Source of the DNA: a virus
Lineage: Duplodnaviria; Caudoviricetes
Direction: 5' to 3' (one strand)
Length of the DNA: 54,967 nucleotides
Virus record (IMG/VR): IMGVR_UViG_3300033146_003625
Coordinates: 1 to 54,967 of that record
Position 1 is the first letter of the stretch, and the number at the start of each line of letters is the position of its first letter. The translations under genes were made by a program, and so were the position numbers. Shown here piece by piece: positions 1-54,967 of the stretch. The notes under the pieces are model-generated. The model was given only the letters and a program-made list of their open reading frames with translations, searched no databases and was not told the origin of the DNA.

Positions 1-337
1 TTTGCTCAAATATTCCATGCTCTGGACATATTATTTTAATCTTGGTTTTATTATTTATATATTCAACCAGTGAATAATCATACCTGTCACCATGGATTAC
101 TTGGGCTTTTTTTATAAATTCTTCAGTTGTTGGATTATAATTATCAGAACATTTAGAACATCCAGCTTTTGAATTAATATGAGCACCAGCTAATTGTTCA
201 AATATTCCATGTTCTGAGCATATTATTTTAATTTTTGTATTAATATTTTTATATTCAACCAGTGAGTAATCGTATTTATTACCATGAATAGTTTTAGCTT
301 GTTGTATAAATTGTTCAGTTGTTTTTCTTTTAGCCAT
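1..337 (-). CDS. Partial Zn-ribbon-repeat (DUF723-like) homing-type endonuclease, runs off the window start
   Basis: My translation: MAKRKTTEQFIQQAKTIHGNKYDYSLVEYKNINTKIKIICSEHGIFEQ..., the same repeat as 827..1900; not in the ORF track. Confidence 0.8.
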   Translation of the reverse strand, partial: MAKRKTTEQFIQQAKTIHGNKYDYSLVEYKNINTKIKIICSEHGIFEQLAGAHINSKAGCSKCSDNYNPTTEEFIKKAQVIHGDRYDYSLVEYINNKTKIKIICPEHGIFEQ

Positions 338-384
338 ACATATTATCTTAGTGTAAAAGTGTAAAAGTGTGCCATTTTTAAATA

Positions 385-411
385 AAAAAAACTCCCAAAA
401 AATTGGGAGTT
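385..411 (-). terminator. Intrinsic terminator
   Basis: aactcccaa/ttgggagtt inverted repeat with a U-tract on the minus strand, downstream of 440..766. Confidence 0.7.
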
Positions 412-439
412 AAGGGTGAAATCTCTCTATTACTAGAGT

Positions 440-766
440 TTATTTTTTCTTTTTTTTCATTACATTCTGCTTTGAGTTTGGTTTTCTCATTTGTTTCTCT
501 GTAGCAGCGTAATGTGTCATCTCTTCTGCTTCTTCTGAAGTTCTTGTATTTTTTCCAGAGAGTGCTTTAATCTTCATCTCAACAAGTTTAAATCTAGACT
601 CCTCAAAAGTTTTAAGATACATATCAATTACTTGTTTTAGTTCAACAAGTTGATTTTCATTTTTCCAAACAATACCTTGTTGTTCTCCAATTACTTTAGC
701 AGCAATATAATCAATTTCTCTATCTTCAGCGTATTTGTTTATTTGGGTAAATAATACTTTGTTCAT
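440..766 (-). CDS. Hypothetical protein
   Basis: 108-aa ORF with AAGGAG SD and upstream AAGATAA motif. Confidence 0.7.
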   Translation of the reverse strand: MNKVLFTQINKYAEDREIDYIAAKVIGEQQGIVWKNENQLVELKQVIDMYLKTFEESRFKLVEMKIKALSGKNTRTSEEAEEMTHYAATEKQMRKPNSKQNVMKKKKK

Positions 767-826
767 ATATTTAATTCTCCTTACGACAATTTCTTTATAT
801 TATCTTGCTTAATAATAATAAAAGGT

Positions 827-1900
827 TTAAAAAAGTAATTTATTTAATTTTTCTACTATATTTTCATTATATTTTATTCTTATTAATTTTATATTATTAT
901 CTTCACAGTATTTAGTTTTAATATTGTCATTTTGTTTTATATATTCTAAAGAATTTATTCCTCCCCAATGTTTTTTAACAATAAAATGTTGTTCACCATC
1001 ATATTCTATACATATATTATATTTTACAATATAAAAATCAAAAGGAAGAGACTGTTTATTTTTACAATTATTAAATTTGTATTGTTTAATATGTGTTATA
1101 TCATTTTTAATTAAATATTGCGTTATGAGTTTTTCGCCTTTAGACTCTTTACAAATTGGGCATCCATGATTTGATAAATGATTATTAGGCGTTTGTTCAA
1201 ATATACCATGCTCTGGACATATTATTTTAACTTTAGTATATGAATTTTTATAATCAACTAAAGAATAATCATATTTATCATCATGTACAACTTTAACTTT
1301 TTTTATAAATTCATTAGTTGTATAACTATATTTTTCACTGCATTTAGCACAATTTTGTCCTTGTAAATGACCGTTCGGTGTTTGTTCAAATATACCATGC
1401 TCATGACATATTATTTTAACTTTAGTATTTATATTAACATAATTAATTAAAGAATAATCATATTTATTACCATGTATTTGTTTGGCTTTTTCTATAAATT
1501 TTTCTGTTGTATATTTACAAGAACCAACGCACTTAGAACAAGATTGTCCAGATAAATGATTGTTAGGTGTTTGTTTAAATACTCCATGTTCTGGACATAT
1601 TATTTTAACTTTAGTATTTATATTAATATAATTAACTAAAGAATAGTCATATTTATCGCCATGTACTTGTTTAGCTTTTTTTATAAATTCTTCTATTGTT
1701 AATTTTTTTACTTTTTTACAAACTGGACAACCAGCACCATTTAAATGACTATTAGGTGTTTGTTCAAATATACCATGTTTTGAACATATTATTTTAATTT
1801 TTTTTCTATTACCGTTATAACAAACAAATTTATAATTATATTTATTATCATGTATTTTTTTAGCTTTTTCTATAAATTCTTCTGTTGTTAACAGTTTCAA
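827..1900 (-). CDS. Homing-type endonuclease: 4 Zn-ribbon repeats plus C-terminal PD-(D/E)xK/Vsr-like nuclease
   Basis: HGxKYDYS..KVKIICxxHGxFxQTPxxHL..CxxC repeats; SKGE...LPFDFY...IEYDGEQH. Confidence 0.85.
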   Translation of the reverse strand: MKLLTTEEFIEKAKKIHDNKYNYKFVCYNGNRKKIKIICSKHGIFEQTPNSHLNGAGCPVCKKVKKLTIEEFIKKAKQVHGDKYDYSLVNYININTKVKIICPEHGVFKQTPNNHLSGQSCSKCVGSCKYTTEKFIEKAKQIHGNKYDYSLINYVNINTKVKIICHEHGIFEQTPNGHLQGQNCAKCSEKYSYTTNEFIKKVKVVHDDKYDYSLVDYKNSYTKVKIICPEHGIFEQTPNNHLSNHGCPICKESKGEKLITQYLIKNDITHIKQYKFNNCKNKQSLPFDFYIVKYNICIEYDGEQHFIVKKHWGGINSLEYIKQNDNIKTKYCEDNNIKLIRIKYNENIVEKLNKLLF

Positions 1901-2085
1901 TAGTTTCTTTCACCATACACATAAATCATAAAATCATCATAATTTTTTATAATACCCGTTAATGACCCAGACATAGCGAATTCTATATATTCCTCAATCT
2001 TTTCTTCATCTTCTTCTTTAGGATCCCAACCACCAGTCCAGGTTTTAAAGTCATCAATAATATTCTTAGGAATAAAATCACTCAA
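1897..2085 (-). CDS. Hypothetical protein
   Basis: 62-aa ORF, overlaps the next start. Confidence 0.55.
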   Translation of the reverse strand: MSDFIPKNIIDDFKTWTGGWDPKEEDEEKIEEYIEFAMSGSLTGIIKNYDDFMIYVYGERNY

Positions 2086-2090
2086 TTATC

Positions 2091-2675
2091 TCACGACTTC
2101 TTTGATAATTGTCCTTTTGCAAGATAGACTTTTTCTTCATCAGTAAAAGTTGCACCTATATCACTTAAATAAATCATGTACTCAAGTTCTAATTCATCTT
2201 GTTTCTCTTTTGCCTCTTTTATATCCTCATCATCAACTTTATCTTGCCAAGGATTAATAATACAAGAATCATATTCCCAACACCATTTATCAAATTCAAC
2301 TTCCTTATGACAAGAATTATACTCATCTTCGGTTTGAATAAGGGAAGAAAGTTTCATTCCAGGGATACGATTATCAGAAAGAGCACGAACAAATTTCCAA
2401 CCACCTACATCTGCCCAATCGTTAAACATAGTTGTATATAATTGATATGTTGCCTCATTTCCATCAAATACTAACCCATGTTTATTTCCCTGAAAGGTTC
2501 TCTCTTCTTTGAATATAGAATCAGGGCTCGCTGTCCAGTCTTCCCATTGTTTATCGACCCACTCACTACTTTTCCTTAATTTATTTATAACGTCATCTTG
2601 TTCACCTGTAAATGAAAATTTAATTATAAATGATGCTGATGATGAATTTGATACAAAACCATTTCTTATTTTCAT
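2091..2675 (-). CDS. Phage protein of the MKIRxGFVSNSSS family
   Basis: N-terminal MKIRNGFVSNSSSASF. Confidence 0.75.
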   Translation of the reverse strand: MKIRNGFVSNSSSASFIIKFSFTGEQDDVINKLRKSSEWVDKQWEDWTASPDSIFKEERTFQGNKHGLVFDGNEATYQLYTTMFNDWADVGGWKFVRALSDNRIPGMKLSSLIQTEDEYNSCHKEVEFDKWCWEYDSCIINPWQDKVDDEDIKEAKEKQDELELEYMIYLSDIGATFTDEEKVYLAKGQLSKKS

Positions 2676-3028
2676 TTTAATGCTCTCCTATCTACCCCTA
2701 TCCATTCTACATATTCTAAATAATCAAAATTATCTAAATCAACATAGAATGTAATTTTATCTTTATTCTCTTTTATACTCCATTGATTGATATCATTTTC
2801 ATCCCAACCAAATAAATCCTTCTTTTCATCAATATATTCTTGCAAAGAAGGCTCACTATTATATCTATGAATATAATCTATTTCTTGTTTGTATTTATAT
2901 TCACAAAGTTCTTTAAAACTCTCTATCGGATCCAGTATTAATTCTTTCTGGTAAGGTGATATAAATCTTTTATCTATGATGAAGGAAGACGATGATGAAT
3001 TTGATACAAAACCTTGTCTTATTTTCAT
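2672..3028 (-). CDS. Phage protein of the MKIRxGFVSNSSS family (paralog)
   Basis: N-terminal MKIRQGFVSNSSSSSF; ATGA coupling. Confidence 0.75.
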   Translation of the reverse strand: MKIRQGFVSNSSSSSFIIDKRFISPYQKELILDPIESFKELCEYKYKQEIDYIHRYNSEPSLQEYIDEKKDLFGWDENDINQWSIKENKDKITFYVDLDNFDYLEYVEWIGVDRRALK

Positions 3029-3576
3029 TCTTCTACCACCTGAACCATATTTCCTTGAAGAAGAAATATAGCATAATCTGATTCTTCTATTTCTTCTTTA
3101 TCTATAGATATAAGAGCATTATGTGCTATAGTCCCAATATTTTTCATATTATGTATATATTTAGGCTCGGTGGTTACTGAATCCCATGTATAATATTGTG
3201 CCATACTTTTTTGTGCTTGCCAAATATTATTAGCAACTATGTTATTATAAGCTGAAGCATTATTACTAGGAATTGTAGTAATTATAGCTCCTGTAGGCAT
3301 ATTATTCACCTTTTGCATAGATTGCCATATATCTATTTCAATTTCTTCTTCCCAAGTCTCTATATCTACACCATATACAAATGTTTTATATTGTGTAATT
3401 TTACTAACATCTGTAATAGTGAAAATGTACGTCTTCTCCCATACCACAGTCTTAAACATTTGCCCTATAACAAATGGAGGCGGATAATCATTAGGAATAT
3501 AATGATTCATTTTTGGTGCCCATCTTTTTTGGTGTTTACCTACATAATCTCTTTTGTTTATATTTTTATACTGCAT
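3025..3576 (-). CDS. Hypothetical protein
   Basis: 183-aa ORF in a coupled operon. Confidence 0.65.
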   Translation of the reverse strand: MQYKNINKRDYVGKHQKRWAPKMNHYIPNDYPPPFVIGQMFKTVVWEKTYIFTITDVSKITQYKTFVYGVDIETWEEEIEIDIWQSMQKVNNMPTGAIITTIPSNNASAYNNIVANNIWQAQKSMAQYYTWDSVTTEPKYIHNMKNIGTIAHNALISIDKEEIEESDYAIFLLQGNMVQVVEE

Positions 3577-3577
3577 T

Positions 3578-3820
3578 CTATACTAACAATATATAGTTGG
3601 CTATATAGTTGTCCTCAACCTCCAAATCTGTAATATATGAAAATCTTTTTTCTACTAATCTATTGTATGTATATGTGTTCATATTTCCTGGAATCCACAG
3701 AATATCTTCGTCTTCATAATCTTTAAATGTCTTCTCTATAAAGAAAATATGATCGCCATCAGTGAATAAGGGAACATAATAGTTTTGGTCCGTAGAATCA
3801 TAATAAACGGGACATTTCAT
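3578..3820 (-). CDS. Hypothetical protein
   Basis: 80-aa ORF with TAGCATA motif just upstream. Confidence 0.6.
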   Translation of the reverse strand: MKCPVYYDSTDQNYYVPLFTDGDHIFFIEKTFKDYEDEDILWIPGNMNTYTYNRLVEKRFSYITDLEVEDNYIANYILLV

Positions 3821-4025
3821 AATATGAATTATGCTATTTATAGATATTTTTTATATATATTAAAGGAATTTTGTTCTAAAATTCATCTATTTCTGCCAGT
3901 TGCTATAGATTTTTCATCATTTAAATTCTTTAATTTAATTAAATCTTCTTCCGAAAATAAATCATAAAATTTGCCTATAGATGTTAAAAAAAATATTTTC
4001 AAAAGCTTGAGTTGTGAGCGGAACA

Positions 4026-4280
4026 TTAAATGTTTAAATTTATTTCCTTTATTCTAACATCATAGCCCTCAGCTTCACAAAACTTAATTCTCTCTTTAGA
4101 GTGCTTCTCGAGGATGGGATGGGTTTCATCATAGAAGTCATAAATTTTAACAGTATTTTTAATGACATTTCCTTCCTCATCTTTAAGGAGACGCATACCT
4201 CTACCAACCCTCTGAAGCGTTTTAATATAAGATTGTCCTCCGCCAGCTAATATAACATTCGTTATATTATCTATAGAAAT
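4026..4280 (-). pseudogene. Orphaned 3' end of a uvsW helicase allele
   Basis: Translates to ISIDNITNVILAGGGQSYIKTLQRVGRGMRLLKDEEGNVIKNTVKIYDFYDETHPILEKHSKERIKFCEAEGYDVRIKEINLNI*, collinear with the C-terminus of 5381..6922; the N-terminal part of the gene is absent. Confidence 0.9.
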
Positions 4281-4303
4281 ACTAATAATTATTGAAAATA
4301 CGT

Positions 4304-4310
4304 AAGATAA
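4304..4310 (+). promoter_or_regulatory. AAGATAA promoter-like motif 4 nt before ATG
   Basis: taagataactatATG; motif recurs upstream of many genes. Confidence 0.6.
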
Positions 4311-4314
4311 CTAT

Positions 4315-5409
4315 ATGATTAAAATATGCTTACAGTGTAACGAAAAATTCAATGCCAAGAATAAAAATGTTAAATATTGTTGTAAAAAATGTTATTATGA
4401 GAGTATGAAAACAACAAAAATTATTAAGTGTTTAACTTGTAATAAGGAATTTAAACAAACTTATGCTAAACAAAAATATTGTTCTAAGGAATGTTCCGGA
4501 AAAGCTCTTGAAAATAAAAATAATATATTAATATGCCCGGTATGTAATAAGAAATTTAATAAAAATAAAACTAAAACTAAAAAATATTGTTCTAAAAAAT
4601 GTTATAGTAAAAATACATATTTACCTATAATAACTAAAATATGTAAACAATGTGGGAAAAAATTTAAGACGAAAAGGTATGATGCTATGTATTGTTCTCG
4701 AGACTGTCATTATAAGCATGATACTATAATAGAAGAAAAACATAAAGTTTGCCCTCAGTGTAATAAAACATTTTCAGAGAAATATAATGACGGGATATAT
4801 TGTTCACAAGAATGTTACTTTGACTCTATAAAAAAGGAATTAAAAATATATATTTGCAAAAATTGTGGTAAAGAGATACTTGATAAGTATAGTAAAAGGG
4901 TATTTTGTTCAAATGAATGTAGAGATGTATGGAGAAAGACGGATGAAGGCCGGAAAGTTCAAGGCTTAAAGATGAAAGGTAAGATATCACCGAAAAGAGG
5001 TATAAAACTATCAGAAGAAACTAAGAAGAAAATAAGTCAGGGTACAAAGAAAGGTATGAAAAAAACTATGGAGAACAAAGGCAAAAATTGGCATCCATTC
5101 TTTAATAGAAAAGCTGCCGGATATTTTAGTAAATTTAATGAAGAAAATAATACAAATGGGCAGCATGCTTTAAATGGTGGAGAAAAAAGAATATATAATG
5201 AGGGTAACATATTCTTAGACTATATAAATGATGATTTAAAACTTATTATTGAATATGATGAATCACATCATAAATATCAGCAAGAAGAAGATAAAGCCAG
5301 GGAAATTAGAATAATAGAAAAGTTGCCTGAATATAAATTGATCAGAATAGATGACAATAAAGTAAACTCTTTTAATGATTTTAAAAATCAGGTAGATTTA
5401 TTTCTTTGA
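4315..5409 (+). CDS. Homing-type endonuclease: CxxC..F..YCSxxC (TRASH-like) repeats, NUMOD3-like segment, Vsr-like nuclease
   Basis: About 6 Cys-rich repeats; KLSEETKKKIS; FLDY..LIIEYDESHH..D..RE. Confidence 0.8.
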   Translation: MIKICLQCNEKFNAKNKNVKYCCKKCYYESMKTTKIIKCLTCNKEFKQTYAKQKYCSKECSGKALENKNNILICPVCNKKFNKNKTKTKKYCSKKCYSKNTYLPIITKICKQCGKKFKTKRYDAMYCSRDCHYKHDTIIEEKHKVCPQCNKTFSEKYNDGIYCSQECYFDSIKKELKIYICKNCGKEILDKYSKRVFCSNECRDVWRKTDEGRKVQGLKMKGKISPKRGIKLSEETKKKISQGTKKGMKKTMENKGKNWHPFFNRKAAGYFSKFNEENNTNGQHALNGGEKRIYNEGNIFLDYINDDLKLIIEYDESHHKYQQEEDKAREIRIIEKLPEYKLIRIDDNKVNSFNDFKNQVDLFL

Positions 5410-6922
5410 TTATTACTTCATATCCTTCTGCTTCAGCATATTTTATTCTTGCTTTAGAATGACGTTCTAATACAGGGTGGGTAGCATCATAAAAATCGTA
5501 CACTTTGACATCAACTTTTTCTACGCCATTCTCATCCGTAAATTTTCTCATGCCTCGCCCAATTCTTTGAAGTGTTTTTTCGTAAGATTGTCCTCCCCCA
5601 ATAATCAAAATATTATTGACACGTTTGAGGTCAACTCCTTCATCGAATATAGTTGAAGCTATAATAGTTTTAATTTCGTTATTTTCAAGCATTTCTACTG
5701 CTAATTCCCTATCTTTAACCTTATCTTTTCCTGAAAGGAAAAGTGCATCTTCCATTACATTATGTAGTTTAGCGCCATGCGAATCAACATATTTAACAAG
5801 AGCTAATACCGTCCCCGGGAGAGAGTTTGCCAAAGTTTTAATCATTTTATTTCTATATACATTATAGACTATACCTAAACGCTCCGCAGTTGCCCACTGT
5901 TTATCCTCTATGTTTTTCTCCACCTGTTCATACCAAACTTTAGTCTCCTTGATTAGATTACCTAGTTCGTCTCTTCTTGGGATACCATCTTCGTCTAAGA
6001 GTTTAGTTGTTTTCTGCCTTTTAACATTATTTATAACTTTGTTCACTTTAAGGAAAGTGATAATTGGTTTTACCAAATATCCCTGATCTATTAACTCTTT
6101 AGCAGGTTTATCATATATTATATCACCCAACCATGCTTTAACTTTATATGTTTTCAGTTTATTACTTTTGTTAAAAGGAGTAGCAGAGAAACCAAATCTA
6201 TATTCGAAGTCATATCTTGTTAGGAGAGCTTGATATCTACCTTGAGATGAATTATGTGATTCGTCTACAAATATTACTTCATAGTCTATTCTATTTAATT
6301 TATGAGCTGACTGAACAGTACAAGCAACAACCTGATGCTCTTCATCTACATTAGTACCTTGAACAAGACCTATGTCAATATTAGCTTTCATCATTCTTGC
6401 AACAATTTCTTTAGCAAGTTTTATATTTTTAAAAGCTATTAAAGTTTTCTTTTCCGTAAGTTTAACCCAGGCAGCGAAAATTTCACTTTTTCCCGCCCCT
6501 GTACCAGCTTTTATAGTACCATTTTTATGAGCAAGCATAGCTTTAACTGCATCAAGCTGGTAATCTCTTAAAATGATATCATTATTCTCATTATAGAGAA
6601 TATTCATGATCTTCTCGTCTGTGAAGTTCCATTCATCCACTCGTCTTTCATCTATAATTTTATATTTAGCCTTCAATTTATCTAACACTTTAATCAAGGT
6701 TGGTACAAGACCTATAGGCAATAATGCACCTGTCGGGTTATTTTCGCTAAGAGTAAGAAAGGAAACAGAAACAGCCAACTCCTTTCTAAATTTTCCATAC
6801 ACCCAACATTTAGAGGTATCTAATACTTTAAAGAAATTTGCTATATATTCAATACTATCAGGATGAGCTTCAATTATCGCTGTACGATTATCTAGAGTTA
6901 TTTTTGCTATTATTGGTCTCAA
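5381..6922 (-). CDS. uvsW: UvsW-like superfamily 2 DNA helicase
   Basis: LRDYQ, GTGAGKS (Walker A), DESH, SAT, IFDEGVD, QRIGRGMR. Confidence 0.9.
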   Translation of the reverse strand: MRPIIAKITLDNRTAIIEAHPDSIEYIANFFKVLDTSKCWVYGKFRKELAVSVSFLTLSENNPTGALLPIGLVPTLIKVLDKLKAKYKIIDERRVDEWNFTDEKIMNILYNENNDIILRDYQLDAVKAMLAHKNGTIKAGTGAGKSEIFAAWVKLTEKKTLIAFKNIKLAKEIVARMMKANIDIGLVQGTNVDEEHQVVACTVQSAHKLNRIDYEVIFVDESHNSSQGRYQALLTRYDFEYRFGFSATPFNKSNKLKTYKVKAWLGDIIYDKPAKELIDQGYLVKPIITFLKVNKVINNVKRQKTTKLLDEDGIPRRDELGNLIKETKVWYEQVEKNIEDKQWATAERLGIVYNVYRNKMIKTLANSLPGTVLALVKYVDSHGAKLHNVMEDALFLSGKDKVKDRELAVEMLENNEIKTIIASTIFDEGVDLKRVNNILIIGGGQSYEKTLQRIGRGMRKFTDENGVEKVDVKVYDFYDATHPVLERHSKARIKYAEAEGYEVIIKEINLPDF

Positions 6923-6949
6923 ATTTTTTATCCTACTTTTTTATATAAA

Positions 6950-6956
6950 TATGCTT
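6950..6956 (-). promoter_or_regulatory. AAGCATA promoter-like motif
   Basis: AAAGCATATTTATA upstream of uvsW; recurrent motif. Confidence 0.6.
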
Positions 6957-7006
6957 TATCTTCATAAGAATATACAAGATAATAGTATAAAATATGGAGG
7001 TTTTAA

Positions 7007-7426
7007 ATGGCTCAAGATAAAGCAGATTTATTAAAGAAAATAGAATATCAAGTGTTAAAAACTATAACATTTATCCCCACAGATGTAGACAGAGTAAAGA
7101 TGGCTCAATCTCTTCTTAATGCAGTAATTGACACCGGAGATACAATATTAGATTCTGAAATGCCAGAAACATTATTCGGTACTACACTAGATTGGAGTGT
7201 CGGAGCAGTTAATGATTTAATAGTGGGCATATCGCTAGGGGAAACAACCATTGAACAGGATTTAGCAGGAACAAATATAATAATGTCTGAATTCGAAGAA
7301 TATGAAGCTGCTATGGTTTTAGCAGAAATTATAAATAACGAATCTGTACCAGATTCAGGATATACATGGGTAGACACTGCTACAGCGCTGATAGATGCAT
7401 TAACTATAGCAGAAGCAATTAATTAA
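7007..7426 (+). CDS. Hypothetical acidic protein, possibly virion-associated
   Basis: GGAGG SD, AAGATAA at 6976; precedes the fibre-like gene. Confidence 0.7.
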   Translation: MAQDKADLLKKIEYQVLKTITFIPTDVDRVKMAQSLLNAVIDTGDTILDSEMPETLFGTTLDWSVGAVNDLIVGISLGETTIEQDLAGTNIIMSEFEEYEAAMVLAEIINNESVPDSGYTWVDTATALIDALTIAEAIN

Positions 7427-7437
7427 AGGAGGAATAA

Positions 7438-9312
7438 ATGTCAAATTTAATTGACGAATTGACGCAAATACAAAATACAAAAAATAGCTTAAAAAATGCT
7501 ATTAACTCAGCAGGAGGTACTATCGGGGAAGCTACTCCATTTAGCGATTATACATCACAAATAAATGGGATAAGTGGCAACGGTCCTACGTATCAAGATA
7601 TTCTTGACGATATAGATCCGTATGTAAGGCCTAACGATTGGCTGGCTTTACCTACTCTAACGGCTGGTGAAGAAAAAATGGTAGGTTTAGTATTAGTAGC
7701 TGACACTGATAGCGAATTTATATCTGTTAACTGTGAAGGTAATTACACGGTAAATTGGGGTGACGGAACAACTGAAAATTTTGATTCGGGAGTTCAAGCT
7801 GATCATAAGTATGTTTTTAGTTCATTAAACGCATCTAACGAAACAAGTGATGGGTATAGGCAAGCACTTATAACTATAACACCACAAAGTGGAATAAATT
7901 TAACATCTATAAATTTTAATGTTCATAAATCCGGATTAAATAGTAATTATGTTAATAGACTAACAGACGTTAAAATAGTAGGGTCTAATATAACGTTAAT
8001 AAATTTTACGAATAATAAAAATTTAGAACAATTTGAGTTTATAGGACCTAATCAGATTACCAATTTTTCTCGTATGTTTCAAAGTTGTTATTCACTACAA
8101 ACAATACCTTTAATTGATACATCATCAGGGACTAATTTTTCTGGTATGTTTCAAAATTGTCATTCGCTACAAACAATACCTTTAATTGATACATCATCAG
8201 GAACTAGTTTTTCTTCTATGTTTCAAAGTTGTTTTTCACTACAAACAATACCTTTGCTTGATACATCATCAGGGACTAGTTTTACTAGTATGTTTAGTAA
8301 TTGTTCTTCACTACAAACAATACCTTTAATTGATACATCATCAGGGACTAGTTTTTCTAGTATGTTTAGTAATTGTTATTCACTACAAACAATACCTTTG
8401 ATTGATACATCATCAGGGACTAGTTTTTCTGGTATGTTTCAAAATTGTTATTCACTACAAACAATACCTTTAATTGATACATCATCAGGAACTAGTTTTT
8501 CTTCTATGTTTCAAAGTTGTTTTTCACTACAAACAATACCTTTGATTGACACATCATTAGGAACTAGTTTTTATTATATGTTTTATAATTGTTCTTCACT
8601 ACAAACAATACCTCTGATTGACACATCATCAGGAACTAATTTTTCTAATATGTTTCAAAATTGTTATTCGCTACAAACAATACCTTTGTTTGATACATCA
8701 TCAGGAACTAGTTTTTCTAATATGTTTTATAATTGTTCTTCACTACAAACAATACCTTTGCTAGATACATCATTAGGAACTAGTTTTTCTTATATGTTTT
8801 ATAATTGTTCTTCACTACAAACAATACCTTTGCTAGATACATCATTAGGAACTAATTTTTCTTATATGTTTTATAATTGTTCTTCACTACAAACAATACC
8901 TTTGATTGATACATCATCAGGAATTAGTTTTTCTAATATGTTTCAAAATTGTTCTTCACTACAAACAATACCTTTGATTGATACATCATCAGGAATTAGT
9001 TTTTCTAATATGTTTCAAAGTTGTTCTTCACTACAAACAATACCTTTGCTAGACACATCATCAGGAACTAGTTTTTCTAATATGTTTTATAGTTGTTATT
9101 CACTTGGAAGTTGCAATATAGCGTCTATAAATACTACTATATCATTTCAAAATGATGCTTTATCTAAAAATGCAATAGTAGAAATATTTAATAATTTAAA
9201 ATCTGGAGTATCTGGACAAACGATAACATTAACTGGAAATTATGGGTCAGCTGATTTGATACAGAACGATTTAGATATAGCAATAAATAAAGGTTGGACC
9301 GTAACAACTTAA
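7438..9312 (+). CDS. BspA/DUF285-type leucine-rich-repeat protein, candidate tail fibre or adhesin
   Basis: VNWGDG (PKD-like) segment, 14 x 24-aa FSxMFxxCxSLQTIPLIDTSSGTx repeats, C-terminal cap IAINKGWTV. Confidence 0.8.
   Translation: MSNLIDELTQIQNTKNSLKNAINSAGGTIGEATPFSDYTSQINGISGNGPTYQDILDDIDPYVRPNDWLALPTLTAGEEKMVGLVLVADTDSEFISVNCEGNYTVNWGDGTTENFDSGVQADHKYVFSSLNASNETSDGYRQALITITPQSGINLTSINFNVHKSGLNSNYVNRLTDVKIVGSNITLINFTNNKNLEQFEFIGPNQITNFSRMFQSCYSLQTIPLIDTSSGTNFSGMFQNCHSLQTIPLIDTSSGTSFSSMFQSCFSLQTIPLLDTSSGTSFTSMFSNCSSLQTIPLIDTSSGTSFSSMFSNCYSLQTIPLIDTSSGTSFSGMFQNCYSLQTIPLIDTSSGTSFSSMFQSCFSLQTIPLIDTSLGTSFYYMFYNCSSLQTIPLIDTSSGTNFSNMFQNCYSLQTIPLFDTSSGTSFSNMFYNCSSLQTIPLLDTSLGTSFSYMFYNCSSLQTIPLLDTSLGTNFSYMFYNCSSLQTIPLIDTSSGISFSNMFQNCSSLQTIPLIDTSSGISFSNMFQSCSSLQTIPLLDTSSGTSFSNMFYSCYSLGSCNIASINTTISFQNDALSKNAIVEIFNNLKSGVSGQTITLTGNYGSADLIQNDLDIAINKGWTVTT
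8060..9105 (+). repeat. 72-bp tandem repeat array (14 full units plus a partial)
   Basis: ctacaaacaatacct recurs every 72 bp from 8095 to 9031. Confidence 0.95.
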
Positions 9313-9325
9313 TAAGGAGAAATAA

Positions 9326-9517
9326 ATGATAGGATTTTATAAAAACAATAATGGTAATTTATTATATGCAGAAAAAGCTGTATATAATAAAAATTATACA
9401 TTACTAATAGAAGAAAAAGATACATATACATATCCGGAAGATGGATGGTACTATTTTGATACAAAAGAAGAAGCTTATGAAGCTTTTGGTTTAGAAATAC
9501 CGACATCTGAAGAATAA
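9326..9517 (+). CDS. Small fibre-associated phage protein
   Basis: AAGGAG SD; GFYK...YTYPEDGWYYFD pattern; follows the fibre-like gene. Confidence 0.65.
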   Translation: MIGFYKNNNGNLLYAEKAVYNKNYTLLIEEKDTYTYPEDGWYYFDTKEEAYEAFGLEIPTSEE

Positions 9518-9535
9518 ACTATTTTAATATTAAAT

Positions 9536-9566
9536 AAAAAATGGAGGCTTTTAAGCCTCCATTTTT
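9536..9566. terminator. Bidirectional intrinsic terminator
   Basis: aaaaatggaggctt-tt-aagcctccattttt between convergent genes. Confidence 0.9.
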
Positions 9567-9567
9567 A

Positions 9568-9897
9568 TTATCTGCGTCCTTGACTTTTAGGAAGTTTTCT
9601 TCCTCTTCCCATATTACTCGCTAGTATCGGGAACGAATCAACTCTTGCTAACATAAAATCTTTAATGGTTGTTTCAGTTCCGTCTACTATTCCGTCGCCG
9701 TCAGCATCTAATTGCGTAATAATTGGACTGTTTTCTAAAAACAAATCTATATTAAATTCGCCATCAACATAGCACTCTTTTGTCATTTGTCTACTTCCGT
9801 CCCTAAGACGACCATTAGCACTTCGTTCTACTTGACCGCTAGCAAATACACTTGCTGCTACTAACATGATAATTAACAGTAAAAATAATTTCTTCAT
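9568..9897 (-). CDS. Secreted protein with DxDxDG Ca-binding motif
   Basis: Signal peptide MKKLFLLLIIMLVAASVFA-SGQVE; LDADGDGIVD. Confidence 0.7.
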   Translation of the reverse strand: MKKLFLLLIIMLVAASVFASGQVERSANGRLRDGSRQMTKECYVDGEFNIDLFLENSPIITQLDADGDGIVDGTETTIKDFMLARVDSFPILASNMGRGRKLPKSQGRR

Positions 9898-10026
9898 ATA
9901 AATCTCCTTTTTAGAACAACTTTTTGTTGTTCATATACTATTATCTATGTATTTTTTAGGAGATTATTGTGTTCAAAAAGTCAAAAATACAGACAAAACA
10001 TAAGTGGTTTACATCTCGTTTACATT

Positions 10027-10536
10027 CTAACGAGTTATAATTAAATACTTCTCTTTTTTTATGATATTAATATTAGGAAATGCTTCTTCTATTTCTTCTT
10101 TATAGAAGGAGATAGTTTTATTATTTTGCCAACCTTTGATTGTTCTCTCTAATATACCTTTACCGCTTTTTGCATATACGCCAATTATAGCTTTTGCTTC
10201 AGGTTTCATATGAATAAGCATACGGTTTATAGCTTCTATTCTTTCTTCTTTTGTAGGGATGACATTAAGAACATTAAGCATTGTGGCTGAATCTGCGCCG
10301 CCTCTTTTTATACAAATTATTAAAGCTAGATGGTTGTTAAGTTCACTTAAATTATATGGGTCATACGGGATATTTGTAATATTATGTATGTATAAAAATT
10401 TTGTAGCTTTAACATATTTTCCTGCACCGTAGTCTAAATTAATTCCGTCTTTAACACCTATATTAAAACTTATAAGTTTTTTAATACCAGCAGGTAATTG
10501 GTTTAGGCTAGTACCTTTACTTTCTTTTCCAGTCAT
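10027..10536 (-). CDS. Class I SAM-dependent methyltransferase
   Basis: LDYGAGKY, YDPY, NVLNVI. Confidence 0.7.
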   Translation of the reverse strand: MTGKESKGTSLNQLPAGIKKLISFNIGVKDGINLDYGAGKYVKATKFLYIHNITNIPYDPYNLSELNNHLALIICIKRGGADSATMLNVLNVIPTKEERIEAINRMLIHMKPEAKAIIGVYAKSGKGILERTIKGWQNNKTISFYKEEIEEAFPNINIIKKEKYLIITR

Positions 10537-10635
10537 GTAAGTATCTTACTCCATATTTAACATAAAATATGCTTTGTCACAAAGATATTTATATGATAAA
10601 GTAGAAAAATATGGTTTAGGCGGGTATTCGTCTAT

Positions 10636-11964
10636 CTATTCAATGTTAATATGAGTTAAATCTTCAAGCCACATATTTTTGGGTGTTTTACTATTAACAG
10701 TAGTTAAATCTTTTTTGATCATTTTTAATTCTTTTTCTAATTCTTTAATCTTTTCATATGTTAAAGAATATATAGGGAGACGTAATAAATAATCATAGGA
10801 ATTATCAATTTTAACATATTCTCCTTCTTCAAGCCATTTAATAATATCCTTCTTTTTCTTTTCAGCTACGATAGATGAATCTTCAATTATTGCTTTTATA
10901 AATTTAATCTTATTTTCAACAACTAATTTTTTATGTTTATATATTTCGATTAAATATTTCTTTCTCTTAGTATAATACTTCAACCTAATTTTAATATACT
11001 TTTCTAAAAGTTCAACATCATCTTTAAATTCAATTATAGTGTTGTTTTCATCAGTACAAGTAAAATTTTCTGAGAGCGTTTTCTTTAATTTCAATACCTC
11101 GATTATATCTTCATCATTCTTATCCATGAAGTCTCGTGATACTCTTAATATAAATTCAAAATTATCATCACTAGAGGAGTCGACATAATCTTTTATAACC
11201 TTCTCGTCAACTAAACTATTCAATATCTGGAGGTATTGCTTTAAATCATATCCTATAGGAATTTCTGTAATTTTAATTTGTGTTCTGCCTTGAGGTATAA
11301 ATTTGCCTAAAATGTTCCAAGTTCCAGGTTTATCACTTTTTTCTATATCACCATTGAAACCGTTATAATGAGGTTTTAATGGCTTAAAAATATATTTTGT
11401 AGATTTAAGTCTGTTTCTAATTTGATGTTGGAGCTCGTAAGCACTTCGAGGTAATATCTTCTGTGCAAAACCATTACCTATGCCCTCAGAACCATTTACT
11501 AAAATGAGCGGCAAGACGGGCATATAATATTTATATTCTATTTTTTCGCCTTCAAACTCTTGATTATCAAGAATGGCTTTATCTCTTGAATCAAACATTT
11601 TATCAAACCAATCCGATTTCTTAGTATAAATATATCTTGCCGATGATGGTTCTTGTATAAATCTTGAACCAAAATTGCCGTCAGGGAAAAGAAGATTTAT
11701 GTTATTAGAGCCTGTAAAATTTTTAGCTAAGCCGGATATAACACCAGAGAGTGATTGTTCACCATGGAGATACTGCGTCTCTTCTGCAACTTTAGAACCT
11801 AATTGCGATGATTTAATTTTAGTTTTAATATTATATTTATCTATGGTATATATAACCTTTCTTGATGAAGGTTTAAATCCATCTATATAACAACCTATTG
11901 AACGAAAATTAGCATAAAGAGCAGCTTGAGTATATTCTATGTTATAAAAATCAGTTATTTTCAT
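10636..11964 (-). CDS. Type IIA topoisomerase breakage-reunion subunit (T4 gp52/GyrA-like)
   Basis: DGFKPSSRKV, YLHGEQSL, GNFGSR, SSARY (catalytic Tyr), NGSEGIGNG. Confidence 0.93.
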   Translation of the reverse strand: MKITDFYNIEYTQAALYANFRSIGCYIDGFKPSSRKVIYTIDKYNIKTKIKSSQLGSKVAEETQYLHGEQSLSGVISGLAKNFTGSNNINLLFPDGNFGSRFIQEPSSARYIYTKKSDWFDKMFDSRDKAILDNQEFEGEKIEYKYYMPVLPLILVNGSEGIGNGFAQKILPRSAYELQHQIRNRLKSTKYIFKPLKPHYNGFNGDIEKSDKPGTWNILGKFIPQGRTQIKITEIPIGYDLKQYLQILNSLVDEKVIKDYVDSSSDDNFEFILRVSRDFMDKNDEDIIEVLKLKKTLSENFTCTDENNTIIEFKDDVELLEKYIKIRLKYYTKRKKYLIEIYKHKKLVVENKIKFIKAIIEDSSIVAEKKKKDIIKWLEEGEYVKIDNSYDYLLRLPIYSLTYEKIKELEKELKMIKKDLTTVNSKTPKNMWLEDLTHINIE

Positions 11965-12718
11965 TTAATTTCCAACCTTTTTTCCATCCTTTATCTAAGT
12001 AATCATTTAAATCTTTTTCATTACAATATTTTCTTATTTTTCCATTATTAATTTGTTTTTTACCTTTTGCTGTTGCTAACTTTTTTCTATATTCTACGGA
12101 ATATTTTTGGTTTCTTCCTTTTATCCAACTCTTAGACTTATAATAATTCCATTCTCCAATATGAATCATTTTATTACTATAATTTTTATGAATCCAAAAA
12201 CTATTTTTAGCATGTTTTCCTAAATTTGAGTTTCCTCTTATATTTAATCTACCTAAAACCCAACCTTCATTTAAATAAAAATTCAACCTTTCAGGTAACA
12301 CACGTTTAGATTTTTGGTCTTTAGAAATAAATATCGCTTTTCTATTAAAAGCAGCAGTTGTTAGTATGGCTTCCTCTCTAAGAGCATTATATTGTCTTGA
12401 ATTGATTTTAAAATAAACTTCTTTTCTGTGTGGATTTTTTTGACCAAAAAACCAAAAAGCTATTGCCATTTTTTTATTATATGTTTTCCACAAAATTAAA
12501 TGAGCAATGAAATGTTCTCTTGTAGATAAGAATATTAAATTACTATCGTCATCTTTACCACCAAAAGATTTAGGTACTATATGATGTTTTTCCACATATA
12601 TATTTTCATCTAAAATTCTTTTAGATCTAGATTCTATAAACTCAATATATCTATTATAGTGAATAATATTGTTACTATTATTTGGTTTTTTTAAATTATT
12701 TAATATATAATTATACAT
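11951..12718 (-). CDS. HNH homing endonuclease
   Basis: EKHHIVPKSFGG..NL..L..REHFIAH; repeated GWxxG DNA-binding modules. Confidence 0.85.
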   Translation of the reverse strand: MYNYILNNLKKPNNSNNIIHYNRYIEFIESRSKRILDENIYVEKHHIVPKSFGGKDDDSNLIFLSTREHFIAHLILWKTYNKKMAIAFWFFGQKNPHRKEVYFKINSRQYNALREEAILTTAAFNRKAIFISKDQKSKRVLPERLNFYLNEGWVLGRLNIRGNSNLGKHAKNSFWIHKNYSNKMIHIGEWNYYKSKSWIKGRNQKYSVEYRKKLATAKGKKQINNGKIRKYCNEKDLNDYLDKGWKKGWKLNENN

Positions 12719-12735
12719 ATATTAAAATATGCTTT

Positions 12736-12972
12736 TTAATCTTCATTTATTTCCTCATACTTCAAATAATAAATTGTACCATTAGGTTTATCCATTGGCC
12801 ACGCCATAAGGCCTCTTCCTTTTTCCCAAAAATTACAATAATCATCATTTTCTTTTATTACACGTTCGGCCATAATATTTTGATAACATATATTATCTCC
12901 TATGTTACACCACTTACATGTTGAGCATGTTTGGTCTAAAAGAACATGTTTTGCTTGTTCATCATTTTTCAT
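12736..12972 (-). CDS. Small Cys-rich protein
   Basis: AKHVLLDQTCSTCKW...C...CNFW. Confidence 0.65.
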   Translation of the reverse strand: MKNDEQAKHVLLDQTCSTCKWCNIGDNICYQNIMAERVIKENDDYCNFWEKGRGLMAWPMDKPNGTIYYLKYEEINED

Positions 12973-13135
12973 CTTTTGCTCTCCAGTAGGAACAACTCAT
13001 ACTTTTTGGAAAGGGGACATTATTTTTATTATCCGGTCTATTTATGAAAATGGAGCATTCATCTTCACCTGCATAACGACAATAAGCACAAGTTTTATCA
13101 ACCAAATACATTTTAGCTATTTTATCTTCATTCAT
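12962..13135 (-). CDS. Small 4-Cys protein (57 aa, not in the ORF track)
   Basis: MNEDKIAKMYLVDKTCAYCRY..C..SCSYWRAKDEK; ATGA-coupled; paralog of 12736 and 29279. Confidence 0.7.
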   Translation of the reverse strand: MNEDKIAKMYLVDKTCAYCRYAGEDECSIFINRPDNKNNVPFPKSMSCSYWRAKDEK

Positions 13136-13524
13136 TTCACAGTTGCAAAATAGTGATCTACAGTCTCGATTGCTTCATCTTCTCGCATACCAAACCATTC
13201 AAACTTCTCAACTCTTAGCATTGGATGAGGCTCAAAAAACTCTATCATTATGGAGTAACCTGTTTCACCATCTCCAAACCTATTCTTATCAATAAAGAAG
13301 GAAATACTTTCTATACTCTCATCTTCTGATAACCTAACAATCGCATCAAATATATTATTTGTATAACTTATCTCTTTAGGTTTCTCAACTTCTATTATCT
13401 TTTTAACATTTGTTACTTCATCTAAATTGTTTCGACCTATAAATATTATTACTAATGCAACTACAACCAATATAAAAAATAATGCCGTTTTTATATAATT
13501 TATTTGTGTTTTACTCAATTTCAT
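13132..13524 (-). CDS. Membrane-anchored hypothetical protein
   Basis: N-terminal TM segment ALFFILVVVALVIIFIG. Confidence 0.65.
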   Translation of the reverse strand: MKLSKTQINYIKTALFFILVVVALVIIFIGRNNLDEVTNVKKIIEVEKPKEISYTNNIFDAIVRLSEDESIESISFFIDKNRFGDGETGYSIMIEFFEPHPMLRVEKFEWFGMREDEAIETVDHYFATVK

Positions 13525-13777
13525 CTTTTTTACTCTCTATTGAAAATAACTTCACTTCTACTATATAATCAAATTGTTTTCTTAACCCTTTTAGATAATA
13601 TGAAAGGATACTTTGCTGCAATTCACCCGATAATTTGTCATAGGCATCATCGAATTGTAATTCAACAATTCCACTCTCACCGTCAAGACATACAAGACTT
13701 GGACTCTCCAAATCATCTCCCAATTCCTTAGTTAACAAACTTAATTCATTCTTAATTGCTGTAATATCCATCGTCAC
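13511..13777 (-). CDS. Hypothetical protein
   Basis: Coupled ORF. Confidence 0.55.
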   Translation of the reverse strand: MTMDITAIKNELSLLTKELGDDLESPSLVCLDGESGIVELQFDDAYDKLSGELQQSILSYYLKGLRKQFDYIVEVKLFSIESKKDEIE

Positions 13778-14241
13778 TCCAAATTTGATAAAATATTTTT
13801 TACAGTATCTTGTAAACCTGTAAATTTAACGTTAAAATCGATCAAATCAACATTTACTTGTTTTTCTCTTAATTCTAAATAAATTAAAGCATCTTCCATA
13901 ATTTCAAACAATAATTTTTTTTCTTCATTATTATTTAAAATATTATATATACATTTCTCATCATCAATATCACGCACAATACGAGTATACTTTCTATATG
14001 AAAAAAATAAAAATTTAGTTTTCACCATTGCAAAAATACTCACCCTTCCAGCATAGCCATCAGGTATATGTTTCCATATATAATTTATATGATTATTTCT
14101 ATCTGGAAATTCAGCTAATCTTTTCCAGATATTATCTAATTTTTTCATTGCTGCTCTAGTATGTTTATCCACCGTACTACACTCACTTTTACATTTTAAA
14201 TATATCAAATTCTTTATTACGTAAATATGCCTTCCGCTCAT
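13774..14241 (-). CDS. Hypothetical protein
   Basis: Coupled ORF; the true start may be downstream. Confidence 0.55.
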   Translation of the reverse strand: MSGRHIYVIKNLIYLKCKSECSTVDKHTRAAMKKLDNIWKRLAEFPDRNNHINYIWKHIPDGYAGRVSIFAMVKTKFLFFSYRKYTRIVRDIDDEKCIYNILNNNEEKKLLFEIMEDALIYLELREKQVNVDLIDFNVKFTGLQDTVKNILSNLE

Positions 14242-14950
14242 CAGATTTTACATCTCCACCTGCCATCCAGGATCTCAACACTTTCTCATACCCTTCATCT
14301 TCCTCAAAGGAGTCAATGAAGGTGTCAAGACCATAATCATCAAATAATTTACCTAAATCAGATTTTCCTCTCCATGTTCCCAACCCTTTGTAGAAGTTAT
14401 AATCGTAATTTTTATTTTTCTTTTGGAATTTTAAATATTCGTCGAAAGAGAGAAAATATTCTTTAATTACATCCTTTTTAACAGCTGTAATCATAGGTGT
14501 TGTTAAAATTTTAATTCTTCCATCTTTAATTAGTTGGGGTGCAAATTTGTTAAAGATGGTAAGTATTAAACCTCGTATAAGGATACCATCAAGATCCGCA
14601 TCAGTTGCGATTAGGACGTTTTCAAAATTCATATCTGTTTGAGAATCTGTAAGATTGAGATTAAGAATTTGTGTTATATGTGTAATTTCTTTGTTACCTG
14701 TAATTTTAGATGTTGTTGCTTTGAGAACGTTTAATGGTTTTCCTCTTAAAGAAAAATAAGCAAAACCATTTCGGCCTAAAACTTTCATAATTGAGGCTGT
14801 CGCGGAATTATGTGATATAATATTATTTGCAAGTAAAAATGAACTATCATCTTCTATTTCAATATCTATCATATTAACATATTCATTAGTTAAAGTAATA
14901 CTTTCTATTTCTTCAAATGAAAATATAAATTCGTCTATTTTATCTAACAT
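14189..14950 (-). CDS. C-intein fused to the C-terminal half of the topoisomerase II B subunit (TOPRIM)
   Basis: MIDIEIEDDSSFLLANNIISHN|SATAS; LRGKPLNV, ATDADLDG, YKGLG. Confidence 0.9.
   Translation of the reverse strand: MLDKIDEFIFSFEEIESITLTNEYVNMIDIEIEDDSSFLLANNIISHNSATASIMKVLGRNGFAYFSLRGKPLNVLKATTSKITGNKEITHITQILNLNLTDSQTDMNFENVLIATDADLDGILIRGLILTIFNKFAPQLIKDGRIKILTTPMITAVKKDVIKEYFLSFDEYLKFQKKNKNYDYNFYKGLGTWRGKSDLGKLFDDYGLDTFIDSFEEDEGYEKVLRSWMAGGDVKSDERKAYLRNKEFDIFKM
14807..14950 (-). mobile_element. Split intein, C fragment (48 aa)
   Basis: Blocks F/G ending in HN, followed by Ser+1. Confidence 0.9.
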
Positions 14951-16277
14951 TATTTGTCCTTTTAATTAAATCGAATAATATTTTATATTTTTCATCAAAA
15001 TTATCAGATGAAAAAACTTCTTCTATATTAAAATTATGCTTTTTAGCACAATTTTGTTTTACAATATCTTGTTTTCTTTTTTTATCTGCAGATATATTAG
15101 AAAATAAACTTTTCCAATTAGACCATGTCTCATTATTCCAATTTGGATTAGGATGAAACTTTTCGCCATGATATTCTATAATAATTTTTTTACTTCTTAT
15201 ACAAAAATCATAAAAATAAATACTTTCATTTGTTTTTAAAAAAAATTCATTTCTGTTACAAGTTCCTATATAAATATCAGATTTTAGTATTCCAATTGAA
15301 AAACAATATTTTATAATTGGTTTAAAAAAATTCCATGCTTCTTTCGAAGAATTGTTAAATTTAACATTATTTATTACAGATGAATTTATAAAATTTTTAT
15401 ATTTTATTAAACCTTCCTTCTTACCATATTTATTTATTAAATTTTTTTTATTAATACCTTGACTTTTGCATAATTTTTGCCATTTATCTAAACCAGCCTT
15501 TTCTCCGTATTGATCAATATAATATTGTAATGAAGATTTATATTTTTTTTCTTTTACATAATTATTATATTTTTCTAGTCCTATTTCTTGACCATATTTA
15601 TTAATATAATCAGATTTTTTATTACTCCATTTAAATCTCCACTTATCCCATTTGTCTTTACCCATTTTATCAATTGATAATGCTTTACTTTTATCTATAG
15701 ATTTTTTTATTTCTATACCTTTAACTCCATATTTTTTTATATAAGCTTCTTCTGTATAAGAATATTTATGATTATTTATAAAATTATTATATTTAATTTT
15801 ACCTTTTTTTTCATTATATTTTTTAATAAAAAACTCTTCATTACGAGTTTGACTTTGTAAATAATCATTTTTAGTAGCATGATTTTCTACATAAAATGGT
15901 GATTTATTTCTTTTATGTATAAATTTAAGAGCTTCATTCGCTGAAAGTCCATATACTTTTTCAACAAATTCACGACTATTAGGATTGTAATTTTTTGAAG
16001 GACAACTTTTAGAATTACATTTATGTGGATGTAAATAAATAATATCATTTACATAAATTGAATTAGTATAATTATTTAATACAAATTTTATTTCTTTAAC
16101 ATACGAAAATTCATTACAAAATCCACATTTATTTATATCCCAACCATTTTGACTTAAAACTTTTTCAATAGATGTATTATTTCTTGAAAAATATGAACGT
16201 AATATAGTATTACACTTTTTATTATTTTTGATATATTTTGTTAATGAAACAACTGTATTTTTTTTAATATTTATCAT
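14940..16277 (-). CDS. Free-standing Vsr-like endonuclease between the split-intein halves
   Basis: KYGxxxG repeats; YFYDF..IIIEYHGEKFH..D..K. Confidence 0.8.
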   Translation of the reverse strand: MINIKKNTVVSLTKYIKNNKKCNTILRSYFSRNNTSIEKVLSQNGWDINKCGFCNEFSYVKEIKFVLNNYTNSIYVNDIIYLHPHKCNSKSCPSKNYNPNSREFVEKVYGLSANEALKFIHKRNKSPFYVENHATKNDYLQSQTRNEEFFIKKYNEKKGKIKYNNFINNHKYSYTEEAYIKKYGVKGIEIKKSIDKSKALSIDKMGKDKWDKWRFKWSNKKSDYINKYGQEIGLEKYNNYVKEKKYKSSLQYYIDQYGEKAGLDKWQKLCKSQGINKKNLINKYGKKEGLIKYKNFINSSVINNVKFNNSSKEAWNFFKPIIKYCFSIGILKSDIYIGTCNRNEFFLKTNESIYFYDFCIRSKKIIIEYHGEKFHPNPNWNNETWSNWKSLFSNISADKKRKQDIVKQNCAKKHNFNIEEVFSSDNFDEKYKILFDLIKRTNNVR

Positions 16278-16318
16278 ACTTTATCTTGTAATAATTAGTT
16301 AAAATATATCAAAAACAT

Positions 16319-18085
16319 TTAAATGCTATCTCCTTCAACTAAAACAATATTCATATCTGGTTTTAAATTTTTTGTCATGATCAAATAAAATTTTAATTCT
16401 TCGGGAATTAAAATTAAAAATTTATGAGTAGCAGAGCTTAATATTTCACCATCTTCCGTTACAATTCTATAATTATATTTATTATTTATTTTTTTAATTT
16501 TATCAATACTATTTATAGTAGATGAAAATTGTATATTACCTAATTTACTTTTAATTAAAAAATGTTTTGTTTTATCGATATTTTTTAATTGAATAAATTC
16601 AAATATTTGAGTTTGTTTGTTATAAACAAATAATTTATGAGTATGAGATGCTATAATTTCATTATTTTTGGTTTTTATAATTCCTTTTTGTTTTATACTT
16701 GATGATTTATTTAAAACTTGTTTAATATTATGATTATGTGTTAAAACCATATCTCCGACTTTAACATCTTTTATTTTTATATCAATAATAGAATTATTTT
16801 TTATTATTTTTATTTTTTCATCTTCATGTAAACAGTCTCCCTCGCAAAGAACAAGATATTTGTTATTACCAGAAGACGGAAAATATTTATCAATATTCAG
16901 TCTCTTCTTAGTCTTACTCATCTCTTTTAATTCTTTCCTTTTCTTCAACTCTTCTTTAACACGATAAGTTTCAGTTATATCATCTATGAGGATTTTATTT
17001 TTATAAATTTTAGCAACAAACTTATCTAAATCTTCATTACTTAAAGATAAATATTCTTTAATATGTGGGAAACCATTAGTTAGTTGTTCTTTAGTTTGGG
17101 AGGAGAAACGAGCATCTGGAAAATGATTCATAAACATAATAATTTGAATTTTATTCTTTATATCACCAGGTTTAATACCTTTATATCGTCTATTTAGCTT
17201 CTCTCTAAGACGACTAACAATCTCATTCGTTATATAATCAATATGATTTCCGCCATTCTTTATATAAAGGCCATTTACGTATGTGAAATAGGAGAAATCA
17301 TCAGATGGGGATGGAATGACAGAGATAAAATAATCATCCCTCTCTATAATCTCATATGTATCAGAAAATTTTTTTACTAAATCTTTTCCATTTTTAAATT
17401 TAACAACCTTCCCGTTAAAAGTAAAACGTATATTAGGATGAGAAACAGATAGATAGCTTAATCTTTGTTTAATTAAATCCATATAAATTGGTGTTATTTC
17501 TTCAAGTGAGAAACGTTTTAAATCTGGCTCAAACTTAACCTGTGTATATTTAAGAGAAGATTTAGTTATTTTATGAGATGCATGTTCCAAATTATTTTTA
17601 CATTTAAGAGAGAATTTATTTTTCCCGTCTGCCGTATCAACATTAAATTTGAGAGAAAAACAATTTGTTGCAAAGGAGCCAACGCCATTCATACCTATAG
17701 TTTGTCTATCTCCATCATCAAAATTCGCTCCAGCTCTTGCTTCACAGAAGGCAATATCTGGACCATACTTATCTGTGCCCTCAACTTTAACTATAGGAAT
17801 ACCTCTTCCATTATCTTTAATATCTACTAAAACGGAATTCATCTTAACGTCTATACGGTTGGCAAATTTATAATTAGTTCTAACCGCTTCGTCTATTGAA
17901 TTATCTAAAATTTCGTTAATAATTTTTATAAGAGCTGGAACATACTCAATCTCCTTCTTCTCAATTTTCTCTCCAGTGATTATAAATTCTTCACTTTTAA
18001 TTTCGTCTATACTTCCTATATATTGACCGCTTCTACGCAAAACATGATCTCTTTCTGAGAGTTTTATAATTATATTATCTTTCAA
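16319..18085 (-). CDS. Topoisomerase II B subunit, N-terminal half (GHKL ATPase) fused to an N-intein
   Basis: EILDNSIDE, DNGRGIP, GANFDD, GMNGVG, FSSQTKE, LVLCEGD|CLHED. Confidence 0.92.
   Translation of the reverse strand: MKDNIIIKLSERDHVLRRSGQYIGSIDEIKSEEFIITGEKIEKKEIEYVPALIKIINEILDNSIDEAVRTNYKFANRIDVKMNSVLVDIKDNGRGIPIVKVEGTDKYGPDIAFCEARAGANFDDGDRQTIGMNGVGSFATNCFSLKFNVDTADGKNKFSLKCKNNLEHASHKITKSSLKYTQVKFEPDLKRFSLEEITPIYMDLIKQRLSYLSVSHPNIRFTFNGKVVKFKNGKDLVKKFSDTYEIIERDDYFISVIPSPSDDFSYFTYVNGLYIKNGGNHIDYITNEIVSRLREKLNRRYKGIKPGDIKNKIQIIMFMNHFPDARFSSQTKEQLTNGFPHIKEYLSLSNEDLDKFVAKIYKNKILIDDITETYRVKEELKKRKELKEMSKTKKRLNIDKYFPSSGNNKYLVLCEGDCLHEDEKIKIIKNNSIIDIKIKDVKVGDMVLTHNHNIKQVLNKSSSIKQKGIIKTKNNEIIASHTHKLFVYNKQTQIFEFIQLKNIDKTKHFLIKSKLGNIQFSSTINSIDKIKKINNKYNYRIVTEDGEILSSATHKFLILIPEELKFYLIMTKNLKPDMNIVLVEGDSI
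16322..16834 (-). mobile_element. Split intein, N fragment (171 aa)
   Basis: Starts CLHEDEKI..IKIKDVKVGDMVLT; block-B-like SxxH motifs. Confidence 0.88.
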
Positions 18086-18458
18086 AATTTTCCTTCTATA
18101 ACTTTAGTATATATTTAATTATGCTTATTTAACTGATACATTTAAATCGTAATGTAGAGATTCTTTATATTTAAGACATAGAAGTTCTTTTGACTCTTCA
18201 AATAGATAACGATACCAACCAATAAGCATTTCTTGAGTTCATAAATAATTATCCGTAAGCATGAGTTTAGCTATTTCATCTTCTGTCCTTACTATAAACA
18301 TAACAATTTTTTAGCCTTCTTATATATAATATATTTTTCTATATCTATAATTGGTATTTTACGTCTTAAATATCTATACTTTGATGCACTTACTTGGAAA
18401 CCACTATTAAGTTTAAACCATAATTTTTTATTATACCCATAACGTTTAATAAATTTTT

Positions 18459-18713
18459 TCATAATATAAGGTACAATTTTGCAAGAGTACTTGCTTCGTT
18501 ATTAAAACTGATACCAATTTTATTATCAAATTTTTTAAATAAAATATTATTTAATTTGTTTACATTTAAATAATATTTATATTCTTCTTCACCTTTAATA
18601 ATATTTATATTTCTATCGTAAGCTTTTATATAAAATATAGGCGAAAGATTAGTATCGTCTACTTCATTAGTTTTATAAATATCCATCTTTTTTTGCATCA
18701 TCGAATTTAACAT
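18459..18713 (-). CDS. Hypothetical protein
   Basis: ORF; start uncertain. Confidence 0.5.
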   Translation of the reverse strand: MLNSMMQKKMDIYKTNEVDDTNLSPIFYIKAYDRNINIIKGEEEYKYYLNVNKLNNILFKKFDNKIGISFNNEASTLAKLYLIL

Positions 18714-18727
18714 TTATAGTACAAAGT

Positions 18728-18964
18728 TTAGTCATCGTCAGCTGCTAATGCCTTAGCCTTTGCAACTATTAAATCCTCTGCTCCAGAGACAGTATTTTTA
18801 ATTGTTCTACGTTTGATAATCTTTTGATAATGTTCAATTTGTTTCTCTAAATCTTTGTCATCTTTATATTCAATTTCTAATTCCATAGAATCGCTAGATT
18901 CAACTGGGTTAAAACTTACAGCTTGAATTTTTGCAGAGAAGCCCACATTGATTTTTGCCTTCAT
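18728..18964 (-). CDS. Hypothetical protein
   Basis: AAGGAG SD, 78 aa. Confidence 0.7.
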   Translation of the reverse strand: MKAKINVGFSAKIQAVSFNPVESSDSMELEIEYKDDKDLEKQIEHYQKIIKRRTIKNTVSGAEDLIVAKAKALAADDD

Positions 18965-18968
18965 ATGT

Positions 18969-19220
18969 TTACTCCTTTATTGTTTCTTCATGTGTTATTT
19001 TCATACCTTCTTTAAGGAAGCGTCTAAATCCTTTCTTGTAGAATGGCTGCATATCTTTCTCATACTTCAATTGTATAATTTTTAATTCTTTTATCTCTTT
19101 ATCAGTTAATTTATCTAAATCAATTCCATCAACCCATTTATCATTACCATGAAGAGACATAACCTTCCTCTCAGATTTATCACCATTTTTCTTTTCATAA
19201 TCAAAATTAAAAATCTTCAT
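18969..19220 (-). CDS. Small WYL/SH3-fold-like phage protein
   Basis: FDYEKKNGDKSERKV...GIDL...FRRF. Confidence 0.55.
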   Translation of the reverse strand: MKIFNFDYEKKNGDKSERKVMSLHGNDKWVDGIDLDKLTDKEIKELKIIQLKYEKDMQPFYKKGFRRFLKEGMKITHEETIKE

Positions 19221-19221
19221 T

Positions 19222-19407
19222 TTATAAATCCTTTATATTATTTATATTGATAAACAGTTTAGTAAGCGCTTTATTTATAACATCATTTACTAAAAGTTTA
19301 TTTTCAACGTTCACGTCTTCACGATCCAATAAACTCCCTGCCCGTGTAATAATATCTAGCATCGCGTTAACATTGTTATAAGCTAATCCTTGCCCTGTAT
19401 CTGACAT
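19222..19407 (-). CDS. Hypothetical protein
   Basis: 61-aa ORF in the operon. Confidence 0.55.
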   Translation of the reverse strand: MSDTGQGLAYNNVNAMLDIITRAGSLLDREDVNVENKLLVNDVINKALTKLFININNIKDL

Positions 19408-19418
19408 GTTTTTCTCTT

Positions 19419-19649
19419 TTATTTTACAAATGTAAATCTTGACATACTGTTACCATCTTCTGCCATTGGTTCAATGAACATAATAGACGGTCTCACCCAT
19501 ACTTTACCATTTTCTAAAGAACGATATATAACCATATCTTCCAACGTTTCTGAATGTTTGGCATTCTCTATAACTTCATATATTCCACCTTTATAATGTT
19601 TATAAATACCTGGATGTATTGTCATATTAATATCTAGTGATTCGTCCAT
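19419..19649 (-). CDS. DUF1653-family protein
   Basis: GIYKHYKGGIYEV...HSETLE..VIY...WVRP..MF...RF. Confidence 0.88.
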   Translation of the reverse strand: MDESLDINMTIHPGIYKHYKGGIYEVIENAKHSETLEDMVIYRSLENGKVWVRPSIMFIEPMAEDGNSMSRFTFVK

Positions 19650-20217
19650 TTTTATTTAAATCCTTTTTTATTTTTTTCATTATTGATAATATTTGTTTCC
19701 AGTTATTTGCTTCCCATGTTGACGGCGTTTTTTCATTAAAAGGATAATTCATTTTAAGGGTATGACCTTTTGTTCCAATAAGATGTTTAGGATGATCATC
19801 TATAAGAATAGAATTTTTATGTATAATAGATTTATCGTTAGAAAAGATAACTTTGTTTAAAGGGAAAAATGGAAGATTATTTTCAATCCACTCCCATTTC
19901 ATTTTTAAACAATCTTTATATGGAATCCAAGGAGCTGTTATTATATAGGTATTGAAGCTATCAAATATCCATTCGATAGATGAAGCCGCATTAGGGAAAA
20001 GAGGTAAATCTGTCCAGAATTCAGGAATAGAAAAAATTCTACTTCTGATATCTTCAGCCTCTTTCTCGTTAGAAGGATGAACTGTTTTAGATATCTCATA
20101 TCTAAGCAAATCCTTCTTTTTTAATTTAACATTCTTATTATATAATTTATTATAATAACTTACATATCCTTTAGTAAAGTCATTTGTTGTCGAGTCCAAA
20201 TCTATAAAAATATCCAT
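19627..20217 (-). CDS. 5'(3')-deoxyribonucleotidase (HAD, NT5C-like)
   Basis: IDLDST, K.EW...LPF, LIDD. Confidence 0.85.
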   Translation of the reverse strand: MDIFIDLDSTTNDFTKGYVSYYNKLYNKNVKLKKKDLLRYEISKTVHPSNEKEAEDIRSRIFSIPEFWTDLPLFPNAASSIEWIFDSFNTYIITAPWIPYKDCLKMKWEWIENNLPFFPLNKVIFSNDKSIIHKNSILIDDHPKHLIGTKGHTLKMNYPFNEKTPSTWEANNWKQILSIMKKIKKDLNKNGRITRY

Positions 20218-20246
20218 CTCATCTCCTGTTATAGATAAGTATGCTT

Positions 20247-21146
20247 TTAGTTGGAGTCTTTATTTAAGTATAATTCAACATATACAGGATAATGGTCGCT
20301 AATGTCCTTTGGTCTAACGTTTATAAATTCATAATAATCTTCAAATATATAAACACCATACTCTCCAGTCCAATCTTCTATAACGTTGTCTGTTATTATT
20401 ATTCTATCATATGTGTTATCAGAAACTGCAACTGTCGTATTCACATCATTGGGAATAAGTTGAGAATATTTACTCTTAGGGAATATATTCCCTAATTCCA
20501 CTTCTTTAAAATAGGAACCATCAGCATTGAAATCACCAACCGCTATTACATCAGGATCTGAAAATATTTTTTCTACCTCTTCCATAATTGTGGGCATATA
20601 AGCTATTTCTATTTTAGCGCTTCCTGGAGAAATATGATTATTAATAAGGACAAAATCAAATCTACTAGTCTCAAAGAATACAGCCATTGGATTCCTTTCA
20701 AATATATCATCTGGATCTTCAAACGTCCAAGTTTCTACCGGTGTAAAAATATTTTTGTCATATATATAAAGATATTGTTCTTTAGATGAAGAACGACCTT
20801 CTCTGGGACCTAAAATATAATTAAATCTATTATCAAGCATATTAACTAAAAGAGGTACAGATTCGCCAGAAGCGTCTCTAACTTCTTGAATTGCAATCAT
20901 ATCAAACTGATTTATTATATTTACTAATATATCAACTACTTCTGGCTTATTCATTTTAGAACGGCCAAATACTTGTATATTAAAAGATAAAAGACGGAAA
21001 GTATCTTCAACTGGCATAACTTGTTCAGTAGTAAACTCTGTCGAATATACTTCTACTTTTGGTTTAGACATAATATTATACGTAAATAATATTAATGCAA
21101 TTAATGTTGCTATTATAACATCTCTTATTACTGCTTTTTTACTCAT
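20247..21146 (-). CDS. DNase I-like EEP nuclease with N-terminal membrane anchor
   Basis: SFNIQVFG, IQEVRD, EQYLYIY, GDFNAD, YDRII, ISDHYPV; hydrophobic N-terminus. Confidence 0.88.
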   Translation of the reverse strand: MSKKAVIRDVIIATLIALILFTYNIMSKPKVEVYSTEFTTEQVMPVEDTFRLLSFNIQVFGRSKMNKPEVVDILVNIINQFDMIAIQEVRDASGESVPLLVNMLDNRFNYILGPREGRSSSKEQYLYIYDKNIFTPVETWTFEDPDDIFERNPMAVFFETSRFDFVLINNHISPGSAKIEIAYMPTIMEEVEKIFSDPDVIAVGDFNADGSYFKEVELGNIFPKSKYSQLIPNDVNTTVAVSDNTYDRIIITDNVIEDWTGEYGVYIFEDYYEFINVRPKDISDHYPVYVELYLNKDSN

Positions 21147-21157
21147 TATTAACCTTC

Positions 21158-22159
21158 TTATAATTTATTAAATAATAAATATGTTGAATACCAACTTCTT
21201 ACGGTTTTATTATCAACAGGATCTATTCTTGTCATTTTATATGGATTAGCAAAAAGTATTTTTTTCTTCTTCTTCCATGTATTCCAATCATCAAATATAA
21301 CTTTATTACTTGCATCTTTAAAATGTTCATATTTTTTATACTCTTTTATGATTTGTGTAGGAGTATATTCATTTAATGCTTTATCACCGCCAATTTCTTC
21401 AATTAAGATGTCAAATACTTCACAACTTTCATCATATGATTTTACTTCTGTATGTGTATGTGGACCAGATGAATAACCGTAAGTTCCTGCACTTCCAAGA
21501 ATCCATCCTTGATTAAATGAACCTTTATTTTTTAACCGCTCAAAAGACCACGGAAATATATCTTTATTAGGGTTCATGTGTGCTATTCTAAATTCAAATT
21601 GGTATTCATCATTCCATAAAGATGTTAAAGTACCGTAGGAGTAATCACCGTAATTTATTATAGATGAACGATTAAAATTGAATGGTGATATAACAACGTC
21701 GTTTATTATCGTACCATTTTTCATAGTATACGGTTTAGCTCTCGATCTATCAACACCAAAATGTGGTCGGACGTAACCCCACCGCATATCTCTTTTACTT
21801 TTTGCGTCTTTAGCTGTCCACAAACGATTAGTACCTTTAACATAATAACGGTAACCTTCTGATATACCAAAAGCACCTGTTAAATTTGCTTTGGGTCTAA
21901 AGGGGACGCTATTAAATTTAAGATTTCCTTCATCGTATTCTTTAATAAATTTTTCGTATAGTTTTTGATCTGGTATTTTAATTTTTGGTATGAATAATTC
22001 AACTGGAGGAAATTGATTTACTTGTTCAGGTACAACTATTGGTTTTTCAACTACTACTGTTTTTATATTCTTTTTCTTTAACAATTTAATAATAATATAA
22101 ATTGAAAATAAAATAGCAAAGGCTATTCCGCCTGTTAATAAGATTACTAATATATCCAT
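21158..22159 (-). CDS. M23-like metallopeptidase with N-terminal TM, candidate peptidoglycan hydrolase
   Basis: HFGVD (HxxxD), IAHM, GYSSGPHTH (HxH). Confidence 0.72.
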   Translation of the reverse strand: MDILVILLTGGIAFAILFSIYIIIKLLKKKNIKTVVVEKPIVVPEQVNQFPPVELFIPKIKIPDQKLYEKFIKEYDEGNLKFNSVPFRPKANLTGAFGISEGYRYYVKGTNRLWTAKDAKSKRDMRWGYVRPHFGVDRSRAKPYTMKNGTIINDVVISPFNFNRSSIINYGDYSYGTLTSLWNDEYQFEFRIAHMNPNKDIFPWSFERLKNKGSFNQGWILGSAGTYGYSSGPHTHTEVKSYDESCEVFDILIEEIGGDKALNEYTPTQIIKEYKKYEHFKDASNKVIFDDWNTWKKKKKILFANPYKMTRIDPVDNKTVRSWYSTYLLFNKL

Positions 22160-22208
22160 TCTTTCCTCCTTGTTTAATAATATCTTTCAAAGAGGAAAGA
22201 TACTGATA

Positions 22209-22421
22209 CTATTTTCTATCAAACTTCTTAACATTTTTAAGTTGTTTAATGACTTGTTTACGACGAGCTGCCTTTATTTTCTCCCTTTTCTTTTTGGAAG
22301 GTTTGACAAAATACTGTCTTTCTCTATACTCTTTAAGTATTTTTTCATCATCAACTTTTCTACTAAATCTTTTAACTGCTGCTTCAAGATTTTCGTTCTC
22401 ACGTAATATTATGTGAGCCAT
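22209..22421 (-). CDS. rpsU: Phage-encoded ribosomal protein bS21
   Basis: ENENLEAAVKRFSRKV...ILKEYRERQYFVKPS..KR...AARRK. Confidence 0.92.
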   Translation of the reverse strand: MAHIILRENENLEAAVKRFSRKVDDEKILKEYRERQYFVKPSKKKREKIKAARRKQVIKQLKNVKKFDRK

Positions 22422-22898
22422 TTAATTCTCCTCTTCTATAATGAATTTTTTTAATTCTTCTGCAAGTTCTTCGACAGATGTAAAAACATCTAAACTATAA
22501 CCTGCAAGTTTTGATTGTGTTAGCACATCTTGTGTTCTCTCGTATCCAGGATCAATACCAATTAAAATTGGTTTCTCTCCAACATATCTGCCCAACTCAT
22601 ATAATACTATGGGGTTTGGGCTTCCTTTAGAAAACCAAAAAACAATTATATCAGCTTCTTCAAGATGTCTGTATTCCCATGCTATTTGTACTTCTGTCTC
22701 GTACGGGTTATCTACGTTAAAATACTTTCTACGAGGGTTGTAAAGAGTTAAATATTCATAATCATCGAATTTTTGAATAAACTCTTGCTGCCAGTCTGGA
22801 CAATTTGTTATACCACCAGCAACAAATACTTTTAAATTTTCCGTCTCATGCCCTACTGAATAAATTTCGTTAGGAGCTACTACTACTGTTGCCATCAC
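22422..22898 (-). CDS. Nucleoside 2-deoxyribosyltransferase-like protein
   Basis: VFVAGGITNCPDWQ, YNPRR, QIAWE, FWF, LYELG. Confidence 0.82.
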   Translation of the reverse strand: MMATVVVAPNEIYSVGHETENLKVFVAGGITNCPDWQQEFIQKFDDYEYLTLYNPRRKYFNVDNPYETEVQIAWEYRHLEEADIIVFWFSKGSPNPIVLYELGRYVGEKPILIGIDPGYERTQDVLTQSKLAGYSLDVFTSVEELAEELKKFIIEEEN

Positions 22899-22904
22899 TA
22901 CTCC

Positions 22905-23069
22905 TCAATATTTTTTTACATCTTTATAAACGAGAAAATTATCTGTGCTTAAGCCCTCTCTGGCTGCACGTCTTTCTAAAATCTTAATTGTTGATTTAAT
23001 TTTTTTATCATTTGAATCAAATGGAGGATAATTTTCATGAAAGGTTTTGATTCTCTCTTTATAATTCAT
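22905..23069 (-). CDS. Hypothetical protein (54 aa, not in the ORF track)
   Basis: MNYKERIKTFHENYPPF...; ATGA-coupled to def and fills the gap. Confidence 0.55.
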   Translation of the reverse strand: MNYKERIKTFHENYPPFDSNDKKIKSTIKILERRAAREGLSTDNFLVYKDVKKY

Positions 23070-23728
23070 CTTGAAAAGATAGTTCTAGGCTTATTTGTTC
23101 CACCAGAAAATGCTGCGCAATGATCACATTCGTGCTGAAGAATAATAGAATTTAATCCATTCATATTTTTCTTGTATTTAGTCCATTTTCCTTTATTATC
23201 GAATGCCCACCAGTGGAGTGTTATATTCTTCCATCTTTTAACATCTTTAAATTCACCAGGATAAGTTAAACATCCTTCTTTAAATTTAACACGTGTAGAA
23301 CCATTCATAAAATATTTAGGATTAAAATAAACTTTATAATTGTTGGTTTCGTCCTTCATATCCCGAGCAATAAAGTATTTTTTAGGTATACCAAGCTGCG
23401 ATGCTGAAAGACCTAAACCTTCTTTAATTTCTGCAAATGCCGCTAAATCATCGAAGTCCTCTTCCATAAAGATACGAGCTTCGGCCTCTGTTATATCTGA
23501 AACCTCGATATTTTCAGCAATCTCTGCATCCACTATTGTAAACTTATCTTCCAAGCGTTCAACTTCTGCGGTCATTTCTTCTTGTAATTTTTTCACATCT
23601 TCGTCAGACACTTGATCTTTTAATTCACCTAATGCAGCTTCCGCTACAATAGTTTCTACTGAGCCATCTGGCTTTATATTAAAACTATTTACCTGAATAT
23701 CATCTGTTGAGGCCAATTTTTCTTCCAT
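23066..23728 (-). CDS. def: Peptide deformylase with acidic N-terminal extension
   Basis: GLGLSASQLG, EGCLTYP, QHECDH. Confidence 0.88.
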   Translation of the reverse strand: MEEKLASTDDIQVNSFNIKPDGSVETIVAEAALGELKDQVSDEDVKKLQEEMTAEVERLEDKFTIVDAEIAENIEVSDITEAEARIFMEEDFDDLAAFAEIKEGLGLSASQLGIPKKYFIARDMKDETNNYKVYFNPKYFMNGSTRVKFKEGCLTYPGEFKDVKRWKNITLHWWAFDNKGKWTKYKKNMNGLNSIILQHECDHCAAFSGGTNKPRTIFSR

Positions 23729-23740
23729 ATTTACTCCTGC

Positions 23741-23772
23741 TATAAACTATGCTTATAAACTATGCTTATAAA
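23741..23772 (-). promoter_or_regulatory. Tandemly duplicated AAGCATA motif (13-bp unit)
   Basis: tataaactatgct x2 plus tataaa upstream of def. Confidence 0.6.
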
Positions 23773-23774
23773 TG

Positions 23775-23886
23775 AAAAGCTGCGAGAAATTATCCATTAT
23801 TAATATAATTGAACGATCCACTTAACTCAGTTTCCACTGAAAAGTTGGAATCACATTACTTGACATTTGGAAACCCTCGCAGCTAA
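23775..23886 (-). ncRNA. Candidate rod-shaped structured RNA (~110 nt)
   Basis: Nested stems AGCUGCGAGG/UCUCGCAGCU, UCCA/UGGA, GAU(U)CCA/UGGAUC, apical UCAGU-GGAA-ACUGA; followed by UUUU. Confidence 0.5.
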
Positions 23887-23889
23887 TAG

Positions 23890-25200
23890 TTATAATTTTA
23901 TAGTCTCTGTTGTAGTTTTTGAGACTTTAGTGATTTTAACATCACCTCCTTTTTTTGTAGTTTTCTTAGCTTTTGATTTAGGTGTTGAAGCTTTTGCTTC
24001 TATTTTAGATTCTTTAACTAATTCCACTTTTACATCTTCAACTAATTCATCTTGTTCACCATCTGAGAGCAAATCTCTTTGATAGATGGACGATAAGAGG
24101 TTAGCAACAGCGTCTTTAAACCAAGGGTAATCTTTACAGAAATCTTTAATCTGCTTCTCTCTAAATTTACCAGTCTTAGCCAAACCTTCAGTTTTCATTT
24201 TCTCAAAAAGAGCCATAGTGTCTGGGTTGTCCCAAGGTTTCATCATCCAGTAACCAGATGATTTTTTAGGTATTTTCTTTTCTGCAATTTGCGTATCTAT
24301 ATCTGCAGACCCTGGAATCATAAATTCATAATCTTTTAAAATGTCACCGAGACCTGCATATTCATCTAAACCGGTAGCCATAGAGAGGTCAAATTTAACT
24401 CTCTTACCGTGCGTACCAAATCTTGATTTCTTAATCTCAGCACGAATTTTAGCCATTGATGTACCGAGGGCATTTTGCTCCATTTCTGAATCTGCATTAA
24501 CTTTGCTAAATCGAACTTCAATCGAGGGCATATAACCCATAATAGTTCCACCTGCTACAGTTTGTGAAGGACCATATCCACCAATAGTTTGTGTGAGGTG
24601 AGCGGTCATAACAACAGCAATATTCAACTTCTGCATCTTCCTAGCATAAGTACGAAAGAATTGTCTAGTCAATTTAGCTTTCGCACCCATATCTGCGCCA
24701 CCAGAAGGATCTTTCTCCTTCTCTGTAGATACCATAGATATTGAATCTATAACCATTAGTACATTTTTACTTGATTTGTTCTTCTCAATTATATCGATAA
24801 CTTTTTGCATTCTTTTAATTAAATCTTCTACAGTCTCAACAGGAGTATAAAGAATTTTACTTGTATCAATACCTAGGAAGTCTGCGAAGTCTGTTGTAAC
24901 ACCACCACCTTCAGAATCCATATATACGATAAGGTCTATCGACGGATCTCTCATCATAGAAAGAGCAATCATACTCTTACCAGCACCAGGATCACCAGTG
25001 AAGAGAATAACTCTCCCCATAGGAAGACCTTTATACATGTCTTTAGATATAATCCAATTGAGAGCGTAGTTACCAGTTGTTATCCAACCAGGAACATCAG
25101 CCATTGAAGATTCATTCATTTGCTCAAGAGGAGCATCTGGAAATTCTTTACTAAATTGAGAAATTAAATCCTTCCTCAGTTTATCAATATTATCTGCCAT
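23890..25200 (-). CDS. uvsX: RecA/UvsX recombinase with Lys-rich C-terminal tail
   Basis: GLPMGR, GDPGAGKS, DSEGG, VIDSI, AGG, KSRF. Confidence 0.92.
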   Translation of the reverse strand: MADNIDKLRKDLISQFSKEFPDAPLEQMNESSMADVPGWITTGNYALNWIISKDMYKGLPMGRVILFTGDPGAGKSMIALSMMRDPSIDLIVYMDSEGGGVTTDFADFLGIDTSKILYTPVETVEDLIKRMQKVIDIIEKNKSSKNVLMVIDSISMVSTEKEKDPSGGADMGAKAKLTRQFFRTYARKMQKLNIAVVMTAHLTQTIGGYGPSQTVAGGTIMGYMPSIEVRFSKVNADSEMEQNALGTSMAKIRAEIKKSRFGTHGKRVKFDLSMATGLDEYAGLGDILKDYEFMIPGSADIDTQIAEKKIPKKSSGYWMMKPWDNPDTMALFEKMKTEGLAKTGKFREKQIKDFCKDYPWFKDAVANLLSSIYQRDLLSDGEQDELVEDVKVELVKESKIEAKASTPKSKAKKTTKKGGDVKITKVSKTTTETIKL

Positions 25201-25366
25201 GTCTTTTTCCTTACTTTTTAAATGTTTTTTTCTATATACTTAATTATGCTTTTGCTCTACTCATCTTATATTCTTTTTCGCATTTTATAAGGAGTAGAGC
25301 AGTTTTTAAATATTTTATATTAAAAGATTTGATATAACGTTTTACGTAATATAAAATGTCCATGTT

Positions 25367-25648
25367 TTATTTTACCGTTTTATCTTTTACAATTTTAATA
25401 GAAACGTCATCTTTACCACTGCGTGTGGCAACAACTATAACTTTAACACCTTCCGGGAAGGCACCTTCTAATACTGATTTAAGTTGTGCAAGTGCTTGAC
25501 CTGCAAGATGCGCTTTATCTTCTGGTAGGTCTCCAACTTCATATTTAGCCAAAACGACATCACCTTCGCCAAGACCTTTAGTCTTGATTGAACTAATAGA
25601 TACTTCGTGATCAGTACCGTCATCTGTTTGAAACATAAGTTTCGCCAT
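25367..25648 (-). CDS. Hypothetical protein
   Basis: Likely start MAKLMF after AAGGAG SD. Confidence 0.65.
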   Translation of the reverse strand: MAKLMFQTDDGTDHEVSISSIKTKGLGEGDVVLAKYEVGDLPEDKAHLAGQALAQLKSVLEGAFPEGVKVIVVATRSGKDDVSIKIVKDKTVK

Positions 25649-25658
25649 ATTAACTCCT

Positions 25659-25958
25659 TTACTTTCTATAATTGTCGTCAATAAGAATGAGACGTGTTAA
25701 CCATTCTTCATATGGAAAATCAATTTCATCTTTATTTTCATCAAAGTCTGCAAACAATTCCAGTTCCTTCAACATTTTATCGAAGACTTTCATATTTATA
25801 TCCATTGATGTGATTTGCTCATAAAGGTCTTGATTAAATAAACCTTCATTCTCAAATTTCGAGACAAACTCCATTACCAATGAGTGGAGTTTGTCCATAT
25901 CTATATTAGATTTTTGAGAATTAATGTGTGGTGTATTTATACTAACCTTTATATCCAT
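25659..25958 (-). CDS. Hypothetical protein
   Basis: 99-aa ORF in the operon. Confidence 0.6.
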   Translation of the reverse strand: MDIKVSINTPHINSQKSNIDMDKLHSLVMEFVSKFENEGLFNQDLYEQITSMDINMKVFDKMLKELELFADFDENKDEIDFPYEEWLTRLILIDDNYRK

Positions 25959-25959
25959 T

Positions 25960-26268
25960 TTATTTTGTTGTTATTTCCTGTTCAATAAGAACTAAAAGCT
26001 GTTCTTTAATAGAAACTAATTGATTTCTATTAGATTGAACGCCATTAACAACTGGTCTAATTACAGAGATAACTGCATTACCGGTTATAGTAAGAGCAAG
26101 AGGATCTTCTGATGTATCTGCAAGATTTATAATTTTAATATTTTTATCTTTTAAGATTTCATCACAAGCAACTTCAGTAGCTTTTAAACTTTCAAGTTGC
26201 AAATTAACTTGTGCAAGCTTCTCCTTGTTGGTTAATTCTTTCTCTACTACTTTTTCTTCATCTGCCAT
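25960..26268 (-). CDS. Hypothetical coiled-coil protein
   Basis: AAGGAG SD; AAGCATA at 26317. Confidence 0.65.
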   Translation of the reverse strand: MADEEKVVEKELTNKEKLAQVNLQLESLKATEVACDEILKDKNIKIINLADTSEDPLALTITGNAVISVIRPVVNGVQSNRNQLVSIKEQLLVLIEQEITTK

Positions 26269-26328
26269 TTTTAACTCCTTTGTTTAATGAAGGACTATAC
26301 CTTTCATATATTTAAATATGCTTTTTTA

Positions 26329-26610
26329 TCAACCGATACCTACATTATTTGGTCCTAAAGTTGATTTTATTTTATTTACTTTATCTGTAGCTTTTTTTAT
26401 TTCAATCTGTGCTCTACCTAAGTTTGAAGTGTCTGAAGCTGCTTTCATCAAAGCTTTCTTTTTTATAGGATTTTGCTCTTGACTCGCATTCGTTTTTATA
26501 TTACTTGCTACTTTTTGTATTTCTTTACTTGAATCTATACCTACACCTGTTAAGTTATCAAGTATAGTAGAAGCAAGATCACTTTCTTTTAATACTTTTT
26601 TAAATTTCAT
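26329..26610 (-). CDS. Hypothetical protein, possibly a virion internal protein
   Basis: GGGAG SD; N-terminus MKFKKVLKES. Confidence 0.6.
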   Translation of the reverse strand: MKFKKVLKESDLASTILDNLTGVGIDSSKEIQKVASNIKTNASQEQNPIKKKALMKAASDTSNLGRAQIEIKKATDKVNKIKSTLGPNNVGIG

Positions 26611-26619
26611 TGTGTCTCC

Positions 26620-27243
26620 CTACATCCAGTCATCGTCTGGATTATAATCTGAATCGTTATATGGATCAAACTCTGGATCTTCAAACGGATCAAAGTTATC
26701 TTGTGACTCTTCAGGTATAATTTCAGGTTCTTCTGGAATTATTTCTGGAGTAACAACTATACTATTATCAATATCAGGTTCTATAACAGGTTCTGGTTCT
26801 ATAACAAGTTCTGGTTTTATAACAGGTTCTATAACAGGTTCTGGTTCTATAACAAGTTCTGGTTTTATAACAGGTTCTGGTTCTACAATAGGCTCAGGTT
26901 CTACTACAGGTTCTGGTTTTATTACAGGTTCTGGTTCTACTACAGGTTCTGGTTCTACTACAGGTTCTGGTTTTATTACAGGTTCTGGTTTTATTACAGG
27001 TTCTGGTTCTATAACAGGCTCTGGTTCAATTACAGGTTTTTCAAATACATGAGCTGCTGTTTTAAGTGGCTGACTTAAATTTACTAAAGCAATGGATTCT
27101 TTAAGAGGGAATACTCGTTTTCCAACCTGCATAGTAACTATTCCACCAGATACACTAATAACTTTAACTTCATTCTTTTTAATACTAAAAGCATCTTTTA
27201 ATTTATCTGATATTTTATACATTTTTCCGATATCAAGTTTCAT
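26620..27243 (-). CDS. Protein with Pro/Glu-rich extended linker and acidic tail
   Basis: (E/K)PEPV(I/V) hexapeptide repeats. Confidence 0.75.
   Translation of the reverse strand: MKLDIGKMYKISDKLKDAFSIKKNEVKVISVSGGIVTMQVGKRVFPLKESIALVNLSQPLKTAAHVFEKPVIEPEPVIEPEPVIKPEPVIKPEPVVEPEPVVEPEPVIKPEPVVEPEPIVEPEPVIKPELVIEPEPVIEPVIKPELVIEPEPVIEPDIDNSIVVTPEIIPEEPEIIPEESQDNFDPFEDPEFDPYNDSDYNPDDDWM
26772..27040 (-). repeat. 18-bp coding tandem repeat
   Basis: acaggttctggttct/ttt units. Confidence 0.9.
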
Positions 27244-27279
27244 AATTCACATCCTATTACATATTATATAAAATTATCT

Positions 27280-29247
27280 TTACATATCATTTTGTTTTAT
27301 GTAAGAAAATCCGTCTTCTTCTTTAATAATAACAATATTTGTAAATGAAGGATAATCTTTAAAATTGTCTTTATGGTCAATTACATAGACAGATGAGTTA
27401 TCATTATCTCTCATATCTTGTAATATTTCTAATACTGATGATATACCCTTATCATCTAAATAATTACTCAAAATCTCATCAAGAAACATAACATTCATTT
27501 TAGAAGATATATTACTTTTAACTAAATCATTTAATGCAAAAAGTATAGCAAGATTTAATCTTCTTTTTTCTCCACCTGAAAATTGATCGTAAGAACGCTC
27601 ATTACCATTAGTTGATATAAGCTCATTTAAATCATTATCTAACTCCAGTTGAACCGAGCCCTCAAAGAAACGGTCTATATAATATTTAATTTTACTATTA
27701 AAGTAACCTATAACATTATTTATACACCATGATTTCATACTATTCTTCTTAGATGAAAGAGAATCTTCCCACCATTTCATTATCATAAACTTATGTTTTA
27801 ACTTCTTTAAATCAGTACCGTGGTTTTTCTTTTCATTAGCATAATCTTTAGCTTGTTGCATGAGGGAATTTAAATACTTTTTATCAAGAAATTCTTTATT
27901 CTCTTTATCACGTATCTTCTGCTCTAACTCCTTAATTTTCTCGTCCAATTTATTTAACTCATCTTCATCCATAGTTTCAGGAATTTCCATGTTGCCGTAT
28001 TCTTTTTTAATTTTATCTGCAATTTTCTCTTGCTTTTTATATTTTTTATTTAATTCTTTTATACTTTCTTTCAATTCGTCTTTCTTGGTAGTCCAGTTGA
28101 TGATATTTTCATTATTATCATCCTTCTGTTTATTTGTAGAAATAATAGTTTCTTCAATTTTATTAATAAGCTCCATCTTTGCATTTATCCAAATTTTTAA
28201 ATCATTTGATTCAATATTGTTTGAACATATAGGACATAAATCTGGATTATCGTGTACATGCTGTAATTCGTCTTGTGCTATTTTTAACTCATCTGCATCT
28301 TTTTTAGCATCTAATCTTTTCTTAGTTTTATTAGCAGTTTTTAATAAACCATCATATTCGCTTTGAGTTGATTTTATAGTCTCTCTTTCATTGTCTATAA
28401 GTTTCAATTTATCAGCTTCGTGCTGATAATCAATCATTAAAGACTCTTGTTCCTTAGCTAAATCTTCGGCTTTTTTAATCTTTGCTCTCTCAGCATCTAT
28501 ATCAGTTGTATTAATTTTTTCTAATTTCAACTTTAACTGTTCAACTATTATTTTATTATCAGTTTTCTTCTTTTTACAAGAATCTACATATTCCTTCATA
28601 GCAAGTTTAGTATTTTCAATTAATGCATCTGCACCTTCAGTTTTAACTTTCATATCATCATAAGAATGTTTATAAATTTTCCTCTTCTGTTGCGCAATCC
28701 AGTGATATTTAGTTAGTACATTTAATTGAAGAATGTTTTCTATAATCTCCTTCTTCTTAGAAGATTCAGCTTGAAGAAAACCAGATATTTGTTCTTGAGT
28801 CATCATAATTGCATTAATAAACGATTTATAATTAAATTTAATAATTTCATTTATTTGCATTTGAGTTTCGCCTTTATTAGCTTGAGATATTAAACTATCT
28901 TCCTCTTTATCATTTTTAAATAGGTGAAGTTTATCATAATGTCCTTTCTGTTTCTTCCATCTTTCAATTATATAGTTTTTACCATCAACTTCAAATTCCA
29001 ATTCAACCATACAATCTCGACCAATTTGTTCATTTATTATTTGAGGAATATTAACCTTTTTAGTTACCTGCCCAAAAAGTGCAAAACAAATTGCTTCTGT
29101 CAATGAGCTTTTACCTGCTCCATTGCTCCCCGCGCTAATTTTATTTTCACCAGTTATAAGATAGAGACCTGCTTGCGACAAATCTAATGTTTGTGGTTTT
29201 GGTCCAAAAGAAAAGAAATTTTGTATTGTTATTTTTTTAAATATCAT
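27280..29247 (-). CDS. Rad50/SbcC-like ATPase (T4 gp46-like)
   Basis: NFFSFG, GSNGAGKSS, CPIC zinc hook, FSGGE, FLDE, IDH. Confidence 0.93.
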   Translation of the reverse strand: MIFKKITIQNFFSFGPKPQTLDLSQAGLYLITGENKISAGSNGAGKSSLTEAICFALFGQVTKKVNIPQIINEQIGRDCMVELEFEVDGKNYIIERWKKQKGHYDKLHLFKNDKEEDSLISQANKGETQMQINEIIKFNYKSFINAIMMTQEQISGFLQAESSKKKEIIENILQLNVLTKYHWIAQQKRKIYKHSYDDMKVKTEGADALIENTKLAMKEYVDSCKKKKTDNKIIVEQLKLKLEKINTTDIDAERAKIKKAEDLAKEQESLMIDYQHEADKLKLIDNERETIKSTQSEYDGLLKTANKTKKRLDAKKDADELKIAQDELQHVHDNPDLCPICSNNIESNDLKIWINAKMELINKIEETIISTNKQKDDNNENIINWTTKKDELKESIKELNKKYKKQEKIADKIKKEYGNMEIPETMDEDELNKLDEKIKELEQKIRDKENKEFLDKKYLNSLMQQAKDYANEKKNHGTDLKKLKHKFMIMKWWEDSLSSKKNSMKSWCINNVIGYFNSKIKYYIDRFFEGSVQLELDNDLNELISTNGNERSYDQFSGGEKRRLNLAILFALNDLVKSNISSKMNVMFLDEILSNYLDDKGISSVLEILQDMRDNDNSSVYVIDHKDNFKDYPSFTNIVIIKEEDGFSYIKQNDM

Positions 29248-29278
29248 CTAGTATATGACTCCATTTATCTATTAATTT

Positions 29279-29464
29279 TTACTGTATATTTTCATACGAT
29301 GGACTCCAATTCATACATGTATTTTCAGGTGACAACTCATCTGGATCATCACCATACAATGTATTAAAAAAACATCCTGTTTTACTATTCTTTAAAGGAC
29401 CAGGGGAATATCTACAATTATCACATGTTTTATTTAGAAGTAGATTTTTAGTAATCTCAATCAT
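29279..29464 (-). CDS. Small 4-Cys protein
   Basis: ITKNLLLNKTCDNCRY..C..TCMNW. Confidence 0.65.
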   Translation of the reverse strand: MIEITKNLLLNKTCDNCRYSPGPLKNSKTGCFFNTLYGDDPDELSPENTCMNWSPSYENIQ

Positions 29465-30540
29465 AAAAGAAGTTCTTTATCTTCATCTTCAGGCTTCCAT
29501 CCATTAAGATGAGCATCTTTAATTTCATTGAAAACATCTATAAAATCACTTTTAACTAACGTCTCATCATCTAAGAGAGATTTGATATTAGATTCAAAAA
29601 GTTCATTCTCTTCAACATTATCAAAATAATTAGAAGCTAAATCATCTAAAGAACCAGTAGAAAGATCTTCAATAACATTCAACTCACCATTTAACTCTTC
29701 CTTTTCAAAAATAAAATCTACAGTTTGGGCTCCAGCTTCAATTAACTTTTCTTTTATCTTATTTAAATCAGCATTATCTTTATGAGTTTTAATTCTTACA
29801 AAATTACCAATAATATCTTTTTTATCAAAATTACTTATATCAATTTCTTTGAATTGTGGTGCTTCTTCATAAGCTTGAAAATTCCAATCCAAATCATCTG
29901 TATCAAGAATTATGAAACCTTTAGCATCAAATCTTTCAGAATAACGAGTTTGATACGGAGAGCCAACATAACATATATTACCAATTGATTGGTGTTTATG
30001 AAAGTGACCAGAAAATACTTGGTCAAAATCAATAAAATCTGCTGTTTCAAAGCCTTCTCTACAAACTATACCATCCATAGAAAAATTAAGTATATCAAGA
30101 TGACCGAAAAGAACATTTTTACCATCATCTCGTATTTCGAAAGTGGGTAGTTCATTAGTATAAGATAAAAAATGAAGACGAACATCACCATCATCAAACC
30201 ACTCATAATCTGTTATTACTTTACCAAATTGTGAAAACGAATGTATGATTGAAAAATCTGTCGAATTAAGAAGAGGCATATCATGATTACCAATTATAAA
30301 ATGAAAATCAATACCCAATTTCTTCATATATTGTAATACTTCTACAGAACGAATATAAGACGGTACATATATTTTACTTTTAACATGGAACCAATCACCT
30401 AAGAAAACAACTTTTTTAATTCCTTCTTCTTTGCAAAAATTAGCAAAATCATATAAAAATTTAATAGCTGTATCCTCGAAGATAGTTCTAGACAAATGCT
30501 TATAGACATGTAAATCTGATATAAGGGCTAATTTAGACAT
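29461..30540 (-). CDS. Mre11/SbcD-like nuclease (T4 gp47-like)
   Basis: SDLH, LGDWFH, GNHD, GHFH, YVGSPYQ. Confidence 0.92.
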   Translation of the reverse strand: MSKLALISDLHVYKHLSRTIFEDTAIKFLYDFANFCKEEGIKKVVFLGDWFHVKSKIYVPSYIRSVEVLQYMKKLGIDFHFIIGNHDMPLLNSTDFSIIHSFSQFGKVITDYEWFDDGDVRLHFLSYTNELPTFEIRDDGKNVLFGHLDILNFSMDGIVCREGFETADFIDFDQVFSGHFHKHQSIGNICYVGSPYQTRYSERFDAKGFIILDTDDLDWNFQAYEEAPQFKEIDISNFDKKDIIGNFVRIKTHKDNADLNKIKEKLIEAGAQTVDFIFEKEELNGELNVIEDLSTGSLDDLASNYFDNVEENELFESNIKSLLDDETLVKSDFIDVFNEIKDAHLNGWKPEDEDKELLL

Positions 30541-30577
30541 GTTACCTCTGAAATTATTTTTTAAATATTATTTAACA

Positions 30578-32008
30578 TTAAATATGCTTTTGTTTAATAA
30601 ATTTATAGTCACCACAATCATATATTCTACTCCATCCAGCTTCTTCCATTATTTGCTTTCTTGTTTTTCCTGGAGAATAATTATCAAACTCAATAAGTTC
30701 TTTTTTTCTAAATTTATAATGGTGATGACGTTGTTTTTGACCGTTTTTCCAATAATAATGATTAGGACTAGTTTGACTTATAAGTTCAAAACCTAATTGT
30801 ATATATAAATCACCTTGACTCCACCGTCTATCTACAAATGATTTTATTGTTAAAGGACTCCAATTCTTTTCAAAGTAAGTAAGTATTTTAGAAGCTAATT
30901 CAGATATATAAATATCTGGTATGGTTGCAAATCTAGATAATTTAAAATTTTTTTTATCTATATTACTAAAAGTCATAACACCAACTAATTCATCATTGTA
31001 AAAAGCGCCTAATTTAATACTAGCAGAATCTTTACCTTGTATATGATATTTTTCAAGAAAAGTATTTTTAGTCTTAGAATTAATTTCTTTTATAAGAATT
31101 TGCTTGATTTTCATTTTCTTATAATTTAAACCCAACCTTATTTTAATTATATTCTCAACTATTTTCTGTTTATTAACCCACTCATCTTCAAATATATGAA
31201 GAAGTTGTATTCCGTTCTCTTTACACTTCAACGTTTTATTAAGATGATAATTTTTCTCTTTAAATTTATCAGAATGCCAGTAAAGACCATCAAACTCTAT
31301 AGCAATATTATGAGAGGGAATATAAATGTCTAATTCTAAAGGTTTAATCAATTTTCTATCATTTTCTATAATATTGATGTTAAGGCTTTTTAACCAATTG
31401 ATAATTTCTCTCTCAGGTTTAGATTTATTTTTAGGAGTACAAGCAGGACATAAAATTTCTTTACCATCTACTATATTTGATAAAAACTCTAAATTACATT
31501 TATTACACTTCCATAAATACTGTTCATATACACCTGTATATTTTTTTTTATCAAACATAGGTTTAACGTCTTTAAATCTTTTTAATTTTAAAATTTTATT
31601 TTTATAATATGAATAATTTTTTAAATTATTTAATTCTTGCATACTATTTATGCCATATTTTATATGACAAGTTTTTAATCTTTTTGTCTCTTTAGTTAAT
31701 TTTATTTTTTCATTTTTAGAAGGATTATCAACACCATATTTTTGTAAATTAGTTTGCTTTATTTTAGCTTTTATTAAGTTTGAAGCAAAAACATTTTCTG
31801 ATCCATATTTTTTTAAATTAGTTTGTTTTCTTTTACATACCGAACATATATTAGCTGTATAATTATAAGGTTTTATAGTTGTGACTTTTCCACACATATT
31901 ACATAAAAATTGTAATATATGTTTATTACTCAAATTTTCATTAGTATATGTTATCCACTCTATACTACCGATTTCTTTATATTTAAAGTTACCAGATGAA
32001 ATAATCAT
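30578..32008 (-). CDS. Hef-like homing-type endonuclease (KYG repeats, Vsr-like core, conserved C-terminal domain)
   Basis: QTNLxKYG repeats; ELDIYIP..AIEFDGLYWH; HIQG..RF..DRRWSQG..RIYDCG. Confidence 0.8.
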   Translation of the reverse strand: MIISSGNFKYKEIGSIEWITYTNENLSNKHILQFLCNMCGKVTTIKPYNYTANICSVCKRKQTNLKKYGSENVFASNLIKAKIKQTNLQKYGVDNPSKNEKIKLTKETKRLKTCHIKYGINSMQELNNLKNYSYYKNKILKLKRFKDVKPMFDKKKYTGVYEQYLWKCNKCNLEFLSNIVDGKEILCPACTPKNKSKPEREIINWLKSLNINIIENDRKLIKPLELDIYIPSHNIAIEFDGLYWHSDKFKEKNYHLNKTLKCKENGIQLLHIFEDEWVNKQKIVENIIKIRLGLNYKKMKIKQILIKEINSKTKNTFLEKYHIQGKDSASIKLGAFYNDELVGVMTFSNIDKKNFKLSRFATIPDIYISELASKILTYFEKNWSPLTIKSFVDRRWSQGDLYIQLGFELISQTSPNHYYWKNGQKQRHHHYKFRKKELIEFDNYSPGKTRKQIMEEAGWSRIYDCGDYKFIKQKHI

Positions 32009-33558
32009 TCTATGTCATATTTTTTAGCAAATTTATAATTACCACAATCATATATTCTACCCCATCCGGCTTCGTTCATTATTTCTTTCTCAGTCTTTTC
32101 TGGTGTATAATTATCAAACTTGGTAAGTTCTGATTTTCTAAACTTATATCTGTGCCATCGTTTTTGGTTATCCTTAAAGTAATAATAATTAGGATTAGTT
32201 TGACTTGCAAGTTCAAAACCTAATTTTTTATATAAATTACCTTGGCTCCATCTTCTATCTGCAAATGATTCTATCAGCTTAGGGTTCCAGTTCCTTTCAA
32301 AATATTTAAGCATTTTAGAAGCTAATCCTGGTGTATATGTATCTGGTATAGTAACAAACCTACTAAGTTCCCAACTTCCATCTTTAGCTTTTTTGCTCAT
32401 AAATATTCTAGGTTTAGAAAAAGTCATAACACCAACTAATTCATCATTGTAAAAAGCGCCTAATTTAATACTAGCAGAATCTTTACCTTGTATATGATAA
32501 TTAGCGACAAATTCATTTTTAACTTTAGGGCTAATTTCTTTTATTATAGTTTTTCTGGCTCCAATTCTTTTAGAGTTTAAGCCTAAAAGATTTTTAAGCC
32601 TTGCTTTAACTATTTCTTGTCTATTAAGCCATTCATCTTCAAAAATATGTATAAGATGAATATCTTTCTTTTCACATTCCATAGTTTTGTCAATATGATA
32701 GTTTTTCTCTTTAAATTTATCAGAGTGCCAGTAAAGACCATCAAATTCAATAGCTACATTATAGTCAGGAATGTAAATATCTAGTTCCATAGGAGATATA
32801 GTTTTTCTATCATTTTCAATAATATTGATATTTAAAGATTTAATAAATGAAGCAATTTCTTCTTCAGGTTTAGATTTGTATATAGGGAAACAAGTGGGGC
32901 ATCTAGGTATATGACCATTATCTATGTTATCATTAAATTCTGTATCACATATTTTACATTTCCAACTGTACTTGTTACTGTAATTATCATTCATATATTC
33001 GTTCTCCATAAATGTAGCTTCGACTTTATTTTTATTTCTATTTTGTAAATTTTTATAAAATTTCTTTTTTTTTGTAATTATAACTTTAGTATTAACGTTT
33101 TTATTACTAAAAGTAGACTTATTACCATAACGTTTAATATTTGTGTTATGCTTTTTTTGTTTTACAATTTTTGATTGTGAAGAATACTCAACTCCATATT
33201 TTTTCAAATTAGTTTGTTTAGCCTTTTCTTTAAACTTTTTTAATTGATTTACATTTTCAACACCATATTTTTTCAAATTAGTTTGTTTAATTTTTTGTTG
33301 TTTTTGTAAAGAATTAGCAGCACATTTTGTACTGCAATAACTTTTAAAACCTTTAGTAAAAGATTCAAATGATACATTATTACCACAATAACATTGCGGT
33401 CTTTTAAAGAAATCATTTAATAATATATATATTTTTTCATTAATAGTGTTACCAGGAACATCTATTAGCATTTCATCTATTTCAACTTTATATTTTTTTA
33501 AAAGTGTCGGATGTATTTTAGAATTTCTAATACACAAAGCTTTAACTTTATTTTTCAC
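32005..33558 (-). CDS. Hef-like homing-type endonuclease (paralog)
   Basis: Same architecture as 30578..32008. Confidence 0.8.
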   Translation of the reverse strand: MKNKVKALCIRNSKIHPTLLKKYKVEIDEMLIDVPGNTINEKIYILLNDFFKRPQCYCGNNVSFESFTKGFKSYCSTKCAANSLQKQQKIKQTNLKKYGVENVNQLKKFKEKAKQTNLKKYGVEYSSQSKIVKQKKHNTNIKRYGNKSTFSNKNVNTKVIITKKKKFYKNLQNRNKNKVEATFMENEYMNDNYSNKYSWKCKICDTEFNDNIDNGHIPRCPTCFPIYKSKPEEEIASFIKSLNINIIENDRKTISPMELDIYIPDYNVAIEFDGLYWHSDKFKEKNYHIDKTMECEKKDIHLIHIFEDEWLNRQEIVKARLKNLLGLNSKRIGARKTIIKEISPKVKNEFVANYHIQGKDSASIKLGAFYNDELVGVMTFSKPRIFMSKKAKDGSWELSRFVTIPDTYTPGLASKMLKYFERNWNPKLIESFADRRWSQGNLYKKLGFELASQTNPNYYYFKDNQKRWHRYKFRKSELTKFDNYTPEKTEKEIMNEAGWGRIYDCGNYKFAKKYDIE

Positions 33559-33583
33559 GTATATAAATATGCTTACATTTAAA

Positions 33584-33614
33584 CAAAAAACTGAATCCTT
33601 TAGGATTCAGTTTT
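33584..33614 (-). terminator. Intrinsic terminator
   Basis: aaaactgaatcct-t-aggattcagtttt inverted repeat. Confidence 0.85.
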
Positions 33615-33649
33615 AATAGACGGAAATAGTCACGGTGGAACGATAAAAT

Positions 33650-33895
33650 TTATCGCCGTCTTCCAGAAGGCATTTTACTCTTCATTTTTTGATTCTCTGC
33701 TTCATTTGCTTTTTTCTCACTTTCAAGCTGATCTGCAAGCAAAGTATAAAGATAATTCCTTTCTGTTATTTCCAGTGATGATGCAAATTCTGGTGAAATA
33801 TGACCGAAATAAGCAAGTTGAAAAAGTTGTTTAGTAAAACCTTTCCTTTGCTCATCCATAATCGCAATATCTTCAGGATCATCACTCCGTGACAC
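33650..33895 (-). CDS. Small baseplate/tail-assembly protein, possibly a frameshift extension of the upstream gene
   Basis: QLFQLAYFGHIS....LEITER pattern; overlaps the end of the gp26-like gene. Confidence 0.65.
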   Translation of the reverse strand: MSRSDDPEDIAIMDEQRKGFTKQLFQLAYFGHISPEFASSLEITERNYLYTLLADQLESEKKANEAENQKMKSKMPSGRRR

Positions 33896-34763
33896 GAAAA
33901 AAGTCTTCCGTTATCGGAATACTTGTTGAAAATTCAAAACCTGTTTGTGGGTCTGTTACTTCAATATCCTCAACACCACAATCAATCTCATCTATAGCAT
34001 TTCTAAGTGCTGATGCATCTCTTGCTACAAGTGAATTAATAAAAGGGTCAAATTGTGTTTTTGGTATTTCTGTACCGTCTTTCGTTGTTACTTTAATCAA
34101 AATTGATGAGAGCCTTTTAACTATAGTATCATCCGTATCTTCCAACCCTTTAGGTTGATTTTGAAGTTTAATAATTTCTAATTCATCTTTACCTCTGGGG
34201 AGACGAAATTCAATATTATATCCTGATGGTGTAGTCATTTTAAAAGGTTCTGATATTTCAGGATTTTCAAATTCTTTAATAGGATGAGCATCAAGATTTA
34301 CTTCCCATTGGAATTTACCAGGATTAGCTGGGTCTTGAGACTGAAGCCAAAATTTATATACATTACCATAAGATACGGATCTTAACCAAAGCATAATATA
34401 TACTCTATCTGAAGAAAGTAATTCTCCTGGATCAATATCACTTTTTATACAATTTCTAAAAATCAAATCTAAAGCTTGACCACTTTTAACAAGACGTGTT
34501 GTTGTCAAAATTTTCTCTTCATGTACCGTCATAGGTCTTATTCTAAGACTTCCTCTCTCTATGACATCGGGGTCTTGCGTGATATTTTTATATAAATATC
34601 CGTGTGATGGAATTTCAACCAATTCCGCATCGGGTTCAAACATAAGATTAGAACCGCTTGTAGCTGTATTACTAAATGATTTGGTATTTAGCTTATTAGT
34701 TTTTGGGGCAGCATTAGCTGTTTGTGTAATACCTAATTCTTTTAATTTATCTGCATCAGACAT
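33882..34763 (-). CDS. T4 gp26-like baseplate hub/tail assembly protein
   Basis: EIPSHGYLY, IRPMTVHEEKIL, DRVYIMLWLRSVSYG, FRLPRGKDE, C-terminal DFFR. Confidence 0.75.
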   Translation of the reverse strand: MSDADKLKELGITQTANAAPKTNKLNTKSFSNTATSGSNLMFEPDAELVEIPSHGYLYKNITQDPDVIERGSLRIRPMTVHEEKILTTTRLVKSGQALDLIFRNCIKSDIDPGELLSSDRVYIMLWLRSVSYGNVYKFWLQSQDPANPGKFQWEVNLDAHPIKEFENPEISEPFKMTTPSGYNIEFRLPRGKDELEIIKLQNQPKGLEDTDDTIVKRLSSILIKVTTKDGTEIPKTQFDPFINSLVARDASALRNAIDEIDCGVEDIEVTDPQTGFEFSTSIPITEDFFRVTE

Positions 34764-34905
34764 TTTTTACTCCTTTGTAATTATCTATTAGTTTAGATAT
34801 TATATTACTTATTGTTTTTTCATCTTCTTCTAATTTTAGAAGATTTAATTGCTTCCATACATTCTTTTTAATTTTTATAGTCTTAAAGACTTGTTCATCT
34901 TTCAC
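34756..34905 (-). CDS. Ribbon-helix-helix (CopG-like) DNA-binding protein, 49 aa, not in the ORF track
   Basis: AAGGAG SD plus GTG; MKDEQVFKTIKIKKNVWKQLNLLKLEEDEKTISNIISKLIDNYKGVKNV. Confidence 0.7.
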   Translation of the reverse strand: MKDEQVFKTIKIKKNVWKQLNLLKLEEDEKTISNIISKLIDNYKGVKNV

Positions 34906-35815
34906 ATATTAACTCCTTTAATTTTAATTTTATGTCTTCATCATATCTTATTCTATATAATTTAATATTATTCTTTTTACAATATTCATTTTTTATATCA
35001 TCATTTATTATTTGTTTCTTATATTTTTCAATACCACCAAAAAATCTAATGGGTTTAAAATGTTGTTCTCCATCATACTCTATTAATATATTTTTATTAG
35101 GAAGATAAAAATCAAATGAAAGCAATTTTATGTTTTTACATCCAGCAAAAGTATATTGTGACAAAAATTTTATATTTTTATTATTTAAATATTTAGTTAT
35201 AATCTTTTCACCTTTAGATTCATTACATACCGGACAACCAATTTTCTGTAAATGACTACTTGGTATCTGTTCAAATATACCATGTTCTGGACATATTATT
35301 TTAATTTTAGTTTTATTATTTTTATAATCAACTAAAGAATAATCATATTTATTACTATGTACTTGCTTGGCTTTTTTTATAAATTCTTCTGTAGACGATG
35401 ACATTTTATTATTAGCGTTAATTCGTCCACAGTCAGGACACCCTCTATTTGTTACATGAGCTATCGGAGTTTGTTCAAATACTCCGTGCTCTGGACATAT
35501 TATTTTAACTTTAGTTCTATTATTCTTGTAACAAACAAGTTTGTAATCATATTTATTTCCATGTATTTTAGAAACTTTTTTTATAAATTGTTTTTTATTA
35601 GAAACATTTTTATTATTTGTAGTTATAATCGAACACTTCATACAATTTTGTCCTGCTAAATGATTACTGGGCAATTGTTCAAATATACCATGTTCAGAAC
35701 ATATTATTTTTATTTTAGTTTTACTATTTATATAATCAACTAAAGAATAATCATATTTATTGCCATGTTTTAATTCAGCTTTATATATAAATTCTTCAGT
35801 TGTTAATTTTTTCAT
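34895..35815 (-). CDS. Zn-ribbon-repeat homing-type endonuclease (3 repeats)
   Basis: Paralog of 827..1900. Confidence 0.85.
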   Translation of the reverse strand: MKKLTTEEFIYKAELKHGNKYDYSLVDYINSKTKIKIICSEHGIFEQLPSNHLAGQNCMKCSIITTNNKNVSNKKQFIKKVSKIHGNKYDYKLVCYKNNRTKVKIICPEHGVFEQTPIAHVTNRGCPDCGRINANNKMSSSTEEFIKKAKQVHSNKYDYSLVDYKNNKTKIKIICPEHGIFEQIPSSHLQKIGCPVCNESKGEKIITKYLNNKNIKFLSQYTFAGCKNIKLLSFDFYLPNKNILIEYDGEQHFKPIRFFGGIEKYKKQIINDDIKNEYCKKNNIKLYRIRYDEDIKLKLKELICER

Positions 35816-35861
35816 ACTATTATCTTTGTATATTTTTGTAATTTTTACACTTTTATTTTAA

Positions 35862-36269
35862 TTATTTGCCTTCAAATATATATTTAATTTGAATGTGGTT
35901 ATACATATCATAGTGGATGGTGTAATCATGCATCATAGCATTATATGCCTTCTGTTCTAAGGGTTTTAAGGAGGTAAGTTTCTCAATATTATAGTAGAAG
36001 TCCATACCTTCAAGCCATCTTCTACCATCAATTTCTGGGATTGAATTTCGCATTTTCTTTTTATAGGCTTTAGTATGGTAGCCAATAAATTTTTGTAAAT
36101 CAACACGGAGACCTTTTATCATACCAAAAGGTTGAACTAAATAATCAGGTGCAGATACTCTAGAGGAATCAAAATCTATCAATCCTCTAACAACACACAA
36201 CTCATAACCTTTCTTACCTTTAATTTTTAATATATCTCCAGCCTTCCATTTACATATTCTATTACTCAT
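35862..36269 (-). CDS. Hypothetical protein
   Basis: 135-aa ORF. Confidence 0.6.
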   Translation of the reverse strand: MSNRICKWKAGDILKIKGKKGYELCVVRGLIDFDSSRVSAPDYLVQPFGMIKGLRVDLQKFIGYHTKAYKKKMRNSIPEIDGRRWLEGMDFYYNIEKLTSLKPLEQKAYNAMMHDYTIHYDMYNHIQIKYIFEGK

Positions 36270-36657
36270 TATCTAATACCGGTTTCCAATTTGTTTTTTT
36301 ACCTATAGTAAACCAGTTTCCTTGTCCATCTTTTATCTTCATGTGATTTTTATCATCACCCTGATCCCATGCAACTATATCCCAGTCAGGAGGTACATAT
36401 ACATCTCCATTAAAGATTACTAATCCAAGACTAAACCCTTCAACATCTTTTTCTTGATATAACCAGCCACCAGCTATCTTTCCATTTATATATTCTGAAA
36501 AATTTTCGTATATCCCCATCTCTCCATTTTTATATATTACTACATCATATTGCCGGTTTTCTATATAAACATCAGAAATTAATATCATATTGGGCATATA
36601 TTTTGTATTAACATACTCAGAATTTTCAAAGACATACTCGATTAATTTTCTATTCAT
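36262..36657 (-). CDS. Hypothetical protein
   Basis: Likely start MNRKLIEYVF. Confidence 0.6.
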   Translation of the reverse strand: MNRKLIEYVFENSEYVNTKYMPNMILISDVYIENRQYDVVIYKNGEMGIYENFSEYINGKIAGGWLYQEKDVEGFSLGLVIFNGDVYVPPDWDIVAWDQGDDKNHMKIKDGQGNWFTIGKKTNWKPVLDNE

Positions 36658-37009
36658 CCTTCTTCTCTTCTTTAACTTTTTCTTTTTCTGCAGCCCATTC
36701 AACTTTTAACTCTTTCCAAAATTTCTTTTTATCTGAACCTGCCAATTTTTTAGGTGAAGAAACCCCATACTTTTCTAATTTAGTTTTGAAAAATGCTTGA
36801 TACTTTTCTAAGGCAGAAGGACCATCCATATACTTCTTAACACGGAATCCATATACAGCTCTCTTACCTTTATCTGTTACGATAACAGGTTGATTGTTTT
36901 TATCGAATTCGAAATCTTTAATTATACCCCTCTTATTTCTATACTTCCCTATCAATACTTCATCACCTAATTCAAGACCATATTCTTCGTTTACTTTATT
37001 AAATTTCAT
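36650..37009 (-). CDS. Probable virion/head-associated protein
   Basis: LGDEVLIGKYRNKR..NQPV and YQAFFK..LEKYGVSSP..KKKFW, patterns I recall from T4-like head regions. Confidence 0.55.
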   Translation of the reverse strand: MKFNKVNEEYGLELGDEVLIGKYRNKRGIIKDFEFDKNNQPVIVTDKGKRAVYGFRVKKYMDGPSALEKYQAFFKTKLEKYGVSSPKKLAGSDKKKFWKELKVEWAAEKEKVKEEKKDE

Positions 37010-37230
37010 TTTATACCTTCTTTAAATAAAGAGATTAGTGAATCTCGTTTTATTTCTATAGTTGTACCTTCTAATTCTTCAGGTATTGGATGTTTATTTC
37101 CTTCATTAAAAAACCACCATTTTTTTACTGAATCGTAATATATATGCCCTTTATTCATTCCAAGTATTATATGATCCCCAAGACCACGTGCAGCATAATA
37201 TACTTCTCCATCTTCTATATTAATTGTCAT
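37006..37230 (-). CDS. Hypothetical protein
   Basis: Coupled ORF. Confidence 0.6.
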   Translation of the reverse strand: MTINIEDGEVYYAARGLGDHIILGMNKGHIYYDSVKKWWFFNEGNKHPIPEELEGTTIEIKRDSLISLFKEGIK

Positions 37231-37508
37231 ATTTTTTCCTTAAATATACGAGAAAATACGGCTTTTTTAGCTTTGTCTTCTTTTTTTATTATATCTATAA
37301 TTTTATCAAACACTTTATTATTATTCCATCTTTCATAAAATAAAAACTCAAAATTAAATTGTTGTAAATTACCTTTTATCAAAATTATCCAAGGTCTGCC
37401 CATATCGCCTTTTATAGCAATAATACTTATTAATATATCTTCCCCTTCCATAAAAGAAAGCTGCCGAATCTTTCCACTTTTGAAGATAGAACCAACTACT
37501 CTTTTCAT
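37227..37508 (-). CDS. Hypothetical protein
   Basis: Coupled ORF. Confidence 0.6.
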   Translation of the reverse strand: MKRVVGSIFKSGKIRQLSFMEGEDILISIIAIKGDMGRPWIILIKGNLQQFNFEFLFYERWNNNKVFDKIIDIIKKEDKAKKAVFSRIFKEKI

Positions 37509-37678
37509 TTCTTTTTCTTCTTGGGTTGAAGTATTTCAAGAAGGCCACTTTTCAATGCAACGATTAACGTTTTAATTAAAAATAATAAACCACCACCAAA
37601 GACTACTAAAAAAATTATAGTCATCTGAAACCATTGGGGGAAGGTTGCTAAAAAATCTATAAGCGGCTGAAAATCCAT
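37505..37678 (-). CDS. Small membrane protein (57 aa, not in the ORF track)
   Basis: MDFQPLIDFLATFPQWFQMTIIFLVVFGGGLLFLIK...KKKKK; ATGA-coupled. Confidence 0.65.
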   Translation of the reverse strand: MDFQPLIDFLATFPQWFQMTIIFLVVFGGGLLFLIKTLIVALKSGLLEILQPKKKKK

Positions 37679-37679
37679 T

Positions 37680-37956
37680 TTATATTATTCCTAATAAAAA
37701 CATAACAATTTTGTAAAGCCAATAGAATGCGTTAATCCAACCGAAAAGAAAGAATATCCAAAATATGGGTTTTGTTCCAAAAGATTCTAATTTCTTTTTC
37801 CTTGCTTTAGCAGCGATAGCTTTCTCTTTAGCATCTAGTTTAGATTGTATAGTAGCAGCTCTTTTTTCTGCAGCCTCTTTATTTTTTTTTCTCTTTGGCT
37901 TCTTTATTGGCTTGTACCGTTGCAGCTCTTTTTTCTGCAGCCGTTAATTCTTTCAT
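37680..37956 (-). pseudogene. Tail-anchored membrane protein gene frameshifted at an A9 tract
   Basis: MKELTAAEKRAATVQANKEAKEKK / KEAAEKRAATIQ...FWIFFLFGWINAFYWLYKIVMFLLGII; A8 at 37882-37890 would restore the frame. Confidence 0.7.
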
Positions 37957-38204
37957 ACAAATAGCCCCCATATTATTTTTCTTTGTGCTTCTTCTAAAGT
38001 ATCAAATTCTCTAACACTTACACTCTCTTCATTAAATCCGGCGCCATCACTATATTCATATTCCCAATTATAATTGAAAATAATATCTTCATCTCTAAAG
38101 GAATACGTTGTTATTTCATCATTTCTATTATATTCATCTACTTCAGCTTTTGCTAATAATACTTCTAGACCGTAATACGTGGATAATCCAATTATATATT
38201 TCAT
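37953..38204 (-). CDS. Hypothetical protein
   Basis: AAGATAA 3 nt upstream. Confidence 0.65.
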   Translation of the reverse strand: MKYIIGLSTYYGLEVLLAKAEVDEYNRNDEITTYSFRDEDIIFNYNWEYEYSDGAGFNEESVSVREFDTLEEAQRKIIWGLFV

Positions 38205-38311
38205 ATATTATCTTATGGTTTTATCGCATCAATGTTACGTTTTAAAAAATAAAAATTTCAATGGTTTGTAAGCATAGTTATAAGTATATTTATAATAAAG
38301 GATGGTATGAT

Positions 38312-38467
38312 ATGTTTAAGATTTTTTTAAATGAAGCAAATAACAAAATTGACACAAAAGTTGTAATTGATGCGGAATCAGAAGATGAAGCTTTAAAAAT
38401 ATTTAAAGCTCAAGTCATTTATAAAAAAGGAATTTCTAAAACTAATTATTTAGCTGAAAAAATTTAG
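38312..38467 (+). CDS. Small hypothetical protein
   Basis: Likely start MFKIF; AAGCATA at 38270; V.AESEDEA pattern. Confidence 0.6.
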   Translation: MFKIFLNEANNKIDTKVVIDAESEDEALKIFKAQVIYKKGISKTNYLAEKI

Positions 38468-38718
38468 TGAGTTGTGAATAGGGTGTGTATAAATTCATAC
38501 ATAATGTCACGTTCATTTTCTGAATATGGAGACGTAAATGTTAGGGACATGGAATGACCTGTCCCGTCTCTATCAAAATAAACATCTTCAATTATTTCGC
38601 TAATTGATTTGATATATGGCTCACCTCTATCATCAGCTATTTCAACACTTGGCTCATCTGTGGGTAGGTAAATAGTTAAAAGTTTATACTCTGTAATAAA
38701 AGCTTTATATATAATCAT
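38464..38718 (-). CDS. Hypothetical protein
   Basis: Coupled ORF. Confidence 0.6.
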   Translation of the reverse strand: MIIYKAFITEYKLLTIYLPTDEPSVEIADDRGEPYIKSISEIIEDVYFDRDGTGHSMSLTFTSPYSENERDIMYEFIHTLFTTH

Positions 38719-38978
38719 ACTATATTCAACCTCGATATTAATAAATTTGTTAAACGTGTAAAACCACTAGTAGATGTGATGAATTTAAGTTTATTTGTAT
38801 CATTAGCATATTTACCAAGTTCATACTTACTAAATCTCTTTATCAAAGCAACTTTCATTTCATCTTCTGAAACGTTAGCATCTACAACAACACCATAAAA
38901 TATAATGTTATCGTGCATTTCATCTTCTGAAACGTTAGCATCTACAACAACACCATAAAATATAATGTTATCGTGCAT
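38715..38978 (-). CDS. Hypothetical protein with exact N-terminal duplication
   Basis: MHDNIIFYGVVVDANVSEDE x2. Confidence 0.55.
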   Translation of the reverse strand: MHDNIIFYGVVVDANVSEDEMHDNIIFYGVVVDANVSEDEMKVALIKRFSKYELGKYANDTNKLKFITSTSGFTRLTNLLISRLNIV

Positions 38979-38983
38979 TTCAT
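38856..38983. repeat. Perfect 60-bp tandem duplication bounded by catttcat
   Basis: catttcat at 38856, 38916 and 38976. Confidence 0.95.
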
Positions 38984-38987
38984 ATTA

Positions 38988-39209
38988 TTACTTTTTCCCA
39001 AATGCAGATAATATAAACATACGCATCATTATTCGCTCATGCTTGGTTAAATCTTTTACAATAATTTTAATATCACCATTAATAAATGCTTGTATATAGT
39101 GATTAACTTTATCCGTAGTAATTCCGTTATATACAACCCATTTACCACTGTCACGATATACCTTTTTAAATCCTATGGGTGTAGTACTATCATTTATATA
39201 TCCAAACAT
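38988..39209 (-). CDS. Hypothetical protein
   Basis: AAGATAA 4 nt upstream. Confidence 0.65.
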   Translation of the reverse strand: MFGYINDSTTPIGFKKVYRDSGKWVVYNGITTDKVNHYIQAFINGDIKIIVKDLTKHERIMMRMFILSAFGKK

Positions 39210-39218
39210 ATAGTTATC

Positions 39219-40304
39219 TTATAATAAAGATAATTTTTCTTCTATATTCTCAGTATAGTTTATTCTCAATAAAGGAATGTTATTCTCTTCACAGAATTTA
39301 TTCTTGAGAGCATCTCTCCTCTTAATTTTATCAAACTCTTCTCCACCACCCCAACAATTCTTAGGAATAAAATGTTGTTCACCATCATACTCAATAGCAA
39401 GATTGAGAGAAGGGATGTAGAAGTCAAACGGGAGAGGGTTTTTATCTCGACATTTAGTCCATCTTTTCTGCCTCTTAAATTCCACTCCTTTCTCAGTTAG
39501 GAGCCGTGCAACTTCCTTCTCACCACTCGATTCATTACAAGAAGGACAACCACTTCCCATGTTTATATGAATACGAGGTGAGGTCTGAAACTCCCCATGG
39601 TGAGGACAAATAACTGTGGACTTGGTATCTGCATTTATATACTCGAATTTAGAATAATCATATTTATTGCCGTGTTTTTTAATAGCGTTTTTTATTGCAT
39701 CTTCTGTGGTCCAAGGTGTATTTGTTCTAGTCATACATTTAGGACAATTTTTAGGTTTTAAATGATTTAATGGACGTTGCTCAAATACACCATGTTTTGG
39801 GCATATTATTTTAACTTTAGTTTGCGAATTTTTATATTCTACCAATGAATAATCATATTTATCACCATGTACAACTTTAGCTTTTTCTATAAATTTATCT
39901 GTAGTTAAAGACATATTTTTAGCATTTTTTATGGTAGCACATTGTCCACACCCCCTTCCAGATAAGTGCTTTGACGGCGTTTGAGTAAATTCACCGTGGT
40001 CTTTACATATAATGATAAGGCGAGTATCTGCATTTACATAGATAGATTTTGAGTAATCATATCTGTCCCCGTGTATGTTTTTGGCCTTCATAATAAACTT
40101 GTCTATTCCAAATCGTTTCCTGCCTTTCGTACATTCTTTACACCCAGATCCCGTTAAATGGTTATTCGGTCTTTGCATAAACGAACCGTGTTTATCACAT
40201 ATTATTTCTATTAAATTATATGTTCCAATATATATCACTTTAGAATAATTATATTTATCACCATGTTTTAATTTAGCCTTTTGTATAAATTCTTTTGTGT
40301 TCAC
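39219..40304 (-). CDS. Zn-ribbon-repeat homing-type endonuclease (4 repeats)
   Basis: Paralog of 827..1900; LPFDFY..IEYDGEQH. Confidence 0.85.
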   Translation of the reverse strand: MNTKEFIQKAKLKHGDKYNYSKVIYIGTYNLIEIICDKHGSFMQRPNNHLTGSGCKECTKGRKRFGIDKFIMKAKNIHGDRYDYSKSIYVNADTRLIIICKDHGEFTQTPSKHLSGRGCGQCATIKNAKNMSLTTDKFIEKAKVVHGDKYDYSLVEYKNSQTKVKIICPKHGVFEQRPLNHLKPKNCPKCMTRTNTPWTTEDAIKNAIKKHGNKYDYSKFEYINADTKSTVICPHHGEFQTSPRIHINMGSGCPSCNESSGEKEVARLLTEKGVEFKRQKRWTKCRDKNPLPFDFYIPSLNLAIEYDGEQHFIPKNCWGGGEEFDKIKRRDALKNKFCEENNIPLLRINYTENIEEKLSLL

Positions 40305-41170
40305 ATTTCATTTCCATCTAATATAAATTTAAATTTTTTGCCTAAAGTAGCTGCATATTTTATTGCAGCTTTATTTTTAGCTTCTATTTTTCCAGATGCA
40401 AGATTTTCTTTATACCAATGATGAAATCCTTTAATTTCTACTAAATATTGATCCGTCTCAAAATCTATATAATATATATGTTTTTCGCCATTTAATGTAT
40501 AAGGTATGGCAGGTCCATCTTGTATTTTGATGTTAGCCGCTAAACATTTATTTATGTATTCTAGTTCAGGTTTAGTCTGATAATGTAAATTATCATTTAT
40601 TTTTTTTTGTCTATTGGCTCTACCAGATGCAGACATAACTTTATTATGAATTGACAAACATTGATTTGGGTTTTCAACACCATATCGTTTTAAATTAGTT
40701 TGTTTTATTTTATCTTTTACTTCTTTAGATTGGAAAGGATTTTCAACACCATATCGTTTTAAATTAGTTTGTTTTCTCTTTTTTTTCACACTATCAAGTT
40801 TTGATGGGTTATCAACACCATATTTTTCTTGAAATGTTTCTTGAACAGATTTTTTAGATGTGAAATGACATCTATATGAAGCAGATTTTATTTGTTTTTT
40901 TGATGCGCAAGGTCTACATAATTTATTATATCCTTCAGAAAATTTTCTAAATACCAAATCTTTTCCGCATTCGCATTTTGGGATATTTTTTAATTCATAG
41001 ATATAAAGATATAACAATTCTTGATTATTATTTAATTTTAAAGATAATTCATCTATAAGGTTTTCTCTAATATTTTGTAGTAATCCATGCTGAACAGCAG
41101 CAGCATTTAAAATTAAACCTTTTTTACCTATTTTTAATAATTTATTATAAATATAATTTTTTAAATCCAC
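40301..41170 (-). CDS. Homing-type endonuclease with KRYGVENPxQ repeats and a TnsA-like PD-(D/E)xK domain
   Basis: IPY...HIYYIDF..LVEIKG..K..AA. Confidence 0.75.
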   Translation of the reverse strand: MDLKNYIYNKLLKIGKKGLILNAAAVQHGLLQNIRENLIDELSLKLNNNQELLYLYIYELKNIPKCECGKDLVFRKFSEGYNKLCRPCASKKQIKSASYRCHFTSKKSVQETFQEKYGVDNPSKLDSVKKKRKQTNLKRYGVENPFQSKEVKDKIKQTNLKRYGVENPNQCLSIHNKVMSASGRANRQKKINDNLHYQTKPELEYINKCLAANIKIQDGPAIPYTLNGEKHIYYIDFETDQYLVEIKGFHHWYKENLASGKIEAKNKAAIKYAATLGKKFKFILDGNEM

Positions 41171-41192
41171 ATATTTAAATATGCTTTTATAT

Positions 41193-41219
41193 AAAAAAAG
41201 AGCCCTTAAGGGCTCTTTT
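41193..41219 (-). terminator. Intrinsic terminator after the tail tube gene
   Basis: aaagagcccttaagggctcttt with U-tract. Confidence 0.88.
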
Positions 41220-41244
41220 AAATGAAAATTTCATTGATACAAGC

Positions 41245-41790
41245 TTATTGTGGGATACCCCCCTGACCTGAATCAGCTTGAAGGACTGCATAGTCAAATC
41301 TTAAAGTCATTTCAACTTGAAGAGCTTCTGTTCCCTCATAAGACAAATCCTGCCAATTAATATTCTCAGGGAAGGAACCGAAAAGGTCCCAAATTTCAAT
41401 AATCTTACCATCAGGTCCAAGCATAACAAGAGTAGCATTTGTTTTATAAACAATTGCATAACCTTGACCACCTGTTAACGGATTATAAATTGCTGTAAAC
41501 CAATGATAAAGAATCTGCGAAGCAGAATTTGTACCTTTATCGTAATCGTAGAATAGACAAGAAATTGCCTCCCAGGATGGTTTTGAAGCAAAGTAAAATT
41601 TTTCATTTAATCTGTGCATCTCAATAGGTTCTAATGAAACAGAAGGTCTTGATGCTGATAAAATATCAATAGCAAGAGATTCAGTAGCATTGTTTCCTTT
41701 ATTAGGAACACGGTCAAATTTTAATATCCATCTATTTTTTCTTTTAGGTTCTCTAAAACTGTGCTCAGCAGAGCTTAGTACGATAGCCAT
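41245..41790 (-). CDS. Tail tube protein (T4 gp19-like)
   Basis: EPKRKNRW, ASRPS, YK...L.MLGPDG..IE.W.L.G.FP, L.YE, LRFDYA; start at MAIVL after GGAGG. Confidence 0.88.
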   Translation of the reverse strand: MAIVLSSAEHSFREPKRKNRWILKFDRVPNKGNNATESLAIDILSASRPSVSLEPIEMHRLNEKFYFASKPSWEAISCLFYDYDKGTNSASQILYHWFTAIYNPLTGGQGYAIVYKTNATLVMLGPDGKIIEIWDLFGSFPENINWQDLSYEGTEALQVEMTLRFDYAVLQADSGQGGIPQ

Positions 41791-41971
41791 GTTTATTACC
41801 TCCAACATATAGTAGAGTTTCAATCACTCTATTTTATCTTCATGCTTTCCTTGTAAAAAGCATAAAAATTTAATCTATTTTATTTTCTTTAATTATCTTT
41901 TGTTTTAAATCGTTTTATTGCAATTTTTATCTAAGATATAAGCATAATTATAATCTTTAGGGGGTAAAAAT

Positions 41972-42493
41972 ATGTGGTATACAATATCATTAATTCTCAT
42001 ATTAACTGCGGGCAAGGATTTACTCTTCCTTGCTAAGATTGATGCTTTTAGTAGAAGTAATAAACTTTATTTAACAGCAGTTAATTTCGTTGAAGCTTCA
42101 TACGCTATAATAGCTATTAAAGTTGTATTAGACTTAATGACTGGACAACCTTTATATGCTCTTGTATTCGGAGCAGGAAGCGTTATAGGCGGTCTTATAT
42201 CGTCTGTTATTAAAGGGAAACTAGATAAAAGACTAGAAGGACAAAAGAAGTTTTATGCTCGTATAGCTCTAGACGATGATATAGATAGATCTGAACTCGT
42301 AAAAACATTAGCAGCAAGAGGATATGAATTCACTCTCGATACTAAGGAATATATAACGGGGAAAACTAGAACTGTTTTACAGGGGTCATTAGAGAATAGA
42401 AAAAGAATGCTAGAATTAAGAGAAGTATTACGCGGTAGAAAGAATAAACATGTAGTAATTCTAAGGGCAGAAGATGTATATCTTCTAAGATAA
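41972..42493 (+). CDS. DUF2179/DUF5698-like membrane protein
   Basis: 3 TM segments with FVEA..AIIAI..V..YALVFGAG and a C-terminal soluble domain. Confidence 0.6.
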   Translation: MWYTISLILILTAGKDLLFLAKIDAFSRSNKLYLTAVNFVEASYAIIAIKVVLDLMTGQPLYALVFGAGSVIGGLISSVIKGKLDKRLEGQKKFYARIALDDDIDRSELVKTLAARGYEFTLDTKEYITGKTRTVLQGSLENRKRMLELREVLRGRKNKHVVILRAEDVYLLR

Positions 42494-42521
42494 AAAAGGG
42501 AACGGTTAAGTTCTTTTTTTT
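42492..42521 (+). terminator. Probable intrinsic terminator
   Basis: aaaaaagggaac-ggttaa-gttctttttttt (with G-U pairs). Confidence 0.6.
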
Positions 42522-42620
42522 AATAAGGCTTATTAATATAAAATTTTGTACATATAGCTTTATGACATTTTTACACTAATGTCACAAATATAAAGCATAT
42601 TTTAACATAAGGAGAATTTA

Positions 42621-43502
42621 ATGAAACTCATAACAATACTACTCTTATTCTTATCTATTTTTATATTCGCAGATGAGTCTATAATTATGGATTTTAGTAA
42701 TCTTAATGCAGATACTGAAGGCGAGAACACAGCAACACTTTTCAACTACGCACCGTATCTTCCTGAAGGATATACAGGTGATAATAATATATCTTTAGCT
42801 ATTGAGAATTGGGTTGTCTTATTAAATCCTTCTTCACAAACTGTAGAGAACGAGAAACTATCATATACTAAGGAAGCACCGTCTAAAGTGTCAGGTAATG
42901 TCCTAGGTATAAGAATACACTTTCCCATAACACCTAGCAATGCATATGCTGACATACTTCCACCATTTGAAATACCTGTGTTCAATGAACAGGGTTTAGA
43001 CTTTACACAACAGTTAGGTATAGTCAAAAATGTAGGTGAATTAAAAACGGTTAAGGTTAAAGTATATGGTAAAAATTTTCCTCATACTCTTTATTCTATG
43101 TTTGAAGACCAGAAAGGTGAGTTAATATCTATCCCTATGGGTTCGTTGCAATTTCTTGGTTGGAAGGAATTGGTATGGGAGAATGCATCTTATATTGATA
43201 AGGTTGAGAACAGAAAATTAGTAGCTTTGCCAGAATACCCACGTGGCTCTAAGTTCTTAAAATTTATAGGTTTCAGAATATTTAGACATAATTTTGATCC
43301 AGGTGGTGATGTAATATTTTATGCTAAAGATGTTACTATAACATATGATAAAGCAGAATTAGATTCTGAACCAGACTTTAACGATGAGGAGATTTGGGGT
43401 ATTATAGAAGAAAGAGAATTGCAGCACAACAAAGATGAAATGGAGAAAATTGCAACGCTTATGTATTTAAGACAGCAAGAAGAATTGAAGATGACTGATT
43501 AG
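42621..43502 (+). CDS. flaA: Spirochete flagellar filament outer-layer (sheath) protein FlaA
   Basis: Signal peptide plus ADES..DF..LNAD, W.V.LN.S, VLG.R..FP, G.VKNVG.LK, YG.N.PH.L, MG.L.F..WKEL.W.N..YI, KDV...YDKA, D.E.WGI; collinear with Treponema FlaA as I recall it. Confidence 0.92.
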   Translation: MKLITILLLFLSIFIFADESIIMDFSNLNADTEGENTATLFNYAPYLPEGYTGDNNISLAIENWVVLLNPSSQTVENEKLSYTKEAPSKVSGNVLGIRIHFPITPSNAYADILPPFEIPVFNEQGLDFTQQLGIVKNVGELKTVKVKVYGKNFPHTLYSMFEDQKGELISIPMGSLQFLGWKELVWENASYIDKVENRKLVALPEYPRGSKFLKFIGFRIFRHNFDPGGDVIFYAKDVTITYDKAELDSEPDFNDEEIWGIIEERELQHNKDEMEKIATLMYLRQQEELKMTD

Positions 43503-43804
43503 AATTTATATTTATACTCTACGTCATTTATCGACGTGATCATAGCATGATTTAATATACCACTATTATCTATATTTAGTTCGACATCATAATACTCATT
43601 TTCTTGATCTTCTATTTCAAGCATTATTTCTATTTTATTGTTAAATTCGATAAATACAGAATCTGTAAAATCACAATTGAAATCCATATCATCGATAATT
43701 TCGTCAATAGAGTCAAAAAAAACAATACCATTGTAATGAAAACCATCTCCTTTCATTTCAAGATTAAAAACAAAATCTACTAGTTCTTTAGTTATGTTTT
43801 TCAT
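43499..43804 (-). CDS. Hypothetical acidic protein
   Basis: Coupled ORF. Confidence 0.6.
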   Translation of the reverse strand: MKNITKELVDFVFNLEMKGDGFHYNGIVFFDSIDEIIDDMDFNCDFTDSVFIEFNNKIEIMLEIEDQENEYYDVELNIDNSGILNHAMITSINDVEYKYKF

Positions 43805-44427
43805 ATGTCTTTATACCTTATTCCCAGTTCATTCATAAGACCAATAACTTTGTTATAATACTTCCTATTGATATAAAATATTTTTATGTTTGAGGAATTT
43901 TTATTTATTCTAAAAAACTTTAAATTTTTCATATCCACATGTTCCTTCATCCAGCCTATTGTTTTAAACCATTCAATTTTCTCTGGAATATCTTTAACCC
44001 TAGACACAGAACCAACTTCACCACAATTTATTGCTTGCGGTATTGCCTCCCTTTTTGGAATGGGTGTAATATATATAAAATCAATTATATTTAAAGCTTT
44101 CAGAAAAGTAAAAAATGCACTAGTTTTAGATTCCATTTTATTTCTTTTTATTTCTCTAGTATGATAATCATCACCTCTATCGCCATCAGCCCATAGGTAG
44201 TTTAAATCATATTTATTTCCCTTCTTTTGTATAGCATATCCTTTATCAACAAAAGGAGAGAGAAATTTATCTATTAAGTCTGCACCAGTTAAATCACGAA
44301 AAGTATGTCCTTCAATACCGTAATTTGACATATTCATAAGGAGAGTCGATATATTTTTAAAATTACCAATCCTTTCTAATATATTACTATCAAATATATA
44401 GTTAAATAATTCGTATTTATATTCCAT
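43801..44427 (-). CDS. Hypothetical protein
   Basis: AAGATAA 4 nt upstream. Confidence 0.65.
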   Translation of the reverse strand: MEYKYELFNYIFDSNILERIGNFKNISTLLMNMSNYGIEGHTFRDLTGADLIDKFLSPFVDKGYAIQKKGNKYDLNYLWADGDRGDDYHTREIKRNKMESKTSAFFTFLKALNIIDFIYITPIPKREAIPQAINCGEVGSVSRVKDIPEKIEWFKTIGWMKEHVDMKNLKFFRINKNSSNIKIFYINRKYYNKVIGLMNELGIRYKDI

Positions 44428-44502
44428 ACTATTATCTTATAAGGGAATAAAAAAAAGCATAGTTTTATACAAGATATATTTATGTAACCAGTAAAGGATA
44501 AG

Positions 44503-46107
44503 ATGGAATTAATAAAAATTATAACAAAAGAAAACGAATATATTTTCGGTAAAGACGATATTAAACTAAAAAGTGGATTAAAAACGAAAACTCACACAAA
44601 TGTTACATCGTATTTAATCAATAATAATTATGTAGTAATATCGTCTGATAAAATAGTATTTGAATGTGATATTTGTAAAAAAGAAGTAATTAAAACATAT
44701 TCAAATTTTAAAAATAGAAAACATGATTTATGTATTTCATGCACAAGAAAAAAAACAGTTACAGAAGTTCATAAAAATATGAATAAAGAAGATAGAAAAG
44801 AATTGAATGATAAAATATCTAAAACTACTAAAATAGCAATGAATAATATAACGCCAGAAAAAAGATTACAAATGACAGAAAAAATGTTAAAGTCTATGAA
44901 TTGGGATATAAGAAATAAACATTGGTTGGAAACAATGTCTAATAAAAGTAATGAAGAAAAAAAAGAAATAGGTAATAAAATATCTCAATCGTTAAAAAAA
45001 CGTTATAAAGAACAAGGTCCATGGAATTTAAGTAAAAAATATTCAGGAAGCCGATATTCAGCAATAGATTGCAAGTATTATACGAGGGGATTACATTCAT
45101 CAAATGAAGTAATAGAAGTTAAATGTGATTCTTGCAAAAATATATTTAAAACAATAAGAATGGCGGCAGCAAGGCAAGAACGTGAACATCCTGGATTTAT
45201 TCAATGTAATAATTGTGTCCGCTCAGCTAAATCAATAAAAGAAAAAGAAATAGTTAATTGGTTAATAGATATAGGTATAAAAAATATTAATGAAAATACA
45301 AGAAAAATAATTAATCCGTTAGAATTAGATATTTTTCTTCCAGATTATAATTTAGCTATTGAATTTAATGGTCTTTATTGGCATTCTGATTTACAAAGAA
45401 AAGACAAAAACTATCATCTTAATAAAACAATAAAATGTGAGGAACAAGGTATACAACTAATACATATATTTCAAGATATTTGGGAATATAAAAATGATAT
45501 AGTTAAGGCTAGACTTAAAAATATTCTAAATTTAAATTCTAAAAGAATAGGAGCACGTAAAACTGTTGTAAAAAAAATCAGTGCAAAAACTAAAAATATT
45601 TTTTTAGAAACTTATCATATTCAAGGTAAAGATGCTGCTAGTGTTAAATTGGGAGCTTATTACGGAAAAGAATTAATAGGTGTTATGACTTTTGCACAAA
45701 ACAGAATATTTTCGGGTAAGAAAAAAGATGATTCGTGGGAATTATCTAGATTTGCCACTATTAGTAATACATATACTCCGGGGCTAGCTTCTAAAATGTT
45801 AAAACATTTTGAAAAAAATTATGAATGGAATACTATATATTCCTTTGCAGATAGATGTTGGAGCCAAGGTAATTTATATTATAAATTAAATTTTGAATTT
45901 GATAAACAAACAGCGCCATCATATTGGTATGCATATAACGGTCAATCACTTAGAGAACATAGATATAATTATAGAAAACAAAATTTAACAAAATTTAATA
46001 ATTTTTCTTTAGATAAAACTGAAAAACAAATTATGAATGAAGCTGGCTACTTAAGAATATATGATTGTGGAACATATAAATTTATTAAAATAAAAAAGGG
46101 AGTCTAA
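44503..46107 (+). CDS. Hef-like homing-type endonuclease
   Basis: C-terminal half paralogous to 32005..33558 (ELDIFLP..IEFNGLYWH..RIYDCG). Confidence 0.8.
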   Translation: MELIKIITKENEYIFGKDDIKLKSGLKTKTHTNVTSYLINNNYVVISSDKIVFECDICKKEVIKTYSNFKNRKHDLCISCTRKKTVTEVHKNMNKEDRKELNDKISKTTKIAMNNITPEKRLQMTEKMLKSMNWDIRNKHWLETMSNKSNEEKKEIGNKISQSLKKRYKEQGPWNLSKKYSGSRYSAIDCKYYTRGLHSSNEVIEVKCDSCKNIFKTIRMAAARQEREHPGFIQCNNCVRSAKSIKEKEIVNWLIDIGIKNINENTRKIINPLELDIFLPDYNLAIEFNGLYWHSDLQRKDKNYHLNKTIKCEEQGIQLIHIFQDIWEYKNDIVKARLKNILNLNSKRIGARKTVVKKISAKTKNIFLETYHIQGKDAASVKLGAYYGKELIGVMTFAQNRIFSGKKKDDSWELSRFATISNTYTPGLASKMLKHFEKNYEWNTIYSFADRCWSQGNLYYKLNFEFDKQTAPSYWYAYNGQSLREHRYNYRKQNLTKFNNFSLDKTEKQIMNEAGYLRIYDCGTYKFIKIKKGV

Positions 46108-46119
46108 ATAGACTCCCCC
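46092..46119 (-). terminator. Intrinsic terminator after the sheath gene
   Basis: gggagtcta-aa-tagactccc with U-tract on the minus strand. Confidence 0.8.
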
Positions 46120-46139
46120 AATAAATTAAATAATTTTAT

Positions 46140-48974
46140 TTATTCACTAAATTCTACATCACCAGCAGCATTAATTGTAAATTCTACTTCAATAAATTCT
46201 ATAACTTTCGTAGGCTGAACAAAAATTTTCCCAGCCATTATATTCTGATTTATTAAATCAGAAGTATTAGTAGTAGCATCACAAATTACTTGATACTGAT
46301 AGAGACCACGTCTTTGTCTAATAGGTTCAAGAATAGCATTAGCCTGTCGTGCAAAAGCAGCCCAATTTGATGCATCATTCTGTTCGAATAAAAATCCACG
46401 AGCCATTCGTGCAATAAGCTTTTCACTATAAATCATAAGTCGTCTTACGTTAATTCTATCAAGAGCTGATTTAGTTCTTTGAGCAGTTTTCTGACCCCAA
46501 ATTACAATACCTTCTCCAACAAGTTTAACAATAGGATTGATTACATTTGTGTCTCCGTAAAGGATATCTCTTTCAGCACGTGTTGGAGAATACTCAACAT
46601 CAAGTGCAGTAACTTTACCACGTCTAAGACCAGCAGCAGCATACCAAGGATCAGCTACATTATCAGTATAAACCATTTGAGTCATAGCATAAATGGATGG
46701 TGGTAACCAAACATACTGTTTATTATCTGCATCGTAATCCTGGAGCCATGGCCAATAAGTACCAACATATGAAGAATTTAAGTTTTCATTCATTGAATTA
46801 ATTTCAGATACATGATTTAATTTCTCTTTAACACCAAGACCCATTCCAAAAGGAGCAGCGTCAATAATACCAAAACAATCATGTCTTGATTCACAAAGAG
46901 TTTGTATTTCATTTTGCACGGCAGATGCAGCAGCACCTGGAGCAGCAACCATATTGAAATCGTAAACTTCAGGGTTGTAAATTTTCTTAAGAGCATTAAT
47001 AAGATCAGTGTCCATAGAAGTAATAACACCGTCACTATCTTCTGTCCAACCGTTAGAACCAACTGAAAAGTCAACAATAGTTGCAACAGATTCAAAAACA
47101 TTCTCTGGTAATTCATCATCACCAAGTGTCCAATCTCCATTTGGAAATGGATCAGTAGAAGCAAATGTAACAAAATCTCCATCTTCATCTTCAGCTTCCA
47201 TATGAAGATATCGATCATTTTCTAACACTTTAGGTAAATATTTATCACTTGTTGGGTCATCCCAATTAATTCTTTGATAAATTGAAACTTCTTTACCATC
47301 AAGAAGAACAAAAGCATTATAGTAAAATTCAACTTCTGTGGCACTTACTTGAACTTGTTTTGTTTCAGTTCTTAATACTAGTTTATTGCCATAGACGCCT
47401 TTTTCAGCGGCTATTAAATTAACTAAAGCTGTACCGATAGGTGATGCTTGGATACCATCAACAGGTTGATCAACGTTGGTAAGAAGATCAATTAAAGAAT
47501 TAGCACCAGAATTTTGAATTCTTACTATTGATTTAAAACCGTCAGCTGCAACTGAATCAGTTGTAATTCTAATTTTATTATCAACGATGGATACATTAGC
47601 TCTAGCTCTATCATGAGTATAATCTGTATAACCAGCTTCTAATTGAGTTTGAATATCAACTATCATATCATTGTAAGTCCAATCGCTAGATGCTGGTGAT
47701 GTTATTACAATATCCAGAGGCTCAACAAATGTTTCAACATTATTTTCTGCAATACCTTTTTTCTGAAGTAATAAATTACCAGAAAAAGTTCCCACATTAT
47801 TTTCAGCATTCCAAGTACCGTAAATATATTCGTTATCATTATAAGTTTTTAAAGAAAAACCTAATCTTACAGCTAGTTCACTATTAACTATTGTAAAACC
47901 TGTTGAAGCTCCAGAAGCTATAACTGTTGCTTTTCTTCTTAAACCAATACGCGTTCCTGTAACAACTCCACCATACATTAAAAATGCTTCTAAGTCATTA
48001 CTTAAATCAACAATAGTACCGTTGCTATCTTCTGCTGTTATTAACTTAGTATTGATTTGATTCACAATATCTTGTTCATCAGTAGTGGCCATATCTAAAG
48101 TTATAGTATAATTTACATTATCTAATACAAATACTAAATCTTCGGGTGTTGCGTTAAAATCAAACGCTGCTGATATAGTATTACTACTAAGAGCTACTGC
48201 ACCATATGTACCGTTAACCATAACATAACTGTTATTCCCGGATGAAGGAGCTGCACCATTCATTCTGTATCTATATACTGTACTTGTTACTGTAGAACCA
48301 ATAGTTCCATCACCAACTCTTACGCCAGTACCGTAATCTTCGCTAGTTGTGTCTGTAGTTAAACTTTTATATTTATAATTTATTTTAAAATTATTATCAG
48401 ATAAATTGTTATAAGCAATTTTTATAACTTGATTAACTACTTCACTTGCTGGATGTGGAGCAGATACGCTGTTTGTTGTTTCATGAGTATATGCTTCCCA
48501 CGTTTCTACTATTTGTGGTTCTAAAAATGCTCTGTGGTCTGCGATAACTTTAAAACCAAAATCAGTTTCTGTTGCAAAAGTTCCTGCAGGAACAATATTA
48601 TTGTTAGCTGTAAACGCTTGATATGCTGCAGAAGCCGCCAAGTCTGTTTCACCTAATCTAATTTTTTTTGAAGCATATTGTGCTGCTTGTGGATAAAGTT
48701 CAGGGTCTCTATTATCACCTGCTCTAGTTACAAGGAGTGATTGTCCTTGTGCAAAATATTTATAAGCTGCTTGTGCGAGATATGGTGCATCTGCTAATGT
48801 TTTACCATATACTTGTACAAAGTCTTCGACACCACTAACTATATAGGGTTCGAATGGTCCTTTTTCTGCATAACCCACAAGAGCTGCTACATTACCTGCT
48901 GGCTGTGTAGATGTATACTGTGAGTTATCAACTTCTCTAGTTAATACTCCAGGACTTAAAAGAAATCTGGCCAT
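46140..48974 (-). CDS. Contractile tail sheath protein (T4 gp18-like) with a large insertion
   Basis: LSPGVLTREVD, GYAEKGP, YWPW, PW.A.AG..RG, IWGQKT, RINVRRL, FEQND, EFI. Confidence 0.93.
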   Translation of the reverse strand: MARFLLSPGVLTREVDNSQYTSTQPAGNVAALVGYAEKGPFEPYIVSGVEDFVQVYGKTLADAPYLAQAAYKYFAQGQSLLVTRAGDNRDPELYPQAAQYASKKIRLGETDLAASAAYQAFTANNNIVPAGTFATETDFGFKVIADHRAFLEPQIVETWEAYTHETTNSVSAPHPASEVVNQVIKIAYNNLSDNNFKINYKYKSLTTDTTSEDYGTGVRVGDGTIGSTVTSTVYRYRMNGAAPSSGNNSYVMVNGTYGAVALSSNTISAAFDFNATPEDLVFVLDNVNYTITLDMATTDEQDIVNQINTKLITAEDSNGTIVDLSNDLEAFLMYGGVVTGTRIGLRRKATVIASGASTGFTIVNSELAVRLGFSLKTYNDNEYIYGTWNAENNVGTFSGNLLLQKKGIAENNVETFVEPLDIVITSPASSDWTYNDMIVDIQTQLEAGYTDYTHDRARANVSIVDNKIRITTDSVAADGFKSIVRIQNSGANSLIDLLTNVDQPVDGIQASPIGTALVNLIAAEKGVYGNKLVLRTETKQVQVSATEVEFYYNAFVLLDGKEVSIYQRINWDDPTSDKYLPKVLENDRYLHMEAEDEDGDFVTFASTDPFPNGDWTLGDDELPENVFESVATIVDFSVGSNGWTEDSDGVITSMDTDLINALKKIYNPEVYDFNMVAAPGAAASAVQNEIQTLCESRHDCFGIIDAAPFGMGLGVKEKLNHVSEINSMNENLNSSYVGTYWPWLQDYDADNKQYVWLPPSIYAMTQMVYTDNVADPWYAAAGLRRGKVTALDVEYSPTRAERDILYGDTNVINPIVKLVGEGIVIWGQKTAQRTKSALDRINVRRLMIYSEKLIARMARGFLFEQNDASNWAAFARQANAILEPIRQRRGLYQYQVICDATTNTSDLINQNIMAGKIFVQPTKVIEFIEVEFTINAAGDVEFSE

Positions 48975-49001
48975 GTTAATTTTCCTCCATTAATTTTTAT
49001 A

Positions 49002-49160
49002 TTATTTTTTAATTATTTGAATTAACCCTTTTGATTTCAAAGCTATCATTTGGGGTGTTACGCTATCAACATCCTTAGATTTACGTCCAGGTACTAACAT
49101 TGTTTTACCTTCGATAATAAGACCAATAGGTTGATAAGTCTTGTTTTTGATTTTAACCAT
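49002..49160 (-). CDS. Small protein upstream of the sheath gene (52 aa, not in the ORF track)
   Basis: AAGGAG SD; MVKIKNKTYQPIGLIIEG...KGLIQIIKK. Confidence 0.7.
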   Translation of the reverse strand: MVKIKNKTYQPIGLIIEGKTMLVPGRKSKDVDSVTPQMIALKSKGLIQIIKK

Positions 49161-49176
49161 TTATAAACTCCTTTAT

Positions 49177-50160
49177 TTAAATTCTACTTAATCTGTCTTC
49201 TATGTTTTGTTCTAAGTCTATTTCCCCGATGTAAGCTTGTTCACGGTCAAATGGCAATGGCATATAAGCGGTGGTGATGGTGAAATTGATTTCGGTACGC
49301 ATTGTTCTCTGAACGTTGCTACCTGGTTCTAAGTCTGACGCATCAGCTATTCCTTCCATTAATGCATGTGCCCATTGTCCGTGGTGTTCTCGATCTATTC
49401 TACAGTTATCACCACCAAGAGTGAATTCAAATCCATATTCCTCATCCCCAACCCAGAAATACTTCTCTGGTGCAAATTCAGACTGAACTTGATATTGTAA
49501 CATAGACATATGAGAACGATAAGCGGTCCAAATGTTTATACTATATGTTAATTGATATTCTTGTAACGGTGGTACCGCTGAAGAACCAATTTTTTCGCCT
49601 TCATTATCATAATACCTTCTTGTATAATAATTTTCTTTTGGTCTAATACCTTCCTTAACTTGGTAATCACTTAAATAAAAAGCAACCCCAGGGGTTTGTA
49701 TCAGACCATTTCTAAGTGGTTGAGCTATACGAGCAATTGCATCCTGCATCTCTGCATAGAAAACATTAACTACTCTTCTCATTCTCCCACCAGGAGTAGG
49801 TTGTGCTGATCTCAACTTCTTGTATTCTTTATTAAGAATTATAATATTATCTTTTACTGCTTCAATCATAAAATAATTATCATTTCTTCCATTATAAAGG
49901 GTGTCATAAAGTTTAATAGCTTGTTGAGCCTTCAAACCGTGTTCTGTTGTTGTTAAAACAACTTCATGTTGATTGACACCAGGAGTTGTAACCGGAGCAC
50001 CATCGTTGCTATAAGTTTCTACAACAGTTGTTCCTCTAGTTGTTATACTCTCTATTTCAAAATCATATTTAATAAGATGTGGAAGGTCTATTAAATCTCT
50101 CAACCAATTTTGTATTACTAAAGAATATTCTCTAAATAGCGGATAGTAGTGTGTTGACAT
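49177..50160 (-). CDS. Probable tail terminator/sheath stabilizer (gp15-like)
   Basis: P...YQLTYSINIWT..M..L..Q pattern; position upstream of the sheath gene. Confidence 0.6.
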   Translation of the reverse strand: MSTHYYPLFREYSLVIQNWLRDLIDLPHLIKYDFEIESITTRGTTVVETYSNDGAPVTTPGVNQHEVVLTTTEHGLKAQQAIKLYDTLYNGRNDNYFMIEAVKDNIIILNKEYKKLRSAQPTPGGRMRRVVNVFYAEMQDAIARIAQPLRNGLIQTPGVAFYLSDYQVKEGIRPKENYYTRRYYDNEGEKIGSSAVPPLQEYQLTYSINIWTAYRSHMSMLQYQVQSEFAPEKYFWVGDEEYGFEFTLGGDNCRIDREHHGQWAHALMEGIADASDLEPGSNVQRTMRTEINFTITTAYMPLPFDREQAYIGEIDLEQNIEDRLSRI

Positions 50161-50172
50161 TAATTAGTGCTC

Positions 50173-50832
50173 CTATTTTGATAACGCATCTTTTAATTCT
50201 TTTTGTAAATCTTTGTTTAATTTGCTATACATATCTTTTTCATAATTTGTAACAATAAAATCTCTAACTTGTTCAGAAGCTTTTTCCATTAATTTAGGAT
50301 TATGTGTTGCATCTCCTTCAAAGAATAGCGGACCTTTAAAATCGTCTCCTTGAAGTTTAGCAGGGATTTCATAGTCTCCGCCATAATATGCTACACGTAA
50401 TGCTCTAAAAATATCTTCAGTTCCTGGATTTGCCGATAAAATTATTTCTGTATTAATTTCTTTTGTATAATCATCACTACGACCACCTATCGTATCATAT
50501 ATAACATTTACCTTTGTATTACCTTCAAATTTACCGGTAAAATCTTTACTTCCTTCCAGTATAGCTTTTAATTGTTCTTCCATATTTATTACAGCTCGTG
50601 AAGATTGTATAACACTATGTATAACTTTTGGTAACCACGCTTGTTCTTTTATAGCTTTAATTTCTTCTATTGTTTTACCTTTAACAACACCATCGTTAAT
50701 AGCTGCCATAATTTTTTCTGATGTAACTTCAACATAAGCTTTACCGATAGCCGTAAACAATTTTTCAGAATCTTTTTTATTTTTTAATAATTTTAATAAA
50801 TTAATTTCTTGTACCATAGCATTATCTTTCAC
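50173..50832 (-). CDS. Hypothetical protein
   Basis: 219-aa ORF. Confidence 0.65.
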   Translation of the reverse strand: MKDNAMVQEINLLKLLKNKKDSEKLFTAIGKAYVEVTSEKIMAAINDGVVKGKTIEEIKAIKEQAWLPKVIHSVIQSSRAVINMEEQLKAILEGSKDFTGKFEGNTKVNVIYDTIGGRSDDYTKEINTEIILSANPGTEDIFRALRVAYYGGDYEIPAKLQGDDFKGPLFFEGDATHNPKLMEKASEQVRDFIVTNYEKDMYSKLNKDLQKELKDALSK

Positions 50833-51027
50833 AAAAAAATACCTTTAATTCATTAAAATTATTTTTTTTTATAAAAGATATTATAACTAAGTTAAATTAA
50901 TTAGAATATAATGTGTATTTGAAAGTGTACTTTTTATAAATGTGTAAAACTATTCTTAAGTTAAACTATGCTTTTTCATCCTATGTTATTAAGATAATAG
51001 TGAAAGAAAAAAAATTAGGAGAAAAAA

Positions 51028-53568
51028 ATGAGCGAATTACAAGATCAAATTCAAGCACAATTAGACACAGCTCTTCCTACAACTATAATACAACTACCGG
51101 ATGAACTATTAGATTTCCCTCTTACAATATCAAATACATGTATTGTCATGGGTGGTGCAAATACTGTTATAGATGTTTCTTCTCTAGATGTAGAGTATGC
51201 TATTAAAATTGAGGTTGATGACGTTGTTTTCTCTGATGTTAAAAGTATTAAAAATAAAACTGAAGTTGGATATCATGGTGTATATGTTAAAGGATCTAAC
51301 ATATCTTTAGAAAGATTTGATGTATCATGTGATGCAGGTATTTACGCGGAAAATTGTATTAATTTAGATATTATTGAAATAAAAGCAATAGAAGCTAATA
51401 CCGGTTTCCTTATCAAAGATAGCCGTAATATAGATATAAATGGGTGTGAAGCTGAAAACTGTCAAATAGGTTTAGATATTATAGGTTCATCATCTATTAT
51501 AGGTGATGTTGATACTTATCAATTTTTAGGCTTGAATATAACTGCAAATGAAATATCAATTCTTATAGATGGAACTGTTTATTCTATAGAAATAGATGGT
51601 TTAATTTACTCATTTACTGCAACACCTAATATGACCTTTCAAGAAATAATAAATACAATTAATTTGATATCTGATTTCCAGCCCACGTATATGGCCACGT
51701 TATTAGACAATGATATTAAAATATCAAGTCAAAATTCTGCTCTCTCTATAACTAATACAACTATGGGTAGTGATTTGATATCGTCTTTAGGTTTAACGTT
51801 AGACGCACCAAATAATAATATTGTTATCTCAACTCAAGCTTTGGGTTTACCTCCTACCGCCTCTACTGATATTACTCCTTTAACTGGTGGTACTATATAT
51901 TCATTTGATATTGATGGGGTAATGTTTAATTTTGTTGCTTCCCATAATATGACTTATCAACAATTAGTTGATGCTATGAATGTTAGTATAACAAATCTTA
52001 ATATTGCTTCACCTCCTTTCATCACATTTAACGGAGATATATTATTTAAAAATTATGAAGTATCTATAACACTAACTATGGGTTCTTCTTATACTGATCT
52101 ATTAAAAACACTTTTAGGAGTTACAACCATTACTCTTCCCACAACAGAAAACAATGTTGTAACTTCCCAACAAGAATTTGGTCTCTCAGTCCTCTCTACA
52201 GATAATACTCCACTTATTAATACGACCTATCTATTTAAAGTTAATGGAATTAATTATTCATTTACCGGTTTTGCTAATATGACATTTCAAGATATAGTAG
52301 ATGCTATAAATTTAATTTCAGATTTTCCATATACAGCAGAATTTGTTGATGGAGATATAAGGATTATTGCGAGTGCTGAATCAATACTCGTTGAACCTTC
52401 ATCAGTAGGCTTAGATCTTCTTACAGCTCTTCAGGCTAATGTCCAAACAGCAGTTGAGGGAGGAGAAAATTATAGATTAGATCGCTCTCACCATATAAAT
52501 GTTACTAATACTCTTCTCCATCATAATGTATTTGGCTCACGTTTTTTAAACGCTAATGACGTCGTATTTGACAATAGTAGGGTTTTCTTTAATACAAACA
52601 TAGGTATATGGCAATTACCTAATTCTTATAATAATGTATTCAGAGGAGAGATTTACTCTAATACAAATTATGGTATAAGAAATACAGATAAAGCTGGTGG
52701 ACCTCATATACTTGATGCTATGGAAACTTGGTGGGGTGATATAACTGGACCAGCACAATTTGGTACAGGTGAAGGTGATAAAATATCTGCTTATGTTGCT
52801 TATCAACCTGTAAGACAAAGTGGTACCATCCCCGATCTTAGTTATCCTAAAACTAGAAGATTCATTCTCTCAGCTCTTGGATATCCAGTAGTTAAAGTTG
52901 AATTAACTGACGAACAAATAATGGAAGCTATAGATAAAGCTGTTGCAAAATATATGCAATATAGAACACCAGAACCTATGCAGAGATATATAGCTGCTAG
53001 CGCTGGTAGTAATATGGTTCAACTTCCACTAGATATTCCAAAAGAAGATATTATTGAGGTTACATACTCGCCTAATGCTGATATATTTGCTCAGCTTTCG
53101 GGTTCGGGTGAATCATTCCTAATGACATATTATATGCAGGGAACTTCCGGTACTTTCTTAGCAGATTTCTTTATTGCTATGTCTTATAGAGAGACTATGG
53201 AATCAACTTTAGGTATCATGCCTACATATGAACTTCTATCTGGTTTAGCACTTGACGGCTCTGGAGAATATAGAGATTTTATACGTTTAGCACCAAAACC
53301 TAGTGGTAATATTTCCATTGGTCTACTTGTTAGTAGACCAATGACTGAAGAAGAGGCAGATAGTATTGAATGGATTCATCGTTATGCACTCGCGTGGAGT
53401 AAGTCTATATTAGCGCAAATTAGAGGTAAGTATGGATCAGTACCAGGACCTACTGGTGAAATGACCCTAAATTCTGGGTCTCTTGAATCTCAAGCACAAA
53501 TGGAAATTGAAAAATTAGAAGAAAGTGTTATTCTCAGGTCTACTCCTCTTGGTTTTCATTGTGGATAA
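51028..53568 (+). CDS. Neck protein (T4 gp13-like C-terminal domain) fused to a beta-helix and three repeated domains
   Basis: C-terminal LGYPVVKVELTDEQI..AI..A, WI.RYALA..K..L..IRGKY..VPGP.G..TLN; N-terminal parallel beta-helix repeats. Confidence 0.78.
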   Translation: MSELQDQIQAQLDTALPTTIIQLPDELLDFPLTISNTCIVMGGANTVIDVSSLDVEYAIKIEVDDVVFSDVKSIKNKTEVGYHGVYVKGSNISLERFDVSCDAGIYAENCINLDIIEIKAIEANTGFLIKDSRNIDINGCEAENCQIGLDIIGSSSIIGDVDTYQFLGLNITANEISILIDGTVYSIEIDGLIYSFTATPNMTFQEIINTINLISDFQPTYMATLLDNDIKISSQNSALSITNTTMGSDLISSLGLTLDAPNNNIVISTQALGLPPTASTDITPLTGGTIYSFDIDGVMFNFVASHNMTYQQLVDAMNVSITNLNIASPPFITFNGDILFKNYEVSITLTMGSSYTDLLKTLLGVTTITLPTTENNVVTSQQEFGLSVLSTDNTPLINTTYLFKVNGINYSFTGFANMTFQDIVDAINLISDFPYTAEFVDGDIRIIASAESILVEPSSVGLDLLTALQANVQTAVEGGENYRLDRSHHINVTNTLLHHNVFGSRFLNANDVVFDNSRVFFNTNIGIWQLPNSYNNVFRGEIYSNTNYGIRNTDKAGGPHILDAMETWWGDITGPAQFGTGEGDKISAYVAYQPVRQSGTIPDLSYPKTRRFILSALGYPVVKVELTDEQIMEAIDKAVAKYMQYRTPEPMQRYIAASAGSNMVQLPLDIPKEDIIEVTYSPNADIFAQLSGSGESFLMTYYMQGTSGTFLADFFIAMSYRETMESTLGIMPTYELLSGLALDGSGEYRDFIRLAPKPSGNISIGLLVSRPMTEEEADSIEWIHRYALAWSKSILAQIRGKYGSVPGPTGEMTLNSGSLESQAQMEIEKLEESVILRSTPLGFHCG

Positions 53569-53600
53569 ATTAATTATCCACAACATTTTCTTTGAATATA

Positions 53601-53643
53601 TCTAAAGACCAAATTGTTAAAGTATTATAATTTTGGTCTTTAG
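53601..53643. terminator. Hairpin between convergent genes
   Basis: ctaaagaccaaa...tttggtctttag; a second hairpin gtggataa..ttatccac at about 53561-53581. Confidence 0.6.
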
Positions 53644-53725
53644 CATATAATTTTTTTCATTATTATAATCCCATCTTTATACTGCTGTAATTGTTCTCCA
53701 TCAGTCTTTCACTATGTTATCTGTT

Positions 53726-54163
53726 TTATTGTTTAATACTTTGGAGTACTCTTTCTAAAACTTTATCACGGTTAAGAGGCTTTACTATATAGTTTTTTGC
53801 ACCTATTAGTAAGGCCTTTTTAACAAGGTCTTGCTTTCCTAGAGCACTAATCATAATAACTTTTGCATCTTTATCAAATTCAATTATTTTTTCAAGTGCA
53901 GAGATACCATCCATCTTGGGCATGGTAATATCCATAGTAACAAAATCAACATCAGGATAAAGTTCTTTATATTTTTCTACACCTTCAAATCCGTTACCTG
54001 CAGTTTCGACAACCTCAAAACCTTCTGATATTAATATTTGACCAAGTTGTTTCTTTACGAACATAGAATCATCAACAATTAAAACTTTATATTGTTGTCC
54101 ACTCTCGTTATAACCTTCTGGTTTTCTTTTATTTATATTGGGGAAATCAGCTTTTGTTCTCAT
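53726..54163 (-). CDS. cheY: Spirochete-type chemotaxis response regulator CheY
   Basis: N-extension K.DFP.IN.R.P.G; VLIVDDSMFV.KQL.QIL.SEG; VTMDITMPKMDGI; MISALGK; GAKNYIVKPL. Confidence 0.92.
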   Translation of the reverse strand: MRTKADFPNINKRKPEGYNESGQQYKVLIVDDSMFVKKQLGQILISEGFEVVETAGNGFEGVEKYKELYPDVDFVTMDITMPKMDGISALEKIIEFDKDAKVIMISALGKQDLVKKALLIGAKNYIVKPLNRDKVLERVLQSIKQ

Positions 54164-54229
54164 ATAATTATCTTATTCCTTTTAGTATTTATTTGTAAAA
54201 TATATTAAGATAATAAAAGGAGAAATAAA

Positions 54230-54442
54230 ATGAATAAATGGTACCAAGACAATAAAGGTAATATATCGTCATTAAGAATTATAGCAGTTCCGTCTGCCAT
54301 TATAGGACAATTGGTCGTAATAGCAGGAATGGTTGCCCTCTTTATGAATTATCCTGATGCAGTTGGAGCCATGGGTATTGGTGTAGCTATGGTAGGTTTA
54401 GCAGAAGGGGCTAAAGCATGGCAAAAACAAGGTGAGAAATGA
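54230..54442 (+). CDS. Small two-TM protein, holin-like
   Basis: D..GNISS.R, two hydrophobic helices, charged C-terminus; AAGATAA plus AAGGAG upstream. Confidence 0.55.
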   Translation: MNKWYQDNKGNISSLRIIAVPSAIIGQLVVIAGMVALFMNYPDAVGAMGIGVAMVGLAEGAKAWQKQGEK

Positions 54443-54723
54443 AATATAAAGTAGGCGATGTAGTATATATTAAAAATGGTGAATTCGAAGATAGTGTAGA
54501 TTATATAGTTAGAAGCGATGCTTTCCTTATAATAACTGGCCTTTGGAAAGGTGGTGGTAAGGAGTATAGTTACTATGTCTGTGATGTATATATTTGTAGT
54601 AAGAGAAGATGGGAGAAGGAACAACTCTTTTTAGGTCAAGCGTATGATGATGATTTTCTCCCTCTTACAGATCCCACCTTCTTTAAAGAGGTGATAGAAA
54701 CAACATTTGAGGATTGGAAATGA
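54439..54723 (+). CDS. Hypothetical protein
   Basis: MKYKVGDVV start; coupled. Confidence 0.65.
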   Translation: MKYKVGDVVYIKNGEFEDSVDYIVRSDAFLIITGLWKGGGKEYSYYVCDVYICSKRRWEKEQLFLGQAYDDDFLPLTDPTFFKEVIETTFEDWK

Positions 54724-54967
54724 TTGTATTTGGACCTTACTTAGAAGAACGCTCTCATCGTAATATCTACTTTGATAATCAAAAAGCAGTTGGTGTTCAA
54801 TTTGAGAAGAGGACGAACGTGTCTTTAGGGACGGGTAAAACTAAATATATGTATACTATGAGATTTTTTATACATGAACCATTTAGTATGAATGGTACAA
54901 ATTGGGGTAATAGAAATTGGGAATTTAATGGACGAAAGGATTTTTTAAAACGGAAGGGTGAAATGGA
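54720..54967 (+). CDS. Partial hypothetical protein running off the window end
   Basis: ATGA-coupled open frame MIVFGPYLEERSHRN... Confidence 0.55.
   Translation, partial: MIVFGPYLEERSHRNIYFDNQKAVGVQFEKRTNVSLGTGKTKYMYTMRFFIHEPFSMNGTNWGNRNWEFNGRKDFLKRKGEM

What the first reader, a model, noticed from the sequence alone, without database searches (positions are those of the whole stretch)
42621..54163. Large myophage carrying spirochete motility genes FlaA and CheY among its tail/neck genes
Seen: an intact FlaA with signal peptide lies between the tail tube and tail sheath genes, and an intact CheY with the spirochete-type N-terminal extension lies next to the neck gene. Each has its own phage-type promoter motif (AAGCATA at 42593; AAGATAA at 54168). 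Known: FlaA sheathes spirochete periplasmic flagella, and flaA shares an operon with cheA/cheW/cheX/cheY in Borrelia. Inference: the phage infects a spirochete and may reprogram motility by altering motor switching (CheY) and filament coating (FlaA), for example to change the movement of infected cells or block superinfection. I know of no described phage system like this.
Basis: partly seen in the sequence, partly recalled or inferred. Interest (0 to 1): 0.92.

Follow-up and report, generated by a model that had tools for sequence, protein, structure and literature searches.

The report
Spirochaete phage carrying flaA and cheY
A fragment of a very large T4-like phage really does carry an intact spirochaete flagellar-sheath gene and an intact chemotaxis switch gene, each behind a phage-type promoter motif, which suggests that the virus interferes with how its host swims.

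Summary
The window is a virus record estimated at 21% complete. It has T4-like replication, recombination, baseplate, tube, sheath and neck genes.

ORF 42621-43502(+) is a FlaA (PF04620, E 4e-55) with a signal-peptide-like N-terminus. It lies between tube and sheath. ORF 53726-54163(-) is a full-length CheY with the spirochaete N-terminal extension. Its best solved match is Borrelia CheY3 (E 5.5e-46).

Both genes have phage-like GC3. Both sit behind motifs enriched upstream of other phage genes.

FlaA is not an assembly artefact. A second phage contig (tube 92% identical) has a FlaA in the same slot. A third has SufB there, and a roughly 92%-identical variant lacks exactly the cassette.

CheY was found only in this phage. 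It is 91% identical to its nearest relative and nests among cellular che-operon CheYs near Sediminispirochaeta.

FlaA keeps the residues that contact the filament core. Two conserved FlaA-FlaA contacts are changed.

The host inference is well supported. Reprogramming of motility is plausible but untested, and its direction is unknown. I rate it a new variant of phage accessory genes, interest about 0.6.

The parts
41245..41823 (-). tail tube protein
   Evidence: phrog_4542 E 1.1e-28. 92% and 91% identical to the tubes of related phage contigs L002 and L085.
41972..42493 (+). 173-aa membrane protein, same strand as FlaA, with its own AAGCATA motifs (41858, 41940) and a terminator-like hairpin at 42491-42522
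   Evidence: No Pfam, PHROG or NCBIfam hit. A 37%-identical homologue lies next to the tube in L085. UPF0316/DUF5698-like by Atlas, a lead only. Hairpin.
42593..42599 (+). AAGCATA promoter-like motif 28 nt upstream of the FlaA start
   Evidence: The same motif precedes the helicase, topoisomerase II, UvsX, peptide deformylase and gp47-like genes.
42621..43502 (+). FlaA, periplasmic-flagellum sheath protein homologue, short form (293 aa)
   Evidence: PF04620 E 4.3e-55. T. denticola major FlaA chains E 2e-51. Clade with L002 FlaA and P0003, SH-aLRT 100. GC3 0.259 against a phage mean of 0.204, sd 0.061.
43499..44427 (-). two small ORFs (101 aa and 208 aa) conserved in the related phages
   Evidence: BLASTP against L002 (30% and 35%) and L085 (28%). 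The 208-aa ORF has AAGATAAT 11 nt upstream.
44503..46107 (+). homing endonuclease with a Mom-like domain
   Evidence: phrog_3339 E 3.7e-105; PF25680.
46140..48974 (-). tail sheath protein (944 aa)
   Evidence: phrog_23 E 2.1e-71; PF17482. 67% identical to L002 and 65% to L106.
49177..50832 (-). two conserved ORFs (327 aa and 219 aa) between sheath and neck genes, function not assigned
   Evidence: No family hit. 70% and 29% identical to their L002 counterparts.
51028..53568 (+). 846-aa neck/head-tail adaptor protein with beta-helix and repeat insertions; AAGATAAT 37 nt upstream
   Evidence: phrog_211 E 7.2e-16 (residues 611-834); PF13229. The motif sits at the same relative place in L002.
53602..53643 (.). 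inverted repeat (19-nt arms, 84% complementary) between the convergent neck and CheY genes, terminator-like
53726..54163 (-). CheY, single-domain chemotaxis response regulator with the spirochaete N-terminal extension
   Evidence: PF00072 E 1.3e-25. 3HZH CheY3 E 5.5e-46. 91% identical to P0038 and 81-84% to che-operon CheYs. D31, D32, D78, S106 and K128 are invariant with 14 cellular CheYs. GC3 0.185.
54167..54174 (-). AAGATAAT promoter-like motif directly upstream of the CheY start. Its mirror copy at 54207-54214(+) serves the divergent 70-aa ORF.
   Evidence: A weak sigma-70-like match, TTTACA-18-TAAGAT, lies at 54199-54170.

Best explanation
The window is part of a T4-like jumbo myophage of an uncultured spirochaete. 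Judged by CheY, the host is related to Sediminispirochaeta. The phage carries two host-derived accessory genes (morons) that were acquired separately.

(1) cheY looks like a recent capture of the che-operon CheY, the counterpart of Borrelia CheY3. It came without its kinase CheA and without its phosphatase CheX. Inferred: when made from a phage promoter, host CheA phosphorylates it and it binds FliM. [quoted passage not shown] Chemotactic navigation is thereby overridden.

(2) flaA is an older or more diverged capture that keeps its export signal. Inferred: it is secreted to the periplasm and docks on the FlaB core, because the core-contact residues are kept. It then perturbs the sheath lattice, because two conserved FlaA-FlaA contacts are changed and the loops and C-terminal tail are missing. 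This would alter filament stiffness or curvature.

Shown: gene identity, intactness, phage residence, the promoter-like motifs, phylogeny, and patchy distribution among relatives. Inferred: expression, phosphorylation, export, incorporation into the sheath, and the direction of the effect on swimming.
For: Phage identity:
- Topoisomerase II, UvsX, gp46/47-like, helicase, baseplate hub, tube, sheath and neck genes are present.
- It is a virus record estimated at 21% complete.
- One relative is a 388-kb record estimated at 98% complete, with 54% sheath identity.

FlaA:
- Family match. The model's best fold match is Leptospira FlaA1, E 9e-12, at pLDDT 68.7.
- The independent contig L002 (tube 92%, sheath 67%) has a 52%-identical FlaA between sheath and tube.
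- A 378-nt contig of run X1 bridges the FlaA 3' end into the next phage ORF.
- Core-contact positions are kept. S71 is S in 83 of 83 cellular-type rows. K276 is K or R in 70 of 83.
- Position 179 is L in 3 of 3 nearest phage-clade FlaAs and D in 65 of 83 cellular-type rows. Position 251 is P, E or T in the phage clade and R in 58 of 83 cellular-type rows. The contacts were taken from section 11 of PMC13439194.

CheY:
- All receiver residues are invariant.
- It pairs with P0038 (SH-aLRT 99) inside a clade (100) that holds CheYs from cellular cheA-cheW/R-cheX-cheY operons.

Composition and signals:
- Cellular CheY GC3 is 0.34-0.54 against 0.185 here.
- Both promoter-like motifs are enriched upstream of gene starts.
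- AAGATAAT also precedes the neck and tube genes in L002.

Physiology from the literature: in B. burgdorferi, high CheY3-P (cheX mutant) gives constant flexing without translation, and loss of cheY3 gives constant running (passages of bioRxiv 10.1101/2020.05.18.101634).
Against: - There are no expression data. No RNA holder was listed.
- CheY lies only about 800 bases from the contig end. Its junctions are not confirmed by an independent assembly.
- CheY was not seen in the 404 bases after the neck gene of L002. It was not seen in the 40.6-kb L085/L106 record or in five more distant records.
- FlaA is absent from a roughly 92%-identical variant (X3 contig), from L085, and from 5 of 5 more distant relatives. 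It is therefore dispensable.
- Six of nine mapped FlaA-FlaA contact positions are kept, so FlaA may simply be a working sheath subunit.
- Some cellular FlaAs of about 300 aa also have shortened loops, so the deletions are not phage-specific.
- The contact residues come from T. denticola, not from the unknown host.
- The 150-nt upstream windows are AT-rich. The permutation control allows for this only in part.
Confidence: 0.55

Rival explanations
1. Maintenance rather than sabotage. After host shut-off the phage resupplies CheY and sheath protein so that the infected cell keeps swimming and navigating towards nutrient-rich, host-dense zones. Cyanophage psbA sustaining photosynthesis would be the analogy (recalled).
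For: CheY is almost host-like: 91% identical to the nearest relative, with all 87 invariant columns of alignment A2 kept. FlaA keeps the core contacts and 6 of 9 mapped lattice contacts. Both genes are intact and have phage-like composition.
Against: FlaA is no more than 46% identical to any cellular FlaA found and sits on a long stem of 1.26 changes per column. That is odd for a straight replacement part. Only CheY of the whole pathway is carried, without CheX. Filaments are long-lived structures (general knowledge).
Confidence: 0.2
2. Repurposed proteins with no direct motility role. FlaA, a CBM-like beta-sandwich, would act in the periplasm as a glycan or peptidoglycan binder, for example in superinfection exclusion or envelope remodelling. 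CheY would act as a phosphate sink or as a regulator of phage or host targets other than FliM.
For: After FlaA1, the FlaA model matches carbohydrate-binding modules and phage tailspike domains at E 4e-6 to 1e-3. FlaA is strongly diverged, and the short-FlaA clade is deep. PHROGs holds several receiver-domain families of unknown function.
Against: The residues that touch FlaB in T. denticola are kept. CheY conserves the whole sequence, not only the phosphorylation pocket, which argues for unchanged partners.
Confidence: 0.12
3. Neutral passengers. The genes were picked up by illegitimate recombination in a hypervariable slot and are on their way to being lost.
For: Distribution is patchy. FlaA is in 2 of 7 related viral records and missing from a close variant. 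CheY is in 1 of 7. The same slot holds SufB in L085.
Against: Both reading frames are intact, the functional residues are conserved, codon use is phage-like, and phage promoter-like motifs are present. FlaA is retained in two phages whose neck proteins have diverged to 52%.
Confidence: 0.09
4. Assembly chimera or host contamination joined to a phage contig.
For: CheY is near the contig end, and no second assembly confirms its junctions.
Against: FlaA is flanked by phage genes in two independent assemblies, and its right junction is bridged by a contig from another run. Both genes have phage-like GC3 of 0.19-0.26, against 0.34-0.54 for cellular CheYs. CheY shares a divergent promoter region with a neighbouring phage-style ORF.
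Confidence: 0.04

Closest known systems
Major flagellar sheath protein FlaA of Treponema denticola (PDB 10PL/9PIM; Pfam PF04620)
   Same: Same family (E 2e-51) and a signal-peptide-like N-terminus. The FlaB-contact residues are conserved (S86 to S71, K317 to K276), as are 6 of 9 mapped FlaA-FlaA contacts (PMC13439194 section 11).
   Different: It is encoded by a phage. It has 293 aa against a median of 338. About 20 residues after the PPFEIP motif and the C-terminal tail that carries E342 and E345 are missing. D220 becomes L and R292 becomes P. It is no more than 46% identical to any cellular FlaA found.
CheY3 of Borrelia burgdorferi (PDB 3HZH) and the che-operon CheYs of Spirochaetaceae
   Same: A single receiver domain with the spirochaete N-terminal extension. 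All phospho-acceptor and pocket residues are present. It is 75-91% identical to uncultured Spirochaetia CheYs and nests inside their clade.
   Different: It stands alone in a phage, without cheA, cheW or cheX, on the opposite strand to its neighbours and behind a phage motif. Its GC3 is phage-like.
Host-derived auxiliary genes (morons) of T4-like phages, such as cyanophage psbA (recalled, not searched)
   Same: A host gene in a variable slot among structural genes, with its own expression signals. It is present in some relatives and absent from others.
   Different: The cargo is a structural part of the motility organelle plus its switch protein, not a metabolic enzyme.
Phage proteins that block type IV pilus motility, such as Tip and Aqs1 (recalled; only a search listing touching the topic was seen)
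   Same: A phage interfering with host motility during infection.
   Different: Those are small phage-specific inhibitors. Here the genes are homologues of the host's own parts.
Nitrosospira phages reported to encode flagellin, FliI, CheR and CheY (bioRxiv 10.64898/2026.05.02.722434; one passage read)
   Same: Motility and chemotaxis genes annotated in phage genomes.
   Different: The host phylum differs. 'FlaA' there is a flagellin, not the spirochaete sheath protein. No mechanism was tested there either. The supplementary tables could not be seen.

Membership tests
FlaA, spirochaete flagellar filament outer-layer protein (PF04620) | Profile match above the curated cut-off over most of the domain | tested here: met
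   187.3 bits against a cut-off of 25; profile positions 30-228 of 230.
FlaA, spirochaete flagellar filament outer-layer protein (PF04620) | N-terminal Sec-type signal peptide (FlaA is exported to the periplasm) | tested here: met
   Residues 1-17 are hydrophobic and end in the FA/DE site that aligns with cellular FlaAs. Judged by inspection only; no predictor was available.
FlaA, spirochaete flagellar filament outer-layer protein (PF04620) | Residues that contact the FlaB core in the solved T. denticola filament | tested here: met
   S86 maps to S71 (S in 83 of 83 cellular-type rows). K317 maps to K276 (K or R in 70 of 83).
FlaA, spirochaete flagellar filament outer-layer protein (PF04620) | Residues that form the FlaA-FlaA sheath lattice | tested here: inconclusive
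   Six of nine mapped positions are kept. L179 replaces D and P251 replaces R. T239 lies within cellular variation. The tail carrying E342 and E345 is absent.
FlaA, spirochaete flagellar filament outer-layer protein (PF04620) | Physical presence on periplasmic flagella | not testable with these tools
   Needs expression and cryo-EM or immunoblots of purified filaments.
CheY, chemotaxis response regulator (spirochaete CheY3 type) | Receiver domain with acidic pocket, phospho-acceptor Asp, and conserved Ser/Thr and Lys | tested here: met
   PF00072 at 90.2 bits against a cut-off of 30.2. D31, D32, D78, S106 and K128 are invariant with 14 cellular CheYs.
CheY, chemotaxis response regulator (spirochaete CheY3 type) | Single domain with the spirochaete N-terminal extension | tested here: met
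   145 aa. 3HZH aligns from residue 12, whereas other CheYs align only from residue 25 or 26.
CheY, chemotaxis response regulator (spirochaete CheY3 type) | Orthology with CheYs encoded in cheA-cheW-cheX-cheY operons | tested here: met
   It lies in a 16-row clade (SH-aLRT 100) with the CheYs of L107 and L108, whose neighbours are CheA, CheW-CheR and CheX.
CheY, chemotaxis response regulator (spirochaete CheY3 type) | Linkage to cheA, cheW and cheX in its own genome | tested here: not met
   No other chemotaxis or motility family was found in the ORFs of the window that were scanned.
CheY, chemotaxis response regulator (spirochaete CheY3 type) | Phosphotransfer from CheA and binding to FliM | not testable with these tools
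   Biochemical assay needed.
T4-like contractile-tailed phage | Sheath, tube, baseplate hub and neck, together with UvsX, gp46/47, topoisomerase II and helicase | tested here: met
   PHROG hits with E from 1e-20 to 1e-120. Capsid, portal and terminase are not in the window.
Phage moron / auxiliary gene | Host origin, own expression signals, and presence or absence among close relatives | tested here: met
   Trees; motifs and hairpins; a variant lacking the cassette and SufB in the same slot.

The most novel reading that the evidence does not exclude
A lineage of jumbo phages of sediment spirochaetes takes control of host behaviour in two ways. A secreted, lattice-defective 'short FlaA' is built into the periplasmic flagellar sheath and changes its mechanics from within. 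An extra CheY without its phosphatase locks motor switching. This would be the first virus known to encode a structural component of a bacterial flagellum. The deep 'short FlaA' clade (6 rows, SH-aLRT 99) would then be a phage-borne protein family.
Probability: 0.3. Interest if true: 0.85.

Novelty: new variant of a known kind. Interest (0 to 1): 0.62.

Why it matters
No T4-like jumbo phage of a spirochaete has been cultivated, as far as I recall. My searches found no described phage carrying the spirochaete sheath protein.

If the genes act as proposed, they would show that phages manipulate flagellar motility with copies of the host's own parts. They would give natural variants of FlaA and CheY for probing sheath assembly and the still unclear coordination of the two polar motor sets. 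They also tie an uncultured phage lineage to a host group without CRISPR evidence.

The two recurrent promoter-like motifs offer a first view of transcription classes in this phage group.

Tried and rejected
Searches that found nothing or could not settle the question:
- FlaA as a single query found no relative in IMG/VR. An alignment was needed.
- CheY found no relative in IMG/VR by single protein or by alignment. 8 and 164 pattern hits were made, none confirmed.
- The neck-protein alignment found nothing in metagenome contigs.
- The short-FlaA representatives P0157-P0163 found no IMG/VR locus, so their genomic context stays unknown.
- The host could not be narrowed beyond the CheY clade. The best CheY in 401 sampled Spirochaetota genomes is 78% identical. 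The family of that genome holds only 3 genomes. The genome behind L068 gave no CheY at E 1e-50.
- No RNA holder was listed for the stretch. This is no evidence either way on expression.
- The laid runs are fragmented contigs. They gave no piece bridging neck to CheY. Parts without cover are not interpreted.

Ideas considered and dropped:
- The T4 late-promoter word TATAAATA is over-represented (38 sites against 22.6 expected), but I did not find it placed upstream of the structural genes examined. I dropped it.
- I first took the deleted loops to be phage-specific. Cellular FlaAs of about 300 aa with intermediate loops weaken that reading.
- Identity alone cannot assign sequences to the short clade. 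Identities within the clade are 40-54%, about the same as to cellular FlaAs.
- A virion role for FlaA was considered and rejected because the export signal is conserved.
- No complex-prediction job was sent, because the host's FlaB and FliM are unknown.

Choices made before counts:
- In the tree, 79 of the 80 genome loci gave a FlaA ORF by my motif filter, and P0002 was dropped as identical to L002.
- In one search, every second cellular row was left out, as were representatives shorter than 270 aa.
- In one search, rows were P0038-P0070, then every fourth up to P0156, 4 named proteins and 12 locus-derived CheYs.
- Supplementary files of papers were closed. Tables of PMC13439194 and of the AOB-phage preprint may hold relevant detail.

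Full report
WHAT IS THERE

The window is a virus record of 54,967 bases that CheckV puts at 21% complete. That implies a genome of roughly 260 kb.

PHROG and Pfam scans give a T4-like set of genes:
- helicase 5381-6922
- topoisomerase II parts 10636-11964, 14189-14950 and 16319-18085
- UvsX-like recombinase 23890-25200
- gp46/gp47-like nuclease 27280-30540
- baseplate hub 33882-34763
- tail tube 41245-41823
- tail sheath 46140-48974
- an 846-aa neck/adaptor protein 51028-53568
- nine homing-endonuclease-like genes

The sheath is only 25-34% identical to those of GenBank phages.

THE TWO GENES

ORF 42621-43502(+) matches PF04620 FlaA at E 4.3e-55. It matches the T. denticola major sheath protein chains at E 2e-51. 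An AlphaFold model (pLDDT 68.7) is closest to Leptospira FlaA1 (E 9e-12) and then to carbohydrate-binding modules. Its N-terminus aligns with the signal peptides of cellular FlaAs.

ORF 53726-54163(-) is a 145-aa receiver domain. Its best solved relative is B. burgdorferi CheY3, E 5.5e-46, aligned from residue 12 and so including the spirochaete extension. All pocket residues are invariant with 14 cellular CheYs.

No other motility or chemotaxis family turned up in the ORFs of the window that were scanned.

DO THEY BELONG TO THE PHAGE?

GC3 is 0.259 for flaA and 0.185 for cheY. The mean over 76 ORFs is 0.204 (sd 0.061). Cellular CheY genes have GC3 of 0.34-0.54.

An independent IMG/VR contig (L002/L105) has these identities to the window: tube 92%, sheath 67%, 327-aa protein 70%, neck 52%. 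It carries a 52%-identical FlaA between sheath and tube, though on the same strand as those genes.

A third relative (L085/L106; tube 91%, sheath 65%) has SufB and a homologue of the 173-aa membrane protein at that place, and no FlaA.

In run X3 a 1,401-nt contig joins window 42497 to 43499 with 29 other letters. It therefore lacks exactly the promoter-plus-flaA cassette. In run X1 a 378-nt contig bridges the flaA 3' end into the next ORF.

flaA is therefore a genuine but dispensable cassette in a variable slot.

cheY is less secure. It lies about 800 bases from the contig end. The 404 bases after the L002 neck gene hold no CheY, nor does the 40.6-kb third record. Two IMG/VR scans found no relative.

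Five more distant viral records found through the sheath include a 388-kb record that is 98% complete. They have no FlaA (0 of 5) and only receiver matches of 25-33% identity, all in that 388-kb record.

EXPRESSION SIGNALS

AAGCATA occurs 28 times. Eighteen sites lie within 150 nt upstream of a same-strand start, against 10.4% expected (P 9e-12). None of 209 same-composition permutations reaches that count. It precedes flaA, the helicase, topoisomerase II, UvsX, peptide deformylase and the gp47-like gene.

AAGATAAT occurs 21 times, 11 of them upstream (P 2e-6; 0 of 167 permutations). It precedes cheY, the neck gene, the tube (76 nt upstream), the 208-aa ORF and the divergent 70-aa ORF. In L002 it stands at the same distance before the neck gene and 97 nt before the tube.

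This suggests, but does not show, that flaA is transcribed with the DNA-metabolism genes and cheY with the structural genes.

Terminator-like hairpins follow the 173-aa ORF and lie between the neck and cheY genes.

ORIGIN OF THE GENES

FlaA relatives in species genomes are titled as spirochaetes in 79 of the 80 best loci. The exception is a 2.8-kb contig of a Bacteroidota bin.

In a tree of 86 rows the window's FlaA, the L002 FlaA and P0003 form one clade (SH-aLRT 100) on a stem of 1.26 changes per column. An exhaustive search added further short representatives. Three of them join the clade (6 rows, SH-aLRT 99), but their context is unknown.

CheY pairs with P0038 (91% identical; end branches 0.18 and 0). 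The pair sits inside a clade that holds CheYs from cellular cheA-cheW/R-cheX-cheY operons with about 41% GC. That clade lies next to a Sediminispirochaeta bin. Treponema CheYs are 63-67% identical.

In two cellular relatives flaA lies within about 8 kb of cheY. It is separated from the che operon by two opposite-strand genes.

Runs holding close relatives of the phage are labelled hydrothermal vent and marine sediment metagenomes. The pieces laid are 90-99% alike.

MECHANISM

In B. burgdorferi, excess CheY3-P (cheX mutant) makes cells flex in place, and loss of cheY3 makes them run constantly (passages read). An extra CheY without CheX should therefore shift the cell towards flexing and reversal.

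I mapped the T. denticola contacts (PMC13439194, section 11) through the printed alignment:
- The phage FlaA keeps both core contacts.
- It keeps six of nine lattice contacts.
- It has L for the conserved D at position 179 and P for the conserved R at position 251.
- It lacks the C-terminal tail and about 20 loop residues.

Cellular FlaAs of about 300 aa also have shortened loops. The argument for a 'poison subunit' therefore rests mainly on the two substitutions and is weak.

VERDICT

A spirochaete host is well supported. Reprogramming of motility is a reasonable but untested inference, and maintenance of motility is a live alternative.

This is a new variant of the known phenomenon of host-derived phage accessory genes. 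GenBank phages show no FlaA (0 of 50,697 records). Only 21 records have any receiver match at E 1e-10 or better, the best at 50% identity.

Noticed in passing
window 827-1900, 4315-5409, 11951-12718, 30578-32008, 32005-33558, 34895-35815, 39219-40304, 40301-41170, 44503-46107: Nine homing-endonuclease-like genes lie in 55 kb, several of them paralogous. Three carry a Mom-like domain. This is an unusually high load.
   Followed up: partly
window 14189-18085: The topoisomerase II large subunit appears split. The N-terminal part is at 16319-18085 and a Toprim part at 14189-14950. A 445-aa ORF of no known Pfam family (14940-16277) lies between them.
   Followed up: no
window 7438-9312: A 624-aa DUF285 repeat protein (PF03382, E 1e-65). 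Its DNA shows a word recurring at 72-nt steps between 8577 and 9090.
   Followed up: no
window 42559-42588: An 11-nt inverted repeat (91% complementary, 8 nt apart) lies directly upstream of the AAGCATA motif of flaA. It could be an operator.
   Followed up: no
window 54163, 44427, 35815, 38204 (starts on the - strand): At four genes, cheY among them, the motif TAAGATAAT or AAAGATAAT ends 5-6 nt before the ATG with no Shine-Dalgarno sequence between. This would fit leaderless transcripts.
   Followed up: partly
L085 7859-9277: A related phage carries a SufB/SufD-type Fe-S assembly gene (PF01458, E 7e-78) in the accessory slot next to the tube gene.
   Followed up: partly
L003 18-1100: An IMG/VR contig of 50 kb ends in an ordinary cellular-type FlaA that is 80% identical to that of a Treponema bin. 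It is probably host flank or a prophage border, not a phage FlaA.
   Followed up: partly
L005: A 2.8-kb contig of a bin titled Cryomorphaceae carries a FlaA nearly identical to that of a Spirochaetaceae bin (L004). This is probably a binning error.
   Followed up: no
G411 (L196, L202-L204): A 388-kb viral record estimated at 98% complete, with 54% sheath identity, encodes three receiver-domain matches of 25-33% identity. One lies in an open frame of 1,096 aa.
   Followed up: no
window 19627-20217, 22422-22898, 23066-23728: Nucleotide-salvage genes (NT5C 5'-nucleotidase, nucleoside 2-deoxyribosyltransferase-like) and a peptide deformylase. The deformylase is preceded by two tandem AAGCATA motifs.
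   Followed up: no
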